Shown: one piece after another, positions 1-64,000 of the stretch
How the letters are laid out: every line of letters starts with the position of its first letter
How positions within the stretch are numbered: the stretch's first letter is position 1
Assembly: GCA_016700335.1 (NCBI GenBank)
Contig: CP065014.1
Span: forward strand, 2,309,479-2,373,478
Direction: 5' to 3'
DNA from: Chlorobiota bacterium
Lineage (GTDB): Bacteria > Bacteroidota > Ignavibacteria > OLB7
DNA length: 64,000 nt
Position numbers and translations under genes: made by a program
The notes under the pieces: generated by a model
Databases searched by the model: none
Seen by the model: only the letters and a program-made list of their open reading frames with translations
What the model was told of the DNA's origin: nothing

Positions 1-1829
1 TTTCAATTACAAGTGGGGGAATTGCTAGAAAATTTGACATTCATTTACCTTCTATTAATCCTGATAAAAATCTTCCAATGATTATTTCTTATCATGGAAC
101 TGGTGGCACTTCAGGAAACATGAGTTCGTTTACAGGTTTTAATTTATTATCAGATTTAAACAATTTTATTGTGATTTATCCGCAAGCATTAGCATTATTA
201 GGTGGAACTACTCAATGGAATGTATATGTTGATGACAAGCCTGGGCATGCTGGAATTAACGACCCTAATGCTCCAGATGATATATTATTTACAAAAGATA
301 TGATAGATTATATGAAAAATAATTTTTTAATTAATGATTCAAGAGTTTTTGCCACTGGTATGAGTAATGGTGCTTTTATGTGTTATAATTTAGCAATTAA
401 TTTAAGAGAAAGTTTTCAAGCAATTGCTCCTGTTGCTGGAAATTTGTGGGGTGATAACAATTTTGTTACTTCAAAAGTAACTTCAAATAGTTTCAGGGGT
501 TTGCCAATTATGCATATTCATGGAACTTCCGATAATGTTGTTGATTATCCAGATCCTGACAATACTCCTAAAGATTATGAAGAGTATCCATTATTCTTAT
601 TTTCATATCCAACTTGCCAAAATAATACTTATACAAAGGTAATTAACATTTCATCTGGTGTAGATAAATTACAGTTTTGTGATAATCCTTTTGATATTTC
701 TTTGATTAGGATTGCTGGTATGGGGCATAGTTGGTCTGATGGGAAATTTCAAACTTCAAGAGAGATTGTGAAATTTTTCAAACTTGATAAAATCAATATT
801 CCAAATGATAAAAATGTATTGCAAGTAAAGGGTAGATTTTTATATACTCCATGTAATGATATAGTTATTTTGAGAGGTGTGAACAAGATGAATATTTGGG
901 AAAATAATGATTTTGGAATCCCTCAAATGAAGGAAATAAGCAAGACTGGAGCAAATGTTTTAAGAATAGTGTGGGAATCAGATTTTAAAAACAAGAATGC
1001 TACTTCTTCAAATTTAGATAGAGTTATACAAGCTTGTATTGATAATAAAATGATACCAATGGTTGAACTTCATGATGCTACAGGTGACTTTAGTAAATTA
1101 AATCAATGTCTAAATTATTGGAGAAAACCTGATGTTTTAGATGTGTTGAAAAAACATCAGAGTTACTTGATTATAAATTTTGCAAATGAAGCAGGTAATT
1201 TTGATGTTACTGATGCACAATTTAAGGAAGAATATAAAAACAATATAACATCATTAAGGAACAATGGTATTCAAGTACCAATTGTAATTGATGCTGCTGG
1301 TTATGGACAGAATATTGATATTATTCTTAACAATGCTCAATATCTAATTGATAACGATCCTAGTAAAAATTTAATGTTCTCATTACATGCTTATTGGCAA
1401 CCAAAGTATTTCAATAATCCACCTAATTTACTCAAACAAAAACTTTCAGAATCTGTTTCAAAAAATATTCCATTGATAATAGGAGAATTTGCTGGTTGTT
1501 ATTTGGATGATCCTAATTCAGATGATAATTTATACAAAACAATTTTAAGTGAATGTCAGTTAAATCAAATAGGTTGGTTGGCTTGGGAATGGGGTCCTGG
1601 GAATGCAGATTATAGTACAAATCCACCAACATTATATCCAAAAATGGATTTAACATCAGATGGAAATTTTAATACTATAAAAGATGGATGGTCAAAATAT
1701 ATTTTGTTAGATGATATTAATTCTATTAAAAAAACTTCGATAATTTCAGAATACATAATTAATAAAGGAAAATGTAATACAAATTCAATTGAGTTAATTT
1801 TAAATCCTTTAAAGTTAGAACTAAAATAG
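1..1829 (+). CDS. Two-domain carbohydrate-active enzyme: N-terminal PHB-depolymerase/feruloyl-esterase-like esterase domain fused to a GH5-like glycoside hydrolase domain. 5' truncated; the reading frame is open back to the window start.
   Basis: Esterase-family motifs (HGTGGTS...GMSNGA...HIHGTSDNVVDYP). Second half carries GH5-like catalytic motifs (FANEAGN acid/base, IGEFAG nucleophile). Translation of nt 3-77 has no stop, so the real start lies upstream of the window. Confidence 0.55.
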   Translation, partial: SITSGGIARKFDIHLPSINPDKNLPMIISYHGTGGTSGNMSSFTGFNLLSDLNNFIVIYPQALALLGGTTQWNVYVDDKPGHAGINDPNAPDDILFTKDMIDYMKNNFLINDSRVFATGMSNGAFMCYNLAINLRESFQAIAPVAGNLWGDNNFVTSKVTSNSFRGLPIMHIHGTSDNVVDYPDPDNTPKDYEEYPLFLFSYPTCQNNTYTKVINISSGVDKLQFCDNPFDISLIRIAGMGHSWSDGKFQTSREIVKFFKLDKINIPNDKNVLQVKGRFLYTPCNDIVILRGVNKMNIWENNDFGIPQMKEISKTGANVLRIVWESDFKNKNATSSNLDRVIQACIDNKMIPMVELHDATGDFSKLNQCLNYWRKPDVLDVLKKHQSYLIINFANEAGNFDVTDAQFKEEYKNNITSLRNNGIQVPIVIDAAGYGQNIDIILNNAQYLIDNDPSKNLMFSLHAYWQPKYFNNPPNLLKQKLSESVSKNIPLIIGEFAGCYLDDPNSDDNLYKTILSECQLNQIGWLAWEWGPGNADYSTNPPTLYPKMDLTSDGNFNTIKDGWSKYILLDDINSIKKTSIISEYIINKGKCNTNSIELILNPLKLELK

Positions 1830-1849
1830 TACTTTATAAAATTTATAGA

Positions 1850-1888
1850 CCCCAATATCATGTTTTAACTGATGTTGGGTTTTTTTTG
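1850..1888 (+). terminator. Rho-independent terminator after the esterase/GH5 gene
   Basis: Hairpin CCCAATATCA ... TGATGTTGGG (one G-U wobble) followed by a T8 run. Confidence 0.5.
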
Positions 1889-2099
1889 TAAATAATTTTT
1901 TTATTAATAACTGTTCAATTCAATTTTAACTGCCACGGAAAAAGGATTCAAATGCAACGTTCAAAGATTATATTTAATGAATCAAATTTGGTTTATCATT
2001 TTAAATGATTAATTCAAAAAGAGTAGTAATAGAGTAGATCAGGATTTGAAATAATTTCCAATTTTTAAACAAATAAAATCAATTAAATACAACCAATCT

Positions 2100-4754
2100 A
2101 TGAAAACAATTTTTACCATTTTAATCTTATTCACTTTTATTGTAACAACAAATTCTCAAGCTCAGTTAACATTTCAAACTAGAATTAACTTTGGTAAGGT
2201 TACATGTGGAGAAAAAATTTGTTTGCCTTTAGTTATTAAAAATACTACTGCCGATCAATTGAGAATAACAGGAGTTTCAGGATTATCAGGGACATCAAAA
2301 TTTCCATTAGATCAAGCAACTCCAATTAACACCCCAACCAATTTAGCAACTAATGATTCAGTTAGATGGTTGTTCTGTTATCAAGGAAACATTATATCTT
2401 CACTTGATTCATCAAGAATTGTTATAACATATACAGATAAAAATAATGTATCATTAGATACTTCAGTTACATTTATAGCAGAGTCAATGCCAATTGGAGA
2501 TTTGAATCTTTCAATAAATTCTATCAATTTTGGTAGTGTTCCAGTTTTCACTTCTGACTGCCGAACAGTAACAATTTCTAATACTGGATCTACTGTTATA
2601 AATATGAATCCTATAGTAATAGGAAATGCAAACTTTAATGTAAAAACACCACCTCCATTAACAATTTTACCAGGAACAAATGCAAACATTGAAATTTGTT
2701 TTAATCCTTCAAATGATGCTTCTGAATCTTCAAATGCAATTGTTAGTTATTCAATTTGTGGTAGAAATTTAACAAAAAATATTGCTTTAAATGGAATTGG
2801 AATTTTTCCTCCAAAAGTTAATCTTGGACCTGTATTAGAGATAAATACCAATCCATTTGATTTCGGTTCAGTTTTATGTGGAACAACTGATTGCAGAACA
2901 AATCTTACTTTAAGAAATATTGGTAGTGACCCAATGAACATTTCAAGAATTGATAATTTGATATTACCATTTAGATTGAATGCAACAGTTAATACTCCAA
3001 TAATTTTACAACCAAATCAATCTCAAACATTACCAGTTTGTTATTCACCAATTATATCTCCTAAAGTAGATTCTCAAATAGTTAACATGATTGTTGATAA
3101 TAGAACTTCACTTTCAATTTCTATGATTATGGATGTAAGTGGAAGTATGGAAATAGTTACATCAACTGGAGAAAAAAGAATTACAGCAGCAAATGCTGGA
3201 GGAAAATATTTCCTTAATAATTTAGTTATAGATCCGGCAAGATCTATTGTTGATGAGGCAGAGATTATAAAATTTTCATCGGATATACAAGTAGTTCAAA
3301 ATTTCAGTTCAGATATTAATTTACTTAAAAGTAAAGTGCCAACAGTTTCTGGAGGATCAACTAGAATTTATGATGCAGTTAATGTTGGTTTGGATAACTT
3401 ATTAACTAGAAGAATACCAGGAAGAAGAGTAATAGTATTGTTAACTGATGGTGAAGATAATAGTGGGTATTCTCAAACTGCAATTAACTCAATCATTGCT
3501 AGAGCAAATTTATTAGGTGTAAGAATTTATACTATAGGATTTGGAGTAACTTCAACAATTGGAAGAAATACTCTTCATGATTTATCAATAAATACTGGTG
3601 GGACAGAGTATTATCCGTTGAATGCAACAGAACTGCTAGATGTTTATAAAAGAATTGCTTTAGATCTAAGTAAGAATATTCCTTTTACATTCGTTCTAAA
3701 AGGTCGCTCAATTGCACCATTAATGGTTCTCACTCCTTCGGTAATTAATTTTGACAGTGTTAAAATTAATAAAGAAAAATGTGGGACAGTTGTAATTTCC
3801 AATACAGGTGATGCACCATTAGTTTTAGCATCTGCTCCAATTGAATTAAAAGGTTTTAGAATTACATCATCTTTCCCTATTACTATTGCACCAGGATCTT
3901 CTTCACAAGTTAATGTTTGTTTTTCTCCAAGGAAATTGAGGGTTTTAGATTCTAGTTTTACTTTTAATTATAACGATTGTAAACCACCAATTAATTTAAT
4001 GCTTAAGGGTGTTGGTTATGATAGTGTTGTAATTTCACTTAGAGATACAATCGTTGCAAAACCTGGTGGTTTATTTGAAATTCCTATCTATATTCTAGAT
4101 AGTCTTCCTGCTTCTTATGATGTTAATACATTAGATTTAACTTTGAAAGGAAATAAAACTATGATGTTCCCAAGCAATGATGTTACAGCTAGTGGTGGGT
4201 CATTATCCTCATTACCAACAGTAAATGTAAATAATATTTACTCTGTTACAGATTCACTCGGATTTTATAAATATACATTTTCAAATGGAACACTTAATAA
4301 TGTTACAAAAAATTCAATACTAACATATTTGAGATTTAGAGCATTATTAGGTAACTCAATAAAAACACCTTTATTAATTTCATCTGCAAAATTTGCAGAT
4401 GGTAACCCAAAAGTTGGAATAATAAATACTGGCTTACTAAGGTTAGATAGTTTATGTTATTTAGAACAAAAACTGATTGATGCTAGCTCCAGATATAATG
4501 CAGGTTTGATGTTGAAAGCTGGGTCAAATTCATCGCTTGTGTATATAGATTATTTTATTAAAGAACCACAAGAAGTTAAAGTTTCTTTGTTTAATTCTAT
4601 AGGTGTATTAATTTCTAAAAACAACGATGAGTTTAAAAATGTTGGAGTTAATAACTCATACTTCGATATAACAAATCTAAATTCTGGAATATACTATGTT
4701 ACTGTTTGTGCAGGTAACCTTGTTGAAACGCAATCAGTAATTATAACTAAGTAA
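2100..4754 (+). CDS. Large secreted adhesin-like protein: four choice-of-anchor-D/ASH-like Ig repeats, a von Willebrand factor A domain and a T9SS C-terminal sorting domain
   Basis: Signal peptide. Repeated INFGSV..C..T..ISNTG modules four times. vWA MIDAS motif DVSGSM and LLTDGEDNSG. C-terminal GIYYVTVCAGN...VIITK matches the Por_Secre_tail pattern. Confidence 0.6.
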   Translation: MKTIFTILILFTFIVTTNSQAQLTFQTRINFGKVTCGEKICLPLVIKNTTADQLRITGVSGLSGTSKFPLDQATPINTPTNLATNDSVRWLFCYQGNIISSLDSSRIVITYTDKNNVSLDTSVTFIAESMPIGDLNLSINSINFGSVPVFTSDCRTVTISNTGSTVINMNPIVIGNANFNVKTPPPLTILPGTNANIEICFNPSNDASESSNAIVSYSICGRNLTKNIALNGIGIFPPKVNLGPVLEINTNPFDFGSVLCGTTDCRTNLTLRNIGSDPMNISRIDNLILPFRLNATVNTPIILQPNQSQTLPVCYSPIISPKVDSQIVNMIVDNRTSLSISMIMDVSGSMEIVTSTGEKRITAANAGGKYFLNNLVIDPARSIVDEAEIIKFSSDIQVVQNFSSDINLLKSKVPTVSGGSTRIYDAVNVGLDNLLTRRIPGRRVIVLLTDGEDNSGYSQTAINSIIARANLLGVRIYTIGFGVTSTIGRNTLHDLSINTGGTEYYPLNATELLDVYKRIALDLSKNIPFTFVLKGRSIAPLMVLTPSVINFDSVKINKEKCGTVVISNTGDAPLVLASAPIELKGFRITSSFPITIAPGSSSQVNVCFSPRKLRVLDSSFTFNYNDCKPPINLMLKGVGYDSVVISLRDTIVAKPGGLFEIPIYILDSLPASYDVNTLDLTLKGNKTMMFPSNDVTASGGSLSSLPTVNVNNIYSVTDSLGFYKYTFSNGTLNNVTKNSILTYLRFRALLGNSIKTPLLISSAKFADGNPKVGIINTGLLRLDSLCYLEQKLIDASSRYNAGLMLKAGSNSSLVYIDYFIKEPQEVKVSLFNSIGVLISKNNDEFKNVGVNNSYFDITNLNSGIYYVTVCAGNLVETQSVIITK

Positions 4755-4795
4755 AATATTTACCATACCATTAACAAAAATTTAAAATTAAAACA

Positions 4796-6448
4796 ATGAA
4801 ACATATTCTTTTACAATACTTAAGATTTACAATAATAGTATTTTTAGTTTTCAATAAATGTTTATCTCAAGAAAAATTACCAATAATGATTGGTGCAACT
4901 TTAGGTGTAAACTATAACTTGCATAATGGTCATTTTCAAACTGTTGAAGGTAACACCGTTTGTTGTGTAGCTGAAAAAGGAACAGGTTTAGGATTAGTTG
5001 CAGGAGCAAAATTCTTTTTACCAATCAATAGTTATATAGTTTTTATGCCAAGAGTCATGTTTGAAAAACGTGGTGGTGATTTTGATGGAATTCCAGAAGT
5101 TTATCCAATTTTTGGAAATGGTCAGTTAGTAGAAACTGCAACAATTAATAAATTACTTGAAATTTCAATGAGTTCATTTAATGCTGATTTAATGGGAAGT
5201 TTCATGTTTGGAAAATCTGGTGTTTATTTAGCAGTAGGACCATCATTTTCATATATTCCAAGCTCAAGTTTTATAGAAACGGCAACATTAAGCTCACCTG
5301 CTGGTACAAAATTTATCGACGGAACAACAATCCATCAAGTTGGACAAGGAAATCTTGCAGTAAATAATTTACAAGTAACTTTAAGAGGAGGTTTAGGGGC
5401 TATGATAAAACTTTCTAAGAACTGGTTTTTAAATCCTGAAGTATTGGGAAGTTATGGAGTAACAAAATATTACAATGATTGGCAAGGTCATGCAATTCAA
5501 GGAACAATTGGGTTAATGTACGCTTTTCCATCAAATGATGATGAGGATGACAATATACCAGTTGATAGTATGTTCACTTTAGTTTTACATTTAACTGATT
5601 CAATATCTGGCAAACCGCTGCCAGGCTTAGTAGAAATTATTGATACTAAAACAGGCAGACAAGTTGAAGTTATTAAAACTAGTGGTTTAGAAAAAAATTA
5701 CAAAATCAATTTAAGAATTGGAAGGGATTATAAAATAGAAGCAAAAGCAAGAGATTCTGTTAGAAACATTGTTGTATCAGAAACTAAAGTAGGAGCTATA
5801 AAAGATGTTACAATTAAATTTAATAAAATAGTTGTTAAAGCAGTTGATTTTGGTAAATATGATATTCCATTCTTTGTAACTGGGTACTACAGACCTAATA
5901 CACCAGATAATTTAGAACAATTGTTCCCAATGAAAAACAATGAATTGAAAGATGCAAATTACATTGAAGAGTTTTCAAAAGGCTCAAAACGTCATCAAGA
6001 ATATCAAGCCTATGCAAAAACTGTTGAATCACTTTTTAAATCTCTAATTGTATCTTGTGTTGAAGAAGTTTTCCCTGAGTTTCGCAAACGTGGCTTGCCA
6101 AATGAGATATTAGAAATTAGAGTTTCTGGATTTGCAGATCCTAAACCTATTATTGGGAAATACATTGAGAATACTGAAGTTCCTTATGAAGATTCAACAA
6201 CTAAAATGGTTACAGCAAAACATGGTGAACTATTAGATAATAACAAGTTATCAGGATTAAGAGGATTTTATTCTGCAAAGTATATTGAGGAGCTACTAGA
6301 TAAAACTAAAAACCCTGATTACATTGCTTTAAAGAATGAAAAAAGAGTTATCTTTAAAGCAGTTGAAGGTGGAGTAAGCGAAATGAAAGATGATTTTGCT
6401 TCTAAAAGAAGAGTATATGTTGAGATAATTAGACGCGAAGGAGAATAA
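4796..6448 (+). CDS. Predicted outer-membrane protein with a degenerate OmpA-like C-terminal domain
   Basis: Signal peptide and a beta-rich N-terminal region. C-terminal motif VSGFADPKP...LSGLRGFYSAKYIEELL...RRVYVEII resembles the OmpA peptidoglycan-binding domain. Confidence 0.35.
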   Translation: MKHILLQYLRFTIIVFLVFNKCLSQEKLPIMIGATLGVNYNLHNGHFQTVEGNTVCCVAEKGTGLGLVAGAKFFLPINSYIVFMPRVMFEKRGGDFDGIPEVYPIFGNGQLVETATINKLLEISMSSFNADLMGSFMFGKSGVYLAVGPSFSYIPSSSFIETATLSSPAGTKFIDGTTIHQVGQGNLAVNNLQVTLRGGLGAMIKLSKNWFLNPEVLGSYGVTKYYNDWQGHAIQGTIGLMYAFPSNDDEDDNIPVDSMFTLVLHLTDSISGKPLPGLVEIIDTKTGRQVEVIKTSGLEKNYKINLRIGRDYKIEAKARDSVRNIVVSETKVGAIKDVTIKFNKIVVKAVDFGKYDIPFFVTGYYRPNTPDNLEQLFPMKNNELKDANYIEEFSKGSKRHQEYQAYAKTVESLFKSLIVSCVEEVFPEFRKRGLPNEILEIRVSGFADPKPIIGKYIENTEVPYEDSTTKMVTAKHGELLDNNKLSGLRGFYSAKYIEELLDKTKNPDYIALKNEKRVIFKAVEGGVSEMKDDFASKRRVYVEIIRREGE

Positions 6449-6645
6449 CAAATAAATTTTGATGAGTATTTTTCAACCTAATTCAACTCAGATTTAAATA
6501 GAATTATTTTATTATTACACTTTAAATAGTTAAATATTTTCATTCTCAGTTTTCTTAAAAAACAAAAATCCATTCATTTATTTTTGAAAGGGTTTTTGTT
6601 TTTATATTATATAAGTTTTATACAATTTTTTATATATCAAATTTT

Positions 6646-7356
6646 ATGCGTCTATTTTTCTACTCTTTGTTTTTGTATTCTTTAATTTCATGTTCTTCTC
6701 AAAAAAGTACAATCAAATTAAATGATTCATTTAAAATTGTTGTTAATGGGATTGTTACAAATAGCAAAGGAGAGCCCATTGATGCTAATTTAGAAGTACA
6801 AGATTTATCTACTAGCAGAATAGTTGAAAGACCCGAAATTACCAACGGAAAATTTAGTTTTTCACTTACTTCTGGTAAATTGTATGGTTGGTCATTTCAG
6901 AAAAAAGGGTACTATACCATTTCAAAAAATTTTGATACAAGGTCCATATTAAAAGATTATAATTTAACGCAAGAGATTCAATTAAGAACTATTGAGGAAA
7001 TTCTTAATAATAATGAAACGGTTCAAGCAAACAATTTATTTTTTTCAAAAGGAGGAATTGAACTTTTAACTGAATCTAAATCTGAAATTGATGAGATAAC
7101 AAGATTAATGAAATTATATACAAAAGTGAAAATTGAAGTTATTGGACATGCAAGTAGCGAAGGTGATTTGGAATATAATAATAAATTATCTGAATATAGA
7201 GCAAATTCGGTATTACAGAGTTTGATAATTAATGGAATAGATTCAGTAAGGCTTTCAAGTATTGGTATGGGAACTAAAATGCCTATAGCACCAAATGATA
7301 TTGAAGAAAATCGTCAGAAAAACAGAAGAGTTGAATTATTATTAAGTACAAAATAA
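6646..7356 (+). CDS. OmpA family lipoprotein
   Basis: Lipobox LISCSS. Canonical OmpA C-terminal motif (VIGHASSEGDLEYNNKLSEYRANSV...NRRVELLL). Confidence 0.8.
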   Translation: MRLFFYSLFLYSLISCSSQKSTIKLNDSFKIVVNGIVTNSKGEPIDANLEVQDLSTSRIVERPEITNGKFSFSLTSGKLYGWSFQKKGYYTISKNFDTRSILKDYNLTQEIQLRTIEEILNNNETVQANNLFFSKGGIELLTESKSEIDEITRLMKLYTKVKIEVIGHASSEGDLEYNNKLSEYRANSVLQSLIINGIDSVRLSSIGMGTKMPIAPNDIEENRQKNRRVELLLSTK

Positions 7357-7441
7357 TAATTTTTTAATGTAAAAAACTATTCTGTTATTTAAAAAAGAAT
7401 TAATCAAATTCCTTACATTTGCAATTGATTTTTTTAGATTT

Positions 7442-7449
7442 TAACTTTG
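7442..7449 (+). promoter_or_regulatory. TAacTTTG motif (Bacteroidota-type sigma-A -7 element) upstream of pheT
   Basis: Exact TAnnTTTG match 13 nt before the pheT ATG. The same octamer recurs upstream of zapA and fabH. Confidence 0.3.
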
Positions 7450-7461
7450 TATTAATCCATT

Positions 7462-9867
7462 ATGCCATCCAAAAAAATAATACATTCATTACTTAACTCA
7501 ATAACATCTTTCGAATTTACACCTCAAGATTTGTCTGATAAATTATTGTCATTAGGTTTAGAAATAAGTTCTATTGAAGATACAAAGGAATCACTTAAAG
7601 GCTTTGTAACAGCAGAGGTTTTAACTAAAGTAAAGCATCCTGATGCAGATAAATTATCTATTTGTACTGTTAATACTGGAAGTAGAATTCATAATGTTGT
7701 TTGTGGTGCACCTAATGTTGAAGCAGGTCAGATAATTTGTTTTGCTACTGTTGGTACTATAATACATAAGCTAGGATTTAAAATTGATAAAAGAAAAATT
7801 CGTGGTGTTGAATCTGAAGGTATGATTTGTAGTGAAGATGAATTAGGTATTGGGGAAAGTACAGGTGGAATTTTAGTTTTACCAAGCGGTACAAAAATTG
7901 GCACCCCTCTGTCTGAAATGTTTGGAGATATTGTTTATGATTTAGATATTACGCCTAACAGAGGGGATTGCTTAAGTCATTTGGGTTTGGCAAGAGAGAT
8001 TTCAATTATTACTGGAAATTCTATTAATTTACCATCAATTACTTTAATAGAAAGCTCAAATAAAACTTCGGAATCAATTTCAATTGAAATTGAGAATAAA
8101 GATAATTGTCCAAGATATATTGCAAGAATTGTAAAGTCTGTAAAAATTTCAGAATCACCAGATTGGCTCAAAACAATTCTTAAAAAATTAGGAATAAAGT
8201 CTAGAAACAATGTAATTGATACAGCAAATTATGTAATGTTTTTATGCGGACATCCACTTCATGCTTTTGATTATGATAAAATTTCTGGAAATAAAATTAT
8301 TGTAAAGTCATCAGTTGGTGGAGAAAAATTTATTACCCTTGATAACAAAGAACATATACTTCCTGATAACGTTTTATTAATTTGTGATCAAGATAAACCA
8401 ATAGCATTAGCTGGTATAATGGGTGGGGAAAATACTGAAATTTCAAATTCAACAGTAAATGTATTAATTGAATCAGCATATTTCAATTCATCAGTAATTC
8501 GTAGAGGAGCAAGATTATTGGGTATATCATCAGATGCTAGTTATAGATTCGAAAGAGGTGCTGATATTAATATTACAAATTATGCATGTGATTTAGCAGC
8601 AAAAATTATATCAGAAATATCTGGTGGTGATATTCAAAATGATAAAGTTGATTCTTATCAAAAAGTATATACACCATTACAAATAAAATTAAGATTTGAA
8701 AGAACAAAACAAATTGTTGGTGTTGATATTCCGAAAGAATCTCAAATTAGTATCTTAGAATCTATTGGTTGCAAAGTGTTAGATGTTACAACTAATTATG
8801 TTGAAGTAATTTCTCCAAGCTGGAGAGCTGATATTTTTGAGGAGATTGATTTGGTAGAAGAAGTTGCTAGAATTTTTGGTTATGAAAATATACCAGTTAC
8901 AAGTAGGAGTTCAGTCTCTTTTAAAACTAGTGTTATTCCTGAAGTTAAAATTTCTAATAATACTAGAAAATTCTTTGTAAATAATGGATTCATAGAAATT
9001 ATTTCTATGAACTTTACTGACCCTGATACTGCTTCAAGATATGGAGATAACATCTTATTAAAAAATGCATTAGGGTTAGATTTTTCATCTATGAGAACAA
9101 GTCATGTTCCTAACTTATCTAAAACATTATCTTACAACCAAAGGCGTGGTAAAAAAGATATTAAGATGTTTGAGGTTGGAAAAGCCTTCAGAAAAGGGAA
9201 AAATAATCAAGGTGATATTTCAGGGATTATTGAAATGTTTGAACTTTCATTACTGTTAAATGGAAAATCTGAACCATCTGGATTTGATTTAAAAGAAAGA
9301 GATTTTGATTTGTTAGATGCTAAAGGAATTATAATTAAATATTTTGCTAGCCTATCAATCAAAAATTATATTAAGTTCTCACCAGTTGAAAAAGAAGAAT
9401 GGGGATTCTCGGTTAATTCAATAGCTATTTTTGTAGAAGATATAGAAGTTGGCAGAATAGGTGGATTAGATTCATTCTTAATTCAAAAAGACGATATTCA
9501 AAGCAAACCAGTAATTGCAGTTTTTGATTTGATTAAATTGTCCAAACTAGCTTATAAAACAACTAAATATAAATATCAATCTAAGTTCCCAAGTGTTCAA
9601 AGAGATATTTCAATAATTGTTGATAAAAATATAAAAAATAATGATATTGAAAATTCTATTTCTAGAGCAGCTGGGAAGTATTTAAATGAGATTAGATTGT
9701 TTGATTTGTATGAAGGCAAAAACATCCCTTCAGATAAAAAATCAATGGGATATTCTTTGACCTTTATTCCTGTTGATAAAACATTTGATGATACAGAGAT
9801 TGATTCATTTATGATAAAAATTATTAAATCAGTAACTTCAGAATTTAATGCAGAATTAAGATCATAA
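7462..9867 (+). CDS. pheT: Phenylalanine--tRNA ligase beta subunit
   Basis: 801 aa. N-terminal tRNA-binding domain (KLSICTVNTG), B3/B4 domain, B5 domain and C-terminal FDX-ACB domain, all characteristic of PheT. Confidence 0.93.
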   Translation: MPSKKIIHSLLNSITSFEFTPQDLSDKLLSLGLEISSIEDTKESLKGFVTAEVLTKVKHPDADKLSICTVNTGSRIHNVVCGAPNVEAGQIICFATVGTIIHKLGFKIDKRKIRGVESEGMICSEDELGIGESTGGILVLPSGTKIGTPLSEMFGDIVYDLDITPNRGDCLSHLGLAREISIITGNSINLPSITLIESSNKTSESISIEIENKDNCPRYIARIVKSVKISESPDWLKTILKKLGIKSRNNVIDTANYVMFLCGHPLHAFDYDKISGNKIIVKSSVGGEKFITLDNKEHILPDNVLLICDQDKPIALAGIMGGENTEISNSTVNVLIESAYFNSSVIRRGARLLGISSDASYRFERGADINITNYACDLAAKIISEISGGDIQNDKVDSYQKVYTPLQIKLRFERTKQIVGVDIPKESQISILESIGCKVLDVTTNYVEVISPSWRADIFEEIDLVEEVARIFGYENIPVTSRSSVSFKTSVIPEVKISNNTRKFFVNNGFIEIISMNFTDPDTASRYGDNILLKNALGLDFSSMRTSHVPNLSKTLSYNQRRGKKDIKMFEVGKAFRKGKNNQGDISGIIEMFELSLLLNGKSEPSGFDLKERDFDLLDAKGIIIKYFASLSIKNYIKFSPVEKEEWGFSVNSIAIFVEDIEVGRIGGLDSFLIQKDDIQSKPVIAVFDLIKLSKLAYKTTKYKYQSKFPSVQRDISIIVDKNIKNNDIENSISRAAGKYLNEIRLFDLYEGKNIPSDKKSMGYSLTFIPVDKTFDDTEIDSFMIKIIKSVTSEFNAELRS

Positions 9868-9946
9868 ATAAGTTATTTTATGTAGTTTGTTTTTGATATA
9901 AAAACAATACTAAAAAGTTTAAATAATCATTGTAAAATTATTTGTT

Positions 9947-10858
9947 ATGTCTTTAACTCAGGAAATTATTGAATCGATATCAAATTTAAAAAAGTCATTA
10001 CAGATTTTTATTACAAAATTTAGTGATTTAGAAATTGAGAATGAAGATTTAAAAATTCAGCTAAATGCTTCAAATAAAGCTAATGAGCAAATGCTTGAAC
10101 AACTTGATTTAAGGGGAGATAGGATAGATAAATTGATTTTAGAAATTGATTTTAGAAACGAAGAAATTATTATTTTAAAATCTGATTTGAATGCAAAGTC
10201 AATTCACGAAGAGGAACTTGAAGTTAAAATTAATGAACTTACTCAAAGAGCAGTTACTTTAGAAAAAGAGATTGCTCAAATGATGGCTAAAAATGAAATA
10301 GGTATGTATAAGGTAAAAGATTTAGGAATTGACAAATTATCTTTTTTACAAAACGACAATGATTTTAAATCTGATAAAATTATAGAAGAATTATGTGTTG
10401 AAATCGAATCATTACAATCAAGTTTAAATAGATCAACAGAAGAAAGATTTGTAATTGAAGAAAAATACAATTCATTAAAACACCAATTAGATACACTAAA
10501 AGAAAAATCAAGCAAGTCAAATAATAGTAATTTTGATTTAGAGTTAGAGCTTGAAAAATTAAGAATGGATTATGAGAATATGGCTTTACAAAAAAATCAA
10601 TTAGAAATATTTAAAGTTAATGCAATTGAATTAACACAAAAACTAAATTCTATTGATACAGAGAATGAAATTCTCAAATCTGAATTAGCTAACCTTAAAC
10701 TTGAAAAAAAGGATTATCATATTGCTGGAGAAAAACGAATTGATAATTTAATGCATGAAGTAAATAGTATGAAATTTAATACTATTACTAATAATGCTAG
10801 AAATGAAATTGAAGAAACAATTCATGAAGCTATTAGAATAATTGACAAGCATAGGTAA
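9947..10858 (+). CDS. Coiled-coil protein (hypothetical; possibly division-associated, given zapA downstream)
   Basis: 303 aa, E/K/L-rich heptad-like sequence throughout, no enzymatic motifs. Confidence 0.45.
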   Translation: MSLTQEIIESISNLKKSLQIFITKFSDLEIENEDLKIQLNASNKANEQMLEQLDLRGDRIDKLILEIDFRNEEIIILKSDLNAKSIHEEELEVKINELTQRAVTLEKEIAQMMAKNEIGMYKVKDLGIDKLSFLQNDNDFKSDKIIEELCVEIESLQSSLNRSTEERFVIEEKYNSLKHQLDTLKEKSSKSNNSNFDLELELEKLRMDYENMALQKNQLEIFKVNAIELTQKLNSIDTENEILKSELANLKLEKKDYHIAGEKRIDNLMHEVNSMKFNTITNNARNEIEETIHEAIRIIDKHR

Positions 10859-11052
10859 AATTAATATATAATTGTTTTTGATTAATTGAGAGAATTGATT
10901 ACTATTCGATTGAATTTTTAATTCTTATATTTATTTTATAGAAATATTTTTGATTTAATAAGAATTTATTTAATGTGCTACTTATTAAGTGATAACAATT
11001 CAATGGAAAATTTGTTTTAAATTGCTTTAAATAATTTAAAGTTACTTTTTAG

Positions 11053-11060
11053 TAACTTTG
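11053..11060 (+). promoter_or_regulatory. TAacTTTG motif upstream of zapA, next to a 9-bp palindrome (AAAGTTACT/AGTAACTTT)
   Basis: Exact TAnnTTTG match 76 nt upstream of the zapA start. A perfect inverted repeat immediately precedes it. Confidence 0.25.
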
Positions 11061-11135
11061 TAAAATAATTAGGATTGATATTGAACGTGGATATTAGGAG
11101 AATTTTTTTTTCATATTATTTTTTTTGTTTTAAAA

Positions 11136-11414
11136 TTGCAATCTATTTCAGTTCTTATATCAGGAGTTGAATATAATTTATTGGGGGAAAATCCTGCAAT
11201 GATATATGAAGCTGCCAAAATAGTTAATGAAAAGATGTTGAAAATAGGTCAGCAATCTGTTGTAGAATCATCAACAACAAACGCAGTATTAACAGCGTTA
11301 AATGTTACAGAGGAACATCTTTTAGAGCAAAAAAATAATGATAATGAACTTAAAATTGTAAAATCTAGTTTAGAAGAAATTAACAATATATTATTAGATG
11401 TGCTTACAAGGTAA
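11136..11414 (+). CDS. zapA: Cell division protein ZapA
   Basis: 92 aa. ZapA-family pattern (VxIxGxEYxL...AAxxVNEKMxxI). TTG start. Sits next to rny, as in many genomes. Confidence 0.65.
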   Translation: MQSISVLISGVEYNLLGENPAMIYEAAKIVNEKMLKIGQQSVVESSTTNAVLTALNVTEEHLLEQKNNDNELKIVKSSLEEINNILLDVLTR

Positions 11415-11519
11415 TCAATAATAAATTTTTTATTTTACTTTACTCCACTATTTCCATTCATAATTGTTCTTTGAAATACTTGAAAACTAAATAATATGAA
11501 ATAATATTTTTAAAAACTT

Positions 11520-11815
11520 ATTGTTTTAGAAATTTCGTCTGAGATACTCGTCGCCATTCGCAACAATTGAACCTATAGTTTTGAGAAATTGGGAAATTGA
11601 CTCATTGCATTGCTCGCAGGCCTCATTGCGTAACCACCCGGAAGTAAAATTCTTATTTATATTTTTTTAAATATATAAGATTTTACCATTGGAAGCGAAA
11701 TATGTTTGGCAGTTCCCCACTGTGTTATAAAGAGGGTTCAATACTCTTGCCTGAGAATGTAAACTTACAAATTTTGTAAGTTTACTGCGGCGAGTAACTC
11801 AAACGATTTGATAAT
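11520..11815. ncRNA. Candidate structured non-coding region (unassigned) in the 575-bp zapA-rny intergenic gap
   Basis: Local GC clearly above the AT-rich flanks. Perfect 13-bp hairpin GTAAACTTACAAA-TT-TTGTAAGTTTAC at 11757-11786. No ORF. No match to tmRNA, SRP RNA, RNase P RNA or cobalamin riboswitch motifs. Confidence 0.2.
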
Positions 11816-11990
11816 AAAAATATTAATAAACTAACATATTGAATTCAAGTATTTTTAAAAGAACCTATCAACTTAATCCAATTAAATAATTAAACTAATT
11901 ATGAGATATTGCATAAATGAATTTGCAAATAAGTAGTTTTTTTAATTAATTCAAACTGATATTAACATAAATAAAACTTTAAAAAATTAA

Positions 11991-13715
11991 ATGGATGCTA
12001 CCATTGAGATAATATTAGTTGTTACAGGATGTATTGTTGGTTTTGTTGTTAGTTATTTACTTGGGTCTAAATCTGCAAAAACTCAAATAGATGATGCAAA
12101 GTCAAGGGCAATTCAAATTGTTGAGGATGCAAAAATTTCTGGTGATAATTTAAAGCGTGAGAAAGAGTTACAAGCTAAAGATGAATTTTTAAAAAATAAA
12201 AAACTTTTAGATGATGAATCTCAAATCAAACGTGAGAAACTTCAGAATATAGAGCGTCAGATTAAACAACGTGAAGAGAACATAGAAAAAAATGCATCTA
12301 AAAAACTTGAACAAGCTACTAAACAAGAACTGCAAGCTGCAACTTTATTAAAAGAGTTTGAAATAAAAGCTACAGCTTTTGATGAGTCAAGAAAAACTAT
12401 TGAAAAGAACTTCACTGAACAAAAAAAATTATGGGAAAAAAATGCTGATGATGAAAAGAAAAAAATAACTGATCAAAAGAAAGAACTTGAAGAAACAAAT
12501 AGGAATATTGAAAATGTTAGAGCTACAATTGAACAAAAAAAGAAAATAATTGATGAATTGGTTTCAGAACAGAATACTCGATTAGAGAGAATTTCAGGTA
12601 TGTCTAGAGAAGACGCCAAAACTTTTCTAATTGAGAATATGATTAATGATGCAAAAAATGAAGCAGCTCAAAGAGTTAAAAATGTTAGAGATCAAGCAAA
12701 ACTTGATTCAAAGAAAGAATCACAAAGAATTATAATTCAAGCTATCCAAAGAAGTGCTTCAGATTATTCTGTAGAAACTACAGTATCAGTTGTGAATATT
12801 CAAGGAGATGAAATGAAAGGAAGAATTATTGGTAGAGAAGGAAGGAATATTAGAGCTTTTGAGGCTGCAACTGGGGTTGATGTTGTTGTTGATGATACAC
12901 CAGACGCAGTAATATTATCTAATTACGATCCATTCCGTCGTGAAGTTGCTAGAATATCACTTGAAAGATTAATGCATGATGGTAGAATTCATCCAACTAG
13001 AATTGAAGAAGTTGTTGATAAAGTTAGGAAAGAACTTGAAGAGGACTTGATTAGAACTGGGCAAACTGCATTGTTAGAATTAGGTATAAATAATGTACAT
13101 CCTGAAATTGTTAGATTGATTGGAAGAATGAAGTACAGGTCTAGTTATGGACAGAATGTTTTATCACATTCAATTGAAACCGCTTATATAGCTGCAACGA
13201 TGGCTCGTGAATTAGGTCTTGATGCTAACCTTGCTAAAAGAGCAGGTTTGATGCATGATATGGGCAAATGCGTTGAAAGAAATATTGAAGGTCCACATGC
13301 AATTATTGGTTTTGAAATTGCTAAAAGATGTAAAGAAAATCCTGTGATTTGTAATGCAATTGGAGCTCATCATGAAGAAATGGAAATGACTTCTCCAATC
13401 TCAGTTCTAGTTCAGGCAGCCGATTCTATTTCTGGAGCAAGACCAGGAGCAAGACGCGAAGCAGTAGAACAATACGTTAAACGATTAGAAACATTAGAAA
13501 ATATTGCTAGATCATTTGAAGGTGTTGCTAAAACTTATGCAATTCAAGCAGGTCGAGAAGTGAGAGTTGTTGTTGAACCAGATCGAGTTGATGATTTGCT
13601 TGCAGATTCATTATCAAATGATATTGCAAAGAAAATACAAGACGAAATGGAATATCCTGGTCAGATTAAAGTAACTGTAATCAGAGAAAAAAGAGCTGTA
13701 GCTTTTGCTAAGTAA
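11991..13715 (+). CDS. rny: Ribonuclease Y
   Basis: N-terminal transmembrane segment, long coiled coil, KH domain (GREGRNIRAFEAATGVDVVVDD), HD domain (SHSIETAYIAATMARELG...HDMGK). Confidence 0.92.
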   Translation: MDATIEIILVVTGCIVGFVVSYLLGSKSAKTQIDDAKSRAIQIVEDAKISGDNLKREKELQAKDEFLKNKKLLDDESQIKREKLQNIERQIKQREENIEKNASKKLEQATKQELQAATLLKEFEIKATAFDESRKTIEKNFTEQKKLWEKNADDEKKKITDQKKELEETNRNIENVRATIEQKKKIIDELVSEQNTRLERISGMSREDAKTFLIENMINDAKNEAAQRVKNVRDQAKLDSKKESQRIIIQAIQRSASDYSVETTVSVVNIQGDEMKGRIIGREGRNIRAFEAATGVDVVVDDTPDAVILSNYDPFRREVARISLERLMHDGRIHPTRIEEVVDKVRKELEEDLIRTGQTALLELGINNVHPEIVRLIGRMKYRSSYGQNVLSHSIETAYIAATMARELGLDANLAKRAGLMHDMGKCVERNIEGPHAIIGFEIAKRCKENPVICNAIGAHHEEMEMTSPISVLVQAADSISGARPGARREAVEQYVKRLETLENIARSFEGVAKTYAIQAGREVRVVVEPDRVDDLLADSLSNDIAKKIQDEMEYPGQIKVTVIREKRAVAFAK

Positions 13716-13734
13716 ACAAGTTCATTAAAATATA

Positions 13735-13784
13735 TTCCCACTAATAAATCAATTTGTAGTTGTTAAATTAGTGGGAATTTTTTA
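13735..13784 (+). terminator. Terminator-like hairpin after rny
   Basis: TTCCCACTAAT ... ATTAGTGGGAA stem with a large loop, followed by TTTTTTAT. Confidence 0.4.
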
Positions 13785-13950
13785 TATGTTTTATATTTTT
13801 TTATCATTTTTTTTTCAAGATTATCTAAACTTATTTTTTAAATATTCTAGCTATTCTTAACTTAATTTAAATCAAAGTATTATTAGTTTTTTCAAATTAT
13901 ATTTTCTAATCATAATATCAATTTCATTATTTGAATTTGGTTTTATTCCA

Positions 13951-14613
13951 TTGAAAGCTCAAGAAATGGATGCAATTTCTATTAAGAAAATATCAAAAAT
14001 AAAACAAAATTCTAATGCTTTTTTCCAAATTGCTAGAGTAAAATATAGTGGTGGAGGAGATTGGTATAATGACCCATCAGCAGAAGTTAATTTACTCAAT
14101 TATATTTATAAGGAGACTGGAATAAATGTTAAACCAGAATTCCAAGAGATAGAATTATCATCAGATTATCTATTTTCTTACCCATTCATTTTTTTAACTG
14201 GTCATGGAAATGTAAAATTTGCCAGTGATGAAATTGAAAGATTAAGAAGTTATTTAAACAATGGTGGGTTCCTATATATAGACGATGATTATGGACTTGA
14301 CACAGCAATTAGAAGAGAAATGAAAAAGGTATTTCCTGAAAATGAATTTATTGAACTTCCTTTTTCTCACCCAATTTATCATTCATTTTTTAATTTTAGT
14401 AATGGGTTGCCAAAAATTCATGAACACGATAATAAGACACCACAAGGTTTTGGATTATTTTCTAAAAATAAAAAACTTTGTGTCTTTTATACTTACGAAA
14501 CAAATCCATCAGATGGATGGGCAGATCAAGAAGCACATAATGATCCAATAGAAAAAAGAGAATTAGCATTAAAAATAGGAACAAATATTGTTGTATTTGT
14601 ATTAACTCAATAA
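13951..14613 (+). CDS. DUF4159-family protein (hypothetical)
   Basis: Pattern YSGGGDWYNDP...FIFLTGHGN...GGFLYIDDDYG...LPKIHEHDNK is recalled as typical of DUF4159. The assignment is from memory, not from a search. Confidence 0.5.
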   Translation: MKAQEMDAISIKKISKIKQNSNAFFQIARVKYSGGGDWYNDPSAEVNLLNYIYKETGINVKPEFQEIELSSDYLFSYPFIFLTGHGNVKFASDEIERLRSYLNNGGFLYIDDDYGLDTAIRREMKKVFPENEFIELPFSHPIYHSFFNFSNGLPKIHEHDNKTPQGFGLFSKNKKLCVFYTYETNPSDGWADQEAHNDPIEKRELALKIGTNIVVFVLTQ

Positions 14614-14682
14614 TATTATATGTTCAATTTTTTTTATTTGACGTCATTAATTTATTTATAATATTTTAAAATTATTTTTAAT

Positions 14683-15111
14683 ATGAAAATTGCATTAGGA
14701 TCAGATCATGCTGGGTTTCAGTATAAAACAAATACAAATTCATTTCTTCTGAAAGAAGGTATTGAAGTAATAGATTTTGGTACAAATTCTACAGAATCAG
14801 TAGATTATCCAGACTTTGCTAAAAAAGCTGCTCAAGCTGTTGTTGATGGACTTGTTGATTATGCTATTATAATTTGTGGATCAGGTATTGGGGTTTCTAT
14901 AACTGCGAATAAAATAAAAGGTGTAAGAGCAGCTAATTGTTTGACTGAAGAAATGGCTGAACTTGCTCGTGAGCATAATAATGCAAATGTATTGACATTA
15001 GGTGAAAGACTGATTGATTGGGAAACAGCTAAAAAGATTATAAAAAAATTTCTTAATACTCCTGCCTCCACAAATTTAAGACATCAAGCTAGAATTAATA
15101 AAATTGAATAA
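14683..15111 (+). CDS. rpiB: Ribose-5-phosphate isomerase B (RpiB/LacAB family)
   Basis: MKIALGSDHAGF...IICGSGIGVSITANKIKGVRAA is the RpiB signature. Confidence 0.85.
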   Translation: MKIALGSDHAGFQYKTNTNSFLLKEGIEVIDFGTNSTESVDYPDFAKKAAQAVVDGLVDYAIIICGSGIGVSITANKIKGVRAANCLTEEMAELAREHNNANVLTLGERLIDWETAKKIIKKFLNTPASTNLRHQARINKIE

Positions 15112-15157
15112 TTTCAGTTTTAATTTGATTAATAATCTAAATGTAAATAATTGACTT

Positions 15158-16123
15158 TTACCACATTGTAATTTGATCACTTAATCTGAACCCTATTAAA
15201 AACAATCTTGATGAGGTTGGTTCTGGTAATATACCAGCATCATGTTGGAATTCACTTCTTAAAAAAGTTGTGAATTTTGCCCCTTTATCATTGAATAAGT
15301 TGAACCCTATTTCTGAAATTGGAATAGATTGAATTACTTTATTGAAACTTTTAATTCTGTTTGCTAAGCCTTGTTCCTTTCCATACAAACTAGCCATGTA
15401 ATTAATAGTGAAATGTAAACTATAATTAGATTTCTTTGGCATTAACTCAAATTTTGAATAGACATTAATTGCATCTATTAATGCTCCTATTGGTAAGCCT
15501 TTTGAAAATGAATTTGTATCATCTGTACTTCTAGTATCACCTGCTTGAATAAAAAAATCATTTCTGATAGATAAACCATAAATTAAATCAAAATTACCTA
15601 TTTTAAAGTATGCTTTTGGTCTCAAGAAAATACGAGACATAATACCGCTAAAGACTAATGTCCTTTCTTGAATCAACCCTCTTTCTAATTTTGCTTCTAA
15701 ATTATCAACATCATGTTTGCACCTATGAGTGTATCCAAATTGAAGTACTATTTTTTCAGAAATACTTTTGTTAAAATGCAAACCTTCTTCCCAAAATATT
15801 GCTCTTGGATTAAATGCTATTTCATTATAGCTATCCATCACAACTTCCATTACTCCATCAGCGGTTACGCTCCAAGAAGAATCATATCTGAACAGTTCAA
15901 CATAACCACCAGTTTTAGCATTCCATAAATGATTTTTATCAGCATTAAAATGTCTTGAAAATTCTGCATATAATTTAGTTGTATTTAGCCAAGATGTTCC
16001 TGATGAATCATTACAAATTCCATTTAATGGATCTATAATATTTACTCTATCAGGAAAATTTTGTGAACAAACAATGCATTGATTAAATAACCAAAGAACA
16101 GTTAATATTTTATGATATTTCAA
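15158..16123 (-). CDS. Hypothetical secreted or outer-membrane protein
   Basis: Signal peptide, no recognisable catalytic motif. Confidence 0.4.
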   Translation of the reverse strand: MKYHKILTVLWLFNQCIVCSQNFPDRVNIIDPLNGICNDSSGTSWLNTTKLYAEFSRHFNADKNHLWNAKTGGYVELFRYDSSWSVTADGVMEVVMDSYNEIAFNPRAIFWEEGLHFNKSISEKIVLQFGYTHRCKHDVDNLEAKLERGLIQERTLVFSGIMSRIFLRPKAYFKIGNFDLIYGLSIRNDFFIQAGDTRSTDDTNSFSKGLPIGALIDAINVYSKFELMPKKSNYSLHFTINYMASLYGKEQGLANRIKSFNKVIQSIPISEIGFNLFNDKGAKFTTFLRSEFQHDAGILPEPTSSRLFLIGFRLSDQITMW

Positions 16124-16232
16124 CTTGATTTTTTATTAATAATTGCTTAAAAACATAAAATTCGACACAAATTGTTACAATTAGATGTCACAAATTGGCT
16201 ATTATTACCAACTTTAAACCGTCATAATTATG

Positions 16233-16240
16233 TATATTTG
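16233..16240 (+). promoter_or_regulatory. TAtaTTTG motif upstream of the lipoprotein gene
   Basis: TAnnTTTG match about 45 nt upstream of the start at 16285. Confidence 0.2.
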
Positions 16241-16284
16241 AAAGAGATTTAGAACTTAATGAACAAAATTTCTCGAAGCAATAA

Positions 16285-17049
16285 ATGTTAATTACTTCAA
16301 ACATATATTTCAAAATAAAACAATTATGGGTATTACTACTCTTAGTTGTTATTTTTGTTGGATGTTCAAGTAAAACCACAAGGTTAAGTAACAAAACTAC
16401 TGCTTCTAAAAGAAATACTTCAATTGCTAAAAAGCATGACAATCCATTAACTTCTTGGAATAAGTCAAAATCTGAGCCTGTAACTATTAAATCAAATATA
16501 CCCCAAACAACTGATAAAAGCAATTTAGAATATAAATCACCAACAATTGCTGGGTATACACCTCCTGAGCCATTCAATCCTAACAGTGTCAATCAAAATA
16601 GTGACCCACTTGAAGGAGTTACTGGAGAAGAACCAAAATCATTGAATGATTTAAATTATTCAAATGATAATGATACTTATACTCCCCCAAAAATGAATCA
16701 GAAGAAAAGTTATTTTAAGAATATTTCTTCTAAAAATAGGTCTAAATTAGTTTATAAAAGTAGTAATTCTCAAAGTAACCTACCAATAAAACAATATAGT
16801 GTTAAAAAAGTTCAATATGTAAAAGTTGTTCCTAAATCAATTATTGAAAGTCCAAAACAGTTAGCTTTAAAAGCAGAAAAAAATTTAGAAATGCAACAAT
16901 TGTTTATTGATGGAGTTACTGCTTCAAGAACTGGAAACAATAAAAAAGCAATATCTAACATGAGGCAGGTGTTGATTTCTGGTAATAGTGATTTAAAGAA
17001 AAAAGCAAAAATCTATTATTCTAGATCAATTCAAAATCCTTCTAGATAA
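16285..17049 (+). CDS. Hypothetical lipoprotein, S/N/K/P-rich and low complexity
   Basis: Lipobox-like LLLLVVIFVGCSS, then a compositionally biased sequence. Confidence 0.4.
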   Translation: MLITSNIYFKIKQLWVLLLLVVIFVGCSSKTTRLSNKTTASKRNTSIAKKHDNPLTSWNKSKSEPVTIKSNIPQTTDKSNLEYKSPTIAGYTPPEPFNPNSVNQNSDPLEGVTGEEPKSLNDLNYSNDNDTYTPPKMNQKKSYFKNISSKNRSKLVYKSSNSQSNLPIKQYSVKKVQYVKVVPKSIIESPKQLALKAEKNLEMQQLFIDGVTASRTGNNKKAISNMRQVLISGNSDLKKKAKIYYSRSIQNPSR

Positions 17050-17574
17050 TTAGTATTGGATTATCTTATCCCAAATTTCAGTCAAAGTTTCCCCTGTAAT
17101 ATTTGCTTTACTTTTGTAAGAATTTTTATTCAAGTAAGCAGTTTTACAACCAGCATTTTCTCCTGCTTCTATATCACTTATTGAATCACCTATCATCCAA
17201 GAATTAGATAAATCTATATCAATATCAAGACTCGCTTTTAATATCATTCCAGGCTTAGGTTTACGACAATCACAGCCAAATTCTTTTTCATGAGGGCAGT
17301 AATAAATAGCATTGAAATTAAAACCACAATTATTCATTAACTCATCTTGCATAAAGTTATGAATTTCAGATAGCTTGGATTCTGATATTATACCTCTTGA
17401 AATACATCTTTGATTAGTAATTACTATAGCTTTATAATTTAATGTTTTCACTTTTGGAAGTATTTGAAATATATCTTTATGAAATACAAAATCATCTGTT
17501 GATTTTACATAATTGTCTATATATCTCAAATTGATTACTCCATCTCTATCAAAAAATATTGCTTTGTTACTCAA
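17050..17574 (-). CDS. gmhB: HAD-IIIA phosphatase, D-glycero-D-manno-heptose-1,7-bisphosphate phosphatase-like
   Basis: FFDRDGVIN motif and a Zn-binding CxC loop (CYCPHEKEFGCDCRKPKPGM), typical of GmhB/HisB-N. Confidence 0.7.
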   Translation of the reverse strand: MSNKAIFFDRDGVINLRYIDNYVKSTDDFVFHKDIFQILPKVKTLNYKAIVITNQRCISRGIISESKLSEIHNFMQDELMNNCGFNFNAIYYCPHEKEFGCDCRKPKPGMILKASLDIDIDLSNSWMIGDSISDIEAGENAGCKTAYLNKNSYKSKANITGETLTEIWDKIIQY

Positions 17575-17616
17575 ATTGTTTTATTTGTTAATTTTTTGAA
17601 TTGAATTTAAAACACA

Positions 17617-18228
17617 TTACAAAATTATATTATTATTTAAATCAAATATTTTTATTTTATCAAATTGATTATTTAGATATTCTTCTTTAAACATGGTAAA
17701 TACTTTGTGAACAAATCTATTTCCAGCTTTATCTTTTTCAATCACTCTAAATTCATATTCATTAGTAAAACCTAGCTTTGTGGGTATTTTGATGCTATTT
17801 GTATTCAATGAATTACATCTAATTTCTAATTTTTCAATTCCAATAATATTAAAAGCAACAAACATTAATGCTTTAGTGGCTTCTGTTGCATATCCTTTGT
17901 TTGCTTCATTCACATTTATCCAATATCCAATTTCAAGAATTCCCTCTCCTTGCCTTGTATGCAATCCTGTACCGCCAAATAATTTAGAATTATTACGATT
18001 AAAAATTCCATAGATGAAATCTTTATTTTCATTAAAATTATCAATCCAATTTATAATCCTATCTTCCTTTTGAGATATAGTTTCAGGCTCAAATTTTGCC
18101 CATGGCATAAATTCTGATAAATGAATAATACTCTCATCTATAGAATCCTTTAATAACTTTGCATCATTAAAATCATAGCATCTAATACATAGGTTTTGAG
18201 TTATTATTTTATAAGCTTTGTTTTCCAT
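17617..18228 (-). CDS. GNAT family N-acetyltransferase
   Basis: Acetyl-CoA-binding motif region (GYWINVNEANKGYATEATKALMFVAF). Confidence 0.7.
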   Translation of the reverse strand: MENKAYKIITQNLCIRCYDFNDAKLLKDSIDESIIHLSEFMPWAKFEPETISQKEDRIINWIDNFNENKDFIYGIFNRNNSKLFGGTGLHTRQGEGILEIGYWINVNEANKGYATEATKALMFVAFNIIGIEKLEIRCNSLNTNSIKIPTKLGFTNEYEFRVIEKDKAGNRFVHKVFTMFKEEYLNNQFDKIKIFDLNNNIIL

Positions 18229-18450
18229 ATTTTAATACAACTCTTAAATCATTATATAGTTACAAATAATGTTAATAATTTGTTATTTAGATTTTTTAAA
18301 AAATCAAAAGTTAAAACAATTTTTAAATGAAATTAAAGAAAAATTTATTTGCTTCAAATTATTTACTAACTTGAAAATATGTCAATTTATTAATTTTTCA
18401 ATTTTTAATCATCAATTCTTTTTAAAGAAATAAATACATCAATAAATTAT

Positions 18451-19218
18451 ATGTTTATCATCATTATAATAGGATTGATTACTGGATTTTCAGCTGGAGC
18501 ATTAGGCATAGGAGGTGCAGTTCTTGGAACTCCCTTACTAAAAATTATTGCTAATTTTCCAGATTATTTAGCGCTTGCAACTCCTTTGCCAGCTGTTGTA
18601 CCTGCTGCAATATCAGGTGCAATTGCTTATTCAAAACAGAAATTACTTAGGCTTGAAGTTGCAAAACATTCCTTAATTTTTGCTATTCCTTTTAGTATTT
18701 TAGGTAGCTATATAACAAAATTTACTCCTTCTTATTTGTTAATGATTATTACTGGATTATTGTTAATTCAATCTGGTTTCTCCTTTATAAAAAAAGGTTT
18801 TTTTAGTTCAGAAATTCAAGTGTTAAATGTTAGTCCAAAAATAAATATCAATAAAAATGCTATCTTTCTTTCAGGTATTGTTGCCGGATTTTTATCAGGA
18901 TTTTTAGCAGTTGGTGGTGGAATTATATTTGTCCCATCTTTTATGAAATTTTGCAATTTATCATTGAAGGAGTCTTTAGCCACTTCTCTTTTTTGTGTAG
19001 CAGTTTTAGCTATTCCAGGAATTATTACTCATTCTTTTTTAGGGCATATTGACTGGAATGCTGCATTGATTTTAGCAGCATCTGTTATTCCTGCAAGTTA
19101 TATTGGTGCCACTTTTTCATCCAAATTAAAAAATAATACTATATCAAGATACTACGGTATTTTTATTCTACTTTTTGCTTTTATTTTCATTTATAATAGC
19201 TTAATAAATATTAAATGA
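18451..19218 (+). CDS. TauE/SafE family sulfite/anion exporter
   Basis: Two 4-TM repeats with GxxAGxLGIGGA motifs. Polytopic membrane protein. Confidence 0.8.
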   Translation: MFIIIIIGLITGFSAGALGIGGAVLGTPLLKIIANFPDYLALATPLPAVVPAAISGAIAYSKQKLLRLEVAKHSLIFAIPFSILGSYITKFTPSYLLMIITGLLLIQSGFSFIKKGFFSSEIQVLNVSPKININKNAIFLSGIVAGFLSGFLAVGGGIIFVPSFMKFCNLSLKESLATSLFCVAVLAIPGIITHSFLGHIDWNAALILAASVIPASYIGATFSSKLKNNTISRYYGIFILLFAFIFIYNSLINIK

Positions 19219-19335
19219 TTTTTAATTAATCAATAATAAATTCATTATTAATTTTTAATAAATTCAATGAAATTTATGTTTACTTTAATTCTTTTACCTT
19301 TAAAAGTAAATTAATTATTTAAATTTAATTTTGAC

Positions 19336-19860
19336 TTACTGATTCATAATTTTATCAATTCTTTCCTTTTGTAAAATATGATGGTTCCAATGCATTAAAA
19401 CAAGTTTATACCATTCATCAGCATTAAGAAAAGAAAATGCTGGGTGTGGTGTTTTGCCATTCTTATTATTTTTAAATTTCGATAATATTTTTTCCATTTC
19501 TTCTTTAACATTTTGAAACCCTGCTACAATAATTGCTTTTGATTCAGGTTGTTTAGGTGTATAAGCCTCTGAAGGAGGGACTTTAATTTTAATAGGAGGA
19601 AATTTTTTCAGAAAAATAAAGCAATAAATACCTTTAAAACTCTTCCTACCTTTTCGATTTTCTGAGCTTGAAATACAAACCCCAACTTGTTTCAAATGAA
19701 AATTTAAAGTTGAATTAATTAAATGCATGTAAAGCTGACCAATAGTCCAACTTTCTGAATCAATATTAAACTCTAATTGATTATCAGAATATTTAGCTAA
19801 TTCATCCAACCAATATGAATATACTTGTTCAAATTCTTTATAAATATTATTATTAGACAT
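19336..19860 (-). CDS. DinB/YfiT-like putative metal-dependent hydrolase
   Basis: About 170 aa with His-containing helices (QLYMHLINST, HWNHHIL) compatible with DinB_2. Weak call. Confidence 0.35.
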   Translation of the reverse strand: MSNNNIYKEFEQVYSYWLDELAKYSDNQLEFNIDSESWTIGQLYMHLINSTLNFHLKQVGVCISSSENRKGRKSFKGIYCFIFLKKFPPIKIKVPPSEAYTPKQPESKAIIVAGFQNVKEEMEKILSKFKNNKNGKTPHPAFSFLNADEWYKLVLMHWNHHILQKERIDKIMNQ

Positions 19861-19918
19861 TTCTTTATTTATTATTGAATAACAATTGTGTTAATGAAGT
19901 AACATTTAAAATTTAATT

Positions 19919-20500
19919 CTATTTATATTCAATTGTTCTAAAAGTTAAATTTATTCTTGGTTCTAAATGAAGTTTTGTTGGAGGGAGCTTATGAAGCCAA
20001 TGAAGTTGTGTTTCACCTTTCATCAATAACAAACTTCCATTTTCTAATTTCAAACTTACAACCTCTTTAGTACTCTTGCATTTAAATGAAAATTTTCTTT
20101 CAGAACCTAAGCTTAATGATGCAATAGCTCCATTTTTTTTTAGGTCTTTTTCTCCATCACTATGCCACGCCATTCCCTCATTCCCATTATGATATAAATT
20201 AAGTAAGCATGAATTGAATTTCTCATTCAACTTTTCTTCTATTACTTGTTTTATCACTTTCAATTCCTCAGTCCATGGCAAAGCTTTTTTTGTAATATTG
20301 GAATAAGTATATTCAAATTCAGAATCACCATACCATGCAACTTTTCTTTTTGTTATAATTAATCTACCAAATATAAATGCTTCATCATTTTTCCAAACAA
20401 TATTATTTAATAATGAATTATAAAAGTAACTTGTTTCTGTATCATTGAAAATTTTTCCATAATAATTTACAATACCTTTATAAGGAAGTATATTTACCAT
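19919..20500 (-). CDS. alkB: Alpha-ketoglutarate-dependent dioxygenase AlkB (DNA/RNA repair demethylase)
   Basis: 2OG-Fe(II) oxygenase motifs WHSDGE ... H ... RINLTFR. Confidence 0.8.
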   Translation of the reverse strand: MVNILPYKGIVNYYGKIFNDTETSYFYNSLLNNIVWKNDEAFIFGRLIITKRKVAWYGDSEFEYTYSNITKKALPWTEELKVIKQVIEEKLNEKFNSCLLNLYHNGNEGMAWHSDGEKDLKKNGAIASLSLGSERKFSFKCKSTKEVVSLKLENGSLLLMKGETQLHWLHKLPPTKLHLEPRINLTFRTIEYK

Positions 20501-20592
20501 TTCAGATTTTTTTTATAAATAGATTTTAAGTCAGAATACATTGTTTTCAAAATTTTAAACCAGAATTTTTGATTTTTATTTTTGAAATCAAA

Positions 20593-21423
20593 CTACAACT
20601 TTTGACCTTCAATATAAGCCATTGGTACAGTTAGAGTTAATCCTCCATTTTTGTCTGCAAAACTGTTTAAATTATTCTCTAGTGATGTAAACACCATTTC
20701 CCAATCTTTTTGTGGAATTAATTCTAACCAAGAACCTAACCAACCTAATTTAATAAAATGATGATTCAAGAATGCTGAACCATTTAAAAATTTCATTTCA
20801 ACAATATCTTCAATAATTCTAATCAACTTAAATCCATTATTAGAGTATAAGTTAGAAACACTTTTCAATGAACCTCTATGTTCTTGATGTAACCTTAACC
20901 CACTTATCAAATTAGTTTTGTTTAATTCAATTAAAGTCTCTTCAAAAACTTTGTAAAATTCTACCCAATGTCCATTAAGATTCGTAGTAATAACTAAATT
21001 GCTACCAGAATTTAAAACTCTTTTACATTCATTAAATACCTTTTGAGGATTACTAAAATTATTAATTCCTAAATTTGAAACAATTAGATCAATACTCATA
21101 TCTTCAAAAGGCAAATTCTCACCAGTTCCTTCTATAATTTCAACATTATCTAAATTATAAATTAAAATTTTCTTATTTGCTCTATCATTTGCATTTTTCC
21201 AAAGATCAATTCCAAAACATTTACAGTTTGACCCAAGCCTTTCTGCTAATTCAAACAACGGAAAGCCAGTACCCGAGCCAATGTCGAGTACTCTATTGTA
21301 TTGCTTAAGCTCAAAATGTTTAAAAAATAAAAGACCAAACATTGCACTCCACAAAGGAAGTTCATCAAAAGTATTTACTAACTCAATTGAATCACTAAAT
21401 CTATATTTCCAAAATTCATTCAT
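20593..21423 (-). CDS. Class I SAM-dependent methyltransferase
   Basis: Motif I VLDIGSGTG, post-I acidic residue, motif II and III spacing. Confidence 0.8.
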   Translation of the reverse strand: MNEFWKYRFSDSIELVNTFDELPLWSAMFGLLFFKHFELKQYNRVLDIGSGTGFPLFELAERLGSNCKCFGIDLWKNANDRANKKILIYNLDNVEIIEGTGENLPFEDMSIDLIVSNLGINNFSNPQKVFNECKRVLNSGSNLVITTNLNGHWVEFYKVFEETLIELNKTNLISGLRLHQEHRGSLKSVSNLYSNNGFKLIRIIEDIVEMKFLNGSAFLNHHFIKLGWLGSWLELIPQKDWEMVFTSLENNLNSFADKNGGLTLTVPMAYIEGQKL

Positions 21424-21507
21424 TGAATTTACAATTATAAACTAAGATTTTTTTAAGAATTTAGCATAGCTACATAATTAAATTTAAAAGATATATTCAA
21501 TATAGTT

Positions 21508-22155
21508 TTAATTCTGAACTATATTTTTTTTCCAAAGTTTGGTTGCGAATTCTTTATAAACTTTTAATCCTTCATTAAACGATTTATCGAATTTGAATTC
21601 CCCACCTTCTGACTTCATACAATTTAAATAGACTTTACTTCTACCTCGAATGGTATATTTTTGAGTACCTTGATACATAATTATTTTCATATCAGTTGGG
21701 CTTACATCACCATGGCACACAGTATTATACATTATCCATATCTCGCCAATTCCATCTTTGTTTAAATCTGTTACTTGGAATGTATTTTTGATAAATTTAG
21801 CATCTAAATCTACCGGGCAATCGTTAATAAAATCATAAACTTTCCAGGTTTTGTTAACTGAATCGTTGTTCAAAAGAAAATGATAAGCAAACAACTCTGC
21901 ATCTTGACCACCATTTTCATGTTTAAATTTTTCGTTATAATAAATTCCACTCTCTGTTAGAATAACAATGTTATCACCTAATTTATCAGTAAACTTAAAT
22001 GCTTTTTTAAAAACACCTTCATACTTTACTTTTTCTGATATTTGAGATGAATCGAGTTTTGTTAATCTAATTCTAACTTGTCCAAATGAAACAGATGAGA
22101 TAGAGATTAAAAAAATAAGTAGTAGAAATTTTTTGGAGATTTTATTTTTAATCAA
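21508..22155 (-). CDS. Hypothetical secreted protein
   Basis: Signal peptide only. Confidence 0.4.
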   Translation of the reverse strand: MIKNKISKKFLLLIFLISISSVSFGQVRIRLTKLDSSQISEKVKYEGVFKKAFKFTDKLGDNIVILTESGIYYNEKFKHENGGQDAELFAYHFLLNNDSVNKTWKVYDFINDCPVDLDAKFIKNTFQVTDLNKDGIGEIWIMYNTVCHGDVSPTDMKIIMYQGTQKYTIRGRSKVYLNCMKSEGGEFKFDKSFNEGLKVYKEFATKLWKKNIVQN

Positions 22156-22249
22156 TTTTAAAATTAGAATATTAAATAATTTTTTTGATTTTGATGAGTT
22201 AATTTACAATGCTAAATAAGTTTTATATGACTATAAATTAAACAATTGA

Positions 22250-23080
22250 TTATTCAACATTAACTGGGAAAGGCTTACAATTACAAGCTCCAGTTAAAGC
22301 CAAAGCACTCTTCTTAGCCAAATCAATTGTTTTATATGGTCCTGTAATCAAAGCATACATTTTTTTCCCTTCCACCATTTTAGGCAAAGCTTCTAACCTT
22401 AAATCAGGAAATGTTTCCATAACTTTATCCATTGCTTTTTCTGCTAAATCTTTTGATGGAAATACTCCCAATTGCAAAGCAATACCAGTAATAAAATCCT
22501 TTTTTGATTTTACTTCTTTAGTATCAGTATTAGGTTTAGTTTCTTTTTTATCAGCAGTTGTTATAGCTTTATCGGTGTTTGGGGTTTGTGATGTTGTTCC
22601 TAAGTTAACATCTGGTTTTGCATTCTTAATTGGTAATGCTAAATCTCCTTTCCAAGATACAATTGAATTTATTGCAGATTCTGCAGCCTTTAAATTAGCT
22701 GATGATGGGAATCGTTCTTTTAGCAAACCTAACCATGTAAATGCTGATAATGAATCTTTGTTTTCTGTATGCCTACGAACTAATTGATAAAGTGCTCTTT
22801 CTGTGAATGTTCCATTTGGCTCTAATGCTATAATTCTTTCGTACAAAGATATTGCCCTTGCATCTGGTGTCATTTGTGCTCTTGTGTAAAGAACACTTAC
22901 ACTGTAAGGAGCTTTTTTCTTTAAAGGTTCGATTAACACATATGCGCTATCTTTTTTACCCGATTCATAAAGTTTTAAAATCGTTTTACAATCGTTATCG
23001 TAATTTTGTGCACTCAATTTGTTTAGCGTACTAATTGATAATATTATTGTGAATAAAATTATTAATTTCTCGATTTTCAT
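22250..23080 (-). CDS. SPOR domain-containing protein with TPR-like N-terminal region
   Basis: C-terminal about 75 aa (ALQLGVFPSKDLAEKAMDKV...ALITGPY) matches the SPOR peptidoglycan-binding fold pattern. Signal peptide present. Confidence 0.6.
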   Translation of the reverse strand: MKIEKLIILFTIILSISTLNKLSAQNYDNDCKTILKLYESGKKDSAYVLIEPLKKKAPYSVSVLYTRAQMTPDARAISLYERIIALEPNGTFTERALYQLVRRHTENKDSLSAFTWLGLLKERFPSSANLKAAESAINSIVSWKGDLALPIKNAKPDVNLGTTSQTPNTDKAITTADKKETKPNTDTKEVKSKKDFITGIALQLGVFPSKDLAEKAMDKVMETFPDLRLEALPKMVEGKKMYALITGPYKTIDLAKKSALALTGACNCKPFPVNVE

Positions 23081-23323
23081 TTTAAATTCTAATTAAATTT
23101 TTGTTGTTAATTTTTTTTTAAACTCATTTTCTAGGACTTCATACATCTATAACTGTTTAATACGCATAACTTTTTTATTGTTACTATATTAAATGATTTT
23201 ATAAATGATAATATCATTTAAAATGTATCCACAAAAATTATGTTTGTTAAATTCATTTAAGTTGTATAAAATTTTCAACAAATATACATCTCTAATTTTC
23301 TAAAAAAACAACTTAACTATTAA

Positions 23324-23866
23324 ATGTTACCTTCATCAATTAGTATAAATGATAAAAAGGCAAAATTTATAATTTATTCTTTATCTGTAATCGTCTTTTT
23401 AACTGTTGCTCTTTTAGGAAGAACAAAAATTAATTCTCCTTTTTCATTTGATATACATTTACTTTCAACTATTAATGCAATTATAAATTCTTCAGTTTCT
23501 TTATTACTTGTTTGTGCTTTAATTTCTGTAAAGAAAAAAAATTATATTCTCCATAAAAAGTTGATGCTTTCATGTGTAATCCTATCTTCACTTTTTTTAA
23601 TCTTTTATATTATGTATCATTTATTTGCAATTGAAACAAAATATGGTGGTGAAGGTACTATGAAATACATTTATTACTTCATATTATCAACCCATATAAT
23701 TTTAGCTGCTATTATATTACCTTTTATTTTATTTACTACTTATAGAGGATTAACAGGTGAATATGACAAACACTCAAAACTTGCAAGGAAAACATTCCCT
23801 ATATGGTTGTATGTAACTATTTCTGGAGTTGTTGTTTACTTATTTATTAGTCCATATTATTCATAG
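23324..23866 (+). CDS. DUF420 family membrane protein (CtaM-like)
   Basis: Four-TM, 180-aa protein with a conserved HKKxM motif region, as in DUF420. Confidence 0.55.
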   Translation: MLPSSISINDKKAKFIIYSLSVIVFLTVALLGRTKINSPFSFDIHLLSTINAIINSSVSLLLVCALISVKKKNYILHKKLMLSCVILSSLFLIFYIMYHLFAIETKYGGEGTMKYIYYFILSTHIILAAIILPFILFTTYRGLTGEYDKHSKLARKTFPIWLYVTISGVVVYLFISPYYS

Positions 23867-23913
23867 TTTAATATTATTTACAATTAACTATTATTTTTTT
23901 TATTTAAATTGAT

Positions 23914-26900
23914 TTGGAAAGTTATAAAATTCAGATAACATGGATTGCATCTGAAGCCTCAAGAAACTCATTATTATGTAGCGTGAATTCAGAGTTAGAT
24001 TTGAATTTTAATTTAAATACTAACATACTTTTCTTCGCTTCAAATAGATTACCATATTCAAATTTTGAACTTCAAGAATCATTTTCAAAATCTAATATTA
24101 TAATAATATCTCATATAATTTTAGATGAAGAAGTAAAGGTTGTACTCGAGAACTTGAAATATTTAAAAAAGAATTGTACAATTGTAGTTGTCTCTTCTTC
24201 TTCTGAGTTAATGAGGTTAACTAGACTTGGCACTTTTGAGATGAGTGCTTATGTTAAAGACAAAAATGAAGAATTTGATTCACCTAAAGTTGAACCGAAG
24301 ATTAAAACAATCTTAAAAGCCTTAACTGGGAATCTCGATATTGCGCCATACCTAAAGGATATTATGGTTTTAGCCCCAAAACTTTTGAAATTATTACCAA
24401 TAAAAAAAGCTACTGATATTAGAAGATACATTGAATGCTATTTGTATATGATTGAGCAATCAAAAGAAAATATTTGCTCTATGATTTTAATGTTAACAGA
24501 TATTTATTCTGATAATTACAAAGGTTTATTTAAAAATAAATATTCCAAACCAATTCTATATCCACAAGATGGTATATATCACCCAGCCTCAGAAATTATT
24601 TTTACAAATCAATCAGATTATCTAAATTTTACAAAAACTAAATTTGATAAATATGTTGGTTTAATCCTTTTAAGAGGTAGCGTTATATCTTCAGATACTA
24701 TTGTTATTGACTCACTTATTGATGGCTTTGAAAGTCGTGGAATAGGTGTTATACCAGCATTTTCGAGCTCATTTGATTACAGAATTGCAATAGAAAAATA
24801 TATTTTATTTGATGACAATATTAAAGTCGATGCCTTAATATCTTTAACAGGATTTCCTTTAGTTGGTGGTCATGTTCAAAGTGATATAGAAAGTTCTTCA
24901 AAGTCATTATCAAGTTATAATCTTCCATATTATTCACCTTTAAGTCTTTTATTTCAAACTATAAATGAATGGCAAAATTCAGATTATGGATTGTCTCCAG
25001 TTCAAACTGCTTTACATGTTTCTTTACCAGAACTTGATGGAGCTATTGAGCCAATTGTTTTAGGTGGAATTTCAGACTTTAAATCTAGTGCAACAATTTC
25101 TAAAAGATTAGATCTTTTTGTTGAAAGAGTAATAAAAAGAATTGACCTAAAGTATAAAATAAATTTTGATAAAAAAATTGCTATAACAATTTTTTCTTTT
25201 CCACCAAACAAAGGAACAGTTGGTACGGCAGCTTATCTGGATGTTTTTGATAGTTTGATTAATACACTTTTAAAATTAAAAGAAGAAGGTTATGATGTTG
25301 ATCTTCCTTTAAGTAAAGATCAAATTATTAATGATATAATTTCAGGTTCAGATAAATTAGCCTCAGTTGAAACTGCTGAACTTAATGTTGCAGATTCGAT
25401 GTCAGTAAATCAATATGTTGAATTTGCTGGTAAGCAGATAATTGATAGGGTTTCAGCTCTTTGGGGAAATCCTCCTGGCAACTTAAATACTAATGGAATA
25501 AGAATAAATATTTTTGGGAAATATTATGGGAAAATATTTGTAGGAGTTCAACCCTCATTTGGGTATGAAGGTGACCCAATGAGGTTATTGTTTGCAAAAG
25601 GTGCATCACCTCATCATGGATTTTTAGCATATTATTTATGGATAGAAAATGTTTATAAAGCTGATGCCCATATACATTTTGGAACACACGGTGCATTAGA
25701 ATTTATGCCTGGAAAACAAGTTGGTTTAAGTGAAAATTGCTTTCCTGATATAATGATTAACACACTCCCAAATTTTTATTTATACGCCCTAAATAATCCA
25801 AGTGAAGCAACTATTGCCAAAAGAAGATCTTTAGCAAGTATTGTAAGCTATAATACTCCACCGTTAGAGTTTGCAGGACTTTACAGAGAATTAAATTCAT
25901 TGAAAGAAATAATTTCAAACTATAGAGAATTTGAATTTGATGTTAAGAAATCAAAACAAATTTTTGAGTTGATTATAATAAAATCTGAAGATCTAAATCT
26001 AACTAGTGATATTGGATTTATAGATATTGATGCAGATAGTACTGAAATTGATCTTTATGTATCTAAACTATATTCCACTCTTGCTGAAATAGAAACTAGA
26101 CTCATACCAGCAGGCTTACATACAATTGGTAAATCAAAAACTATTAATGAAGTAATAGATTTGTTAATGGCAATTTCAGAATATGATAGGCCTGAAATTA
26201 ATATTGATTCATTAGTAATTCAAATTTCGAATTTATTTGATATAGATTATTTGTTTTTACAAAACAACCTGCAAGCAAGCAATTATAAGGCAGTGAATAA
26301 AATTGCATTTGTAAAAAATATTTGTAGAGAAGTTTTAAATGAACTTTTATTAAGTGATTCAAATACTGCTTTATTGAAATTAAAATCTTTTACAAATAAA
26401 AAATTTTCCCATAAAACATTTTTAAATATTTTCAAATACCTAAAAAAAGTTTCAGTTAATGCCACAACCGATAATGAGTTAAGCTCATTAATTTCGGTAA
26501 TGAACTCAGGTTATACTCCACCTGCAAAAGGTGGTGATCCTGTTAGAAGCCCTGATGTACTTCCTTCTGGAAGAAATATTCATGCTCTAGATCCAGCAGG
26601 AGTTCCATCAGCAATTGCTGTAAGAAATGCTAGAAAAGTGGTTGAGATAATGTTAAATAAAAATATCGAACTTACAGGTAAATACCCTGAAAGTATTGGT
26701 ATGATTTTATGGGGATTAGATAATATAAAAACTCATGGTGAGGCTATTGCTCAAGCTTTTATTCTTATAGGTGTAGAACCAAAACCTAATTCATTTGGTA
26801 GAATTTCAAGATTAAAAGTTATCCCTTTAAATGAATTAAACAGACCAAGAATTGATGTAACTATTGAAGCTAGTGGAATTTTCAGAGATATATTTGGAAT

Positions 26901-27750
26901 TCAAATTCATTTATTAGATGAAGCAATTAAGCTAGTTGCTAATTTGGATGAACCTTTAGATGAAAATTTTGTTCGTAAAAGATCTTTAGAAATATCCGAT
27001 GAATTAAGTTTAGATTTTGATACTGCCTCAAGCAGAATTTTCTCTAATGCTCCTGGAGCTTACGGTACAAATGTTGAATATGCTGTTGGTCTTTCTGCAT
27101 GGAAGACACAAGAAAATTTAGCAGATGTATTTGTAAAACGAAAATCTTTTCTTTATGGTAAAAATATTAATGGTGAGTTAAATGATAATCTTTTAAAGTC
27201 GCTTGCTAAAGGAATTGATACAACATTTCAAAATCTAGATTCAAGTGAAGTTGGAATTACAGATGTTGATCATTATTTTGAATATCTTGGTGGACTTACA
27301 AACTTGGTTGCAACTCAACGTGAAGGGAAAAAACCAATCTCTTTGGTAGCCGATACAACAACTTCAAACCCTAAAGTTCGAACACTTGAGAATACTATTA
27401 GGCTTGAAGCTAGAACAAAAATTCTAAACCCAAAATGGTATTCATCTATGATTAAACATGGATATCAAGGAGTTGAGGAAATTAGAAAAAGATTTGATTA
27501 TACATACGGATTTAGCGCGACTGCACAAGCAGTTGAAAGCTGGGTTTATGATGAAGTTTTCAATATTTATTTTAGAGATATTGAAATGAGTAATAATATG
27601 CAAAATTTAAATATTCACTCTTACAATTTATTTTCAAATAGATTGTTAGAAAGTTATAATAGAGGTTATTGGAAGGCTACACAAATGCAATTAGATAAAT
27701 TGCAAAAATTAAATGAAGAAATAGAAGATAAACTTGAGGGGATTTTATAA
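23914..27750 (+). CDS. CobN/magnesium-chelatase large-subunit family protein (HmuS-like)
   Basis: 1278 aa. Conserved CobN motifs HFGTHGALEFMPGKQVGLSENCFPD and GGDPVRSPDVLPSGRNIHALDP. TTG start. No CobS/CobT or ChlI/ChlD partners in the window. Confidence 0.85.
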   Translation: MESYKIQITWIASEASRNSLLCSVNSELDLNFNLNTNILFFASNRLPYSNFELQESFSKSNIIIISHIILDEEVKVVLENLKYLKKNCTIVVVSSSSELMRLTRLGTFEMSAYVKDKNEEFDSPKVEPKIKTILKALTGNLDIAPYLKDIMVLAPKLLKLLPIKKATDIRRYIECYLYMIEQSKENICSMILMLTDIYSDNYKGLFKNKYSKPILYPQDGIYHPASEIIFTNQSDYLNFTKTKFDKYVGLILLRGSVISSDTIVIDSLIDGFESRGIGVIPAFSSSFDYRIAIEKYILFDDNIKVDALISLTGFPLVGGHVQSDIESSSKSLSSYNLPYYSPLSLLFQTINEWQNSDYGLSPVQTALHVSLPELDGAIEPIVLGGISDFKSSATISKRLDLFVERVIKRIDLKYKINFDKKIAITIFSFPPNKGTVGTAAYLDVFDSLINTLLKLKEEGYDVDLPLSKDQIINDIISGSDKLASVETAELNVADSMSVNQYVEFAGKQIIDRVSALWGNPPGNLNTNGIRINIFGKYYGKIFVGVQPSFGYEGDPMRLLFAKGASPHHGFLAYYLWIENVYKADAHIHFGTHGALEFMPGKQVGLSENCFPDIMINTLPNFYLYALNNPSEATIAKRRSLASIVSYNTPPLEFAGLYRELNSLKEIISNYREFEFDVKKSKQIFELIIIKSEDLNLTSDIGFIDIDADSTEIDLYVSKLYSTLAEIETRLIPAGLHTIGKSKTINEVIDLLMAISEYDRPEINIDSLVIQISNLFDIDYLFLQNNLQASNYKAVNKIAFVKNICREVLNELLLSDSNTALLKLKSFTNKKFSHKTFLNIFKYLKKVSVNATTDNELSSLISVMNSGYTPPAKGGDPVRSPDVLPSGRNIHALDPAGVPSAIAVRNARKVVEIMLNKNIELTGKYPESIGMILWGLDNIKTHGEAIAQAFILIGVEPKPNSFGRISRLKVIPLNELNRPRIDVTIEASGIFRDIFGIQIHLLDEAIKLVANLDEPLDENFVRKRSLEISDELSLDFDTASSRIFSNAPGAYGTNVEYAVGLSAWKTQENLADVFVKRKSFLYGKNINGELNDNLLKSLAKGIDTTFQNLDSSEVGITDVDHYFEYLGGLTNLVATQREGKKPISLVADTTTSNPKVRTLENTIRLEARTKILNPKWYSSMIKHGYQGVEEIRKRFDYTYGFSATAQAVESWVYDEVFNIYFRDIEMSNNMQNLNIHSYNLFSNRLLESYNRGYWKATQMQLDKLQKLNEEIEDKLEGIL

Positions 27751-27837
27751 AATATGTTTTTTTTTATTAAATAATAAACCAAACTTTCATTCTAATAATT
27801 TATATAGTTTCAACTCTAATTTGAATGAAATATTTTA

Positions 27838-28578
27838 TTAATCAATAGAATATTTTTCTCTAATAAAAGTTGATAACTCACCCCAATCTACAATTGGAGC
27901 TAACCCATTTAAATCAATATGGCTACATAATGACGGGATTGGGCTAACTAAAATTCGTTTTGGAAATTTATAAAAATATTTTTTTTGACCAAGTAAATAC
28001 CTCCATAAAATTCTGTCCTCTGGTATATCAAGAATTGAAATTGAATAGAATTTTTTTTTATCTTTTTTAAATGTTGAAACTCTTGCTCCAAATGTCATAC
28101 ATGTTGATTCGCATGTTCTCCAATGTAAATTTATTGTAATAAAGATTTTACACTTTCCTCCTAATGAATCATCTTTACGTATATATCTATCAGAATGATC
28201 AAATAAAGTTATATAATCAACATTTGGTAATTCCTTAAAAGCTAACAACATGTTTTTAAAAGCTTCAGGTTTGTAGAGATAATCATCTTCTGCAAAATAA
28301 ACTAAATCAGAATCTGATAAATTTAGAGCTAAATTAAGGGCTTCTCTAAAAGATGGGCTATTTCCTAAACTGGGTAAAGAGATAATATCACCGTACTTTT
28401 TCATAACTTCAATTTTATCATCCTGTATTGGTCCATCATTCATAAAAATTAATTTAACTTCTTCATCAATCATCAAAACAGAATCTATAAAACTATATAA
28501 GCAAACTAATTTACTATAAAAATCAGGTCTATTTTTTAAATTTTCTCCACCATAAGATCTGTAAATAATATGAAGCAT
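27838..28578 (-). CDS. Hypothetical protein, possibly a nucleotide-diphospho-sugar transferase-like fold
   Basis: About 246 aa. DxD-like motif (FAEDDYLY). No secure family assignment. 10-nt gap from the upstream M20 gene suggests co-transcription. Confidence 0.3.
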   Translation of the reverse strand: MLHIIYRSYGGENLKNRPDFYSKLVCLYSFIDSVLMIDEEVKLIFMNDGPIQDDKIEVMKKYGDIISLPSLGNSPSFREALNLALNLSDSDLVYFAEDDYLYKPEAFKNMLLAFKELPNVDYITLFDHSDRYIRKDDSLGGKCKIFITINLHWRTCESTCMTFGARVSTFKKDKKKFYSISILDIPEDRILWRYLLGQKKYFYKFPKRILVSPIPSLCSHIDLNGLAPIVDWGELSTFIREKYSID

Positions 28579-28588
28579 ATAACTAAAT

Positions 28589-29779
28589 TTAAGATTGAAG
28601 AAATTTGTAAGCTGAATAAGCCATCATGGCACTTCCTTTTGTAAGAATACTTTCATTGATATCAAATTTTGAATTATGCAAACCTGCAATACAGCCTTCT
28701 TCCTGTGTTCCAGCACCTATCCACCAAAAGCTTCCAGGAATTGCTTGCAAATAAAAAGCAAAATCTTCAGCCCCCATCATCGGTTCAGCATCAAAAACAT
28801 TTTCATTCCCAAATATTTCCAGTGCTACTGATTTTACAAATTTAGTAGATTCAATGTTATTGTTTAATGCTGGGTACCCTAACCTAATTTCTAAATCATA
28901 ACTTGCTCCATTCCCATCACAAACCCCCTTAATAATATCTTCAATTCTCTTATGAGTGTTGGTTCGCCAAACCTCATCCATTGCCCTTAAAGTTCCACAT
29001 AATTTAACTTCATCTGGAATTATATTTGTTGCACTTCCTCCTTCAATCTTTCCAATAGTTAATACACCTGGTTTGAATGGATTGATAGTTCTTGATATAA
29101 TTTTTTGTAATGCTACAACAACTTCGCAAGCAGTTATAATGGGGTCTATTGATGTATGTGGCATTGCTGCATGGCCACTTTTACCTTTAATTGTTATGTA
29201 AATCTCATCGGCACTTGCTAACATCATTCCTGGATAAAATCCTAATTTACCAGCTGGAACAAAGGGTGCAACATGCTGACCAAAAATTGCATCAACTCCA
29301 TTTAATGCTCCTTCTTTCATCATTACTCCTGCCCCACCAGGTAGTAATTCTTCACTTGGTTGAAAAATAAATTTTACAGTTCCACTTAATTCTTCTCTGA
29401 ATTCTGAAAGTATAATAGCTGCTCCAATCAACATTGTTGTATGTGAATCATGACCGCAGGCATGCATTTTTCCAGGGTTCTTAGATTGAAATGGAAGCCC
29501 TGTAAGTTCTTGAATTGGTAAAGCATCCATATCACCTCTTAATGCTACACATTTGGAATTTTCGTTTGATAAACCCCCTTTTAAAGTTCCAATTACACCA
29601 GTTTTTGCAATACCTGAAATAAATTCTATATCAACTTCAGATAATGATTTTGCAGCAAGTTTTGATGTTTCATATTCTTCGAATGCTAACTCAGGGTTTG
29701 CATGAAGAGTTCTCCTAATTTCAATTAACTTTCCTTCAATTTTATTTGCTGCATCAATGAATTTAATTGGATCTAACAT
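28589..29779 (-). CDS. M20D family amidohydrolase (N-acyl-amino-acid amidohydrolase/hippurate hydrolase-like)
   Basis: HANPELAFEE..., MHACGHDSHT, and a dimerisation insert, typical of peptidase M20D. Confidence 0.85.
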   Translation of the reverse strand: MLDPIKFIDAANKIEGKLIEIRRTLHANPELAFEEYETSKLAAKSLSEVDIEFISGIAKTGVIGTLKGGLSNENSKCVALRGDMDALPIQELTGLPFQSKNPGKMHACGHDSHTTMLIGAAIILSEFREELSGTVKFIFQPSEELLPGGAGVMMKEGALNGVDAIFGQHVAPFVPAGKLGFYPGMMLASADEIYITIKGKSGHAAMPHTSIDPIITACEVVVALQKIISRTINPFKPGVLTIGKIEGGSATNIIPDEVKLCGTLRAMDEVWRTNTHKRIEDIIKGVCDGNGASYDLEIRLGYPALNNNIESTKFVKSVALEIFGNENVFDAEPMMGAEDFAFYLQAIPGSFWWIGAGTQEEGCIAGLHNSKFDINESILTKGSAMMAYSAYKFLQS

Positions 29780-29899
29780 TATATTTTCGTTAATTATTAT
29801 GAAGTATTTATAAAAAAAAACTATTGAAAAATTCTAAAATCAATTTTTATAAATCAAGAATCTAATTAAAATAAAATTAGAAATAAATGTAAATAAAAA

Positions 29900-30736
29900 T
29901 TATCTTTTAGAACTAATTTTACCTCGAACTCCACTATATGAAGTTAAAGAGCCATCAATAGAACCTATAATAACTTTAGTACTTACTTTAACAGGCATTT
30001 TAGCTTCATCTGCAGTCAAATAAATTAGTATTTTTCCATCAGCTTTAAAGAGCCCACCTTCAACAACCATAGGTTCAATTACATAGCATTCAAATTTCCC
30101 AGCTGGTACATCAACAATTTCTGTTCCTAGCATTCTCACTTTCAAATCATAATGTTGCTTCCCAAAAAAGTTATACAACATAAAGCTCTGACCTTTTTTC
30201 ATTTTTTTTAAATCAATAATTCTAGTGTAGAAAAATGCACTTAATACATCTTGCACATATTGAGGTACAGAAAATGAACCTTCAGTAGTTTTTGCAATTT
30301 TGTTTTTGTGATCTAAAATAGCACTAAAATCCCTTGAATAAGATCCTTCTCGAACAGTTTGTTCAAACCTCCATGGGAATATGCCAGAAGTATCAATATA
30401 TGTTTGATATAAGTCTCGAACTTTAAATAACTTGTCCATTGTAGGATTAGTTCTTGTTTCAAATTTGACATTATAGCAAGGTCTTTTAGCAACAACAGTT
30501 GTTTGAGGAGCAATAGAAATAATAGTTTTACCAGCAGTTATAAATTTATAACCTAAATCAAATACTAACTTTTCACCTAAACCAAATGATGTATTCGTTG
30601 TAACCCGCATAGGAACTTCATCTGGCTGTGGATTTGCATCTATTTCATTTATTCGACCTAATAGTAAGAATGTTAGGAACAAACCAACTGTAAGTGGTAT
30701 GAAATAGTTCACAATATATCTTTGATATTTTTTCAT
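29900..30736 (-). CDS. Membrane-anchored hypothetical protein (possibly DUF3108-like)
   Basis: N-terminal TM/signal anchor. Beta-rich sequence. Confidence 0.35.
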   Translation of the reverse strand: MKKYQRYIVNYFIPLTVGLFLTFLLLGRINEIDANPQPDEVPMRVTTNTSFGLGEKLVFDLGYKFITAGKTIISIAPQTTVVAKRPCYNVKFETRTNPTMDKLFKVRDLYQTYIDTSGIFPWRFEQTVREGSYSRDFSAILDHKNKIAKTTEGSFSVPQYVQDVLSAFFYTRIIDLKKMKKGQSFMLYNFFGKQHYDLKVRMLGTEIVDVPAGKFECYVIEPMVVEGGLFKADGKILIYLTADEAKMPVKVSTKVIIGSIDGSLTSYSGVRGKISSKR

Positions 30737-30942
30737 AATTTTATTTTTTGAAATAAGAATTTTTATCTCAAATTAATGACACTAAAAAATAGTTTTGAGT
30801 TTATTCACTAATTTAAATTTGGTTTATAAAATTAATTATTCTATATTTTTAATTTAAGCGATTAGAAAAAAAGTAATATTAATACTAATTTTTTTAATTC
30901 AAAAATTATCAAGTTATAAATTAACTTTTATGAAATTGAAAG

Positions 30943-31722
30943 TTATACTTGATGAAATTTATTTTTAGCTTCATTCCATAAATTATCCATTTCTTCTAAT
31001 GAGCTTTCAGAAATTGATTTACCTTGTTGTTTAATTTTATCTTCAATATACTTAAACCTACTTATAAACTTATTTGTTGTTTTGTGTAATGCCTCTTCTG
31101 GTAATATATTTAGAAACCTAGAATAATTTACTAATGAAAACAGCAAATCACCAAATTCATTTTTAGTTTTTTCAAAATCATTATTGTTTAGTTCAACTTC
31201 AAATTCATTTAATTCTTCCTTTACTTTTTTCCAAACATCTTTTTTATTCTCCCAATCAAATCCAACCTTTGATGCTTTTTCTTGAACCCGCTCTGCTCTT
31301 TGTAAAGCAGGCATTGTTAATGGCATTCCATCAAAAATTGAATTTCGCCCTTCCTTCATTTTAAGCTGTTCCCAATTTGCTTTTACTTCATTGGAATCCT
31401 TTACAACTTTATCTCCAAATACATGAGGATGCCTTTGAACAAGTTTTGAAGAAATAAATTTTACAACATCATTAAATGTAAATGACTTCCTCTGCTCAGC
31501 AATCATAGAATGCATTAACACGTGAAGTAAAATATCCCCAAGTTCTTTTTTAAGCTCTAAATCATTTTCACAATCAATTGCTTCTTTAACTTCGTATGCT
31601 TCCTCAATCAATAAATGAGAAATAGATTTGTGAGTTTGTTCACGATCCCATGGGCATTCTGATCTTAATATTTTTACTATATTTACTAAATCCTCAAATG
31701 TATCTTGACGAGGTATTTCCAT
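30943..31722 (-). CDS. mazG: Nucleoside triphosphate pyrophosphohydrolase MazG
   Basis: Tandem MazG domains with EExxELxEAI and hHxxxRHPHVFG motifs. Confidence 0.85.
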   Translation of the reverse strand: MEIPRQDTFEDLVNIVKILRSECPWDREQTHKSISHLLIEEAYEVKEAIDCENDLELKKELGDILLHVLMHSMIAEQRKSFTFNDVVKFISSKLVQRHPHVFGDKVVKDSNEVKANWEQLKMKEGRNSIFDGMPLTMPALQRAERVQEKASKVGFDWENKKDVWKKVKEELNEFEVELNNNDFEKTKNEFGDLLFSLVNYSRFLNILPEEALHKTTNKFISRFKYIEDKIKQQGKSISESSLEEMDNLWNEAKNKFHQV

Positions 31723-31787
31723 TTTCTAAATACTTTTTTATTAATAAAATATCTATATAAATAAGATTGGAGTAAAATAAATCGAAT

Positions 31788-33056
31788 TTATTTTTTAACA
31801 ATTTTATCTCTACCACCCATATATGGTCTTAGAACTTCAGGAATAATAATAGTTCCATCCTCAAGTTGAAAATTTTCAATAATTCCTAAAATTGCTCTTG
31901 AAACTGCAATAGCTGTTCCATTTAAAGTATGTACAAATTGTAAATCATTATTTTCATCCCTATATTTTATATTCAATCTTCTTGATTGGTAATCAGTACA
32001 ATTAGAAGTTGAAGTTACTTCTCCAAAATCCCCTCTTGATGGCATCCAAGCTTCAATGTCATATTTTCTATAAGCAGGAGAACCTAAATCTCCAGTAGGA
32101 ATATCTACTACTCTAAAATATAAACCGAGTTCTGAAAATATTTCTTTTTCAATTTCCTTTAACTCTAAATGTGTTTGTTCACTCTCATTTTGATTTGTAA
32201 ATGCAAACATTTCAACTTTACTAAATTGATGAACTCTATACAGACCACGAGATTCAGCTCCACTAGCTCCTGCCTCGGTTCTAAAGCAATGGCTAAACCC
32301 AACATATTTAATTGGCAAATCCTCTTTTCTTAAAATTTTATCCCTTAACATTCCGCCTAGAGTAATTTCTGATGTACCAATCAAACATAAATCTGTATCT
32401 GCAACAGAATATACTTGAGTCTCATCTCCACGAGGGTTAAAGCCAATTGCTTCAAGTATATTTACTCTTGCTAAATCAGGGGTTATTACAGGAGTAAACC
32501 CTTTTGAAACTAATTTGTTCATAGCATAATTTACCAATGCAAGCTCAAGCATTGCTCCATCATTTAACAGATAATAAAATTTTTGACCAGAAACTTCAGC
32601 AGCACTTTCAAAATCAAAAAGTTTCAACTCATTACCCAATGTTAAATGATCTTTTGGTTCAAAAGAAAATTCTGGTTTGATACCGATAACTTCTAAAGTT
32701 TTGCCTTCACCCTCAAGCCCAATTGGAACTTCTGGATGAGTCATATTTGGTATTGATCTAACTAACTGAAAAAGTTCATCATTCAACTGTTTTTCTTCAA
32801 TCTCAAGTTTTGAAATTTCATCTTTTATTAATCTGCCTCTTTCAATTAATTTTCTTCTTTCATCTTCAGTTAACTTCTCTTTCATTTTTTGAGATGCCTC
32901 ATTCCTTTCAGCTCTTAATGCCTCTATATTCTTTAATGATGAATTTCTTTTTGAATAAATTTCAGGAACCAAAAGAGCGTTCGCTTTCATTCCTCTGTTA
33001 TTAATATTCTCTTGAACTAACTGAACGTTATCCCTTATAAACTTTATATCTAACAC
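31788..33056 (-). CDS. serS: Serine--tRNA ligase
   Basis: N-terminal coiled-coil arm and class II aaRS motifs 1-3 (FRxE, TSExxL, GxGxGxxR). Confidence 0.93.
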   Translation of the reverse strand: MLDIKFIRDNVQLVQENINNRGMKANALLVPEIYSKRNSSLKNIEALRAERNEASQKMKEKLTEDERRKLIERGRLIKDEISKLEIEEKQLNDELFQLVRSIPNMTHPEVPIGLEGEGKTLEVIGIKPEFSFEPKDHLTLGNELKLFDFESAAEVSGQKFYYLLNDGAMLELALVNYAMNKLVSKGFTPVITPDLARVNILEAIGFNPRGDETQVYSVADTDLCLIGTSEITLGGMLRDKILRKEDLPIKYVGFSHCFRTEAGASGAESRGLYRVHQFSKVEMFAFTNQNESEQTHLELKEIEKEIFSELGLYFRVVDIPTGDLGSPAYRKYDIEAWMPSRGDFGEVTSTSNCTDYQSRRLNIKYRDENNDLQFVHTLNGTAIAVSRAILGIIENFQLEDGTIIIPEVLRPYMGGRDKIVKK

Positions 33057-33077
33057 AATGTTATTTGTAATTTATTA

Positions 33078-33308
33078 TTGGTTGTATGTAAATTGAAATG
33101 CAAAAGTAATAAATGTGAAACTTTCTTAAACAAAGAAGTTGATGTCAAACTTTTAAACTCTATTTCTGAGGTTGTTTTTTCTGGTAAATTTATTAATTCA
33201 TCTGATGGTTTTTATATTAATGTTTCTAACATTCCTAATGGATTTTATAATGTTGTTATTAAGGTTGGTGATAAAAGAAGCTTTCAAAAATTAATTGTTG
33301 AGCATTAA
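33078..33308 (+). pseudogene. Orphan T9SS C-terminal sorting-domain fragment, a remnant CTD with no cargo domain
   Basis: 76-aa ORF. Residues 12-76 are 98% identical to the CTD of the BNR protein (34234-36444). No signal peptide and no N-terminal domain. Confidence 0.6.
33111..33308. repeat. Direct repeat copy A (198 bp, 2 mismatches to copy B), covering exactly the T9SS CTD coding segment
   Basis: Base-by-base alignment with 36247-36444. Divergence begins right after the stop codon and right before the CTD start. Confidence 0.9.
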
Positions 33309-33522
33309 GTTTTTTTTATTTTTTAATAGAATAATTTTGTTTTTCATACAATTGTTTTTGTTAAGTTTGATATGTAATTAGTTTTGTTTAATTAAACCTA
33401 TTTAAAGAATAAGATATTTAAACAATAAAATTGTAAAAAGAGTAATTAAAATTTATTACAGATAAATTTATTTTGGAGGAAGAGAATTCATTCTCACTTT
33501 AACTCATATTTTATTTCACATT

Positions 33523-34173
33523 ATGTTTAAGCCTAATTCAATTGCCGTTATTGCGTCGCAGACAGCAGACAGCAGACAGCAGACAGCAGACAGCAGACAG
33601 CTTTTTGCAAAATCATTTGCTTTAATCTTTTTTAGCATTATGATGCTTTCTTTCAATTCTTTTTATTCTAGTTCTCTTTGGGCTCAAGCTGCTCCTTGTA
33701 ATTGTCCCCTTGGTTGGGGTTCTGTTACTTTACTTTTCCCTATTACTTGTGCTAATGTTGAAGTCAATGTTTGTTGTTCTCCGCCTGGCACTTTTCCTCC
33801 CCAAGCTTATATTTGCAATGTTACTGCTCCTTTGGGCGTTTGTAATCCGCCTACTCCTTCAATGTTCCAAGAAATTGCTGATGCTATTGTTGATAGAAAT
33901 CCTTGTGGGTTTCCTTGTAATAATATCCCTTCAGACTTTATTGTTACTGGACCTTGTAGAGCTAAAGTTTCAATCCAAAATATTAATGGAGTTTTAAGAA
34001 ATGTTATTGATTGGGCGGCTGATTCATGTTCTGTTGAGCCTTGTTATCATACTTATAAAGTAACATGTGATGATTTTGGGCATATCACTAAATCTAAAAC
34101 TGGACCTGCACATTCCTCCTGTGATAGAATTCCTACATCCCCTGGTCCTGATTGTTATAATGTTTGTAACTAA
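33523..34173 (+). CDS. Cysteine-rich secreted protein of unknown family, with a heptanucleotide tract in its 5' region
   Basis: Hydrophobic signal-like segment after the repeat-encoded QTADSRQ x3. About 20 Cys in the mature ~170 aa. Strong NNT codon bias (Pro almost all CCT, Ala GCT), unlike the flanking housekeeping genes. Confidence 0.55.
   Translation: MFKPNSIAVIASQTADSRQQTADSRQLFAKSFALIFFSIMMLSFNSFYSSSLWAQAAPCNCPLGWGSVTLLFPITCANVEVNVCCSPPGTFPPQAYICNVTAPLGVCNPPTPSMFQEIADAIVDRNPCGFPCNNIPSDFIVTGPCRAKVSIQNINGVLRNVIDWAADSCSVEPCYHTYKVTCDDFGHITKSKTGPAHSSCDRIPTSPGPDCYNVCN
33558..33601. repeat. Heptanucleotide microsatellite (GCAGACA)x6 plus a partial copy
   Basis: Six perfect tandem 7-nt units counted directly in the sequence. 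The unit length is not a multiple of 3. Confidence 0.95.
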
Positions 34174-34181
34174 CATTTTTG

Positions 34182-34220
34182 CCCAACTTGAAATTATTTT
34201 TTCAAGTTGGGTTTAATTTT
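34182..34220 (+). terminator. Rho-independent terminator between the Cys-rich gene and the BNR gene
   Basis: CCCAACTTGAAA-TTATTTT-TTCAAGTTGGG hairpin, then TTTAATTTTT. Confidence 0.55.
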
Positions 34221-34233
34221 TAACTCTAAACTT

Positions 34234-36444
34234 ATGTGTAAATTTTATATTGTTTTTCTATTAATATTTTTATCGTTTCAAAACCTTAAGTCTCAACAAT
34301 TTTGGTCTAAAACTTACAGTACATATTCAAGTTGTACTATTTCTAATGATAATACATATTATATTGTTGGTGATTTTGGTTTTATTATACGTTCAGTGGA
34401 TTATGGTACTAATTGGAATCTGTTAAATTCTTCTACTTCATTGAATTTAAATTCTATTATTTCTTTTTCAAATAATTCTTTGTTTGTTGTTGGTGATCTC
34501 GGTATTATACTTTCTTCCATTGATAAAGGAAATAGTTGGAAAAATATTCCTATTAACTACAAAAATAACTTAACTTCTGTTTGTTCTTTTGATTCATTAA
34601 ACATTCTAATTGTTGGTGATAGTGGATTGATTTTAAAATCAATAGATGGCGGAATTCACTTTGATAAAGTTAATTCCAATTCAAATAGTAAATTGTTCAA
34701 AATTGTAAAATCTAGTAACCATTCAGCAACAATTATTGGCGATAGTGGTACTATTCTTTACACCTCTAACAAAGGTATTTCATGGGAATCTAAGTTTAAT
34801 TATTTATCTGAATATTTATTTGATATAGATTTTTTTAATGAGCAAATTGGGTCTATTTCTAGTTATCGAGGACTTTTAAGAACTAATGATAGTGGTAAAA
34901 GTTGGTACAATTTAACTCAATCCAATAGTTCATTTTATACAATAAGGCATATTACTAGTGATTCATTAATTAAATTTGATAATTTTCTAAAAATTTCAAA
35001 TGATTCTGGGAAGAATTGGAAAAAAACTAATGATGTGGTTAATTTAGATCAATCAATTTATATTACTTCAACTTCAATAAATGATAATAATTGTCTAATG
35101 GTTGGAGCTCTTATTCTAGTATCTTATGATAAATTTAAATCAAATATTGCTATTTCAAAACTACAAGGCAATGGTATTAATGATTTAATAGCTTTTGATG
35201 ATACTAGTTTGTTTATAGGTCGTGATTTAAATAGCTATGGAGATAGAAGTTTTGATATGGGTTTGACTTGGAAAACTACTAATAGAGGGTTTTTTTCTGT
35301 TGATAAATTTATTCAAATCTCTCAAGATTCTGCTTTTGCAGTAAACTATAGTCATGGGATTTTCAAACCTTATGATTTAAGAATTACGGGTGACAGAGGA
35401 AATACTTGGGTTGCAAATGAAACTAATGTTAATCTTCCAACTAATGACAAAAATTCTTACTCAACTTTTAAAAATCTTTCTTTTGTTAATAAGGTTTCTG
35501 GTATTCTTGCAATTGAGATTAGAGGGGACAATTATGGTTATTTACTATATACACGAGATGGTTGTTTGAACTGGGATACTGCTCATGTTGATAACAACCC
35601 TAATAGAGGTTATTGGGGTCTTCTTTTAGTTAATGAAAAGTTAGGCTTTGCTTCTTCTCTTGATTTAATTAAAAATATTGATTCTTCTTTTACTACTACT
35701 AACAGAATTTACAAAACTATTGATGGGGGGATGAATTGGGTTACTATCAAGCAATTTGTTTCAGATTTTAATGATTCTGTTCATTTTAAAAATTTCTTCT
35801 TTAAAGATTCTTTAGATGGCTTTGCTGTCGGGCAGAATGCCAAACTTGGTGCTGTTCTTCATCATACTACTAATGGTGGTATTGATTGGATTACTACGCA
35901 ATTTAAAGGTGTTAATTCTTTAAATAATGTTAAGTTCTTTAATAATAATATCGGTTTTTTATTAGGTTCTCAAGGCAATTTATTTTCTACTTCTGATGGT
36001 GGTATAAACTGGGTTAAGGAGAAACTCTGGTATGAAGATTTAGTCGATTCTTCTTTTAACTTAGAAGATATTTACATTATGCCTAACAGGAAAACTTTGT
36101 TCTTGAAAATGAGAATTGGAGATCGTGCACGCATTTTCAGAAAAACATTAACAAATCAAATTCCAATTAGTTCTGTTAACGAGCATAAATCTTTCAATAT
36201 AATTTCTGATATTTCTCCTAATCCTACTAATGATTTTGTTAATATTAAATGTGAATCTTTCTTAAACAAAGAAGTTGATGTCAAACTTTTAAACTCTATT
36301 TCTGAGGTTGTTTTTTCTGGTAAATTTATTAATTCATCTGATGGTTTTTATATTAATGTTTCTAACATTCCTAATGGATTTTATAATGTTGTTATTAAGG
36401 CTGGTGATAAAAGAAGCTTTCAAAAATTAATTGTTGAGCATTAA
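34234..36444 (+). CDS. BNR/Asp-box repeat (Ycf48/sortilin-like beta-propeller) protein with a T9SS C-terminal sorting domain
   Basis: At least 12 SxDxGxTW-type Asp-box motifs (SVDYGTNW, SIDKGNSW, TNDSGKSW, TIDGGMNW...). C-terminal CTD. Signal peptide starts at the internal ATG at 34234; the ORF track begins at 34207. Confidence 0.75.
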   Translation: MCKFYIVFLLIFLSFQNLKSQQFWSKTYSTYSSCTISNDNTYYIVGDFGFIIRSVDYGTNWNLLNSSTSLNLNSIISFSNNSLFVVGDLGIILSSIDKGNSWKNIPINYKNNLTSVCSFDSLNILIVGDSGLILKSIDGGIHFDKVNSNSNSKLFKIVKSSNHSATIIGDSGTILYTSNKGISWESKFNYLSEYLFDIDFFNEQIGSISSYRGLLRTNDSGKSWYNLTQSNSSFYTIRHITSDSLIKFDNFLKISNDSGKNWKKTNDVVNLDQSIYITSTSINDNNCLMVGALILVSYDKFKSNIAISKLQGNGINDLIAFDDTSLFIGRDLNSYGDRSFDMGLTWKTTNRGFFSVDKFIQISQDSAFAVNYSHGIFKPYDLRITGDRGNTWVANETNVNLPTNDKNSYSTFKNLSFVNKVSGILAIEIRGDNYGYLLYTRDGCLNWDTAHVDNNPNRGYWGLLLVNEKLGFASSLDLIKNIDSSFTTTNRIYKTIDGGMNWVTIKQFVSDFNDSVHFKNFFFKDSLDGFAVGQNAKLGAVLHHTTNGGIDWITTQFKGVNSLNNVKFFNNNIGFLLGSQGNLFSTSDGGINWVKEKLWYEDLVDSSFNLEDIYIMPNRKTLFLKMRIGDRARIFRKTLTNQIPISSVNEHKSFNIISDISPNPTNDFVNIKCESFLNKEVDVKLLNSISEVVFSGKFINSSDGFYINVSNIPNGFYNVVIKAGDKRSFQKLIVEH
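36247..36444. repeat. Direct repeat copy B (partner of 33111-33308)
   Basis: See copy A. Confidence 0.9.
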
Positions 36445-36465
36445 ATAAATCATTCATAAAAAAAC

Positions 36466-36920
36466 TCCCCGAAGCGCATCTATACGCCGAATTCTGTCTT
36501 CATTAATTTCTTAATGGAGGCAGTCATTTATCTTGACTGATAATTGCTTATCAAGTTCTTTGCCGCCTACCCGAATCCGTTTCAATTAATTTAAAAAGAG
36601 AAAGAAACGAAACTCTTTAAGCTATTTAGCTTTCTCAGATTCTGCATGGCGTTGCTCGGTATGGGGTTTGCACTGCCACAAATGATTACTCATTGTGCGG
36701 TGAGCTCTTACCTCACCATTTCACCCTTATCTCAATAAAATTATTTTATCAAGACGGTATATTTTCTGTTGCACTTTCCGTCACCTCTAAAATAATTTTG
36801 CAATTATAAATTGAATGCCCGGCTGTTAGCCGGCATACATTTCTTTTGATATCGAGTTCGGACGTTCCTCCGTAAGTTGTATAAATACAACTCTCCGGCG
36901 ACTGCCCAATGCACTCCGGT
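36466..36920 (-). ncRNA. rnpB: RNase P RNA, bacterial type A, with AT-rich helix expansions
   Basis: Read on the minus strand: GGGCAGUCGCCG, GGAGGAACGUCCGAACUC (P4 5' strand), GGUGACGGAAAGUGCAACAGAAAA, UAAGGGUGAAAUGGUGAGGUAAGAGCUCACC, and 3' ACAGAAUUCGGCGUAU. P1 pairing is GGAGUGCAU with AUGCGCUUC. Position and order match the E. coli M1 RNA consensus. Confidence 0.85.
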
Positions 36921-36940
36921 TTGTTTGATTTATGTAATAT

Positions 36941-36986
36941 AAAAAAGAAACTGCAATCTCTGATAATAAAATATCTGTGATTGCAG
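36941..36986 (-). terminator. Terminator-like hairpin downstream of the anti-sigma gene and just upstream of rnpB
   Basis: CTGCAATC-20nt loop-GATTGCAG followed on the minus strand by UUUCUUUUUU. The large loop lowers confidence. Confidence 0.35.
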
Positions 36987-37081
36987 TTTAAGTTTAATTA
37001 CAATTTTAAAATTAATGACTATAATAAATAAAATATAATAAAAAATTAAAGTACTTAAAAAGATAGTATAAATTAAATAAA

Positions 37082-37543
37082 TTATTTTTTACTTGGTCCT
37101 CCTGTTGAAACTTCTGGTTCAGTTAAATTTTCATGTTTAACTTTTTCATCAATAGGTTGAATATGCTCTGGTGTTTCAAAATAAGGGACTATATTTTCAG
37201 TGTTTTGCATATCAGGTTTAGGTAAAAATTTCTTAACATACTTAAATCTTTTCTGAGATTTTTTTTCCTGAATGGAAGAAACCACAATTACTTCATTTGG
37301 AGTTTTGATATCTGATGACATTAACTTCCAACCAGTAAATGAGCTAATTAAAACTAATCCAGATATTGCAGAAACAAGCCATTTGTTATTGCCTTTAGAT
37401 TTTAGATCTATTGCTGAATTAACAGAATTAAAAATTCTTTCATTCAATCCTGAAGGTAATTGTTTTGATTGAAGACTTGATAAAGAAGTCTTAATTAAAT
37501 CCCAATTTTCAGGAGCATCGCTATTAAACTTATTATTTATCAT
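37082..37543 (-). CDS. Putative anti-sigma factor, single-pass membrane protein
   Basis: Sits immediately downstream of the ECF sigma gene. Central TM segment (WLVSAISGLVLISSF). No catalytic motifs. Confidence 0.4.
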   Translation of the reverse strand: MINNKFNSDAPENWDLIKTSLSSLQSKQLPSGLNERIFNSVNSAIDLKSKGNNKWLVSAISGLVLISSFTGWKLMSSDIKTPNEVIVVSSIQEKKSQKRFKYVKKFLPKPDMQNTENIVPYFETPEHIQPIDEKVKHENLTEPEVSTGGPSKK

Positions 37544-37619
37544 TTAAAAAAATATATATAATTAATTTTAAATAAAACTTAGAAACAAAATCTATAAAAT
37601 TCTAATTTACCTTTAATAA

Positions 37620-38303
37620 TTACTCTTCGTAACCAAATTTAATGAGTGCTTTTTTGAAAGCTTCCCTTGCATCATGAACTCTTTTACGAATAGTTCCTTG
37701 AGGAATTTTCCAACCTAAAATTTCTGCAATTTCATCATTCTCAAAACCTTCAACATCTCTTAAAACAACAATTTCTCGCTGATGATCTGGAATTTTATTA
37801 AGTGCTTTTTCTACAATTGGAGCAGTTAATTTTCCATCAGCAAATACATCTGGAGAAACAAATGTATTTTGTTCAAAATCTAAGTCTTCTAGCATATCAT
37901 TACTCTGATCTTTTTGCGTTAAAGACCTCATAATACTCCTAACATTTCTTCTCCTTATTTCACTTAATGCTTTTCTTCTAGCAATAGTGAAAAGATAAGT
38001 TGAGAATTTATAAGTTAACATATAATCGAATCTATGCTCATACACCCGAATCCAAGTCTCCTGAATAATATCCTCAACTGTTACTGTATCTCGAATAATT
38101 CTATAAATAAAGCTATACAAACGAGAATTGTATAATTCCATAAGCCTCGCTAATGCTTTGCGATCTCCTGACTGCAAAGCTGACATATACCTATTCCCTA
38201 TATCTGTAATATTTGTAGGAGTAACATACCCTACATTATTTTCAGTGGTAAAACCATCTGAATTGAATTTATTCTCCGTAGTTTTTACTTCGGGCATCTT
38301 CAA
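37620..38303 (-). CDS. RNA polymerase sigma-70 family sigma factor (ECF-type)
   Basis: Region 2 (IQETWIRVYEH...) and region 4 HTH (IVVLRDVEGFENDEIAEILGWKIPQGTIRKRVHDAR). Confidence 0.8.
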   Translation of the reverse strand: MKMPEVKTTENKFNSDGFTTENNVGYVTPTNITDIGNRYMSALQSGDRKALARLMELYNSRLYSFIYRIIRDTVTVEDIIQETWIRVYEHRFDYMLTYKFSTYLFTIARRKALSEIRRRNVRSIMRSLTQKDQSNDMLEDLDFEQNTFVSPDVFADGKLTAPIVEKALNKIPDHQREIVVLRDVEGFENDEIAEILGWKIPQGTIRKRVHDAREAFKKALIKFGYEE

Positions 38304-38586
38304 AAAATTAAATATAGAATACTGAATCTAAAGTTTCAGAGATGCAATGAGTTCCACACTCTATAAATATAAACGTTACAAACAAAATTTTTAATTAATT
38401 GTAACAAAAAGAATCTATCTTTTTTTCAAAATTTAATTGCATTGTATCTAATTTAAAAATTTGCAATTTTCTAGTTTAGATTGAAAAAACAAAATCACTT
38501 TTAAATCACTAATTCTAATAACTGATATTTACTTATCTTAGCACTCTTTTTTGTAATGCAAATTTAACTAACAAAAAGTAAATTTT

Positions 38587-39240
38587 ATGTTTGAATATTT
38601 GAGCAATCATCCATTTCTATTGATAATTCTTTTTTTTGTGTTAAGAATAATTTTTTCTAAGAATAAAAACAATGAGAAAATTCAGAAGAACGAAAATCAA
38701 AATTTAAAATTGGATGTTAATGATTTTAAAAAATCAGATTTAACAGATATTAAAAGTAAATCAATTTCGCTTCAAGAGTTGTTAAATCAAAGTTATGCTA
38801 AGTTAGATATAAACACAAAATCTGAAAACAAACTAACAAAAATTAAAGCCCCTTCCAATTATGATTTTAAATCTGTTAGTACTAAGGATTTAAAATTTGA
38901 ATCAGTTATGGATTATGATACACAAGCAATTGATTATGATGTATCTGCCAATGACTATGATGTTACAGGAATTGATTTTGATACTAATAATCAAAATTCT
39001 TTTAAATTTAAAAATCCAATTGATGAGCCAGACTCAATAGCTTATCATGAATCTGATTATGGTTTCCATCAAACAAGTGGTTTTTCTGATTCCGATAAAA
39101 AAAACTTTGCTGATGAAATGAAAGATTATAATAATAAGACTGAAATTGCAAATGATTTGAACTGGATTTATACTAACGAAGGTATTTATAGAGCTATTAT
39201 TATGAATGAAATTTTAGGCAAACCTAAATTCATTTCTTAA
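38587..39240 (+). CDS. Hypothetical protein with an N-terminal TM anchor
   Basis: ORF only; D/Y/N-rich. Confidence 0.35.
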   Translation: MFEYLSNHPFLLIILFFVLRIIFSKNKNNEKIQKNENQNLKLDVNDFKKSDLTDIKSKSISLQELLNQSYAKLDINTKSENKLTKIKAPSNYDFKSVSTKDLKFESVMDYDTQAIDYDVSANDYDVTGIDFDTNNQNSFKFKNPIDEPDSIAYHESDYGFHQTSGFSDSDKKNFADEMKDYNNKTEIANDLNWIYTNEGIYRAIIMNEILGKPKFIS

Positions 39241-39337
39241 CTTGTATGTATAAAATTAATTGACCTTTAACTCAATTTTGAATGATTGTTAGTGACTGAA
39301 AATTGGAACTAACTCTTTTATTACCACTACATTACAG

Positions 39338-40597
39338 ATGTCTTTTACTGATGATATATTAAGAGGTAATCAAAGTTCTATAGGTTTTGATGCTAAAACT
39401 TTTTTTATTACAATTGTGTTAATTACAATTGGTTTGGTTTCAATTTATAGCGCAACTTATGAACCTGGTGGATCCCATATATTTTATTCCCAACTTACTT
39501 TTGCATTTGCTGGCATTGTTTTAATGTTAGTTATTGCTTATTTGCCAGAAGGTGTTTTACAATTTTTTGCTTACCCTTTGTATGGTTTAGGTTTGATTTT
39601 ATTATCTGCAGTAATATTTTTTGGGACAATAAGAAATGGGGCTCGAGGATGGTTTGTTTTTGGACCATTATCTTTTCAACCAGCGGAGATTGTGAAATTC
39701 TTTATATTGATTTCGGCCTCAAGAATTGTGGGTCTTGAAGCAAGAAGCCTAAAAAATTGGAGAGATATGGGTTTGCTTTTATTAATTTTTTTAATACCAA
39801 TTGGTCTAATTTTACTTGAACCAGATTTTGGCTCGGCTTCAGTTTATATGGTAATGATGATTGGTATTGGATTATGGGCTGGTGCAGATTTGTTTCTATT
39901 GTTTACATTAGTAGCACCATTAGCTGTAGCTATTTGTGCACTCATAGGGAATAATGAAATGTATATTTGTTTAGGTGTAATTTTAGTTATTATGGTTGCA
40001 TTTAGAAGATCAATTTGGGTCACAGTAACAGGTTTTTTAATTTCAATTTCATCAGGATTTTCTACTGGTTATATTTACCAAAACATTCTTCTACTTCATC
40101 AACAGAACAGAATTAAAACTTTTCTAAATCCAAATTTAGATCCTAAAGGTGCTGGTTATCATGTGCTTCAATCTTTGTTAGCTGTTGGATCTGGAGGACT
40201 GACTGGAAAAGGATTTTTGAAAGGTACTCAAACTCAGTTAAGATATATTCCCGAACAATGGACTGATTTTATTTTTTGTGTTCCTACTGAAGAGTTTGGC
40301 TTAATTGGTGGTGTTGCAGTATTATTATTGTTAGGGACTTTAATTTATTTTGCTATTAATACTGCTCGTAATTTAAGGAATAGATTTGCTTCAACAATTT
40401 GCGTTGGTATAGCAACAATTTTTTTGTATCACACTTGCATTAATATTGGAATGGCAATTGGATTAGTACCTGTTATGGGCATTCCACTCCCTTTTTTATC
40501 AAAAGGTGGTTCGTCTTTAATGTTAAATATGTCTATGGTAGGTTTGTTGATGAATTTTTATAGATTAAGAACTGATGTTAGAAAAATAGATTTATAG
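39338..40597 (+). CDS. FtsW/RodA/SpoVE (SEDS) family peptidoglycan glycosyltransferase
   Basis: Ten-TM topology and SEDS-conserved motifs (PAEIVKF, ...GIPLPFLSKGGSS). Confidence 0.85.
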   Translation: MSFTDDILRGNQSSIGFDAKTFFITIVLITIGLVSIYSATYEPGGSHIFYSQLTFAFAGIVLMLVIAYLPEGVLQFFAYPLYGLGLILLSAVIFFGTIRNGARGWFVFGPLSFQPAEIVKFFILISASRIVGLEARSLKNWRDMGLLLLIFLIPIGLILLEPDFGSASVYMVMMIGIGLWAGADLFLLFTLVAPLAVAICALIGNNEMYICLGVILVIMVAFRRSIWVTVTGFLISISSGFSTGYIYQNILLLHQQNRIKTFLNPNLDPKGAGYHVLQSLLAVGSGGLTGKGFLKGTQTQLRYIPEQWTDFIFCVPTEEFGLIGGVAVLLLLGTLIYFAINTARNLRNRFASTICVGIATIFLYHTCINIGMAIGLVPVMGIPLPFLSKGGSSLMLNMSMVGLLMNFYRLRTDVRKIDL

Positions 40598-40726
40598 ATT
40601 TATAGATTTATAGTTTTAAATTTTAAATTTTATCTAACAACATTCTTTTTTTTTGTAATTCATATTCAAACCATCCCTTTAAAATTCTTTGTATTTTTTT
40701 ATTAATAATCAGCAATTATATAACAT

Positions 40727-41845
40727 TTGAAACAGAAATTTTCTTTAATAATATTATTACTTTCTATAATTATTTTATTGATTGGATTATCATCTTGTTC
40801 AAATCAGAACCAGTCAAACAATAAATTCAAATCAGATTCATTAAATATAATTTCTAGTAATATAATCCCAGTTTCTAACATTAGATTAGCTCTTGGCAAA
40901 GTAGAGTTAAAAGATAGTGTTGAGGTTCTAAGTGAAGGAGTAGTTGATATTGCAATGAAGGAAGTATGCGATTCATTAATAAATGTAAAATATTTTAATT
41001 TGTTACAAAGAGATTCAATTGCGAAAAATATTAATGGATCAATCAACAAATCAGGTGGAATTGAACTATCAAAACTTGCTAAAGAATTAAAATTAGGTGG
41101 AATAGTATTTGTTAAAATTACAAGATTTTCTTCTGTGTTAGCAACTGAGTTGAAAATTGTCAATCCAGAAGATGGTTCCCTAATTTACAGGAATTTAGAT
41201 TTCTCTTTTATTCGATTTAGAGATTCAATAGGTGTTAAATTTTTGGGTCCAACTTTAGTTGAAAGTCTTAGAAAAGCTATGAGCAAATTCTTAAAACTAC
41301 CTAATAATAGGAACAAACCAATTGCAACAGAACCAATAGTTATAACAAGTTTCGAGATTCAAAGGGATTCATTGATAAAAATTATTTCAATCAATAGAGA
41401 AGAGCTGAGCATTAATATTGTAAAAGCTATTGGGGAGTACGGAAGAAGATTTTATCAATCATTAATGATTTTTGATTATGTGTCTAGGAATCAAATTTAT
41501 AAAATGATGAATTCTCCATTAGTTCAAGATTATGAAGCCCCATCCAATTTTGAAAGAACAGCATTATTTTCTTTAGGAATTGATAGATATATTGTTGGAG
41601 GAATTAAGCCAATATCTAAAGATTCACTTGAAATTAAATTTGGACTTTATAAAATTATGTCATTTAATAAAGACACTTTGTTTAATTCAGTGAAATTGAA
41701 TTTTCCAATAAATAAATTTGAAAATCTTAGCTATGAAAAAGAGTTGATTTCAGCTTCTATTGATGTAATTACTTTACTATATGAAAAAGAAAATTTAAAT
41801 ATTATTTCAAACTATGAACAACAAAGAAAACAATATCAACATTGA
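40727..41845 (+). CDS. Hypothetical lipoprotein
   Basis: Lipobox LIGLSSCS. Confidence 0.4.
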   Translation: MKQKFSLIILLLSIIILLIGLSSCSNQNQSNNKFKSDSLNIISSNIIPVSNIRLALGKVELKDSVEVLSEGVVDIAMKEVCDSLINVKYFNLLQRDSIAKNINGSINKSGGIELSKLAKELKLGGIVFVKITRFSSVLATELKIVNPEDGSLIYRNLDFSFIRFRDSIGVKFLGPTLVESLRKAMSKFLKLPNNRNKPIATEPIVITSFEIQRDSLIKIISINREELSINIVKAIGEYGRRFYQSLMIFDYVSRNQIYKMMNSPLVQDYEAPSNFERTALFSLGIDRYIVGGIKPISKDSLEIKFGLYKIMSFNKDTLFNSVKLNFPINKFENLSYEKELISASIDVITLLYEKENLNIISNYEQQRKQYQH

Positions 41846-42119
41846 GTTAGATATAGAAACAGATTCTATATCTGTAATGGTTTGCAAAGGTTCAACAGGA
41901 CAAATTATTAAAGCATATATTAACTTATCAGATTATGTACAGCATGGGATTTATACTATTGCAGATCAAATAGGGTATGATACAGATGATGCTGAAAAAA
42001 TTGGTCTGTTCAATATGACTAAAGATTTTGAATATAATATGGAAGAGAAGTTTTCAGATAGAAATACTTCTGATAGTGATTTACTTTTTATGATTAATGG
42101 AGGTGCTTGCCATAAATAA
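41814..42119 (+). CDS. Small hypothetical protein
   Basis: ORF that overlaps the upstream gene end by 32 nt. Confidence 0.3.
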   Translation: MNNKENNINIELDIETDSISVMVCKGSTGQIIKAYINLSDYVQHGIYTIADQIGYDTDDAEKIGLFNMTKDFEYNMEEKFSDRNTSDSDLLFMINGGACHK

Positions 42120-42188
42120 AAAATCTACTTTGAAATTTTATTTATTTATTTGATGTTAAAAAAATTCTTCCATTTTTATTTATAAAAA

Positions 42189-43367
42189 ATGTCTGGGTTA
42201 TATATTCATATACCATTTTGTGAACATAAATGTATTTATTGTAACTTCTATTCAATAGAAAATCTTGACACAAAAAATCGTTTTTTAAATGCTTTGCATA
42301 CTGAAATAGATTTGAGGTATGAATCATTAATAGGAAACGAATTTGCTCCTAAAAAATATGATACAATTTTTTTTGGTGGAGGTACTCCTTCTTTGTTAAC
42401 ACCACTTGAAATAGGTAAAATAATATATCATTTAAAGGAAAAATTTCTTGTTGATGAATTAGCTGAGATAACAATTGAGTGTAATCCTGGAACTTTAAAT
42501 GAAAGTTATCTAAATGGATATAAAGATGCAGGGATTAATAGGTTAAGTTTTGGTGTCCAGTCATTTGATGATGAAGAGCTTAAATTTCTTACAAGAATTC
42601 ATTCAGCTCAACAAGCAAGAGATGCAATTACATCTGCTAAAAAAGTATTTGATAATATCTCATTAGATCTAATATTTGCATTACCAAATCAATCATTAAA
42701 AAAATGGAAAGAAAATTTGGAAGAAGGTGTAACTCTTGGAACAAAACACATTTCTGCTTATTCATTGATTTTTGAAGAAGGTACTCCACTAAATGCAATG
42801 AAATTGAATAAATCTGTTTTTCCATTAGACGAAGACACTGATGCTGATATGTATTCATGCACAATGGAAACTCTTAACAAATATGGTTTTGAACAATACG
42901 AAGTAAGCAATTACTCAAAACCAGGATATCATAGTAAACATAATTTAAAGTATTGGTTAAGAGAATCTTATATATCGTTTGGACCAAGTGCACACAGTTT
43001 TTTGAGAGGAAATAATTCTGGAGGAAAAAGATGGGCGAATTATTCTAATCAAACAATTTATCTTAATGAGCTTGAAGAACAATATAGGCTACCAGTAGCA
43101 AGCAATGAATTGTTATCTTCGCAGAATATTTTTGAAGAATTTGTTATGCTTTCTTTAAGAAGCGTCGGAATAAACCTTAAGGAATTTTATTCTTTAACAA
43201 ATTCTGAGTTAAAAGATATTGCACCTGATTCACTTAACTTTGTATTGAATAGTAATTATGCAACTCTTACAGATTCATATTTGAAGTTAACTCCACTTGG
43301 TTATCATTTTGCAGATAAATTAGCTTTTAAATTAATAAGTGAAATTGAATCAGTTACTCATTTGTAA
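42189..43367 (+). CDS. hemW: Radical SAM heme chaperone HemW (HemN-like coproporphyrinogen III oxidase family)
   Basis: CxxxCxYC radical-SAM motif (CEHKCIYCNF) and a HemN C-terminal domain. Confidence 0.85.
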   Translation: MSGLYIHIPFCEHKCIYCNFYSIENLDTKNRFLNALHTEIDLRYESLIGNEFAPKKYDTIFFGGGTPSLLTPLEIGKIIYHLKEKFLVDELAEITIECNPGTLNESYLNGYKDAGINRLSFGVQSFDDEELKFLTRIHSAQQARDAITSAKKVFDNISLDLIFALPNQSLKKWKENLEEGVTLGTKHISAYSLIFEEGTPLNAMKLNKSVFPLDEDTDADMYSCTMETLNKYGFEQYEVSNYSKPGYHSKHNLKYWLRESYISFGPSAHSFLRGNNSGGKRWANYSNQTIYLNELEEQYRLPVASNELLSSQNIFEEFVMLSLRSVGINLKEFYSLTNSELKDIAPDSLNFVLNSNYATLTDSYLKLTPLGYHFADKLAFKLISEIESVTHL

Positions 43368-43472
43368 TTTATTTTTTTAAAATATTACTTTTAATATTTT
43401 AATTTTTAGAACATAATTTAGTTACATTCAAATAGATTTAATATTCCTATAATCTAATATATTTTAGTTTAA

Positions 43473-46454
43473 ATGAACAACAGCAAACAATTTAACAGAA
43501 TTTTTGCCGCGATAGCGTTTTTTGCAACGCTCATTACATACGCGCTTACATTACAACCTTCTGTCCCTTTTTGGGATTGTGGTGAGTTTTCAGCAGCCGC
43601 TGCTTGGCAACAAGTAGGTCATCCACCTGGTGCACCTTTGTGGTTAATTGTTGCAAAAATATTCCATTTAATTCCAATTGGAGATCCAGGCTGGAGATTA
43701 AATATGGTTTCAGCTTTTTCTTCTGCAGTTTGTGCAGCATTAGTTTACTATATTATTGTTATGTCAATAGAACGTTTTCGTAAGTCAACTGCTAACAATT
43801 CAGGTCAATTAATATCAGCTGTTTGTGCATTAATAGGAACATTAGCATTTACTTATTGCGATACTCAATGGTTCAACTCTGTTGAATCTGAAGTTTACGC
43901 AGGGGGAAATATGTTAATTGCTCTCGGCATATATTTAATGATGAAATGGGATCAGAATGCAAATAATCCTGGTCACGAAAGATACCTATTAGCTATAGCA
44001 TATGTTTTAGGGTTAGCATTTGGTGTGCATTTGCTTGCATTGTTGATTGTTCCAGCAGTTGCAATGGTAATCTACTTCAAAAAATATGAATTTAGTGTGA
44101 AGTCTTTCTTATTATTAATGGGAATTACTGGTCCAGTTTTTTACATTATTATTTATAAACTTCCACTTAGATATATTCCTAAATTAGCTGCATCTAATGG
44201 ATTAGTAGGAATAATTATTTTAGCAGCTTTAATTGGCGTTTTATGGTGGAGTATTAAAAATAAAAAAGCTCTAATTTCCCTTTCAGTTGGTTGTTTCTTA
44301 ATGATAATTTTAGGGTTTACTACTTATACTCAGCTATTAGTTCGTTCTAATGCACACCCACCAATGAATGAAAACGAACCTGATACATTCTCAGAATTAG
44401 TAAGCTATCTCGGTCGTGAACAATACGGGAACGCTCCAAATTGGCCTCGTAGGTATCAATCTGAACAATATTATAGAAGATATCAAGATGTTTATGGAGA
44501 ATGGTTTGAACCAACTAGTCAGCAAGATGATGGAACACCAATTTTTGATCAAGTAAATAAATCTGGTGAATTTAACTTCATGTGGACATGGCAAATGAAT
44601 CATATGTATTGGAGGTATTTTGGTTGGAACTTCATTGGGAGAGTTAGTGATATTCAAGACGCAGGTGTAGCTGTTACAGGAGTAACTCCAGAAGAGAAAA
44701 AAGCATTTGTAGATCCAACTGGTTATACTGATGTATTCCCTGTTAGGTTCTTTGCTTTACCACTTCTTATTGGGCTTATAGGACTTTTTTGGCATTTTAA
44801 AAGAGATTGGAAAATGGCATTTACTCATCTTACTCTCTTTCTATTTTTAGGAATTATTCCAACTTTACAACAGAATCAACAGCAACCTCAACCAAGGGAA
44901 AGAGATTATTTTTATGTTGGATCATTTATGATTTTTTGTATTTGGATTGGTATGGGAGCAGCAGCTTTAGCTACAAAATTTAAAGATGAAGAACAAGAAA
45001 AGGAAGATGAACAATCTGGAGTACCAACCAATTCTGGTTTTGCGATTGCTATGATGTCTGTTTGTATGTTAGCCGCTCCAATGAATATGGCTTTCAATGG
45101 ATGGAAGTTTCACGATCGAAGTAAAAACTGGGTGCCATGGGATTATTCATACAACATTCTTCAGTCCTGTGAAAAAGATGCAATACTTTTTACTAATGGT
45201 GATAACGATACATTCCCGTTATGGTACTTACAAGATGTTGCAGGGGTTAGACGAGATGTAAGAGTAGTTAATTTATCTTTAGGTCAAACTCATTGGTATA
45301 TTTGGCAACTAAAAAATGAAAGACCTTGGCAAGCTAAAAAAGTTGATTTATCATTCAGTGATGATGAATTAACTGTTGATGAAAGAGATCCTAGAGGTCT
45401 TCGCCCAGAAAGAGCTGAACCACAACCAATGACCATACCAGTTCCTGGCAACATAATGGATTGGGCTACTGGTGGCTCAAATACTTCTGCTGGAAGTATG
45501 CAATTTACTTTAAAAGGTGAAGGTGAAGGTCCTTCTCATTATTTAGGTGTACAGCATAAATTGGTTGGTAATATTATGCAAAACAATAATTGGAAAAGAC
45601 CTATATATTTCTCAGTTACCGTTGGTCCGGATGCTTGGTGTGGGCTTGATGATTACTTCAGAAGTGAGGGTATGGCTTTCAGAGTAATGCCAGTTAAACA
45701 AAAAGGTTCTATTATGAGTGATGAAAGAATTAATTTAGATGTTACTGCTAAGTGTATGTTGAATAATTTGAAAGATGATGAGTTTTACACCGAGCCTCAT
45801 TATGGTTTTAAGTTTAGAAATCTTACCGATAAATCTGCTATGTTCCTTGAAGATCATAGAAGACTTATGTTGAATTATAGAAGATCTTATTGTAATTTAG
45901 CTCAACATTATATTTTAGCTCAGAAGGATAATAAAAAAGGAATTGAGACATTAGATAAACTTGAATCAGTAATTTCTTCTGATATGTTTGATATTCCTTA
46001 TTACATTACATCAACTATTGCACAACTTTATGATAAAGCTGGAGCAAAAGAAAAAGCAAGTAAGTACGCCAATAAAACAATTTCTTTAATTAATGAACTT
46101 GGAGATGATTGGCAAAATGATTATTATGCTCAAGCTTATAATCCAATTGAGATTAAAGCGAATATGTATAATGTACTTGGAGATGAAAAGAAAGCTCTTG
46201 AAACTTATCAATCAATTAGTGGAAATTATCCAAACGATCCAAAACTTCGATCTCAAATTGAAGCAATGTCAGTAGATAATTTGTTAAAGAAAAATGATTC
46301 AGCTGGAGCTAAAGCAGAACTTCAAAAGATATTAAATAATTATCAAAAAGATACAGCAAATCAAGAAATGATGAATAATGCTGCAGCTTTTAAAAAGAGA
46401 TTAGAAGAGTTATCAGGAAAAACAAATACTGATACTTCAAAAAAAAATAAATAA
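43473..46454 (+). CDS. DUF2723 family polytopic membrane protein (putative glycosyltransferase) with a C-terminal TPR-like region
   Basis: N-terminal PFWDCGEF...GHPPGAPLW motif typical of DUF2723. About 11 TM segments. Size about 1000 aa. Confidence 0.65.
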   Translation: MNNSKQFNRIFAAIAFFATLITYALTLQPSVPFWDCGEFSAAAAWQQVGHPPGAPLWLIVAKIFHLIPIGDPGWRLNMVSAFSSAVCAALVYYIIVMSIERFRKSTANNSGQLISAVCALIGTLAFTYCDTQWFNSVESEVYAGGNMLIALGIYLMMKWDQNANNPGHERYLLAIAYVLGLAFGVHLLALLIVPAVAMVIYFKKYEFSVKSFLLLMGITGPVFYIIIYKLPLRYIPKLAASNGLVGIIILAALIGVLWWSIKNKKALISLSVGCFLMIILGFTTYTQLLVRSNAHPPMNENEPDTFSELVSYLGREQYGNAPNWPRRYQSEQYYRRYQDVYGEWFEPTSQQDDGTPIFDQVNKSGEFNFMWTWQMNHMYWRYFGWNFIGRVSDIQDAGVAVTGVTPEEKKAFVDPTGYTDVFPVRFFALPLLIGLIGLFWHFKRDWKMAFTHLTLFLFLGIIPTLQQNQQQPQPRERDYFYVGSFMIFCIWIGMGAAALATKFKDEEQEKEDEQSGVPTNSGFAIAMMSVCMLAAPMNMAFNGWKFHDRSKNWVPWDYSYNILQSCEKDAILFTNGDNDTFPLWYLQDVAGVRRDVRVVNLSLGQTHWYIWQLKNERPWQAKKVDLSFSDDELTVDERDPRGLRPERAEPQPMTIPVPGNIMDWATGGSNTSAGSMQFTLKGEGEGPSHYLGVQHKLVGNIMQNNNWKRPIYFSVTVGPDAWCGLDDYFRSEGMAFRVMPVKQKGSIMSDERINLDVTAKCMLNNLKDDEFYTEPHYGFKFRNLTDKSAMFLEDHRRLMLNYRRSYCNLAQHYILAQKDNKKGIETLDKLESVISSDMFDIPYYITSTIAQLYDKAGAKEKASKYANKTISLINELGDDWQNDYYAQAYNPIEIKANMYNVLGDEKKALETYQSISGNYPNDPKLRSQIEAMSVDNLLKKNDSAGAKAELQKILNNYQKDTANQEMMNNAAAFKKRLEELSGKTNTDTSKKNK

Positions 46455-46467
46455 ATAATTTTTTACA

Positions 46468-46507
46468 AAATCCCTCTGGTGAATAAATTTCTCTTGAGGG
46501 ATTTTTT
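46468..46507 (+). terminator. Terminator-like hairpin after the DUF2723 gene
   Basis: AAATCCCTC ... GAGGGATTT stem followed by TTTAT. Confidence 0.4.
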
Positions 46508-46550
46508 ATATTTAAGTATTTATAAATTGCAATAATAAATAATAGATTTT

Positions 46551-47714
46551 ATGTCAAACCATCCTTTGAAAATTGCAATAATTGCACCAGCTTTTCCATT
46601 TAGGGGTGGTATTGCTCATCACAGCAATATGCTAACAAGATATTTAAGAAAATCTGGTCATAACGTAGATATTATTACTTTTACCCGTCAGTATCCAAAA
46701 ATACTTTATCCTGGTGGAGCACAAATTGAAACTGGTGATAACCTTGAGTTTATAGATATTCAATCAGAAAGAATGATTGATTCAATTAACCCAATATCTT
46801 GGTTCAAAACTGGGAACTTATTGTTAAAAAGAAACTATGATTTAGTAATTATTAAGTTCTGGCTTCCTTTTTTTTCACCATCTTTTGGTACTATTGCTAA
46901 AATAGTAAGGAAAAATAAAAAGACAAAAGTTATGATTGTTTGCGAAAATTTAATTCCACATGAAAAAAGAATTGGAGATAAAATTTTAACTAAATTCTTA
47001 TTTTCTAAATGTGATTTGGCTGTTACCCAGTCAAGTATTGTTCATAGTCAATTAGAGTCGCTTTTTCCCAAAATACCTCAAGTAATGTTACCCCACCCAG
47101 TTTATGAAAATTTTGGTGATAAAATTGACAAGTTTGAAGCATTGAAATTGCTTGGCATTGAAGCAACTAATGTGATTCTATTCTTTGGTTTTGTTAGAGA
47201 ATATAAAGGTCTTGATTTATTGGTAAATGCAATGCCTTTAATTCTACAAAAAATTCCTGACTTGAAATTGTTTATTGTTGGTGAATTTTTTGGTAGTTCA
47301 GATAAAATTACCAAACAGATTATTGATTTAAATATTCAAAAGAGTGTTATACTTCATAATAAATATGTTCCAAATGAAGATGTTGCAAAATGGTTCTCAG
47401 CGAGTGATTCTCTTGTAATGCCTTATAGATCCGCTACAAATAGTGGTATAGTACAAATTGCATATAATTTTGCAATTCCATCAATTGTTACTAATGTTGG
47501 AAGTTTGAGTGAGGTGGTACTCAATGGTAGAACTGGCTTTGTAATAGATGATTCAAAACCAGATACAATTGCTGATTCAGTCTTTAGTATCTTTTCTAAT
47601 AATAATTTGAAATTGTTTTCAGAAAATATAATTGAAGAAAGAAAGAAATATTCTTGGGAAAATTTTGCTGAAAAATTAATCGATTTTTATTTAAATACTT
47701 TTGTAGACAATTAA
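46551..47714 (+). CDS. Glycosyltransferase family 4 protein
   Basis: GT-B fold, GT4-like C-terminal nucleotide-sugar binding region. Confidence 0.7.
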   Translation: MSNHPLKIAIIAPAFPFRGGIAHHSNMLTRYLRKSGHNVDIITFTRQYPKILYPGGAQIETGDNLEFIDIQSERMIDSINPISWFKTGNLLLKRNYDLVIIKFWLPFFSPSFGTIAKIVRKNKKTKVMIVCENLIPHEKRIGDKILTKFLFSKCDLAVTQSSIVHSQLESLFPKIPQVMLPHPVYENFGDKIDKFEALKLLGIEATNVILFFGFVREYKGLDLLVNAMPLILQKIPDLKLFIVGEFFGSSDKITKQIIDLNIQKSVILHNKYVPNEDVAKWFSASDSLVMPYRSATNSGIVQIAYNFAIPSIVTNVGSLSEVVLNGRTGFVIDDSKPDTIADSVFSIFSNNNLKLFSENIIEERKKYSWENFAEKLIDFYLNTFVDN

Positions 47715-47728
47715 TTAAATATAAAAAA

Positions 47729-47765
47729 AACGACAGCATGTAATTTATACATTCTGTCGTTTTAT
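47729..47765. terminator. Bidirectional terminator between the GT4 gene (+) and the DUF1501 gene (-)
   Basis: A-run, ACGACAG-17nt-CTGTCGT, then T-run. Confidence 0.45.
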
Positions 47766-47832
47766 AATATAATTTAAGTTTAAATATGTAATTGATAATT
47801 TATATTAAAAACAATTTTATTTAAATAATAAG

Positions 47833-49359
47833 TTACCTAACCACACTCATTTTGTTTGTAATTTTATATCCATTTTGTTCTAAAATATACATATAATTTC
47901 CAGCTGGCAAATAAGTAGCATCAACTTCTACAGTATGTTCACCTGATTGTAATGTTTTACTCAAAATACCATAAGATTTTTTTCCATCAGGTGAAAACAA
48001 ATTAATTGCAACGTATCCATTTTGAACTAAATTAAAATTAATTTTAGTTTTATCATTAACAGGATTAGGGAAACAATTTGATAATGTCATCCCAGAAGGA
48101 ATAGTGTCATCATGAAAACTAGCTGCTTTAAATAAAGGTAATTTACTGAAGCTGCCATTTAGAAGCAACTTTTTAGAGTTTGCAGAACTTACACCCAACC
48201 AATCTTCTAAAACAGATGAGTAAATTTGTCTAAAATCAATAGTATGTTTTACGTCTCCGCGATCATCTAGGTTAGTAAGATTAGGTGCACCTCCAATTAC
48301 TTTTCCACCTAAAACATTTTTACCAATTACAAATTGAGGTGATGCTGCACCATGATCGGTACCTTGAGAACCATTTTCATTTAACCTTCTACCAAATTCA
48401 GAATATGTCATACAAACAACTCTATCAGCGTTTCCATTTGTAGATAAATCTTTCATGAAGGCATTAACAGCATTAGACAAATAAGAAAGAAGCTGTGCTT
48501 GAGCAGGTAATTGAACTGTATGAGTATCAAAACCTGAAAGTGATACAACAAATATATTAGTATTTAAACCACCATTAATTAGCCTTGCAACAACTCTTAA
48601 CTGAGAGGCTAATGAATCAGCACCATAAGTTTCTGAGTTTGTTCCAGAAAGCATAGCTTTATTAATTTCACTAGAATATTTATTAGATTGAGAAATTACA
48701 TCACGAACATAACTTAGTTCTGGTCCTGCCAAAGTTGTCGGAACAGGATCTGTACTTGCTTTCAGTCCCTTTGCAAGATTATACAACCTATCAGGATTGT
48801 CTAAAGCCATACCCATACTTCCTTTATTTGATTGAAGTAACAGAGATGTTGCAGAAGCTACTTGAATTGCATAAGGAGTATCTGGTAACACATTTGGGAA
48901 ATTGGGATATTTATTTTCTAAGTATCTACCAATCCAACCGGTAGTTTCATATTTATCTTCATCTGAAGCTGAATTAAAAATATCAGTTGATCTAAAATGA
49001 GAGCGATTATGATTTGGATAACCAACATTGCTAACAACAGCTAAATTCCCATCATTATACATTTTATAAAATGGGGATAATGAGTTGTGAAGAGCTAAAT
49101 CATTAGAGATTGGTAATACTTCACTTTTTTTCAACCCAATATTTTTTCTTGAACTAATATAAACTGGGTCATTGAAAGGTACAACTGTATTTAATCCATC
49201 GTTACCACCAAACAAATTTATTAGTACAAGAATTCGATCTGAAGCAACTGCTTTTTCTAAGCCATAATATGGAAGAGCTTTTGCAAACATCCCTGATGAT
49301 GCTATAGGTAATATGGCACCTGCTGTAACCGTATTTTGTATAAATTCTCTACGTTTCAT
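47833..49359 (-). CDS. DUF1501 domain protein with an N-terminal twin-arginine (Tat) signal and a C-terminal T9SS sorting domain
   Basis: MKRREFIQ...AKA Tat motif. DUF1501 core (LSGFDTHTVQ). C-terminal about 80 aa match Por_Secre_tail (CFPNPVNDKTKINFNL...AGNYMYILEQNGYKITNKMSVV). Confidence 0.75.
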   Translation of the reverse strand: MKRREFIQNTVTAGAILPIASSGMFAKALPYYGLEKAVASDRILVLINLFGGNDGLNTVVPFNDPVYISSRKNIGLKKSEVLPISNDLALHNSLSPFYKMYNDGNLAVVSNVGYPNHNRSHFRSTDIFNSASDEDKYETTGWIGRYLENKYPNFPNVLPDTPYAIQVASATSLLLQSNKGSMGMALDNPDRLYNLAKGLKASTDPVPTTLAGPELSYVRDVISQSNKYSSEINKAMLSGTNSETYGADSLASQLRVVARLINGGLNTNIFVVSLSGFDTHTVQLPAQAQLLSYLSNAVNAFMKDLSTNGNADRVVCMTYSEFGRRLNENGSQGTDHGAASPQFVIGKNVLGGKVIGGAPNLTNLDDRGDVKHTIDFRQIYSSVLEDWLGVSSANSKKLLLNGSFSKLPLFKAASFHDDTIPSGMTLSNCFPNPVNDKTKINFNLVQNGYVAINLFSPDGKKSYGILSKTLQSGEHTVEVDATYLPAGNYMYILEQNGYKITNKMSVVR

Positions 49360-49456
49360 TGTATGATATTGTTATTAATTATTAAGTTAAAATTGTAATT
49401 ACTTAAAAATATTTTTAGATAAATATAAGTTTATCTATTAATAAATGTACATAAGA

Positions 49457-51076
49457 TTACATTAATTGATACTCACCAAGACCCATTATTTTTGATATAC
49501 AAGATCTAATTCTTTGAGATGATTTATCAACATCCCATTCATAATCAAATCCACCAGCGAGTAACGCATCTAATAAATCAGCTTTCATATTATCAGAAAC
49601 ATCTATAGGAATAAATAGTGCTAATAAATTATCTAAAACTTTATGAACATCTTCTGAATTTGGCATTGATTTAACTAAAGCAATTGGATCAAAATTATAT
49701 GCTAAAGAACCAGTAATTGGTTCAATCCAATACTTTGTATAATTAATTCTTAAAGGCATAGTTACTCCGCTAATCCATGTTCTCCATCCTAACCAACCTT
49801 TTACATTAGGAGGATAAAACATCCATTGAGATAAGTGCATTGAAGCTGTAATAGGATCATGGGTATAAGGTACTGAAATATCTGTTTTTGTTCTATCCAT
49901 TGGTGACTTTGTATTTAATTCTTTATTAGCATCAACTACAAAATCAATTGGAGATTTAATTTTTGCCCCAATAATCTGTTCATCAAAGAAATGTTCACTT
50001 TGAAGAAGTTGTTCGAGTACCTTAGAGATATTCCAATTGTTACTAACTAAAGTTTGAGACATTCCTTTTACAATATCAGGATTTGGAACTTCATAAACAA
50101 AATACTTATAAAGTTTTTCACAAATAAATACAGCAGATCGGTTAATATTTTGGTCTTTATCAATTTGAGAGAAAATATGATCGATAACATCAAATTGAGC
50201 TTTACCTTCAATACCAAAATTTTTCTTTTCTCCAAAAATTTCTTTTTCACCGTTATCAAATCTTGCAGAATTAAAATTGCTACCGAGCCCTAAATTAGAC
50301 CACCCAGTAAACGACCTTGCAAGTGCAATAATATCTTTTTCAGAATAGTGAGGAGTTCCATCTGAATAATTCCCAATTCCAATACTAAAGAGTTCTAATA
50401 TTTCTCTTGCAAAATTCTCATTTGGGTTTCCAGCTATATTATATCTACCATCTAAATAAATTAACATGGCAGGGTCAATAGTAACTTTCTTAGTTAAACT
50501 TTTAAAATCACCGAAAGCAAATTCTCTAAATAACTGATTTTGAATAAAAATGTATTGAGCAACTTGAACCGTTGTAAAATCGCTTGTAAAATGATTGTGC
50601 CAAAACCATACCATTTTTTCTCTCAGACCCTGAGCAGGCTTCATCATCAAATCATACCACCATTCCATAGTATCTCTCAATCTTGCATAATAATATGATC
50701 TTTCAACATTATCAACATAAGCAAATGGCTGTTGGTTTGTCCAATCCTTTTTATAAGTCCCGGTTGCATTATTATCAACAGGTGGCAAAGGCAAAGGTCC
50801 TGGTGAAAGCATTTTTGAAATTAAATTTTTAGGAGATGTTTTAACAGCATCAATAATATCAATCCAATTGCAACCGAAATTGGCACGACGTAGCAAATGA
50901 GCAGCTCTCCGAGCATTCCAAGGTTTATCAGGTCTTGGTTGGTATGGGCTCAAATCTGATCCAGACCCTAATGGAACATCTGGTTGGTTTTTAAATTTGT
51001 TTGATGTAATAGTGTTACTTGAAGTTGATAAAATGTCTTGAATTAATGGCTTACTCAAGAATGATCTTCTATTCAT
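49457..51076 (-). CDS. DUF1800 family protein, the usual partner of DUF1501
   Basis: Tat-like NRRSFL at the N-terminus. Size and adjacency to DUF1501 fit the known pair. Confidence 0.65.
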   Translation of the reverse strand: MNRRSFLSKPLIQDILSTSSNTITSNKFKNQPDVPLGSGSDLSPYQPRPDKPWNARRAAHLLRRANFGCNWIDIIDAVKTSPKNLISKMLSPGPLPLPPVDNNATGTYKKDWTNQQPFAYVDNVERSYYYARLRDTMEWWYDLMMKPAQGLREKMVWFWHNHFTSDFTTVQVAQYIFIQNQLFREFAFGDFKSLTKKVTIDPAMLIYLDGRYNIAGNPNENFAREILELFSIGIGNYSDGTPHYSEKDIIALARSFTGWSNLGLGSNFNSARFDNGEKEIFGEKKNFGIEGKAQFDVIDHIFSQIDKDQNINRSAVFICEKLYKYFVYEVPNPDIVKGMSQTLVSNNWNISKVLEQLLQSEHFFDEQIIGAKIKSPIDFVVDANKELNTKSPMDRTKTDISVPYTHDPITASMHLSQWMFYPPNVKGWLGWRTWISGVTMPLRINYTKYWIEPITGSLAYNFDPIALVKSMPNSEDVHKVLDNLLALFIPIDVSDNMKADLLDALLAGGFDYEWDVDKSSQRIRSCISKIMGLGEYQLM

Positions 51077-51223
51077 ATTCTTTCAAAAATTAATTATTTA
51101 AAATGAGATTTAATATATCTGCTAACTTAATTAAGCTAAATGATATAATCAAGTTTTATTTTGAAAAATTCAACTCAAATATTTTAATTAAATTGCAACC
51201 CAATTAAAAACAAGGCTTTTATT

Positions 51224-52063
51224 ATGTTACTAAATTCCTCAAATTTTGAATTGATGACTAAAGAAAAACTTTTAGCTTCATCCAACGAACTGCCAAAACA
51301 TATTGCAGTTATTATGGATGGCAATGGAAGATGGGCAAAGCAAAGAAATCTTCCTCGTGTTGCTGGTCATAAATCTGGTGTTGATTCTGTTCGCGAGATT
51401 GTTAAAACCGCAGGAGAACTCAATATACCTTATTTAACTTTATATGCTTTTTCAACTGAAAATTGGAATAGACCTAATACTGAAGTAACAGTTTTAATGA
51501 GATTGCTACTACATTATTTACAATCTGAAATTAATGAATTAAATGATAATAATGTAAGGTTACAAGCAATTGGTCAATTAAATGCACTACCAAAATCAGT
51601 TCAAAAACAGCTTCATCAATCAATAGACAAACTTGCTTCAAATGATGGTCTTACATTAACTTTAGCTTTAAGTTATAGTGGAAGATGGGATATAGTTAGA
51701 GCAGTTCAATCTCTTGCTCTTGACGTAAGGCGGGGTAAAATTTCTCCAGAAGATATTAACAATGATATTATAAGAAGTTATCTTACAACTAAGGATTTAC
51801 CTGATCCTGATGTTATTATTAGAACAAGCGGAGAAATGAGAATTAGTAATTTCTTTTTATGGGAAGCAGCTTATTCAGAAATAGTTGTTGTTCCTGAACT
51901 ATGGCCAGATTTTAGATCTCAAAACTTGTATAACGCACTTGAAATTTATTTACAAAGAGAAAGAAGATTTGGAAAAACTAGTGATCAACTAATTGATAAA
52001 AAAGATAATTCAATTTCTGATATTGTAAGAAATTTTGCTGGGTTGTTTTCAAACAAAAAATAA
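51224..52063 (+). CDS. uppS: Isoprenyl transferase / undecaprenyl-diphosphate synthase
   Basis: HIAVIMDGNGRWA and the RTSGEMRISNFFLW cis-prenyltransferase motifs. Confidence 0.9.
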   Translation: MLLNSSNFELMTKEKLLASSNELPKHIAVIMDGNGRWAKQRNLPRVAGHKSGVDSVREIVKTAGELNIPYLTLYAFSTENWNRPNTEVTVLMRLLLHYLQSEINELNDNNVRLQAIGQLNALPKSVQKQLHQSIDKLASNDGLTLTLALSYSGRWDIVRAVQSLALDVRRGKISPEDINNDIIRSYLTTKDLPDPDVIIRTSGEMRISNFFLWEAAYSEIVVVPELWPDFRSQNLYNALEIYLQRERRFGKTSDQLIDKKDNSISDIVRNFAGLFSNKK

Positions 52064-52084
52064 TTCTAATTTGTAAAAATAAAA

Positions 52085-52118
52085 ACTCACATTTAAAAAA
52101 TAAAATGTGAGTTTTTTT
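52085..52118. terminator. Bidirectional rho-independent terminator (uppS + / vWA-OmpA -)
   Basis: Perfect 10-bp stem ACTCACATTT/AAATGTGAGT flanked by an A-run and a T7 run. Confidence 0.6.
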
Positions 52119-52132
52119 ATAATAAATTGTAC

Positions 52133-53608
52133 TTACTTAGCAATAACAATAAATTCAGTTCTTCTATTCTTTTGCCTCCCAGTTTCATTGGTGTTTGCTG
52201 CAACTGGTGACAACATACCAAATCCTCTTGAACGTAATCTCTCAGTTGGAACACCTAACTCTATCAACGCTCTTCTAACTGCTTCAGCACGAGCTTCGGA
52301 TAACTTCTGATTATATTCTTCAGTACCATCAGAATCTGTATGACCCCTAATTTCTAGCTTTAACCTTGGGTACTCCTTCATTAAATCAAACACACCATTA
52401 ATAGCTTGTTCAGAACCAGCCATTAATTCTGCTTTATTATAATCAAAATAAATTGTCTCAACTGAAAACTTCATTCCATCATCAATAATTCCATCTCTTT
52501 TAATGGTATTATATTCCCCTTTTCCGATTTTGTTTGTTACAGATCCAGGTGGTGTAATACCAACATTAATTATATGTTTGCCAGTTCCTTTTGGTGGTTT
52601 ATAAGTAATTATATAATAGTTCTTTAGACTATGGTAAATGTCTTCAAATACTCCTTTAAACTCATTAGAAGAATATGTTTGGTAGAATCTTCCACCAGTA
52701 TTTTTTGATAATTCACTTAACAATTCTTTATTCACAATTCCAAATGCTATAGTGAAAATAGGTATAGAATTTTCAATACTATATTTGTAAAGATCATTTG
52801 CAGAAATTGTACTTGCATTATCTTCACCATCTGTAAACAAAACTAAAGCTCTAGGATTATTTTTAGGGGAATCAATAATCTGATTCTCAGCTAATTTTGC
52901 ACCCTGGTATAAAGCAGTATACCCTCCAAATTTACCAAGACCTCTTGGTTCAAAATTCTTTATAATTTCATTTATTGATTTGTTTGCCGGTACTGATAAT
53001 TTAACATTCTCATCAAATTTCACAATTGAGATAATATCATTTTCTCCCTTGAGTTTCACAAAGCCAATTGCAGCATCTTCCAATGGTGTAATGTTCTGAC
53101 CCATTGAGCCTGAATAATCTAATGCCATTGCCAATTGATAAGGTATATTTTCGTTTTCACTAACTTCACGAACTGTAAAATTGTCAATATTTTCTTTAGG
53201 TCCATTATTACCAATTTGTTCAGATAATGAATTCCAAATTTTATGATAATCTTCAGTACCTTTGTAATAAGGTGGGGCTAAACCAGAAACTAAATTTCCA
53301 TCACCATCAAAAACTCTTACATATATTGTAATTGAATCTGGATATGATTTTGAATCCACCCTCCAAACTTCTAACGAAAGTGAATTTGGATTTATAGTAT
53401 TCAATTGTTTTGTAGATTTAACATATACTGGTTCAATATAGCCATCTGGTTTTGTTGGATTAAGTAATGGTTTTACTGAATCTTCAAATGATCTGCAGGC
53501 TGAGATTTGTAATATTATTATAAAGAAAATGAACTTTAATTTGTTTTGAAAAATTTTCATTTGGAATTTATTTGTAGATATACAGTAGTATTTATTTGTA
53601 TGATACAA
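52133..53608 (-). CDS. vWA domain - OmpA domain lipoprotein
   Basis: Lipobox (LQISAC). vWA MIDAS DYSGSM and LFTDGEDNAS. C-terminal OmpA motif (RGHTDSDGTEEYNQKLSEARAEAV...NRRTEFIV). Confidence 0.75.
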   Translation of the reverse strand: MYHTNKYYCISTNKFQMKIFQNKLKFIFFIIILQISACRSFEDSVKPLLNPTKPDGYIEPVYVKSTKQLNTINPNSLSLEVWRVDSKSYPDSITIYVRVFDGDGNLVSGLAPPYYKGTEDYHKIWNSLSEQIGNNGPKENIDNFTVREVSENENIPYQLAMALDYSGSMGQNITPLEDAAIGFVKLKGENDIISIVKFDENVKLSVPANKSINEIIKNFEPRGLGKFGGYTALYQGAKLAENQIIDSPKNNPRALVLFTDGEDNASTISANDLYKYSIENSIPIFTIAFGIVNKELLSELSKNTGGRFYQTYSSNEFKGVFEDIYHSLKNYYIITYKPPKGTGKHIINVGITPPGSVTNKIGKGEYNTIKRDGIIDDGMKFSVETIYFDYNKAELMAGSEQAINGVFDLMKEYPRLKLEIRGHTDSDGTEEYNQKLSEARAEAVRRALIELGVPTERLRSRGFGMLSPVAANTNETGRQKNRRTEFIVIAK

Positions 53609-53959
53609 TTTGAAAAATTATTAAATTAATTTCTAACTAATTATAAAAAATAAAAGTTATAATTTTAACCTCTTATTTTTGTAGAAAGCAGTTGGTTATA
53701 AAATGACAAGTGGTAATTGATTGTTTATTATTTGAATTATTATTGCAAAATGAATTTGTATTTTATTTAAGTTACAATAATTTGTAAAAAGTAACAATTA
53801 AAATAAAAATTTTAAAATTAAACTCTTAATTATTTTTAATTTATTTCTATCTTTTCTTCCTAAAAAGAATCTATATAAGTTTTAAAACTAAACTACTGAA
53901 CAGTTAGTTTGTTATAGTTTGAACTTAGTTCGATTTTATTTTTAAACTCTCAACTTTAA

Positions 53960-54970
53960 TTGAATATGGATTCAAATTCAGAAAATAATTTTATTGACAA
54001 CTCAGAAGAAAAAAATGAGTTTTTACACAATTCTGATGAAGGATTTATTTATGCTTCCCTTGAAGCTAGGTTATCTCATATTGAAGAATTAGTAATTGAT
54101 TTACATGAATGGATTGGATCTGAACACGTATCTTCATTAGGAGGTTCTTACCGAAGGTTGTATTCACAATTAGTTGCGAATGATTTTGAACAAAGATATG
54201 CAGCACAAATTGTTAGAATGTTGTATGATAATCGTACTTCTAATGATGTAAGCGATCAAGATTTAAGGGCACTAGCAATTAATCATATTAATACTGAAGT
54301 AACTGCCAATAAAGAAACTATGGCTTACTTAAGTAAAAACAGCTCTAAGCCTTATATATTAGCTCTTGTAGGTCCTTCTGGTGCTGGCAAAACAACAATG
54401 ATGTACAAGCTTGCAGTTCGTGCTGTTTTAAATTTCGAATTGAAAGTAAAAGTAATTTCAAGTGATACATATAAAATTGGTTCTGTTGAAGGCATTCAAA
54501 CAATTGCTGATATATTGAATATTCCATTTGGTATAGCTTTTGAACCTGAAGAAATTCCTGGATTAATAAATGAATCTGAAGCAGATTTAATTTTACTTGA
54601 TACTGCAGGAAGATCGGACTCTGAAGCCCGTGAAGAATTATATGAATTTATTTCTGCTGCTAAACCTAACGAAATTCATCTAGTGCTTTCTGCCACTATG
54701 AGCCGCCGTGCAATTCAGGAAACTGCTGCTCTTTTTCTCGGTGAAAAAATTAATTGTTTGTCTTTTACTAAAATTGATGAAGCCCCATCTATTGGTGGTG
54801 TTATCTCGTCAGTTAGATGGATGGGTTTACCAATTGGCTATATTTCTAATGGTACTGCTATTCCAGATGATTTGTTACCTGCATCAGATATTTCCTTGGG
54901 TTCGTATTCTTTAGATGGAGTTCCTCCATCTATTTCACAACAAGAAGGTAAACTTGATACTCATGTTTAG
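53960..54970 (+). CDS. flhF: FlhF-like SRP-family (SIMIBI) GTPase
   Basis: G1 GPSGAGKTT, G2 DTYKIG, G3 DTAGRS, G4 TKIDEA. The G4 form resembles FlhF rather than FtsY/Ffh, which carry TKLDGxAxGG. Confidence 0.6.
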   Translation: MNMDSNSENNFIDNSEEKNEFLHNSDEGFIYASLEARLSHIEELVIDLHEWIGSEHVSSLGGSYRRLYSQLVANDFEQRYAAQIVRMLYDNRTSNDVSDQDLRALAINHINTEVTANKETMAYLSKNSSKPYILALVGPSGAGKTTMMYKLAVRAVLNFELKVKVISSDTYKIGSVEGIQTIADILNIPFGIAFEPEEIPGLINESEADLILLDTAGRSDSEAREELYEFISAAKPNEIHLVLSATMSRRAIQETAALFLGEKINCLSFTKIDEAPSIGGVISSVRWMGLPIGYISNGTAIPDDLLPASDISLGSYSLDGVPPSISQQEGKLDTHV

Positions 54971-57014
54971 ATATTTTATATATTCTTTTTTATTTCTAAT
55001 TGTTTCTTTTTCACTTTCTATTAATGTAAAAGCTAATGGAGTTTTAACAGATGCCCAATGGCGTGGAAGCAATTTAGTTTTGAGATTTTCAGATAGTATT
55101 TTGTATCAAGTTGATTTTGCAAATAGTGATTCTAAAAATGTAGCAGTTAGTTTAATTGGTGCAAATTTGAGTGCTATTTCAAATAATTTAAAAGTGGAAC
55201 CTTTCACTTTAGATGCTCCAGGCGGACTGACCCGAGCAACACTTGTTCAATTAAAACCCAATTTAGTTACTCTAAAAATCAATTTACTTCCAAATTATTC
55301 TTTCTCTGTTTTATGGAGACCTTATTCCAATCAATTTTTGGTTTATACTTATCAATGGGATAAATTATCTGTATCTGAAAAAGAGTTTCATAAAGGTTTA
55401 ATCGCTCTTGAAAACGGACTTAAAGAACAAGTCGAAAAACTTTTAGCCACGTCTGCTTCTTTAGGTAATAAAAATGCTCGTTCGGTTTTAGGGGTTTTTT
55501 ATGCCAAAGTTGGGAATGATGAATTTGCTGAGCAATATTTAACTAATCCTTCTGAACCCGATGATTATGCTGCCTTAGCAGAAGTGAAAACTAGATCTGG
55601 AGACAAAGCATTGGCTTTTAGTTATGATAATAAATTCAGGAGTTTGATGAAAGCTCAAAGAGTTACTTCAAATGATGATAGTATAACTTTAATTACCAAT
55701 TCACAAAAATTTTTAAAACAACTAGATTCAGAAAAAAAATCTAAATCCGCAGTTTTAAATTCTTTAAATGACCCAATTTTTATTACAATTATTCTAATTG
55801 TAATTTTACTATTTATATTGATAGTTTTTTTAATCACTAAAAGATCTGGTGGTAAAAATAATAGCAACTTAAATTCTAAAAGAGATTTTTTTAGATCTAA
55901 TAACTCAAGAAAGAATTACTACGATTATAGTAATGAGTATTCAAATTATTCAAACAAAAAAAGTAAATCTAAAATTACAAATGAGGATATTTTAAATACA
56001 TCTGATTTTAAATCTGTTAATAATGATTCAGATTCTTTTCCATTTGATAATGCATTTAGTAATTCTGATTTTAGAATTATTCCTAGCACTAGTTCAATTG
56101 ATATTTCTGATGGAGAACATATTGTAAATCAAGCAAAAGCATTAATCAAAAATGATGAAATCCATGATGAATCAAATGAGAAAGGTGAAATTAAATCTTC
56201 TGATAAAAATATATCTGGTGAAAATGATTCTAATATAAATTCTAAAATTATAACTTTTGAAGATAATTATCATAATGATAATTCAAATTCAGATTCATTG
56301 ATAAAAAATAACAATGATGATGATGAAGTTAATAATTTAGATTTAAAAACAGATGAGGAGAATACTTTAGATGAAAAGTTAGAAGAAGAGATAATAACAA
56401 AATATAGGCTTAACAATAAATTTGTTGATTTACAAAATAAAATACCTAATTATAGTAGTGAAATTTCAATTAATACTGATTTAAACATTCATAAAGATAA
56501 TTTAACTAATGAATTGAAATCAAAAGAAAATAAAGAAAATTTAATTACTGAATCTAGTTCAAATAATAAAGAAAATCAAAGTAAATCAACTATTAAAAAT
56601 GATGGATTTTTAGATAACCTTAATCAAGATAAAATTGAATTAAAAATACCTACAATTACTAATGAATTTTTAAAACATAACAGATTTGCAACTAATCTGA
56701 ATCAGAAGCCAAAACAATTATCTGTTCAAACTTTAGAACTAAGAAAAAAGATTGAAACAATGAATAATTTGAATGTTAATTTAACATCTAAAGATAATCC
56801 TAATATAAATAATCATAATTTTAGTTTTACAGATTCAACTTTATTAGATAAAAATTTATACTCTAATCATACATTATTAACAATTTCTAAAAGATGGTCA
56901 AAACCAACTGCAGGTTTTGATGCAATGCCTATAAAACAAGCTGCAAAAACTGAAAAAGTTTCAAGAGATTATATTATGTTAAAGGAATTAATGCAACGAA
57001 CTAAAGTAAATTAA
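54963..57014 (+). CDS. Membrane protein with a periplasmic N-domain, a TM segment and a long N/S/D/K low-complexity cytoplasmic tail; translationally coupled to flhF
   Basis: The ATG overlaps the flhF stop (ATGTTTAG). Signal/TM at the N-terminus, TM at about residue 280, then about 390 aa of low complexity. Confidence 0.45.
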   Translation: MFRYFIYSFLFLIVSFSLSINVKANGVLTDAQWRGSNLVLRFSDSILYQVDFANSDSKNVAVSLIGANLSAISNNLKVEPFTLDAPGGLTRATLVQLKPNLVTLKINLLPNYSFSVLWRPYSNQFLVYTYQWDKLSVSEKEFHKGLIALENGLKEQVEKLLATSASLGNKNARSVLGVFYAKVGNDEFAEQYLTNPSEPDDYAALAEVKTRSGDKALAFSYDNKFRSLMKAQRVTSNDDSITLITNSQKFLKQLDSEKKSKSAVLNSLNDPIFITIILIVILLFILIVFLITKRSGGKNNSNLNSKRDFFRSNNSRKNYYDYSNEYSNYSNKKSKSKITNEDILNTSDFKSVNNDSDSFPFDNAFSNSDFRIIPSTSSIDISDGEHIVNQAKALIKNDEIHDESNEKGEIKSSDKNISGENDSNINSKIITFEDNYHNDNSNSDSLIKNNNDDDEVNNLDLKTDEENTLDEKLEEEIITKYRLNNKFVDLQNKIPNYSSEISINTDLNIHKDNLTNELKSKENKENLITESSSNNKENQSKSTIKNDGFLDNLNQDKIELKIPTITNEFLKHNRFATNLNQKPKQLSVQTLELRKKIETMNNLNVNLTSKDNPNINNHNFSFTDSTLLDKNLYSNHTLLTISKRWSKPTAGFDAMPIKQAAKTEKVSRDYIMLKELMQRTKVN

Positions 57015-57067
57015 TCCAATTAATTAACTTTTCATTAATTGATTTTTCTTACTTCTCATAATTTTAT

Positions 57068-59497
57068 TTATCTAATCACTACAAAATTTGTAGAGAATTT
57101 CTCTCCATTATCATTAAATCTTAAAGTATAAATTCCAGGCTTTAATGAAGAAGTATTCAAACAAAACTCATTCGTCAAAACATTTACTTGATAATTTGTT
57201 TTATTAATTGAAGCTCCTAAACAATTACTGACGATTAATTTATCAATATTTACAACTTCTTTATTAATAAATTTTATATTCAAATAATCTTTCGCTGGAT
57301 TTGGATAAAGTATAACATTAGAATTAACAGGTTTGATTAGATTTTCATTTTTGTTTATTGAAGTTAAAAAAGCATTCCAAATTCCAAACGCAGTTGATGG
57401 TGAATTACCTACTAGAGAGAAATCGCCCCCAATATAAATATAATTATTGTCAGTAGCTAAAGTTTGAATTAATGTAGAATTACTTAAACTGGATGTTGAA
57501 CTCCCAACAACACCGCTTCCAAGTAGCTCCCATGATGTTCTGTTCCACTTTGCAATTGAATTTGCCTTTATTCCTGAGATTGAACTGAAGGATCCCGCAG
57601 CATACAAAAGTCCATTATTAGTTGAAGTTAAAGCATTTATTTTTGAATCTTTTCCAGATAATTCAGAGCTCATTTCGAACCATTCTTTTCCATCATAGCT
57701 TGCAATTCCAAAGGATGATACATTACCAGCTTTTTTAAAATCACCTCCAACAAACAGCTCGTTGTTTACACCAGAATGAATAACCCTAACCGTTGAATCA
57801 CATCCATTACCCAAAGGGACAAAAAGATTGTTTTCATATTTTGCGATATTATTTGCAATTACACCTGAGATTTCTTTAAAATTACCACCACAATACAATG
57901 TTCCAAATTTGTTTACTGTCACACAAAGAATTATACTATCACTTCCTTTTGAAAGAGGTACCCATTTTTCATTTTCAAGTGTAGCAATATTTTTATACTC
58001 TTGATTTAGAATTTTAAAATTCCCTCCAATGTATAATTTATTTTCAAATTTTGTAATTGAGTTTACAATACCAATAATATTATTTCCAATAGCTGACCAT
58101 TTTGTGCCATCCCAAACACCTACTGAGTTTATATTTTCTCCATTTATTTTTGAGAATGAACCAACAATAATTATTTTGTCAATACTTGTTGAAGTATCAA
58201 CAATCATTGAGTTAATTACTCCATTGATTGGTTCTTTAATTAGATTAGTCCATTTTTTACCATCCCAAGAAGCCAATGTTCTAACAACTTCTCCTTTATC
58301 ATCAAAGGATCCACTAACATATATATTTTTTCTTCCTATTGAAATATTTGTAATATTTTGGAAATAACCTTTTGTAAATTCATTGGATATTTGTTCCCAT
58401 TTAGAATTTTTAAACATTGCAATATGTTCTGAATACTGCTTTCCTGCTTGTGAGAAATATCCACCACAAAAAATAGAACTATCATTTGTAACAATTATTG
58501 TATTAACACCTCCACTAGTGCCATCACCTAATTTATTCCATTTCAATCCATCCCATTTTGCTATATTATTGACAGTATCATTTCCCGCAATATTAAAATG
58601 ACCCGCAATAAATATATCTTTACCAATGCTAACAATTGATGAAACAGACGAACCTTCAATTCCTCTTCCTAATGAAAACCACTTTTTTCCACTCCACCTT
58701 GCAATACCCCATGCAGGGGTGTTTGAGCTTACCGCAGCAAAACCTCCACCAACATATAAATTGCCATTTGAATAATGTAATGCTTGAACAATTCCTTGAG
58801 TTCCACCATCAAGAACCTCCCATTGATTGTTCACAAATTTTGCAACATTAAATGCCTCCTTATCTCCAGCAAATATAAAGTCACCTCCAACGAATAATGA
58901 ACCCTCACCATATGCAATTGAATAAACAGTTCCTTCAATTCCATTATCGGGAAATGTATTCCATTCTTTATTTTTTAAAGAATATGAAGCAAGGTTTTTA
59001 GATGTTAAACCATTTATTTCTGTAAAGTTTCCACCTACATAAATATTGTCATTAACAATTAACAAAGTTCTAATTGCAGAAGAATCTTTAGGAGAAATAC
59101 TATCTGATATACTCTTCCAAATTCCATTATCCCAAACTGCTAAAGAATGAATTGATTTTCCAGATATGGATTTAAAATCTCCACCTATATAAATTAGATC
59201 TTTATAAGTTGCAACAGAATAAATTGAGCCTCCATTAATTTCTCCTCCTAGAGAATACCAGGATTTGCTTTTTTTATTCCAGACAGCAATTTTATTTACA
59301 ATTATATTTCCTGAAATTGTAAAATCACCTGCAACAACAATTTCATCATTATTTCTTTCAGCAATTGAATTTACATTTCCATTTAAACCAGGTATTCCAA
59401 AATTTTTACTCCAATTGATATCATTGTTAACTTGTGAATATCCATTTAAATTATTTAACAACAAACAAAACAAAATTGAGAAAAATAATTTTAACAT
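57068..59497 (-). CDS. Secreted beta-propeller repeat protein (delta-60-like IYVGGDF repeats) with a T9SS C-terminal sorting domain
   Basis: At least 10 repeats of about 50 aa carrying a GG(D/N)F core. Signal peptide. C-terminal CTD (YPNPAKDYLNIKF...GIYTLRFNDNGEKFSTNFVV). Confidence 0.65.
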   Translation of the reverse strand: MLKLFFSILFCLLLNNLNGYSQVNNDINWSKNFGIPGLNGNVNSIAERNNDEIVVAGDFTISGNIIVNKIAVWNKKSKSWYSLGGEINGGSIYSVATYKDLIYIGGDFKSISGKSIHSLAVWDNGIWKSISDSISPKDSSAIRTLLIVNDNIYVGGNFTEINGLTSKNLASYSLKNKEWNTFPDNGIEGTVYSIAYGEGSLFVGGDFIFAGDKEAFNVAKFVNNQWEVLDGGTQGIVQALHYSNGNLYVGGGFAAVSSNTPAWGIARWSGKKWFSLGRGIEGSSVSSIVSIGKDIFIAGHFNIAGNDTVNNIAKWDGLKWNKLGDGTSGGVNTIIVTNDSSIFCGGYFSQAGKQYSEHIAMFKNSKWEQISNEFTKGYFQNITNISIGRKNIYVSGSFDDKGEVVRTLASWDGKKWTNLIKEPINGVINSMIVDTSTSIDKIIIVGSFSKINGENINSVGVWDGTKWSAIGNNIIGIVNSITKFENKLYIGGNFKILNQEYKNIATLENEKWVPLSKGSDSIILCVTVNKFGTLYCGGNFKEISGVIANNIAKYENNLFVPLGNGCDSTVRVIHSGVNNELFVGGDFKKAGNVSSFGIASYDGKEWFEMSSELSGKDSKINALTSTNNGLLYAAGSFSSISGIKANSIAKWNRTSWELLGSGVVGSSTSSLSNSTLIQTLATDNNYIYIGGDFSLVGNSPSTAFGIWNAFLTSINKNENLIKPVNSNVILYPNPAKDYLNIKFINKEVVNIDKLIVSNCLGASINKTNYQVNVLTNEFCLNTSSLKPGIYTLRFNDNGEKFSTNFVVIR

Positions 59498-59726
59498 AAT
59501 CTTTAAATTATTTAATAATTAATTTGAAATGATAACTTTTTCAAAAATACAATTAATACAATAAGAATATTTTATTTATTGAATTATTCTAACTTTAATC
59601 ATATTAAACCACTTTAAAAAAAAACTTCAAATTTTTCTTCTCATCATTTCTAAATATTATTCTTTAAATTTTAGTATAAAATAAAAGTAAAATTAATTTG
59701 TTATTATAGGATTAACTAAGATTTTT

Positions 59727-59734
59727 TAACTTTG
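59727..59734 (+). promoter_or_regulatory. TAacTTTG motif upstream of fabH
   Basis: Exact TAnnTTTG match 35 nt before the fabH ATG. Confidence 0.3.
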
Positions 59735-59768
59735 CAAACCAAATTCAATTAATTGAAATTTATTTTAT

Positions 59769-60779
59769 ATGACATCAAATAACCGAACTAGAAGGGCTAC
59801 TATAACATCTGTGGGTCATTATGTACCCCCAGATATTTTTAACAATGATTACTTTAAAAATGAACTTGGCTTAGAAACAGATGACACATGGATAAGAGAA
59901 AGAACAGGAATTATTGAACGTCGTTATTTGGTTGAAGGTGGCACTAGCGATTTAGCAGTTCCAGCTATTAAAAAATGTTTAGAAAGAAGAGGTATCTCGG
60001 CACTTGAAATAGACTGCATAATAGTTGCAACAGTAACTCCAGATATGGCTTTCCCCTCAACTGCCTGTTTGATTCAAAATAAAATTGGAGCAAAAAACGC
60101 TTGGGGTTTTGATGTTGAAGCTGCTTGTTCTGGTTTTTTGTTCGCATTAAGAACTGGCACTAGTTTTATTGAAAGTGGTCAATGTAAAAAAGTATTAGTT
60201 GTTGGTGCTGATAAAATGAGTGCAATAATTAATTTTAAAGATAGAAATACTTGTGTTTTATTTGGAGATGGTGCTGGATGTGTTTTACTTGAAGCAACTG
60301 AGGATGAAACTATAGGCATTATTGATTTTGAATTGCATATTGATGGTAGTGGAGGAGATTTCCTTTATATGCCAGCAGGAGGAAGCCGTATGCCTCCAAG
60401 CTTAGAGACTGTGGCTAGAGAGCTTCATTATGTTGTACAAGATGGTAAAGCTGTTTTTAAAGTTGCTGTAATTGGAATGGCTGATGTTGCTGAAAGTATT
60501 ATGAAAAAAAATAACTTGACTGCACAAGACATTCGTTGGTTAGTACCACATCAAGCTAATTTGAGAATTATATCTGCTACTGCTGAAAGGATGGGTTTAT
60601 CAATGGAAAATGTGATGGTTAATATCCATAAATTTGGGAATACTACTGCTGGAACATTACCTATTTGCTTAGGTGAATGGTGGGAAAATGGGCTACTTAA
60701 AAAGGGTGATGGAATTATTTTAGCTACATTTGGTGCGGGTTATACTTGGGGTAGTGGTTATTTAAAATGGGGATATTAA
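59769..60779 (+). CDS. fabH: Beta-ketoacyl-ACP synthase III
   Basis: Catalytic Cys (AACSGF), His and Asn motifs (HQAN, GNTTAGT). Confidence 0.93.
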   Translation: MTSNNRTRRATITSVGHYVPPDIFNNDYFKNELGLETDDTWIRERTGIIERRYLVEGGTSDLAVPAIKKCLERRGISALEIDCIIVATVTPDMAFPSTACLIQNKIGAKNAWGFDVEAACSGFLFALRTGTSFIESGQCKKVLVVGADKMSAIINFKDRNTCVLFGDGAGCVLLEATEDETIGIIDFELHIDGSGGDFLYMPAGGSRMPPSLETVARELHYVVQDGKAVFKVAVIGMADVAESIMKKNNLTAQDIRWLVPHQANLRIISATAERMGLSMENVMVNIHKFGNTTAGTLPICLGEWWENGLLKKGDGIILATFGAGYTWGSGYLKWGY

Positions 60780-60904
60780 AATTGGATTGAATTATTTTTC
60801 AAATTTAATTTATTTGTATTCTCAATTGTTTCAATTTTTAAATCCTTCAATTTATTTTGATTTATAAATCAAATAATCTAGTTATATAATTAATAAATTA
60901 TTTT

Positions 60905-61795
60905 ATGAAATCATATATTTTTCCTGGACAAGGTTCGCAATATATTGGAATGGGGCTTGATCTGTATGAATCAAGTACAATGGTTCGTGATATAATGGAT
61001 AGAGCTAATGAAGTATTAGGTTGGCAATTAACTGGTATTATGTTCGGTGGAACTCAAGAAGAATTAACTCAAACACGAAATACTCAGCCAGCAATTTTTT
61101 TACATAGCTATGTAAGATATATGTTGTTAAACAATCCAGAACCTAATATGGTTGCAGGGCATTCTTTGGGCGAATATTCTGCATTAGCTATTGCTGGTGC
61201 AATTAATTTTGATGATGCTTTAACTTTAGTTAAAATCAGAGCTGAGTCTATGCAAATTGCTGGAGAGTCTGAACCTGGCACTATGGCTGCAATTATTGGT
61301 TTGGATGATAATTTAGTTGGTGATATATGCTGTAAAGTTTGGGAGGAAATTGGTATAGTTCAATCTGCTAACTTTAACTCTCCAGGTCAAGTTGTTATTA
61401 GCGGAAGCCCTAATGCAGTTTTAGAGGCAATGAAAAGATGTAAAGAAAATGGAGCAAGAATGGTTAAACAACTTAATGTAAGCGGAGCTTTTCATTCCCC
61501 TTTAATGGCTAGTGCACGTGAGAAGCTTACCTTAGCCCTTTCAAATGTTCATATTAATAATGCTGAAATTCCAGTTTATACAAATGTATCAGCAAAACCT
61601 ATTACAGATGCCCAAGAAATTCACGATTCATTAATACTCCAACTTACATCACCTGTTAGGTGGTCCGAAACAATTAATAATATGATTATTGATGGAGCTG
61701 ATGAATTTATTGAAGTAGGACCTGGCAATGTACTTCAAGGCTTAGTCAAAAGAATTAATAGTATTGTAACTGTTTCAGGATTTGATAAATTTTAA
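60905..61795 (+). CDS. fabD: ACP S-malonyltransferase
   Basis: FPGQGSQ and GHSLGEYSAL active-site motifs. Confidence 0.93.
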   Translation: MKSYIFPGQGSQYIGMGLDLYESSTMVRDIMDRANEVLGWQLTGIMFGGTQEELTQTRNTQPAIFLHSYVRYMLLNNPEPNMVAGHSLGEYSALAIAGAINFDDALTLVKIRAESMQIAGESEPGTMAAIIGLDDNLVGDICCKVWEEIGIVQSANFNSPGQVVISGSPNAVLEAMKRCKENGARMVKQLNVSGAFHSPLMASAREKLTLALSNVHINNAEIPVYTNVSAKPITDAQEIHDSLILQLTSPVRWSETINNMIIDGADEFIEVGPGNVLQGLVKRINSIVTVSGFDKF

Positions 61796-61992
61796 AGAAT
61801 TACTTATTGTATTTAAAATAGGTTTATATTAATTTTTCTGTTTAAAATACTTTTTTCTAAAATTAATATTAATAAATTAAGAACGTTACAAAGATTTGTA
61901 TTGTTACTTGTTTAAAGTACAACTAGCTTAAATACTTTTTGATATCTGAAACCCAAGTAAATACAACGCTTATTAACAATCAAAATTTATAA

Positions 61993-64000
61993 ATGAAGAC
62001 AGAAAGCCATTCAATAAATGATGTATTAGCTAAAAATGCAACATCATTTTTTATTCCACCATTTCAAAGAGCTTATTCTTGGGGTAGACCAGAAATTGAA
62101 AGATATTTTAGTGATATATCAAGAATTATAGAATCAGATTTAGATTTTAAACAACACGATAAATTAGAACACTTTTTCGGCACAGTTGTTATAAAAGAAG
62201 AAAAAGCAGGGTTCGCAAACAAATCAGTTGTAGTTGATGGTCAACAAAGACTTACAACCACTCTTATTTTCTTAATTGCACTTCGAGATTGTGAAACAGA
62301 TATTAAAAATCAAGAATATATTACCCAAAACTATTTAACAAACAACTCATCTTCATACCAAGACAAGATAAAACTTAAGCAAATAACAAAAGATTGGGAT
62401 TCATATAAAGCATTAGTAAACAAAACAAAACCAAAAGCAGGTGTTATAAGCAATGCTTATGAATTACTTAAAAAACTTATCAGTGAAAAGAAAAAATTAA
62501 ATCCTGAAGTTTCTTTTGAGAATTACATTATTGCTATTCAAAGAATAAATGTAGCAGTAATTTTTTTAGATGAAAGACCATTTAAAGGCGAAGACCCTCA
62601 AATAATATTTGAAACTCTAAATTCCTTGGGCAAACCATTGACACTATCTGACCTTGTAAGAAATTTTGTCTTACTTAATATGGAAAGTAATAAACAGTCA
62701 GATATTTATGAAAAAATTTGGCATCCAAATATTGAAGATATTCTTAATGAAAATTCATCCAAATTTTTTAGAGACTATTTGCAATATAAAACCAGTAGTT
62801 CTTTAAAAGTTGTTAGTGATAACAATACAAAAGAATTGTATCATCAATTTAAAGCTTTTGTTGAAGACAAATTTGAAAACCATAATGACTTCGTTATTGA
62901 TATTGTTCGCTTTGTAAAATGTTATAAATGGATTATTACCGAAATAGTTAATGAGCCCATTTCTCATAATTCAACAAAGGATAAGGAAATTAAAGAATTA
63001 CTTAGAAATATATTTCACGATATAAAGGCAGAAGCATTTAAACCACTCGTAATGGGGTTATTAGAATATCATCAATATACAGTTAACGATATTAGATTAA
63101 CTGATGAATTTTTAATTTCAACTTTAACTACAATAAGAACCTATCTTATAAGGCGAAGAATTTTAGGACTTACACAAGGAGAAAATAAAAACATTGTGAA
63201 TTTCAGCAAAAAAATTGAAGATTTGTCAAATGGAAATAATTTTATGATTGAACTTCTAACTAATCTATTTTATAGACTTAGATTACCTAATGACAATGAG
63301 ATAAAAAATTCTTTGACCTTAATGAATTTTTATGAAGGTTCAAAACAATATTCAAAATTTGTTTTAGGTAAAATAGAAGAGCATAACACAAAAGTGTCTG
63401 TTGATTTCCGTAATCCCAAAATTACTATTGAGCATATAATGCCTCAAACTTTAGAAGATAGTTGGAAAGAAGAATTAGGTAAAAATTTTAAAGAAATTTC
63501 CAAGAACTATTTACATAACATTGGCAATTTAATACTTACAGAATTTAACAGTGAAATTGGTAACAAACCATTTATTGCAAAGAAAAGAAAATTAGAGACA
63601 TCTTCTTTATATTTTAGATTGGACATTGTAAAAAGAGATATTTGGAATGAACAAAGTATTAAAGAACATCAAGCTAATATGATTACTTGGTTTCTTGAGA
63701 CATTTCCATTGCCAGAACTTTATAAAGAAAAAGAAAATTGGAACACACTATCCAATGAAAATACTCTATTTTCACCATTAGATACTGATGCAGGCGAAAT
63801 AGCAGAGGGAAATAAACCAATAGAACTTCAAATTTACAAAGAAGTAATTATTGTTAAAACTTGGCAGGATGTTTTTATTAAATTTATAAACCATTTGAAG
63901 AATAATTCCGAATTTGATTTTGATTTTATTCTAGAAAATCAAACTGAATTGTTCAGACGTGAAGATACAATAATAAAATGGAGTACCTTGAAGGAGTTAA
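61993..64000 (+). CDS. GmrSD-family (DUF262 + DUF1524) type IV restriction / anti-phage nuclease. 3' truncated at the window end; absent from the supplied ORF track.
   Basis: My own translation of the frame starting at ATG 61993 gives at least 669 codons with no stop. DUF262 hallmarks: FFIPPFQRAYSW and VVDGQQRLTT. DUF1524 His-Me-finger-like motifs: IEHIMPQT and HNIGNLILTEFNSEIGNK. Confidence 0.8.
   Translation, partial: MKTESHSINDVLAKNATSFFIPPFQRAYSWGRPEIERYFSDISRIIESDLDFKQHDKLEHFFGTVVIKEEKAGFANKSVVVDGQQRLTTTLIFLIALRDCETDIKNQEYITQNYLTNNSSSYQDKIKLKQITKDWDSYKALVNKTKPKAGVISNAYELLKKLISEKKKLNPEVSFENYIIAIQRINVAVIFLDERPFKGEDPQIIFETLNSLGKPLTLSDLVRNFVLLNMESNKQSDIYEKIWHPNIEDILNENSSKFFRDYLQYKTSSSLKVVSDNNTKELYHQFKAFVEDKFENHNDFVIDIVRFVKCYKWIITEIVNEPISHNSTKDKEIKELLRNIFHDIKAEAFKPLVMGLLEYHQYTVNDIRLTDEFLISTLTTIRTYLIRRRILGLTQGENKNIVNFSKKIEDLSNGNNFMIELLTNLFYRLRLPNDNEIKNSLTLMNFYEGSKQYSKFVLGKIEEHNTKVSVDFRNPKITIEHIMPQTLEDSWKEELGKNFKEISKNYLHNIGNLILTEFNSEIGNKPFIAKKRKLETSSLYFRLDIVKRDIWNEQSIKEHQANMITWFLETFPLPELYKEKENWNTLSNENTLFSPLDTDAGEIAEGNKPIELQIYKEVIIVKTWQDVFIKFINHLKNNSEFDFDFILENQTELFRREDTIIKWSTLKEL

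Follow-up and report, generated by a model that had tools for sequence, protein, structure and literature searches.

The question raised by this locus was whether a perfect heptanucleotide repeat near the start of a cysteine-rich protein gene acts as a phase-variation switch, as proposed in an initial annotation. The window, by which the whole 64-kb stretch of DNA analysed is meant, was found to contain a heptanucleotide SSR, (GCAGACA)x6 + GC, at 33558-33601 of the forward strand, which is the proposed slippage site. Reading of the sequence gave six full GCAGACA units at 33558-33599 followed by the nucleotides GC. Tandem Repeats Finder described the same interval with a period of 7, 6.3 copies, 100 % matches and a score of 88, the highest among the 71 repeat rows for the window, and found no second tract of this kind in the 64 kb. 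A 14-nt probe of two units, searched with a tolerance of 2 mismatches, gave 5 overlapping matches, all of them within the tract, against an expectation of 0.14 +/- 0.38 from 100 dinucleotide-preserving shuffles, none of which reached 5. The GC content of the window was 28 % (24-34 %) and that of the GCAGACA unit was 57 %, so that the perfect repeat stands out in AT-rich DNA. Six units were also found in eight other independent assemblies (L001 and L005-L011), and the tract is therefore not an error of one assembly. A scan of genome contigs with (GCAGACA)x4 found unrelated taxa among the at least 120 matches listed, and this species was not among them.

The tract was found to start 35 nt past the A of the ATG at 33523 and to occupy codons 12-26 of a 216-codon ORF (33523-34173), which reads through it; none of the three forward frames contained a stop codon within the tract. 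The six perfect 7-nt units and their distance from this ATG, as first annotated, were borne out by the sequence and by Tandem Repeats Finder. The accompanying claim that the units encode QTADSRQ three times upstream of a hydrophobic segment stood for the position, the hydrophobic core (aa 32-42) lying downstream of the tract, but not for the copy number, because 42 nt are 14 codons and encode (QTADSRQ)x2 in the ATG-33523 frame. The locus was found to have the features of a contingency locus in that the repeat is perfect (100 % purity), the unit length is not divisible by 3 and the position is 5′ coding.

The ORF at 33523-34173 of the forward strand was assigned, from the reading frame and the family alignment, to a 216-aa precursor of a predicted secreted Cys-rich protein, the mature part of which contained 160 aa with 16 Cys. 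The exact protein is present in public entries (QQS66014.1, MBL0331416.1, IPP08_09585), where it is listed as hypothetical and assigned to a 'Chlorobiota bacterium' MAG. Hydropathy and the family alignment placed the predicted signal peptide, comprising the K30-proximal part, the hydrophobic core and the c-region (aa 31-56, SFALIFFSIMMLSFNSFYSSSLWAQA), at 33613-33690 of the forward strand. The Kyte-Doolittle maximum (2.71) was found at aa 32-42, FALIFFSIMML, just downstream of the tract; this core is preceded by K30 and followed by SSSLWAQA/AP with the predicted cleavage at AQA/AP, and the family alignment contained a conserved block Q55 / C / CP.GW. The hydropathy profile and the AQA/A motif suggest a Sec-type signal peptide and a secreted product.

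An internal ATG-ATG (M40, M41) was found at 33640-33645 of the forward strand, and no in-frame ATG, GTG or TTG was present between 33523 and 33640. The gene callers chose ATG 33640 in two variant assemblies, L002 and L003 (P0003). The FALIFFSIMML core straddles this codon, so the product from 33640 would have no export signal; the maximum 11-residue hydropathy of the 177-aa product was 0.55 against 2.71 in the full precursor. Since a protein with 16 Cys is unlikely to function if it lacks an export signal, the coding sequence, and within it the N-region of the predicted signal peptide, is the best placement for the tract. The motif TAnnTTTG, which we take to be the Bacteroidota-type -7 promoter motif, had its best match (TAGTTTTG, a consensus match only, with a TTTG 22 nt upstream) at 33379-33386 of the forward strand, with further matches at 33332 and 33362. 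All of these lie upstream of ATG 33523, and the tract would therefore be transcribed. A scan for sigma-70-type promoters gave a number of sites not above that of shuffles.

The consequence of a change in unit number was followed in alleles rebuilt in silico with n = 0-12 units. With n = 0 mod 3 (3, 6, 9 and so on), ATG 33523 (33523-33525, forward strand) was in the frame of the gene and a full precursor of 202 + 7n/3 aa was encoded. With n = 1 mod 3, the ATG frame closed after 25-46 codons (32 aa for the product of n = 4), and two TTG codons in the +1 frame (33542-33544 and 33551-33553, forward strand) came into frame, giving a product that begins (M)PLLRRRQ... and contains the entire signal peptide. 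With n = 2 mod 3, ATG 33640 was the only start left, and its 177-aa product without the signal core is predicted to be the OFF state. A change in unit number was thus found to alter both frame and product in the simulated alleles, with the homologues described below following the same logic, and the annotated expectation that gain or loss of one unit shifts the frame held for every n simulated. The TTG codons are a candidate weak-ON start; if 33542 or 33551 were used for initiation, as their frame and position suggest, the switch could be three-state and not binary. The fallback in the initial annotation, a gene start at about 33640 with the tract in its promoter or leader, was disfavoured, as the product from 33640 is coreless and a distant homologue (L133) has no downstream start.

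Unit number was compared among 12 independent assemblies of the locus, 11 of which were informative, and these included every contig on record for the 90 % cluster of the protein (four members of 216, 215, 177 and 103 aa). Six units were found in the window, in L005-L011 and in L001, a 95.7 % identical relative, whereas four units were found in L002, a MEGAHIT k141 contig. L003 contained three full units with GCAGA joined to AAATC, that is, a 26-nt deletion beginning inside the tract. The contig of L004 (Logan) begins inside the tract and is uninformative on unit number; it contained a 1-nt deletion in the T-run at about 33647. In BLAST comparisons with the window, L002 contained no mismatch in 2609 nt and a single 14-nt gap corresponding to the change from six to four units, L003 (about 4x coverage) contained one mismatch in 2394 nt with 26 gapped bases, and L005-L011 contained 20 substitutions and no indel over about 46 kb together. 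The chance of both length changes in the spanning contigs falling on the 44-nt target was estimated by us at about 3e-4 under uniform indels. Both the 14-nt and the 26-nt loss place the gene in the TTG frame.

The expectation that the unit number would vary across assemblies was confirmed (six in nine assemblies, four in L002, a 26-nt deletion in L003) and the flanks were conserved among these close genomes, the sample being small at 11 informative assemblies. Some of the same observations were counted against the reading as a switch. Exactly six units were present in 9 of the 11 informative assemblies, including the lineage that is 4.3 % diverged, both variants are short-read metagenome contigs, and the lesion in L003 is a deletion and not a clean slippage product. 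The tract is short and apparently not very unstable. No further alleles were found in JGI metagenome contigs, either with the left flank plus one unit or with the family profile.

The family was found to extend beyond this species. Word-indexed protein searches returned only the own cluster, to which the family profile added P0007; reaching the distant relatives required an exhaustive HMMER search. Among 1.84 billion representatives, the family was found to consist of four clusters, three beside the own one, with HMMER identities to the window protein of 60 % (P0005), 50 % (P0006) and 41 % (P0007). Over the full-length alignment, the proteins of contigs L132 (P0007) and L133 (P0006) were 36-39 % identical to the window protein, and P0006 and P0007 were 38 % identical to each other. 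L132 contained a perfect (GGCAACG)x5 at 173-207 and L133 a perfect (GGCAACG)x7 at 613-661, each placed, as in the window, between an upstream ATG with 20-24 codons and the hydrophobic signal segment. The contig L134 (P0005) starts downstream of the tract position, so that the heptamer was seen in both clusters whose 5′ end is on a contig. The units GGCAACG and GCAGACA had at most about 3 of 7 positions in common in the registers compared by eye. The tract was thus found to be pure and kept at the homologous position in orthologues, and since the sequence and number of the units have changed and their period and position have not, this is the signature of a selected contingency locus.

The frame logic of the homologues was also obtained by simulation. 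In L132 the ATG would give an ON state at n = 1 mod 3, and the five units observed put a pre-tract TTG in frame; L133 would be ON at n = 2 mod 3, and its observed seven units correspond to a closed frame. Neither is in frame with its upstream ATG, and both contained a TTG 1-4 nt before the tract, analogous to the TTG codons of the window. All three frame states were therefore found in the family: the ATG frame in the window, the TTG frame in L002, L003 and L132, and the closed frame in L133. In L133 the stretch from the tract to the mature domain was free of ATG, GTG and TTG, the first ATG lying inside the mature domain past two conserved Cys, and this protein can have a signal peptide only if the tract is translated. 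L132 and L133 were most alike ahead of the ATG (78 % identity), less so between ATG and tract (66 %) and least in the coding sequence of the mature part (51 %), and the N-terminal peptides were similar. By these alignments conservation is higher in the 5′ expression module than in the protein, and a conserved 5′ module with a divergent protein is a familiar pattern in phase-variable surface-protein families. The block conserved upstream of L132 and L133 matched nothing in Rfam and tRNA searches.

No relatives of the Cys-rich protein were found in Pfam, NCBIfam or the PDB. The gene is real and constrained, as the family alignment contained 14 invariant Cys, dN/dS against the 95.7 % relative was about 0.5, and an AlphaFold model was obtained. 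The model from three sequences was poor (pLDDT 52.7), whereas five sequences gave a pLDDT of 83.8 and a pTM of 0.82 for a domain of the alpha+beta type made up of one helix and about nine strands. A phage origin was considered and rejected, as no relative was found among viral contigs.

The neighbours were found to be chromosomal housekeeping genes: mazG and serS lie upstream on the minus strand, which also contains the RNase P RNA (36467-36917). The Cys-rich gene is followed on the forward strand by a terminator-like hairpin at 34181-34212 (a 13-bp stem, then a T-rich tail), 9 nt before the ATG of a partner gene at 34222-36444 (forward strand). The latter encodes a BNR / Ycf48 / sortilin-like beta-propeller with a T9SS C-terminal sorting domain. 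The adjacency of the Cys-rich gene and the BNR / sortilin-like gene was kept in L132 and L134. A further GCAGACA x6 tract was observed in Ca. Kapaibacterium (L060), placed 81 nt upstream of the canonical MKK... signal-peptide start of a T9SS cargo gene; the L060 protein was found to have no relation to the Cys-rich family (hhalign probability 0.1 %).

Taken together, the tract is probably a slippage-driven translational phase-variation switch, that is, a contingency-locus SSR in the 5′ coding region. Slipped-strand mispairing at replication would add or remove 7-nt units, and as 7 cannot be divided by 3, the gene body would move to another frame relative to ATG 33523 with each step. At n = 0 mod 3, including the observed six units, the full precursor would be made and exported; at n = 1 mod 3, TTG 33542 or 33551 alone would be in frame, perhaps as a weak ON state; at n = 2 mod 3, initiation would be left to the internal ATG 33640 alone, and its product would have no hydrophobic signal core, which is the OFF state. 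The N-region presumably tolerates 7-aa insertions, so ON alleles of differing length would stay functional. We infer that switching would be frequent and reversible within populations, and that it may be adaptive, for example as an escape from phage, predators or other surface-directed pressure.

The explanation that competes most closely, although unlikely, is that the tract is a neutral, tolerated coding microsatellite and a mutational hotspot, the variants being loss-of-function alleles of a dispensable orphan gene. The constancy of six units in 9 of 11 informative assemblies, the 95.7 % relative included, is what such a tract might show, and so are the inactivating lesions that did not arise by slippage (the 26-nt deletion of L003 and the 1-nt deletion in the T-run of L004), the fairly high dN/dS of about 0.5 and the tiny and sporadic family. 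A neutral repeat is, however, expected to decay by point mutation, yet perfect heptamers (42/42, 35/35 and 49/49 nt) with differing units were found at the same site in three lineages at 50-60 % protein divergence. The period was always the frame-shifting 7 and never 3, 6 or 9, and the 5′ module shared by L132 and L133 was better conserved than their mature protein.

It is improbable that the true start is downstream, at ATG 33640 or similar, with a tract that tunes transcription or translation from a leader or promoter, in the manner of hmw1A/hmw2A or of a regulatory upstream ORF. The choice of ATG 33640 by the gene callers in L002 and L003 agrees with such a start, the distance of 81 nt in L060 makes a leader position possible for tracts of this kind, and re-initiation is conceivable in out-of-frame alleles, where the short ORF from ATG 33523 stops before ATG 33640. 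Against this, the 33640 product contains neither the positively charged N-region nor the hydrophobic core, L133 contained no start codon at all between tract and mature domain, and three lineages keep the ATG frame open 12-24 codons into the tract in AT-rich, stop-rich DNA. The similar N-terminal peptides of L132 and L133 and the candidate promoter motifs upstream of ATG 33523 also argue for translation of the tract. Still less probable is a real tract whose differences in copy number are artefacts of assembly or sequencing, as might be suspected from the roughly 4x coverage and odd junction of L003, from the alternative paths taken by assemblers near the locus in L007, and from the break of the Logan contig L004 inside the tract. 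Such a break is expected for k = 31 on a 42-nt repeat. L002, on the other hand, was built with k = 141, which exceeds the whole tract, so that reads spanned the tract there. A heptamer repeat of 42 nt is easily covered by one Illumina read, eight other assemblies from different assemblers agree on six units, and the five and seven units of L132 and L133 belong to distinct organisms.

The translational switch is accordingly the reading carried forward here, and a wider one that includes the homologues and L060 is offered tentatively, as it is rather doubtful. According to this wider reading, a secreted, disulfide-rich family, always paired with a T9SS beta-propeller cargo, would have kept a period-7 hypermutable tract in the N-region of its signal peptide over deep divergence while replacing the unit (GCAGACA in the window, GGCAACG in L132 and L133), with ATG and TTG starts giving a three-state switch. 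Together with L060, this might represent an SSR 'phasome' for secreted proteins in free-living Chlorobiota / Kapabacteria-like bacteria. If true, it would place an SSR phasome in an FCB lineage and a habitat (activated sludge) where almost all other known phase variation is due to DNA invertases.

To our knowledge, SSR-driven phase variation has been documented almost entirely in host-associated pathogens. A switch at this locus would extend contingency loci to environmental lineages, the host being an uncultured, free-living bacterium of wastewater (activated sludge), and would be a clean natural example of selection acting on mutability itself and not on the peptide encoded. The disulfide-rich orphan, for which the model is confident and no relative was found in the PDB, and its T9SS partner would then be probable targets of fluctuating selection, for example by phage or grazers.

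Among the known systems, the locus was compared with the opa genes of Neisseria, which were reportedly described by Stern et al. in 1986 as containing a CTCTT pentanucleotide coding repeat in the signal-peptide region. The likeness consists of a repeat unit not divisible by 3 in the leader-peptide region, translational ON/OFF control, and a conserved 5′ module with a divergent mature part. The opa unit is a pentamer that encodes the hydrophobic core, whereas the unit here is a heptamer in the hydrophilic N-region; the opa genes form a multigene family within a single genome, whereas one locus was read here, and the proteins are unrelated. The lic1 locus of Haemophilus influenzae is said, after Weiser et al., to contain (CAAT)n and alternative start codons. 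The starts in two frames upstream of the present tract could likewise give strong, weak and off states (ATG 33523, TTG 33542/33551 and the closed frame), whereas the lic1 unit is a tetramer, the use of TTG here is deduced from the frame, and the gene functions are unrelated.

The nearest analogue is neuO of E. coli K1, in which the heptamer AAGACTC in the 5′ coding sequence gives a full-length product only if the number of units is divisible by 3, and neuO tracts contain 3-53 units with 66 % of complete genomes in the OFF state (PMC13001214). The present tract resembles neuO in the 7-nt unit in the 5′ coding sequence, the divisible-by-3 rule, the 7-aa peptide repeat and the proposed slippage mechanism. 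NeuO differs as a cytoplasmic O-acetyltransferase of prophage CUS-3 with no homology to the Cys-rich protein. The neuO tracts are also much longer and more variable, whereas six units, a mostly ON state and a signal-peptide N-region were found here, in a free-living environmental Chlorobiota bacterium and not in a pathogen or prophage. Membership of the NeuO family was rejected, as no Pfam, NCBIfam or PDB match and no viral-contig relative were found and the neighbours are housekeeping genes; the locus works like neuO only.

Heptamers are also known from H. influenzae, where they are present in the hmw1A/hmw2A promoters and, as AACAACC, at genes for TonB-dependent receptors, with variation in number between strains (PMC2651432). 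The likeness lies in heptanucleotide SSRs at surface-protein genes with a unit number that varies between strains, whereas transcription is modulated by the hmw tracts from a promoter position about 100 bp upstream, the present tract being in coding sequence. Assignment as an hmw-type promoter heptamer was rejected, as the core downstream of the tract straddles the only downstream ATG and L133 has no downstream start. In the work of Lin and Kussell, the enrichment of SSRs near N-termini is presented as a signature of phase variation that has been tuned (PMC3315296). Phase variation in the Bacteroidota/Chlorobiota superphylum is known mainly from invertible promoters and invertases (PMC11868660). 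The locus works like the known SSR switches and is homologous to none of them; the mechanism is textbook, and the host, an environmental Chlorobiota bacterium with the gene paired with a T9SS cargo gene, is unusual.

The Cys-rich gene (33523-34173, + strand), with the (GCAGACA)x6 tract (33558-33601) in its 5′ part, and the downstream BNR gene (34222-36444, + strand), encoding a beta-propeller protein with a T9SS C-terminal sorting domain, were found to be flanked on both sides in the window by a 202-nt direct repeat (33107-33308 and 36243-36444; also present at 1404-1605 of L007, a JGI contig of the same locus), the two window copies of which differ at 3 positions. In the DNA upstream of the Cys-rich gene, the 3′-terminal part of the BNR gene, coding for the T9SS sorting domain, is present a second time as a fragment. 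Directly downstream of the BNR gene is an RNase P RNA of the bacterial class A type (36467-36917, - strand; 226 bits).

A strong terminator-like hairpin with a 13-bp stem and a T-rich tail was found at 34181-34212, followed by the ATG of the BNR gene just 9 nt after its end, and the space 3′ of the hairpin was too small for the gene to have its own promoter. The expression of the BNR gene may be reliant on read-through past the hairpin and may therefore be reliant on the state of the Cys-rich gene.

In L007, position 36444 was fused directly to position 33309 via a hybrid repeat with a copy-B-like 5′ end and a copy-A-like 3′ end; this junction would fit the 3136-bp unit being tandemly duplicated or excised as a circle, or else a path switch by the assembler. 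The Logan contig L004 contained a 1-nt deletion at about position 76 (window ~33647), in the T-run just 3′ of the ATG at 33640, and the contig L003 contained a 26-nt non-slippage deletion (304-308) across the 3′ end of the heptamer tract. Both lesions were found in the same Cys-rich gene, in DNA otherwise identical to that of the window, which suggests either frequent inactivation of the gene or a tendency of these low-coverage contigs to contain errors.

The octanucleotide repeat (ATAGATTT)x4.1 (40586-40618; 96 % matches) was found to rank second in regularity among the short tandem repeats of the window. It covers the 3′ end of an FtsW-like ORF (39338-40597) and the adjoining intergenic region, and no length difference was found between the window and L005, another assembly's contig of the locus.

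The contigs of two distant homologues of the Cys-rich protein, L132 (1-172) and L133 (430-612), were found to share 78 % identity in the non-coding DNA 5′ of the homologue genes, including the near-exact block ATGCCGCGACTTAACAACCAAAGTTTGTTTTT, for which Rfam and tRNA searches gave no match accounting for it. The identity of the mature coding regions was only 51 % (DNA) and 38 % (protein).

Tracts of at least 4 GCAGACA units were found at a minimum of 120 loci in many phyla in the genome_contigs scan. Among the matches listed, about 7 loci per MAG were present in Omnitrophota JACQRD, Thermoanaerobaculia CAZKID, Actinomycetota MAG194 and Acidimicrobiia JAOZMA, and tracts of 13-17 units were present in Treponema and Rodentibacter. 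For listed loci of GC <=55 % and ORFs of >=150 aa, 19 of 36 tracts were placed at -150 to +100 nt from an ORF start, compared with 20 % of random positions (p ~1e-5, with crude ORF calling). In Ca. Kapaibacterium, the 5′ end of an unrelated Cys-rich gene for a T9SS cargo was found to carry GCAGACA x6 (L060 627-668).

Follow-up and report, generated by a model that had tools for sequence, protein, structure and literature searches.

An exported cysteine-rich orphan protein, probably switched by an intragenic heptanucleotide repeat, in an uncultured Chlorobiota bacterium

The open reading frame (ORF) at 33523..34173 of a 64,000-nt stretch of DNA from a Chlorobiota bacterium (hereafter "the window") is best explained as encoding a disulfide-rich protein that is exported by Sec and represents a new family. 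A heptanucleotide repeat would switch its translation, and its role would probably be one in the cell envelope or extracellular, under a biotic pressure that fluctuates. We put the probability of this reading as a whole at about 0.6. We are more confident than that about the gene, its export, and the switch, but have low confidence in the role. Such a mechanism is already known, whereas the protein and the host lineage of the switch are new.

The ORF consists of 216 codons plus a stop on the + strand, exactly where an earlier annotation made without database searches (the sequence-only reading) had placed it. The identical protein is present in three database records (QQS66014.1, MBL0331416.1, and MFZ1573247.1), annotated as "hypothetical protein" of a Chlorobiota bacterium MAG, and the contigs carrying it are up to 3.15 Mb long. 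All 16 Cys residues are found within residues 59–215. The predicted mature protein, Q55–N216 (33685..34170, + strand), is 162 residues long and is also rich in Pro, with 20 such residues in the 160 positions that follow residue 56. Cys accounts for 10% of the mature protein, which is ∼11 times its mean frequency in the other long ORFs of the window (0.88%), and the probability of finding at least 16 Cys in 162 residues is 1.9e-12 (binomial, versus these other long ORFs). While the sequence-only reading was right about a very Cys-rich protein and about its CNCP, CC, and CGFPC motifs, its counts of about 20 Cys and about 170 mature residues were too high. The copy of the gene in a closely related contig, L001, encodes a protein that is ∼91% identical, with a dN/dS of 0.49. 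Since all the Cys are kept in five lineages, dN/dS is 0.49, and the structural model described below improves when an alignment is supplied, comparative evidence marks 33523..34173 as a genuine gene.

As for its relatives, sequence searches indicate that the Cys-rich protein represents a new, very narrowly distributed family. Only a single cluster turned up among 5.8 billion proteins in a word-indexed search, and phmmer, run exhaustively over 1.84 billion representative proteins, detected four relatives, with identities of 89% (P0001), 60% (P0005), 50% (P0006), and 41% (P0007). No family members were added by a word-indexed profile search, and no further loci by scans of genome and metagenome contigs in which first the single protein and then the family alignment served as the query. 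Once the N-terminal parts of the relatives, which had been overlooked by gene callers, were restored, we compared the Cys residues in five lineages spanning ∼38–90% identity. In each of them, 16 of the 16 Cys positions are kept, with one lineage showing an additional pair and another one additional Cys. The protein has no match in Pfam, NCBIfam, or PADLOC at E values up to 1, and only two chance-level matches in PHROGs (E values of 0.12–0.13). Likewise, the family profile has no match among all PDB sequences at E values up to 10.

The structural model produced by AF2 from the single sequence is unusable (pLDDT of 41.5), but a confident model was obtained with the five-sequence alignment (pLDDT of 83.4 and pTM of 0.81). 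The predicted fold comprises 9–10 β-strands and one long α-helix (mature residues 58–71), and hhalign gave no sign that one half of the protein is a duplicate of the other. When this model was compared with 350,542 PDB chains using Foldseek, the best E value was 0.13 with a TM score no higher than 0.26, while the best E value in BFVD was 0.19. Characterized Cys-rich families, including metallothionein, thaumatin-like, Sel1/Hcp, and cell-wall-binding repeats, were considered and rejected, there being no profile or fold match. The description of the protein as unclassified, secreted, and of a disulfide type therefore stands, with no match in sequence or fold, a Sec/SPI-like leader, and 16 Cys kept in five lineages; the Foldseek search that the sequence-only reading had proposed found nothing significant in PDB or BFVD, and the characterized family that would have made the protein ordinary, such as metallothionein, did not emerge. 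Because the number of invariant Cys is even and the protein is predicted to be exported, these 16 residues most likely pair as eight disulfides.

The central finding on this gene is a perfect tandem repeat of the heptanucleotide GCAGACA, present in 6.3 copies (33558..33601, + strand; 100% matches in Tandem Repeats Finder), which we propose to be a slipped-strand tract. This tract forms codons 12–27 of the ORF, after the ATG but ahead of the signal-peptide core, and encodes ADSRQQT-ADSRQ. It is the only perfect multicopy repeat of its kind in the 64 kb, with 0.01 expected by chance. Reading frames were computed in silico for 1–10 copies in the window and in L004 and L005, two contigs with more distant homologues. 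Translation from the ATG of the window gene (33523..33525, + strand) leads into the mature protein only if the number of copies is 0 mod 3 (3, 6, and 9). When this number is 1 mod 3, as in a four-copy allele, the sole possible starts are two TTG codons in the +1 frame (33542–33544 and 33551–33553, + strand), and when it is 2 mod 3, the hydrophobic core is not preceded by any start codon. The repeats in L004 and L005 yield the same three frame classes (i.e., ATG, TTG-only, and no-start).

The number of copies is polymorphic in closely related contigs. Six copies are found in 9 of the 11 contigs of the close clade (the window, L001, and L028–L034), indicating that the tract is not wildly unstable. 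Contig L002, however, has four copies, and the resulting 14-nt gap is its sole difference from the window across 2623 nt. Contig L003 has the frame of the four-copy allele and a 12-nt deletion in addition. Although short-read assembly could in principle mis-size repeats, the 44 nt of the tract are well below read length. Four of the six alleles in which frames were analyzed (the window and L001–L005) are out of the ATG frame, with an intact mature ORF and all the Cys. Gene callers placed the start of out-of-frame alleles at Met40, as in P0003.

A similar organization is seen in distant homologues. L004 and L005, whose proteins are ∼40% identical to that of the window, harbor five and seven copies, respectively, of a different heptanucleotide, GGGCAAC, again situated after an upstream ATG and before the signal peptide, while the contig of another relative, L006, begins within the signal peptide, its repeat region not being covered. 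Between the repeat and the mature part, L005 offers no ATG, GTG, or TTG at all, and the repeat must therefore lie inside the gene and cannot belong to a 5′-UTR. The conservation of the place of the repeat and of its 7-nt period, but not of its sequence, points to selection for mutability itself. The locus thus displays four of the features expected of a contingency gene: a pure nontriplet repeat in the 5′ coding region, copy-number polymorphism, an effect on the reading frame, and a repeat at the same site in homologues. Since copy number varies in near-identical contigs and a 7-nt repeat is kept in place in homologues, we conclude that the repeat is probably a translational phase-variation switch and the gene a contingency locus. 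The sequence-only reading had suspected a phase-variation tract lying ahead of the gene and had suggested looking for it in homologues. The tract is indeed polymorphic, and L004 and L005 hold a 7-nt repeat of different sequence at the same site, but it is situated within the gene, at codons 12–27. When viral contigs were scanned for both heptamer repeats, only unrelated repeats were found.

Two side observations concern start codons and repeats elsewhere in the window. A second-frame TTG is found just before the repeat in three lineages (window 33542–33553, L004:168–173, and L005 ∼605–611). This might possibly reflect a three-level ATG/TTG/none switch, but it could equally be chance, and we attach no significance to it since, by a rough estimate, AT-rich DNA would provide such a codon by chance ∼50% of the time, and L004 does not count as independent of L005. 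If TTG starts function, several "OFF" alleles would not be fully off. Separately, an 8-nt tandem repeat, ATAGATTT, occurs in 4.1 copies (96% matches) at 40586–40618, where it overlaps the 3′ end of an ftsW/rodA-like gene and the spacer before ORF 40727. Apart from the GCAGACA tract, the window has no further short pure repeat, and this one could be a second variable tract.

The GCAGACA tract is followed by a predicted signal-peptide core (33610..33684, + strand), in which K30 (n-region) directly precedes a stretch of hydrophobic residues, 31–44, with a mean Kyte-Doolittle hydropathy of 2.4, and which ends in SLWA. SPI is predicted to cleave before Q55 (SLWA/QAAPCNC, the slash marking the cleavage site), a Gln that is invariant in the five lineages, and matching sites are found in L004 (VFS/QSCC) and L005 (LYS/QWCC). 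The features of Sec/SPI substrates obeying the Q-rule (i.e., a charged n-region, a hydrophobic core, a small residue in position −1, and a Gln in position +1) are all present, and the predicted Sec export of the Cys-rich protein is well supported. The precursor differs from other Q-rule SPI substrates, with which it shares the small residue and invariant Gln at the predicted cleavage site, by the unusual length of its leader: ∼54 residues, of which 29 form a repeat-holding extension before the n-region. This 54-residue leader is composed of the ATG, 11 codons, the 7-nt repeat, and the signal-peptide core. The hydrophobic core begins upstream of Met40, and a protein starting at Met40 would be without it.

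In the window, a Gln after a small residue is found in ORFs 2100 (S/QAQ), 4796 (S/QEK), 23080 on the − strand (A/QNY), 34234 (S/QQF), and 59497 on the − strand (S/QVN). A small residue followed by Gln therefore ends most of the SPI-type signal peptides of the window, these five in addition to that of the Cys-rich protein. The Bacteroidetes "Q-rule" thus seems to hold in this MAG labeled "Chlorobiota." Ignavibacterium is among the bacteria with reported high Q-values, as are some of those annotated as "Chlorobi bacterium" (PMC5837995).

For the exported protein, we rejected a lipoprotein reading, since by eye there is no lipobox ([LVI][ASTVI][GAS]C), the first Cys being preceded by QAAP in the window and by SQS and SQW in L004 and L005. 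We likewise rejected a T9SS-cargo reading, since the protein has no C-terminal sorting domain (CTD; PF18962/TIGR04183), with no match at E values up to 1. With neither of these two signals, nor any other for outer-membrane routing, its default location would be the periplasm, which is unusual for a phase-variable product.

The genomic neighborhood offers a possible functional link. The next gene (34234..36444, + strand) encodes a conserved neighbor, a 736-aa BNR/Ycf48-like propeller protein with a T9SS CTD, which matches Por_Secre_tail (PF18962)/TIGR04183 with E values of 5e-10 and 2e-5, as the mention of an adjacent T9SS cargo gene in the sequence-only reading had anticipated. A homologue of this propeller protein follows the Cys-rich gene in L006 (60% identity) and in L004 (32% identity). 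Between the two genes of the window lies a terminator-like element, made of a 13-bp hairpin and a T-rich tail (34181..34212, + strand), and equivalent hairpins are found after the homologues in L004, L005, and L006. Since this hairpin follows the gene in the window as well as in its homologues, the switch is expected to affect the Cys-rich gene alone. The two genes are bracketed by a pair of 202-nt direct repeats that are 99% identical. The downstream copy (36243..36444, + strand) is the CTD-coding end of the propeller gene, while the upstream copy (33107..33308, + strand) is an orphan piece from the 3′ end of a T9SS CTD, stop codon included, and abuts the start of serS. In addition, we observed a contig, L030:1–2737 (JGI 3300038762), in which the 3′ end of the propeller gene leads into a repeat with hybrid markers, which in turn leads into the Cys-rich gene. 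Such a junction would be explained by a tandem duplication, by excision as a circle, or by misassembly at the repeat.

A functional link between the Cys-rich protein and the propeller protein is possible, and one could go further and see in the former an accessory partner of its T9SS double-propeller neighbor (a binding subunit, a periplasmic chaperone or inhibitor, or a CTD-less passenger), with phase variation modulating the pair. This would fit with the gene order (Cys-rich gene, terminator, propeller gene), which is kept in the clade of the window and in the lineages where the propeller is 60% (L006) or 32% (L004) identical, with the lack of any secretion tag beyond the Sec signal, and with the enclosure of both genes as a unit by the CTD repeat. 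However, the strong terminator-like hairpin found between the genes in every lineage suggests separate transcription units, synteny in related genomes is weak evidence of interaction, and, to our knowledge, cotransport of a CTD-less partner protein is not established for the T9SS. We therefore consider such a partnership unlikely, even though it is the alternative that fares best.

The rest of the neighborhood is ordinary. Upstream of the locus are genes for a GT2 glycosyltransferase, an M20 peptidase, and a DUF3108 protein, followed by mazG and serS; downstream are genes for an ECF sigma factor and ftsW/rodA. No integrase, transposase, or other mobility gene is present near the locus, whose neighbors are housekeeping genes, and the locus layout is common to all close relatives. 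At first sight, the GC content of the Cys-rich ORF (38%, compared with 28.6% for the window) looks foreign, but we rejected this explanation because the excess sits at codon position 2 (0.50 versus a mean of 0.34) and originates from the Pro/Cys/Ala-rich composition of the protein. The GC3 of the ORF (0.207) is inside the host range (mean of 0.167, SD of 0.02). The "acquired cassette" invoked in the sequence-only reading is thus not supported, given the host-like GC3, the housekeeping neighbors, and the nature of the 202-nt flanking repeat, which is the duplicated 3′ end of the neighboring gene.

As for transcriptional control, a scan for sigma-70 promoters gave matches that are no more frequent than in shuffled sequence, and Rfam revealed no regulatory RNA in the leader region. 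In L004 and L005, whose proteins are ∼40% identical, ∼90 nt ahead of the start are strongly conserved (L004:3–90 versus L005:434–515; TATGCCGCGACTTAACAACCAAAGTTTGTTTTT...TCGTAAAT). This block may be a promoter or operator, and no counterpart of it is visible in the window's own upstream region.

Comparison with L001, a strain that is otherwise ∼97–98% identical, shows that the mature part of the protein is a divergence hot spot. The mature part (33685–34170 versus L001:433–915) displays 40 differences in 477 positions, in contrast to 38 in 1249 in the flanks (i.e., upstream DNA, signal region, and downstream gene), which is ∼3-fold more (P = 6.6e-6). Moreover, dS is 0.147 in the mature part, compared with 0.03–0.04, and dN is raised too. 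Since dS is raised as well as dN, recombination that brought in a diverged allele is a likelier cause than simple positive selection, which we rejected in view of a dN/dS of 0.49, below 1. The differences between the window and L001 concentrate near the C terminus, with IPTSP in one and LLKPS in the other. At deeper divergence, the Cys-rich protein is no more diverged than its neighbor, with identities of 60% versus 60% and 38% versus 32%.

The sequence-only reading had offered a toxin, an adhesin module, or an anti-host effector as conceivable roles. The hot spot in close strains could likewise be taken to suggest a secreted toxin, a bacteriocin-like effector, or an adhesin module, in which the disulfides would stabilize the protein outside the cell. 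A small, exported orphan of narrow distribution with many disulfide-forming Cys would suit such a role, and phase variation is typical of surface adhesins. Against this, there is no toxin, adhesin, or immunity domain in the protein or its neighbors, no small immunity-like gene is adjacent, the signal for outer-membrane export is absent, and neither a paralogue family nor a polymorphic-toxin architecture was found. We regard this explanation as distinctly unlikely.

It might also be argued that there is no switch at all, the gene being constitutive and its 7-nt tract a tolerated coding repeat, with differences in copy number corresponding to assembly noise or pseudogenization. The uniformity of the close clade (six copies in 9 of the 11 contigs) and the irregular 12-nt deletion in L003 would be compatible with this. 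However, such a scenario leaves unexplained why a different heptamer occupies the same site in ∼40% identical homologues, why L002 and the window differ by exactly two units of a tract that is 100% pure, why L005 has no start codon after the tract, and why the four alleles out of the ATG frame, unlike decaying pseudogenes, keep an intact mature ORF. We hold it to be very unlikely. Finally, the Cys might ligate metal or shuttle electrons in the periplasm, as in a metallothionein-like or a thiol-based redox protein, but we find this hardly credible. In its favor, the mature protein is 10% Cys, with invariant CxC/CC and CxxxC motifs. Against it, no metallothionein, ferredoxin-like, thioredoxin, or cytochrome match was obtained at E values up to 1, CxxCH and CxxC redox motifs are missing, His is scarce, and the number of Cys is even. 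The model is a well-ordered β-rich fold spanning 162 residues and not a coil templated by metal, and Sec delivers the protein unfolded to an oxidizing compartment.

The reading that we favor, an exported disulfide-rich protein under the control of a heptanucleotide switch, would work as follows. Slipped-strand gain or loss of GCAGACA units would set expression at the level of translation. With 0 mod 3 copies, the ATG would be joined to the signal peptide and mature protein, and the gene would be ON. With 2 mod 3 copies, no start codon would be available before the hydrophobic core, and the gene would be OFF, while 1 mod 3 copies would leave only weak TTG starts and possibly allow low expression. 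When made, the precursor would be exported by Sec and cleaved before the invariant Gln55, releasing a Pro-rich α+β protein of 162 residues whose eight disulfides would form in the periplasm or outside the cell.

In host-adapted pathogens, phase variation driven by repeats belongs to textbook knowledge, and the possible layout of alternative ATG, TTG, and absent starts resembles lic1-type alternative starts. The closest parallel is neuO of Escherichia coli K1, the O-acetyltransferase gene of phage CUS-3, in which a heptanucleotide repeat in the 5′ coding region permits full-length translation only when its copy number is divisible by 3, and for which genomes in both ON and OFF states have been found (PMC13001214). 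As in neuO, the 7-nt repeat in the window is located just past the start, and the ATG frame is open at 3, 6, and 9 copies. The proteins, however, are unrelated, NeuO being a cytoplasmic acetyltransferase and the window protein an exported Cys-rich orphan, whose repeat precedes the signal-peptide core. Copy numbers are 4–7 here and 3–53 in neuO, and the window gene is chromosomal, between housekeeping genes, whereas neuO is on a prophage. The host here is an uncultured bacterium of the Chlorobiota/Ignavibacteria group. In Haemophilus, simple-sequence repeats, some of them heptanucleotide repeats, switch surface-related genes, and their copy number differs by strain (PMC2651432). The contingency loci of Haemophilus influenzae and Neisseria (lic, hmw, and TonB-receptor genes) are similar to the window locus in that frames or promoters are switched by simple-sequence repeats, but those belong to host-adapted pathogens and have known surface functions, whereas the organism here comes from metagenome assemblies only. 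With respect to T9SS cargo proteins (Por_Secre_tail/TIGR04183), the Cys-rich gene adjoins, and is conserved with, the gene of a CTD-bearing cargo, but its product has no CTD of its own and is thus no cargo by this defining feature.

The most likely role of the Cys-rich protein would be that of an envelope or extracellular protein facing changing biotic pressure (from phage, grazer, or competitor), possibly together with the T9SS propeller protein. A bolder version, to which we give little credence, would have a three-state switch (high expression from the ATG, low from a TTG, and none where a start is missing) of a new disulfide-knotted fold, all of whose relatives would carry a 7-nt contingency repeat. 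This CTD-less protein would surface with its conserved T9SS double-propeller neighbor as a variable receptor or decoy against phage or grazers, the two-gene module being copied or lost by recombination via the 202-nt CTD repeats, as at the L030 junction. If this were true, no earlier contingency-locus system would have been described in the Chlorobiota/Ignavibacteria lineage or in any free-living bacterium of wastewater; our literature search for repeat-driven phase variation in Chlorobi found no report.

Together, these findings would extend repeat-driven phase variation, with unusually clean comparative evidence, to an uncultured environmental bacterium. The probable switch flags an orphan Cys-rich protein as ecologically important, and this protein is a well-defined target for structure determination, with 16 invariant Cys, a confident predicted structure, and no fold match. 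More generally, the locus offers a route to the pressure, such as phage or predation, that may reward ON/OFF bet-hedging in activated-sludge-type communities.

Follow-up and report, generated by a model that had tools for sequence, protein, structure and literature searches.

The 64-kb stretch of DNA analysed here (the window) encodes a gene pair that is conserved in the class Kapabacteria and consists of an SRP-type GTPase and a bitopic membrane protein (gene 2). The GTPase is, by its sequence, an atypical member of the FlhF clade reduced to the N and G domains, and the two genes are translationally coupled through a conserved overlap. We propose, with belief and doubt about evenly matched, that the pair is a membrane-anchored GTPase switch specific to Kapabacteria, in which gene 2 would combine the landmark or recruiter role of HubP, FimV and FipA with the activator role of the FlhG N-terminus.

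The initial annotation noted that the GTPase stop overlaps the start of the next gene, and both open reading frames and the overlap that it quoted, ATGTTTAG, are present at the positions given (Table 1), with the GTPase stop TAG at 54968-54970 and the gene 2 ATG at 54963-54965. The GTPase reading frame opens at an alternative start, TTG 53960, and the identical public protein P0001 (334 aa) begins at ATG 53966. An earlier ATG in the gene 2 reading frame, at 54915 in the ORF list, is not the conserved start. The overlap, of the form cATGtNTRA, was read directly in 8 loci, and the gene calls give the same 8-nt overlap at every one of the 12 loci. The C-terminal His-Val of the GTPase is invariant in an alignment of 63 GTPases.

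Co-occurrence across genomes, which had been suggested as a check, was clear: the GTPase and a gene 2 ortholog, with the overlap, occur together in 12 of 12 distinct Kapabacteria loci, one of which was found starting from gene 2. These loci come from divergent genomes (GTPase identity 50-78%) and their flanking genes vary. Because the identical 8-nt overlap recurs in 12 distinct loci of divergent genomes, the pairing goes beyond chance. The longest contigs of the GTPase and gene-2 families also agree in size for 9 of 19 gene-2 clusters.

Table 1. Features of the gene pair and its divergent neighbor (positions in the window)
Feature	Position	Strand	Remarks
VWA + OmpA-like (peptidoglycan-binding) protein	52133..53560	-	Pfam VWA, OmpA; divergent from the pair
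FlhF-clade SRP-type GTPase	53966..54970	+	334 aa, N + G domains alone
N domain of GTPase			residues ~30-125
G domain of GTPase			residues 130-310
G1 P-loop GPSGAGKTT	54371..54397	+	invariant in family alignment
Insertion-box motif DTYKIGS	54464..54484	+	Lys in place of Arg
G3 motif DTAGR	54599..54613	+	from alignment
G4 motif TKID	54767..54778	+	from alignment
GTAIPDDL	54851..54874	+	family form of FlhF GQxVPDDI, Gln replaced by Thr
8-nt gene overlap ATGTTTAG	54963..54970	+	gene 2 start codon within GTPase His-Val-stop codons
Gene 2, bitopic membrane protein	54963..57014	+	683 aa; proposed landmark/regulator partner
Predicted signal peptide	54963..55034	+	residues 1-24, putative cleavage after VKA; sequence, AF2 helix 2-19
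Periplasmic AMIN-like beta-sandwich	55038..55355	+	residues 26-131; AF2, Foldseek, weak Pfam
Periplasmic TPR-like helical repeats	55371..55652	+	residues 137-230; AF2 pLDDT >90
TM helix	55776..55838	+	residues 272-292, then KRSGGK (positive-inside)
Hypervariable low-complexity cytoplasmic linker	55839..56726	+	disordered in AF2 model of P0133
Motif 1 QTLELRKKIE	56727..56756	+	family motif QAxxL(R/Q)(R/K)(R/K)IE
Motif 2 AAKTEKVSRDYIMLKELMQR	56940..56999	+	consensus EARRLxLSRDxVELRRRLE, helix-turn-helix hairpin

A reduced GTPase of the FlhF clade

An SRP-type GTPase with FlhF-like G motifs was the original description of the upstream gene, and profile searches, structure matches and phylogeny all bear it out. 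The protein contains a Pfam SRP54 domain (E 2.9e-28). The top NCBIfam models for it are without exception FlhF (1e-29), with those for FtsY (6e-20) and Ffh (1e-18) scoring lower, and its best PDB matches are the FlhF structures 2px0 and 8r9r (7e-25 for FlhF versus 2e-17 for SRP54). However, its scores fall short of all the curated cut-offs for FlhF (TIGR03499, 103.5 bits against 174.15; PRK12723, 103.8 against 585). In a neighbor-joining tree rooted on FtsY, with one FtsY and one Ffh as outgroups, the GTPase family is monophyletic in 100/100 replicates, and in 97/100 it joins FlhF to the exclusion of Ffh. The clustering with FtsY or Ffh that had been raised as a concern is thus not what the tree recovers.

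The nucleotide-binding motifs are intact, with G1, G3 and G4 kept across the family, and two departures from canonical FlhF are family-wide invariants: DTYK instead of DTYR in the insertion box, and GT.IPDD instead of GQ.VPDD. K170 of the insertion box is invariant in the aligned 63 family members, whereas Arg occupies the site in 21/21 canonical FlhF where the motif could be placed, and likewise in the FtsY and Ffh compared (DT[YF]R in canonical proteins, DVYR in Ffh, DTYR in 2px0 and DHYR in 8r9r). G296 and T297 are likewise invariant in the family alignment where canonical FlhF has GQ. The replacement of the catalytic Arg by Lys in every member would fit a greater dependence on an external activator.

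The family also lacks the B domain, the part of canonical FlhF that bears the FliG-binding FID motif. The P-loop lies at residue ~127, versus ~210 in canonical FlhF, position 110 of the TIGR03499 profile is where its match begins, and tblastn alignments start at FlhF residue ~136. The FID pattern M(R/K)IKK...LG.DAxxL is found in 0/63 family members versus 37/52 canonical proteins; the remaining full-length canonical proteins show the FID by eye, and three are truncated. Neither an acidic A domain nor a membrane-targeting helix was found in the GTPase.

The coupled membrane protein and a proposed mechanism

Gene 2 was initially described as encoding a novel membrane protein with a secreted or periplasmic N-domain, one TM helix and a long N/S/D/K-rich tail. 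The predicted topology agrees. The protein is indeed unannotated, with no Pfam or NCBIfam family, and in that sense novel is a fair word, but it belongs to a family of ~37 ortholog clusters at 50% identity with an additional, larger sister family. The N-terminus is hydrophobic and ends VKA-NG, suggesting a cleaved signal peptide.

AF2 models for the family have pLDDT values of 80 and 76. Block-mean pLDDT of the beta-sandwich is mostly 80-94, with one dip to 62. Foldseek matched it to AmiC (4bin, E 5e-3) and to the B2 domain of PilQ (4aqz, E 7.5e-3), and a second ortholog gave 2.8e-3; over two independent models, AmiC 4bin and PilQ 4aqz/4av2 were recovered at E ~3e-3 to 1.5e-2, probability 1.0 and target TM-scores of 0.23-0.49. 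These are the sole matches of the beta domain, apart from 9hmf_K (see below), a few of low probability, and the multi-domain 2if4, 1qz2 and 3c0v, which were not inspected. Matches to Pfam AMIN (PF11741) all fall under the gathering score, the best having E 0.012 (one of eight orthologs), with 0.0036 and 0.049 in the sister family. Together these matches, whose Foldseek E-values of ~3e-3 to 7e-3 and sub-threshold Pfam scores tell against a firm assignment, suggest that the domain is AMIN-like, a fold that binds septal or polar peptidoglycan. Denuded peptidoglycan at the septum or pole is a ligand of AMIN, SPOR and LysM domains alike (PMC5285504). The adjacent repeats, only ~3 in gene 2, match TPRs by Foldseek, PDB profile search and Pfam.

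The cytoplasmic tail is 391 aa long and rich in Asn (16.6%), Ser (11.8%), Lys (11.3%) and Asp (8.7%). Tails of orthologs range from 129 to 409 aa and are P/A/E-rich in high-GC genomes. Only two conserved islands occur within the tail. One is motif 1, a predicted helix (block-mean pLDDT 76-88 across its core, AF2) that is always located 51-105 residues from the C-terminus. It recalls DQAxxLR, the enhancer-helix motif of FlhG, which ordinarily turns FlhF off and whose Gln is co-catalytic for FlhF (PMC12826062). The shared QAxxLR is a four-residue core and the resemblance was spotted post hoc; a peptide search of the PDB returned no match to the FlhG helix. The pattern Q[AT]xx[LI]R is present in 39/49 family tails versus 0/109 sister-family tails of equal length, strict QAxxLR is present in 37/49 family members, and near variants occur in 8 more beyond the 39. 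Variants retain Q-A-x-x-L, with Gln for Arg in one subclade, and the Asp of DQAxxLR is not conserved. Such specificity for the FlhF-coupled family, 39/49 versus 0/109 in the sister family, is difficult to put down to chance. The signature of motif 2 is common to sister families coupled to histidine kinases. Since these sister proteins of like architecture pair with histidine kinases, the gene 2 scaffold is not intrinsically an FlhF partner.

We infer peptidoglycan binding, physical interaction of the two proteins, GTPase activation and the identity of what is positioned. In the mechanism that we propose, gene 2 would be made in step with the GTPase via the conserved start/stop overlap. Its AMIN-like and TPR-like part most likely anchors it to peptidoglycan of the septum or pole, or else to a partner in the envelope, and this anchoring would be the counterpart of the job done by LysM in HubP/FimV. 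A disordered linker of free length would join the TM helix to the terminal helices, of which motif 1 most likely binds the GTPase dimer in its GTP-bound state and contributes a co-catalytic Gln, as the FlhG enhancer helix does to FlhF. The motif 2 hairpin may serve more generally, for binding partners or for self-association. It could also be motif 2, and not motif 1, that binds the GTPase.

Genomic setting and alternative readings

That no other flagellar genes occur nearby, as first reported, holds throughout the window: Pfam/NCBIfam scans covering 37 of its 44 ORFs of at least 150 aa detected none, 24 proteins from a flagellar cluster of Ignavibacteriales, used as tblastn queries, matched only the GTPase, and the GKGGxGK (FlhG-type deviant Walker A) motif occurs nowhere in these 64 kb. 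The observation that flhA and flhG do not flank the GTPase is true here and extends to 11 other genomes. Neither these genes nor fliA or other flagellar genes occur beside the pair in the 12 loci, in flanks of up to 8-10 kb, with three of the loci on contigs too short for full flanks. The canonical flhF arrangement is seen in another locus (L008), and the flagellated Kapabacterium Thermonerobacter has the canonical pair, flhF followed by a MinD-like flhG, rather than the arrangement described here. The gene for the VWA and OmpA-like protein, which may be functionally linked to the pair, keeps its place beside it in the majority of genomes (L001, L004, L006, L007, L020 and L021), and is replaced by an ECF sigma factor, an anti-sigma factor and a 660-aa OmpA protein in L017, L018, L022 and L028. 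The surroundings of the locus are rich in T9SS cargo genes.

What, then, might the pair position? The flagellum is the default candidate, and the GTPase could be an ordinary flagellar FlhF in genomes with scattered flagellar genes, with gene 2 a lineage-specific accessory (a PflA-type scaffold or FipA-like recruiter) and the QAxxLR motif coincidental. Such scattering is known from the literature, as the Kapabacteria MAGs Ch6 and Thermonerobacter encode flagella and chemotaxis by genes that are not in one cluster. An Ignavibacteriales flagellar cluster has a histidine kinase and a 397-aa protein with the same C-terminal signature as gene 2 directly before flgF-flgG, and the best Foldseek match of the gene 2 periplasmic part, 9hmf_K, has a PflA-like architecture. 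However, TM-scores for that match are only 0.1-0.2, the FID and B domain that link FlhF to FliG are missing in 63/63 family members, and flagellar genes are absent within 10 kb of the pair in 12 genomes and from the whole window. The 2,660,650-bp Ch6 chromosome is absent among the contigs of the family matches listed, Thermonerobacter follows the canonical arrangement, and paddy-soil Kapabacteria MAGs are reported in the literature without flagellar assembly genes. Given also the specificity of motif 1, which is hard to call chance, we consider this reading doubtful. Still less probable is an SRP-receptor-like targeting device, in which gene 2 would anchor the GTPase to the membrane and the GTPase would take the part of FtsY in inserting proteins co-translationally. 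The SRP54-type NG fold and the matches to FtsY/Ffh models at 1e-18 to 1e-20 are in line with it, but the GTPase groups with FlhF, carries TK(I/L)DEAPSLG where Ffh and FtsY carry TKLDG(T/D)ARGG, and has neither an acidic A domain nor a helix for membrane targeting. As is well established, FlhF-type proteins form homodimers and do not pair with Ffh (PMC12826062). This makes the device very improbable.

A repurposed, non-flagellar positioning module, arising after flagellar loss or in parallel and serving T9SS or other surface machinery, division or pole maturation, seems unlikely to us, though several observations suggest it. The FliG-binding FID is lost, the pair is wholly apart from flagellar loci in 12 genomes, a flagellated relative has canonical flhF-flhG in its stead, and some Kapabacteria are reported to have no flagellar genes. 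The plentiful T9SS cargo and the AMIN-like domain, which points to septal or polar peptidoglycan, are also consistent with it, and a source on B. cereus hemolysin secretion (PMC7218170) offers one example of reported non-flagellar effects of FlhF. On the other side, the absence of flagellar genes for carriers of the pair covers the window and locus flanks rather than whole genomes, the evidence from paddy-soil MAGs is at class level and not tied to carriage of the pair, and no candidate cargo has conserved linkage, with flanks varying except for an OmpA-domain protein. A more specific form is possible, although we lean against it: the FlhF-derived GTPase may no longer serve flagella, and a B-domain-less FlhF with a peptidoglycan-anchored landmark may form a self-contained polarity switch in lineages without a flagellar regulon or canonical flhF-flhG, the activating Gln helix having moved from FlhG to the landmark, and some other envelope machine or process being positioned.

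Comparison with known systems

The GTPase shares the NG fold, the G1, G3 and G4 motifs and the FlhF-type TKxDE...G with FlhF (TIGR03499; 2px0 / 3syn / 8r9r), its nearest relative by HMM, PDB search and tree. It differs from FlhF in lacking the B domain and FID, in having Lys for the insertion-box Arg and Thr for the Gln of GQxVPDD, and in its partner gene, the product of which is a membrane protein and not a MinD-type FlhG; flhA, flhG and fliA never adjoin it in the loci compared. The unannotated sister family (L023-L027, L008:16480-17673) shares with gene 2 the AMIN-like/TPR/TM/tail architecture and the C-terminal signature A(K/R)(K/R)Lx(I/V)x(K/R)(G/D)xLE. However, the upstream gene that overlaps these sister genes encodes a cytoplasmic histidine kinase, not a GTPase, and ELALHLxxEQQKLK stands where gene 2 has QAxxLR.

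Like FipA, a membrane protein shown to be a partner of FlhF, gene 2 is a membrane protein and a proposed partner, and fipA is also encoded beside flhF, although upstream. FipA is small, with an N-terminal TM and a cytoplasmic DUF2802, whereas the periplasmic domain of gene 2 is large and the gene follows that of its GTPase; DUF2802 was not found in the N-terminal part or C-terminal segments of gene 2, even at E up to 10. PflA of Campylobacter and Helicobacter likewise begins, in the periplasm, with a beta-sandwich and continues with TPR repeats. Chain K of the C. jejuni flagellar motor scaffold, 9hmf_K, which from its length and architecture is probably PflA, is the top or near-top Foldseek match (E 2.9e-4 and 5.3e-3), with TM-scores of 0.1-0.2 and rmsd >25. 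PflA has 16 TPR repeats and, as described, no TM helix or cytoplasmic tail (PMC12222027); gene 2, in contrast, has ~3 repeats and carries both a TM helix and a tail.

The likeness to HubP/FimV that was proposed initially stands, strengthened, at the level of architecture (AMIN-like and TPR parts, linker and helices, FlhG-like motif). Gene 2 and HubP/FimV both have a periplasmic domain for binding the cell wall (putative, and AMIN-like, in gene 2) and a single TM, followed in the cytoplasm by a long stretch of low complexity whose length varies and by a conserved element at the C-terminal end. HubP uses its cytoplasmic C-terminus to bind the FlhF NG domain (PMC11236974). Gene 2 is much smaller, is in an operon with the GTPase, and has an AMIN-like beta-sandwich and TPR-like repeats in place of LysM. 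Membership in the family is ruled out: Pfam and NCBIfam searches matched neither LysM in gene 2 nor the FimV C-terminal domain in the full protein or its C-terminal segments, and there is no detectable sequence similarity.

With FlhG (YlxH/FleN), gene 2 shares a short Q-A-x-x-L-R helix followed by basic and hydrophobic residues, present only in the GTPase-coupled family; Ignavibacteriales FlhG reads IQDQASGLRRM and the gene 2 family consensus is TQAAELRRRIE. In gene 2 the motif sits near the C-terminus of a membrane protein, whereas that of FlhG is at the N-terminal end of a MinD-type ATPase, and gene 2 is without an ATPase domain (no ParA, MinD or CbiA domain by Pfam or NCBIfam) and without the C-terminal amphipathic membrane-targeting sequence.

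A reduced GTPase of the FlhF clade

The G domain of the GTPase is of the SRP54 type (Pfam, E 2.9e-28), and six FlhF equivalogs (1e-29 to 3e-20) head its NCBIfam matches, followed by FtsY (6e-20) and Ffh (1e-18); every score against the FlhF models falls far under the curated cut-off. Among solved structures, the best matches are FlhF of B. subtilis (7e-25) and Shewanella (1e-24), then SRP54 (2e-17) and FtsY (~1e-12). In a neighbour-joining tree with one FtsY (the root) and one Ffh, from loci L011 and L012, as outgroups, the family is monophyletic (100/100) and joins FlhF rather than Ffh (97/100). The initial annotation had called the GTPase FlhF-like. Because it groups with FlhF in models, structures and tree, the clustering with FtsY or Ffh that would contradict this call does not occur.

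The family forms a tight group of ~68 clusters at 51-78% identity, with full-length members of 316-334 aa whose sources are labelled as Kapabacteria, Chlorobi or Bacteroidetes bacterium. A gap in E-value, from 1e-75 to 1e-43, separates it from canonical FlhF (~400-430 aa). A P-loop pattern scan of the genome contigs gave, among the matches listed, at least two family loci, one FtsY, one Ffh and four ABC ATPases.

The P-loop lies at residue ~127 in the family and at ~210 in canonical FlhF, and the HMM and tblastn alignments of the GTPase begin ~110-136 residues into FlhF. The FID motif, which marks the FliG-binding domain within the B domain, occurs in none of the 63 family members compared and in essentially all full-length canonical FlhF matches. 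On sequence grounds, then, the family is without a B domain. Every member also carries DTYK for DTYR and GTxIPDD for GQxVPDD, relative to the canonical FlhF proteins in which these motifs were located; the Arg of DTYR is kept in all of the latter, as it is in the FtsY and Ffh sequences compared. The alignments indicate an NG GTPase of the FlhF clade with intact nucleotide-binding motifs.

Gene coupling and genomic context

As the initial annotation had proposed, the GTPase stop codon overlaps the start of the next gene (gene 2). We found a gene 2 ortholog behind the GTPase in 12 distinct loci (L001, the window locus; L004; L006/L007; L009; L010; L017 to L022; and L028), so the pair does co-occur across genomes. 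In eight loci, direct reading of the sequence shows the overlap cATGtNTRA, and the called coordinates give the same 8-nt overlap in all 12. L028 was found from the gene 2 side and thus provides an independent reverse test of the pairing. In addition, the longest contig of 9 of the 19 gene 2 clusters has exactly the same size as that of a GTPase cluster. The GTPase ends in His-Val in all 63 sequences, an invariance attributable to the gene 2 start, which overlaps those codons. This arrangement in the 12 loci indicates that production of gene 2 is obligatorily coupled to the GTPase.

Coordinates of the features discussed (window positions unless a locus or residues are named)
Feature	Location	Strand	Remarks
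GTPase ORF	53960 (TTG) or 53966 (ATG) to 54970	+	identical public protein P0001 begins at the ATG
Overlap	GTPase TAG 54968-54970; gene 2 ATG 54963-54965	+	
Gene 2	54963-57014	+	683-aa ORF
Signal peptide	gene 2 residues 1-24		
Nine-stranded beta-sandwich	gene 2 residues 26-131		AlphaFold model
TPR-like helices	gene 2 residues 137-230		AlphaFold model
TM helix	gene 2 residues 272-292		
Disordered linker	gene 2 from residue 293		free in length and composition; whole tails of orthologs 129-409 aa
Motif 1	gene 2 residues 589-598		long helix
Motif 2	gene 2 residues 660-679		C-terminal helix-turn-helix hairpin
VWA + OmpA-like lipoprotein	52133-53560	-	likewise in L004, L006, L007, L020, L021
MotA/ExbB-family and STAS-domain proteins	L020:1-576	-	~9.5 kb upstream of the pair; MotA/ExbB gene incomplete at locus end
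Sister-family match	8001-9500 in each of L023-L027		
Sister-family upstream kinase	L027:6646-7995		
GAF histidine kinase and 397-aa protein	L008:15101-17673		between fliA/HDOD genes and flgF
FlhG upstream open frame	L008:~11270-11396		encodes MHDETHIQDQASGLRRM, the DQAxxLR enhancer helix
CobN/Mg-chelatase large subunit	23914-27750	+	1278 aa; Pfam 1094 bits, E = 0
BNR/YCF48-like protein	34207-36444	+	T9SS C-terminal sorting domain
RNase P RNA, bacterial class A	36467-36917	-	226 bits, full-length model match
DUF1501 protein	47833-49359	-	T9SS sorting domain; adjoins DUF1800 (49457-51076)
Rax2/DUF5122 beta-propeller	57068-59497	-	T9SS C-terminal sorting domain
GmrSD-type (DUF262/DUF1524) restriction-like protein	~61993-64000 (L001:18028-20229)	+	733 aa; continues past window end

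The genes flanking the pair differ from genome to genome, except for an OmpA-domain protein encoded divergently upstream. In six loci this is a 480-aa VWA-OmpA protein. In L017, L018, L022 and L028, its position is taken by ECF sigma/anti-sigma genes and a 660-aa double-OmpA protein, and this clade also has a ~1700-aa T9SS-tailed protein there. The 660-aa protein was rejected as a counterpart of the VWA-OmpA protein, with only OmpA-like domains common to both. These OmpA-domain neighbours may be functionally linked to the pair. Promoter and terminator scans at the pair locus were at chance level, and no Rfam families or meaningful tandem repeats were found within it.

Flagellar genes had been thought absent nearby, and this holds. 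Pfam or NCBIfam scans, which covered 37 of the 44 window ORFs of at least 150 aa, detected none, and tblastn of 24 Ignavibacteriales flagellar-cluster proteins against the window matched only the GTPase. Nor do flagellar genes occur within 10 kb of the pair in any of the 12 loci (flanks up to 8-10 kb). One locus, L020, has MotA/ExbB-family and STAS-domain genes at its edge; the truncated MotA/ExbB gene may code for a flagellar stator or for ExbB/TolQ.

Whether the hosts are flagellated is a separate question, on which the Kapabacteria literature points both ways. Ch6 and Thermonerobacter have genes for flagella and chemotaxis, with the flagellar genes in no single cluster, whereas seven paddy-soil Kapabacteria MAGs are reported to be without flagellar assembly genes. 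In Thermonerobacter, the sole COG1419 FlhF is gene 19 of its contig, and gene 20, next to it, is a MinD-like COG0455 gene; together they form a canonical flhF-flhG pair, and flhA, flhB and fliR lie on another contig. The Ch6 chromosome (2,660,650 bp) is not among the contigs of the GTPase family matches listed (the best 120 of 328), which is weak evidence against a family member in Ch6. Among the same 120 matches, no second, canonical FlhF occurs on chromosome-scale contigs that carry the pair.

Elsewhere in the window, three proteins bear T9SS sorting domains, from which it follows that the host possesses a type IX secretion system. The window also encodes RNase P RNA and a CobN/Mg-chelatase large subunit; the lineage that carries this subunit is described as non-phototrophic. 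A tRNA gene was not detected anywhere in the 64 kb. The GmrSD-type gene at the window end is broken into two ORFs in the near-identical Logan contig L002.

The membrane partner and its relatives

No Pfam or NCBIfam family matched gene 2, and its layout was derived from an ortholog alignment and two AlphaFold models (mean pLDDT 80.4 and 75.9). The proposed secreted N-domain, single TM helix and ~390-aa tail were recovered: a signal-peptide-like N-terminus precedes one TM helix and a tail of 391 aa (N 16.6%, S 11.8%, K 11.3%, D 8.7%). By Foldseek, the helical part matches TPR proteins and the beta part of both models matches the AMIN domains of AmiC (4bin) and PilQ (4aqz, 4av2), at modest E-values of 3e-3 to 1.5e-2; Pfam AMIN matches were all below threshold. 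Like LysM and SPOR, AMIN binds denuded peptidoglycan at septa and poles; in PilQ, it directs the protein to future poles (PMC5285504). The top or near-top match of the whole models is chain K of 9hmf, a C. jejuni motor scaffold, with TM-scores of only 0.1-0.2; in length and in its beta-sandwich-plus-TPR layout, this chain is consistent with PflA (PMC12222027). The models thus depict a bitopic protein with a predicted periplasmic beta-sandwich and TPR-like repeats, a disordered cytoplasmic tether and two terminal helices.

The two conserved islands of the tail have different distributions. Motif 1 follows the consensus (S/T)QAA(E/D)LRR(R/K)IEAMR. Its core sequence Q-A-x-x-L-R is also that of the FlhG enhancer helix (DQAxxLR), where it is conserved; the Gln of this helix acts as a co-catalyst when the FlhF dimer hydrolyses GTP (PMC12826062; bioRxiv 2022.03.19.484964). 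A search with the full-length protein gave only two homologs because low-complexity words crowded the candidates; the N-terminal alignment gave 19, and an exhaustive search of representatives gave the real family size. In this last set, 39 of 49 GTPase-coupled tails contain Q[AT]xx[LI]R, against 0 of 109 tails of a sister family of equal mean tail length. The ten exceptions have QAxxLQ or QAxxLL (eight), QGxxLR (one) or no motif (one). As far as sequence comparison goes, motif 1 corresponds to the FlhG activator core and, of the two families, only the GTPase-coupled one has it. When a 31-aa peptide containing it was searched against the PDB, no match was obtained. Motif 2 (EARRLxLSRDxVELRRRLE), unlike motif 1, is common to the sister family (AKKLGIEKGxLETKK). 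A Fis-type HTH (AARxLGISRxTLYRK) was considered for it and rejected, as eight C-terminal segments gave no HTH_8 or consistent Pfam match.

The sister family comprises ~250 further representatives (50% identity; E 1e-24 to 1e-10) with the gene 2 architecture: an AMIN-like domain, TPR, a TM helix, a K/E-rich tail and a conserved C-terminus, all unannotated. In five loci (L023-L027, ~33% GC), its gene always follows a conserved 449-aa histidine kinase with a 4-nt overlap. The neighbourhood is housekeeping (KdsA, LptC, TIM, PgsA, YggS), and no FlhF-like gene occurs within 8 kb in any of the five. The flagellar cluster of the Ignavibacteriales locus L008 encodes a homolog of this kinase (26% identity, E 1e-39), a GAF histidine kinase. 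The gene after it, which likewise overlaps it by 4 nt, encodes a protein of 397 aa that has a signal peptide, a beta domain, a TM helix and a tail; flgF-flgG-flgA-flgH-flgI come next. The protein ends in ELAMRIR...AAKKLGVGKGELEL, a C-terminal signature common to the sister family. Its kinship is judged from this signature, the architecture and the homologous upstream kinase; hhalign against the family profiles gave low probabilities. Gene-2-type scaffolds therefore have different cytoplasmic enzymes as partners, and a link to flagellar genes exists for at least one copy. That histidine-kinase-coupled sisters share the scaffold indicates that it predates its GTPase association. Separately, the called start of the L008 canonical FlhG is too far downstream; its helix, IQDQASGLRRM, lies just upstream.

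Proposed mechanism and comparison with known systems

We propose that the periplasmic domain of gene 2 anchors either to peptidoglycan of the septum or pole or to an envelope partner, for which the OmpA-domain neighbour is a candidate. The tail would capture the GTPase much as the HubP C-terminus binds the FlhF NG domain (PMC11236974). The motif 1 Gln may then enter the composite active site of the GTPase dimer and trigger hydrolysis, and the Arg-to-Lys change in the catalytic loop may make the enzyme more dependent on this external motif. Since the GTPase is without FID, the known FliG route would be closed to its GTP-bound form.

FlhF/FlhG is the main model for the site and number of bacterial flagella, and the field asks what brings FlhF to the pole and what regulates its GTPase if FlhG has no DQAxxLR helix, as in Pseudomonas FleN. 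The pair would offer a natural experiment: an FlhF cut to its GTPase core and genetically fixed to a landmark-type protein bearing an enhancer-helix-like motif. If motif 1 works as proposed, a single protein can both recruit an SRP-type GTPase and switch it off, and the activator helix can be carried from protein to protein as a module. Should the host genomes prove to be without flagella, the pair would clearly exemplify the reuse of an FlhF-type switch for another purpose. Searches of open-access texts gave no description of B-domain-less FlhF-like proteins and no paper on FlhF with AMIN domains in this sense. Also defined here is an unannotated superfamily with an AMIN-like domain, TM helix, disordered linker and C-terminal hairpin, whose partners are histidine kinases or a GTPase and which has one copy in an Ignavibacteriales flagellar cluster.

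Several differences set the pair apart from known systems. The GTPase belongs to the FlhF clade, yet scores under the curated thresholds and is without a B domain or flagellar synteny. Gene 2 had been likened to polar landmarks of the HubP/FimV type; the recruiter-type architecture stands, but membership does not, as gene 2 has neither LysM nor a FimV domain. It also differs from FipA in having no DUF2802 and from FlhG in having no ATPase. By analogy, the module would work like a fusion of FlhF, a recruiter of the HubP/FimV/FipA type and the FlhG enhancer helix.

Follow-up and report, generated by a model that had tools for sequence, protein, structure and literature searches.

The last gene of the stretch of DNA analysed here (64,000 nucleotides, called the window below) probably encodes an intact, stand-alone restriction nuclease of the GmrSD type, which belongs to no defence island and most likely descends from an integron cassette. 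An earlier note on this DNA had seen in the same gene the beginning of a defence island. For the window itself the outcome is mostly deflationary: neither an island nor a pseudogene, just a single defence gene of ordinary appearance. The family to which the gene belongs is large and already sequenced, yet uncharacterised, and its association with integron cassettes is a new finding.

The gene and its genomic setting

The gene lies downstream of fabD, with which the remnant of the fab cluster in the window ends, and is co-oriented with fabH and fabD.

59769–60779, + strand: fabH (3-oxoacyl-ACP synthase III), host gene; Pfam ACP_syn_III and ACP_syn_III_C, E about 1e-32
60905–61795, + strand: fabD (malonyl-CoA:ACP transacylase), host gene; Pfam Acyl_transf_1, E 1.2e-43
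61796–61940, no strand: host-side intergenic stretch separating fabD from the acquired unit; contig L001, of the same species, has the identical sequence
61993–64000, + strand: GmrSD-family gene, codons 1–669 of 733, cut at the window end

In agreement with the earlier note, the frame starts 197 bp after fabD (end of fabD at 61795, ATG at 61993), remains open for 669 codons up to base 64000 and is truncated by the window. Its reported absence from the ORF track is also correct, and arises only because the ORF listing omits frames running off an end. The contig was extended, as had been proposed, through two contigs of the same species. In L084 (99.82% nucleotide identity over 10.6 kb) and likewise in L001 (98.8% nucleotide identity), the frame continues for 64 codons to a TAA. 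Hence, just 64 codons are missing from the window and the complete protein has 733 residues. No premature stop codon or frameshift is found beyond the window, and the intact frame in both contigs rules out a pseudogene. The dN/dS ratio of the gene is 0.22 with respect to the L001 strain, within the host lineage, and 0.08–0.09 with respect to the cassette relatives described below.

The genes upstream of the GmrSD-family gene in the window are housekeeping genes. Downstream, L084 carries a convergent UvrD/PcrA-type helicase gene and genes for a DUF4126 protein, an M20 peptidase, a PrmC-like methyltransferase and a polysaccharide deacetylase. The idea of a defence island starting after fabD is therefore rejected, both flanks being of the housekeeping kind. 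The adjacency of the UvrD-like helicase gene is unique to this species.

Synteny was studied from FabD homologues and their contigs; a search of metagenome contigs with FabD gave one weak match. The ancestral cluster is plsX-fabH-fabD-fabG-acpP-fabF-rnc (present in L088, L098/L099 and L100), and fabG-acpP-fabF-rnc comes next after fabD in the more distant relatives. The GmrSD-family gene follows fabD in same-species contigs only and is absent from this position in relatives with 63–74% FabD identity, so that it is not part of a core synteny shared by relatives. The suggestion that it interrupts a conserved lipid-synthesis operon stands in part. A conserved ancestral cluster does exist in the lineage, but the locus is not a simple insertion: plsX is missing upstream, and fabG-acpP-fabF is not resumed after the GmrSD-family gene. 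In the closest different species (L085), the fab cluster is fragmented too. The gene occupies a rearrangement breakpoint at the 3′ end of a fragmented fab cluster, and the intergenic DNA at 61796–61940 resembles none of the flanks at other family loci. Co-orientation makes read-through possible, and the gene may therefore be transcribed from fabH-fabD in this way. Scans for sigma-70 promoters and for terminators were uninformative, promoter-like sites being fewer than in shuffled sequences and no terminator being found.

Domain organization and relationships with known systems

The protein combines the two domains of the GmrSD family with a helical linker and an additional C-terminal domain.

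62017–62670, + strand: DUF262 / GmrSD_N ParB-like NTPase domain (Pfam PF03235, residues 9–226)
62671–63285, + strand: all-helical linker (residues 227–431; AlphaFold2 secondary structure, pLDDT mostly 80–95)
63286–63690, + strand: DUF1524 / GmrSD_C HNH (His-Me finger) nuclease domain (Pfam PF07510, residues 432–566)
63748–64000, + strand: start of the extra C-terminal alpha/beta domain (84 residues; whole domain, residues ~586–733)

Both domain assignments of the earlier note are confirmed. The N-terminal domain matches PF03235 (E 1.6e-32, 113.7 bits for a cutoff of 33.2) and carries the QRxYxW motif as FQRAYSW (residues 24–30) and the DGQQR motif (residues 82–86, nucleotides 62236–62250) within VDGQQR (residues 81–86). 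The nuclease domain matches PF07510 (E 3.3e-25, 89 bits for a cutoff of 23), with EHIMPQ at residues 480–485 (nucleotides 63430–63447) and GNLILT at residues 511–516. The HNH elements follow the order EHIMPQ, then N509/N512, then N519/N524. Among 36 diverse family members, Q25, R26 and D82 to R86, as well as E480, H481, N509, N512, N519 and N524, are invariant. The AlphaFold2 model of the N-terminal domain is of low confidence (pLDDT <50 over residues 1–29 and 55–84), which makes its structural comparison unreliable.

The GmrSD-like identity is further supported by PADLOC models. Orf5 (PDLC02693) matches with E 1e-95, residues 14–563 aligning with positions 4–534 of 543, and HEC-06 (PDLC04157) with E 7e-66, residues 3–565 aligning with positions 9–549 of 558; the mREase_IV model reaches only 9e-14. 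The name Orf5 could not be traced to a system in the literature. With HEC-06 and Orf5 the protein shares the same three-part architecture over residues 1–566, the HMMs aligning end to end. The DGQQR and EH residues on which HEC-06 defence depends (10.1101/2024.01.29.577857) are conserved. In contrast, the HEC-06 and Orf5 models, with 543–569 positions, end at about residue 565, and the window protein has ~165 more residues. HEC-06 was discovered embedded in loci of the Hma or type I RM kind. The window gene, by contrast, is solitary, its neighbours being fabD and the uvrD-like gene, and some of its relatives are found as cassettes; no conserved partner was detected in 82 family loci.

GmrSD, Eco94GmrSD and BrxU are type IV enzymes cutting DNA that carries glucosyl-HMC, HMC or 5mC (PMC4619093, PMC4437046, PMC8565348). 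Like GmrSD and BrxU, the window protein has Pfam GmrSD_N and GmrSD_C in a single chain with an NTPase plus HNH logic, and the frequent horizontal transfer described below was already noted for the GmrSD family. However, sequence similarity to GmrSD and BrxU is distant, and BrxU is not among the PDB matches. The closest solved structures are DndI (PDB 9JFL; Foldseek E 6e-12, sequence profile E 2e-15) and SspE, which likewise combine a DGQQR-bearing DUF262 domain with a large C-terminal half made of helices and an HNH part. DndI and SspE recognise phosphorothioate (PT), and their genes adjoin modification genes (dnd or ssp), whereas the window gene has no such partner. DndI, from the IscS-DndBCDE-DndI system (PMC11662687), has 596 residues and lacks the extra domain.

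The additional C-terminal domain

The extension that the earlier note expected beyond nucleotide 64000 is real and continues in L084 and L001. It forms an alpha/beta domain of ~145 residues, conserved in the family; the modelling that had been suggested for it gives, for the domain alone, an AlphaFold2 model with a pLDDT of 92.6. No match was found in Pfam, PADLOC, PHROGs or BFVD, nor in the PDB either by sequence or by Foldseek, and the domain is not among the GmrSD add-ons of Machnicka et al. (DUF4268, DUF4357, DNA_binding_1). The earlier note considered a new subtype; the domain is, however, no hallmark of a rare one, since every member of the family has it. This confidently folded domain with no detectable relative may hold the specificity of the enzyme, and among the parts of the protein it is the strongest candidate for sensing the substrate or for oligomerisation.

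Proposed function

By analogy with characterised relatives, the 733-residue protein is most likely a stand-alone, modification-dependent (type IV-like) restriction nuclease. As in GmrSD, BrxU, HEC-06, SspE and DndI, NTP hydrolysis by the N-terminal DUF262 domain would gate a conformational change, after which the HNH domain could nick or cleave foreign DNA. The C-terminal domain may sense the substrate or mediate oligomerisation. Because the gene travels and works alone, discrimination between self and non-self would most likely depend on modification of the target and not on a partner modification system.

The structural matches to DndI, which senses phosphorothioate rather than a base modification (PMC11662687), and to SspE could instead denote a PT-sensing effector whose activity on self DNA is held off by PT modification of the host. 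The PADLOC SspE models do match the N-terminal 100 residues; the Orf5 and HEC-06 models, however, fit far better. Moreover, no dnd or ssp genes occur in the 64-kb window or in the 7.6 kb downstream, and no neighbour, whether of the dndBCDE or sspABCD kind or any other, is conserved in the 82 loci. In cells without PT, DndI by itself is toxic (PMC11662687), which is hard to square with a single-gene cassette crossing phyla. A PT-sensing effector is thus improbable.

A role outside defence is more improbable still, whether as a selfish, addictive nuclease stabilising the DNA that carries it or as a repair or processing enzyme recruited beside uvrD. Toxin systems with a stabilising role do occur in integron arrays (10.1101/2024.07.02.601686), but no antitoxin-like partner appears in the 82 loci. 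The UvrD-like helicase gene does adjoin the gene in this genome, but in this species only. In addition, the characterised DUF262-DUF1524 proteins are all restriction or defence nucleases (PMC4619093, PMC8565348, 10.1101/2024.01.29.577857). As a very conserved single-gene nuclease with hosts ranging from Bacteroidota to Spirochaetota and CPR, the type IV-like enzyme that we favour is a good candidate for heterologous testing.

Distribution and horizontal transfer of the family

An alignment-based search of 185,579 species genomes found 105 relatives in many phyla, whereas a single-protein query of genome contigs had found nothing. Family members are all ~733 residues long and 57–88% identical to the window protein. 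Their distribution is sporadic across Bacteroidota, Spirochaetota, Ignavibacteria, CPR and other phyla, and includes complete genomes such as those of Albibacterium sp. RHL897 and Alkaliflexus imshenetskii DSM 15055. When a divergent member was used as query, mostly the same tight clade was returned. Close relatives (>60% amino acid identity) were not found on PLSDB plasmids or INPHARED phages.

The GC content of the family gene stays at 25–35% regardless of that of its flanks (28% to 59%). In pairs of loci from different orders or phyla, identity of 88–94% at the nucleotide level is confined to the region from about -55 to about +30 to +150 around the ORF. No neighbour gene is conserved in the 82 family loci, and tyrosine recombinases other than IntI adjoin the family gene in 9 loci. 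From these sequence comparisons, the family gene appears as a stand-alone, horizontally transferred single gene.

Integron cassettes among the relatives

In at least 21 of 81 genome loci, the family gene is a canonical integron cassette. An attC site is defined by R″ (RYYYAAC), an L″/L′ stem with bulges and R′ (GTTRRRY), and a cassette 5′ end by TTRRRY that pairs with its own R″. In these relatives, attC hairpins lie directly 3′ of the stop codon (L002, L004–L010, L012, L017, L020, L021, L028, L089–L094 and others), and attC-like arrays are observed in L010 (16 sites in 13 kb), L006, L028 and L031. Sites were scanned for as AAC..GTT together with the energy of the arm duplex, with a shuffle control (162 attC-like sites in real sequence vs. 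18 in shuffled sequence); an earlier scan requiring at least 6/7 R-box complementarity had missed the sites adjoining the gene. RNAalifold on 24 attC sites showed compensatory changes in 14 of the 16 stem pairs, with AAC and CGTT invariant. The R′ core upstream and the R″ core downstream vary together, with 57 of 60 variable positions complementary, a value reached in none of 5000 permutations. At the 5′ boundary, intact cassettes carry GTTRRRY then GCAACCCAA, 39–76 nt before the ATG. One bona fide integron integrase was identified, in L007 (TIGR02249, 470 bits for a cutoff of 265), and intI fragments are present in L029 and L038.

The cassette form is not universal, 60 of the 81 loci showing no cassette hallmarks by the criteria used, and another transfer route is thus possible. 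Integron cassettes commonly carry restriction systems of types II and IV (10.1101/2024.07.02.601686). Like the anti-phage cassettes of Darracq et al. (10.1101/2024.07.02.601686) and Kieffer et al. (10.1101/2024.07.02.601719), the relatives consist of a promoterless ORF with an attC, occur in arrays, in L007 beside intI, and encode a single-gene defence of the restriction type. Whereas those studies dealt with Vibrio, other Proteobacteria and mobile class 1 integrons, the present cassettes come from Bacteroidota, Spirochaetota, Ignavibacteria and CPR. At ~2.3 kb they are unusually large, and they offer a natural example of a large defence cassette in the integrons of phyla with few integron reports.

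Origin of the window copy

Unlike its relatives in arrays, the window copy no longer has cassette form. No attC-like AAC..GTT hairpin at or below -10 kcal is present in L084, L001 or the window from 60 kb onward, and neither the 64-kb window nor L084 contains intI; the copy is not in an attC array. A putative trace of the 5′ boundary was found with a PWM built from 24 cassette loci.

61941–61960, + strand: putative cassette 5′ boundary relic GATATCTGAAACCCAAGTAA

The relic scores 12.2 bits and is located 52 nt before the ATG. Its per-position empirical p value in the window is 1.6e-5, that is ~1e-3 after correction for the 56 positions tested. It corresponds to a degenerate GATATCT followed by GAAACCCAAG at the expected distance, whose partner R″ is gone; the downstream R″ relic is not significant by the PWM test. 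Blind nhmmer searches of the window and L084 with cassette-flank profiles gave no match, and local alignment of the upstream region recovered just ~17 nt before the ATG, without picking up the relic. Since the blind flank searches are negative, the argument for a former cassette rests on this one 20-nt relic and on a simple NJ tree, in which the window copy nests in the crown clade, sister to five loci that are all cassettes. With a dS of 0.75–0.94 between the window gene and the nearest cassettes, decay of an unselected attC is expected. Most likely, judging from the tree and the relic, the window copy came from the integron cassette pool, lost its attC and kept a degenerate 5′ end. Integron integrases can insert cassettes outside att sites (10.1101/2022.09.11.507474).

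The gene may also have arrived by a non-integron route (ICE, transformation or illegitimate recombination) or be native, the 5′ motif being then coincidental. The lack of attC in the window and L084 fits such an origin, as does the GC content of the gene (27%), which matches that of the host (28.6%). So do the majority of family loci without cassette hallmarks, the 9 loci with other tyrosine recombinases, and some copies without attC whose identity to cassette copies is 93–94%, with breakpoints at -21/+3. However, relatives lack the gene at this position behind fabD, the window copy falls among cassettes in the tree, the relic lies where a cassette boundary is expected, and decay can explain the loss of attC at this level of divergence. 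On balance, we consider a non-integron or native origin unlikely.

In the cassette origin that we prefer, cassette genes would end as solitary chromosomal genes, which bears on how integron cargo may seed genomes outside the integron. A wider reading, tentative and rather doubtful, is that the family forms a distinct, broad-host-range type IV-like class with a C-terminal sensor of new fold, reading a yet undescribed feature of DNA. It might then be among the most travelled cassettes (at least 8 phyla, including CPR), repeatedly escaping from arrays into ordinary chromosomal sites, with one such escape fixed here at a broken fab operon.

The GmrSD Gene and Its Surroundings

The gene lies at the very end of the window, after two genes of fatty acid synthesis:

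59769-60779, fabH (confirmed by Pfam)
60905-61795, fabD (confirmed by Pfam)
61993-64000, plus strand, GmrSD gene, codons 1-669 of 733, cut by the window end

As the earlier note had described, the ATG is found 197 bp past the fabD stop codon and the frame stays open for 669 codons, up to the final base of the window. It is indeed absent from the ORF list, because the ORF tool leaves out ORFs that run off an end. The observation is thus confirmed, while the interpretation then given to it is partly supported.

In two contigs of the same species, L084 (99.82% nucleotide identity to the window over 10.6 kb) and L001 (98.8%), fabD is again followed by the 197-bp spacer and the GmrSD gene. In both, the frame runs 64 codons beyond the window end and then reaches a TAA. 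Hence, the gene is intact, and the stop codon or frameshift that could have made it a pseudogene is not there. It is under purifying selection, with a dN/dS of 0.22 between the two same-species strains. In the protein database, P0001 (733 aa) is 98% identical to the window protein. Hundreds more protein clusters matched, and nearly all of 120 among the matches listed have exactly 733 residues.

On its 3' side, in L084, the GmrSD gene is accompanied by the following genes:

UvrD/PcrA-type helicase, 834 aa, convergent
DUF4126 gene
M20 peptidase gene
PrmC-like methyltransferase gene
polysaccharide deacetylase gene

On its 5' side, the window encodes, among others, a T9SS beta-propeller protein, FtsY, UppS, glycosyltransferases and FtsW. 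With such neighbors, the idea of a defense island starting at the GmrSD gene is not borne out. The locus itself is ordinary, with one gene and no island.

The gene had also been thought to interrupt a conserved fab operon. The best named relatives of FabD come from Kapabacteria, Chlorobi and Ignavibacteria MAGs (59-65% identity), and synteny was compared with four FabD relatives on long contigs (63-74% identity). The order plsX-fabH-fabD-fabG-acpP-fabF-rnc is kept in L088, L098/L099 and L100, so the ancestral operon is real. In the closest relative, L085 (74%), the order is proS-fabD-PDDEXK_3-sigma factor. In the window, plsX is missing before fabH, and fabG-acpP-fabF do not resume after the GmrSD gene. 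The fab operon is therefore fragmented in this sub-lineage, with the GmrSD gene at a breakpoint, rather than simply interrupted. Beyond the species, none of the four relatives has the gene after fabD, which places it outside core synteny, as proposed.

Other small nuclease-type genes were seen at this position: a Uma2-family endonuclease gene lies between fabD and fabG in L088 (10934-11506), and a PDDEXK_3 protein gene directly 3' of fabD in L085 (7819-8076). Nuclease genes may have settled repeatedly in the fabD 3' flank in this lineage. Further upstream, a 699-aa ORF without a Pfam family (54915-57014) shares 56 nt with the end of the FtsY-like ORF before it and adjoins the gene of a Rax2-like beta-propeller protein (809 aa; 57068-59497), which has a T9SS sorting tail. 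The minus strand carries a DUF1800/DUF1501 gene pair (47833-51076), whose DUF1501 protein has a T9SS C-terminal sorting domain. GC content is 28.6%, and T9SS sorting domains are present in window proteins; taken with the best named FabD relatives, these features point to an AT-rich bacterium from the Kapabacteria, Chlorobi and Ignavibacteria group.

Domain Organization of the Protein

Pfam identifies two domains:

aa 9-226, GmrSD_N (DUF262), E 1.6e-32
aa 432-566, GmrSD_C (DUF1524), E 3.3e-25

The motifs FQRAYSW, DGQQR, EHIMPQ and GNLILT, on which the first assignment was based, are all found. The best PADLOC models, Orf5 (PDLC02693, 1e-95) and HEC-06 (7e-66), cover aa 3-565 in end-to-end alignments; matches to the SspE and mREase_IV models are only weak, and NCBIfam has no model for the protein. 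DndI (9jfl) and SspE are the nearest solved structures, by sequence profile and Foldseek.

An AlphaFold2 model built on a 36-member family alignment (mean pLDDT 76) shows a helical linker and HNH region, a flexible hinge (aa 584-589) and then a separate C-terminal domain. Modeled by itself, this domain (aa 586-733) reaches a pLDDT of 92.6; the extra domain suspected after DUF1524 is thus predicted to fold separately. It has no significant match in Pfam, PADLOC, PHROGs, PDB sequences or BFVD, nor in the PDB by Foldseek (best E 0.48), and is distinct from every add-on domain that Machnicka et al. (PMC4619093) list for the GmrSD family. It is found in all family members, down to 52% identity, and GmrSD-like proteins of 650-710 aa from a wider set carry a weakly related C-terminal extension.

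Distribution and Mobility of the Family

In 185,579 species, each represented by one genome, 105 relatives were found, all of them about 733 aa long and with 52-86% identity to the window protein. Hosts belong to many Bacteroidota orders, Spirochaetota/Treponema, Ignavibacteria and Kapaibacterium, Kiritimatiellota, Fibrobacteraceae, Planctomycetaceae, Wolinella, Leptotrichiaceae, two CPR bacteria, WOR-3 and one cyanobacterium.

The family is mobile. Copies from different orders or phyla (Cytophagales vs. Bacteroidales, Flavobacteriales vs. Sphingobacteriales, a Campbellbacteria MAG vs. a Spirochaete) are 88-94% identical in nucleotides, and the similarity ends about 20-55 nt 5' of the ATG and 3-150 nt 3' of the stop codon. 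The gene itself has 25-35% GC (47% in two loci), next to flanks of 28% GC as well as of 59%. At most 9 of 82 loci have any one neighbor gene family in common. Many metagenome contigs consist of just this gene in 2.2-2.6 kb, and no close relatives were found on known plasmids or phages. The GC contrast is extreme in L005 (10001-12199; gene 31.9%, flanks 58.6%), where a 401-aa Xer-like recombinase ends 145 nt 5' of the gene.

Relatives as Integron Cassettes

In many genomes, the family gene is an integron cassette, as several independent lines of evidence agree. This cassette family behind the window gene is moderately interesting. A GTTRRRY-GCAACC motif is conserved 39-76 nt 5' of the ATG and a GGCAGC-RYYYAAC motif 5-22 nt 3' of the stop codon. 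The latter starts an imperfect hairpin of 79-134 nt closing with GTTRRRY, which is the R''-L''...L'-R' layout of attC, the cassette recombination site. A scan for AAC...GTT pairs 45-145 nt apart with an inner-arm duplex of -15 kcal or better gave 162 sites in the loci vs. 18 in shuffled sequence. Such sites form arrays around the family gene in L006 (5 sites), L028 (6 sites), L031 and L074 (both Spirochaetaceae), and L010 (Albibacterium sp. RHL897, NZ_JBBVGT010000002.1), with at least 16 in 13 kb (7329-20625).

RNAalifold on 24 sites yields a single long-range stem in which 14 of 16 pairs change on both sides with pairing kept, with unpaired positions inside and invariant AAC and CGTT at the ends. 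Moreover, the R' at the end of one site and the R'' at the start of the next are reverse complements (GTTGTGG/CCACAAC, GTTATGT/ACATAAC, GTTAGGT/ACCTAAC). Across GmrSD cassette alleles, the R' before the gene agrees with the R'' after it at 57 of 60 variable positions, with six different core pairs (permutation mean 39; 57 reached in 0 of 5000). Finally, a true integron integrase with the IntI-specific insertion (TIGR02249, 470 bits vs. a cutoff of 265) is encoded 930 nt 5' of the family gene in L007; this locus looks like a complete integron, with the integrase co-oriented with the cassettes. Fragments of intI occur in L029 and L038.

Integrons have been described from Chlorobi, Ignavibacteriae and Treponema, and only rarely from Bacteroidetes (10.1101/2022.02.28.482270; PMC3607928). 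Cassettes often carry type II and IV restriction genes (10.1101/2024.07.02.601686).

By the criteria used here, only 21 of 81 genome loci are cassettes. Some copies among housekeeping genes lack attC and share 93-94% identity with cassette copies, the breakpoints lying very close to the two ends of the ORF. In comparison with L007 and L006, L003 and L063 are such cases at 93-94% nucleotide identity, with housekeeping or unknown neighbors; homology stops at about -21/+3 of the ORF, and what moved is almost exactly the gene itself.

Several loci show individual features. L010, an isolate genome of a Sphingobacteriia species, has attC-like sites of two size classes (about 131 and 108 nt), often as adjacent pairs, and a Xer-like recombinase (6306-7145) scoring under the IntI cutoff; in Bacteroidota, such integron arrays have seldom been described. 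Between intI and the GmrSD cassette of L007 (1270-1830), there is a small cassette-like ORF and, after it, a short hairpin with GTTAT at its end. In L029 (1272-13534; Spirochaetaceae chromosome OZ245363.1), a frameshifted intI lies about 630 nt 3' of the GmrSD gene, with three more N-terminal fragments (9457-9779, 6654-6944, 1272-1481); the whole resembles an integron platform that is decaying or has been rearranged. In L094 (7000-9600), the cassette stands between two copies of one attC. L095-L097 encode the identical protein, and unrelated DNA starts directly after the R'' box (GGGCATAACAC, then gaactg...), which suggests recombination or deletion at R'', not R'.

Origin of the Window Copy

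For all of the closest relatives of the window protein (86-88% amino acid identity; L002, L089-L097), the gene is a cassette with both boundaries present, and a neighbor-joining tree places window/L084 inside the crown clade, as sister to these relatives. Neither an attC-like hairpin nor intI was found in the window, L084 or L001, and unanchored searches for cassette flanks (profile, local alignment) gave no match for the window copy. Since dS to the nearest cassettes is 0.75-0.94, an unselected attC is expected to have decayed. With a weight matrix built on the cassette 5' end, GATATCTGAAACCCAAGTAA at 61941-61960 scores 12.2 bits; it lies 52 nt 5' of the ATG, the distance found in cassettes (per-position empirical p 1.6e-5 in the window, about 1e-3 corrected for the 56 positions tested). 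The counterpart 3' relic is not significant. We conclude with moderate confidence that the window copy came out of the cassette pool and now stands alone in the chromosome. Experiments have shown integrase-driven insertion at sites other than att (10.1101/2022.09.11.507474), which would be a plausible route into the chromosome.

Possible Function

All characterized DUF262-DUF1524 proteins are defense nucleases (PMC4619093, PMC8565348, 10.1101/2024.01.29.577857, PMC11662687); this kind of enzyme is already known, and what is new here is the architecture and the mobility. GmrSD and BrxU cut DNA with modified cytosine (PMC4619093, PMC8565348). HEC-06 protects against phages and requires the DGQQR and EH residues (10.1101/2024.01.29.577857). 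SspE and DndI read phosphorothioate, and DndI is toxic without this modification (PMC11662687). Because it has no partner gene, because the family moves alone between phyla and because DndI is toxic without phosphorothioate, the window protein is most likely a stand-alone, modification-dependent (type IV-like) nuclease. By analogy with its relatives, the N-terminal NTPase would gate the HNH domain, and one may guess that the C-terminal domain is a sensor or an oligomerization module.
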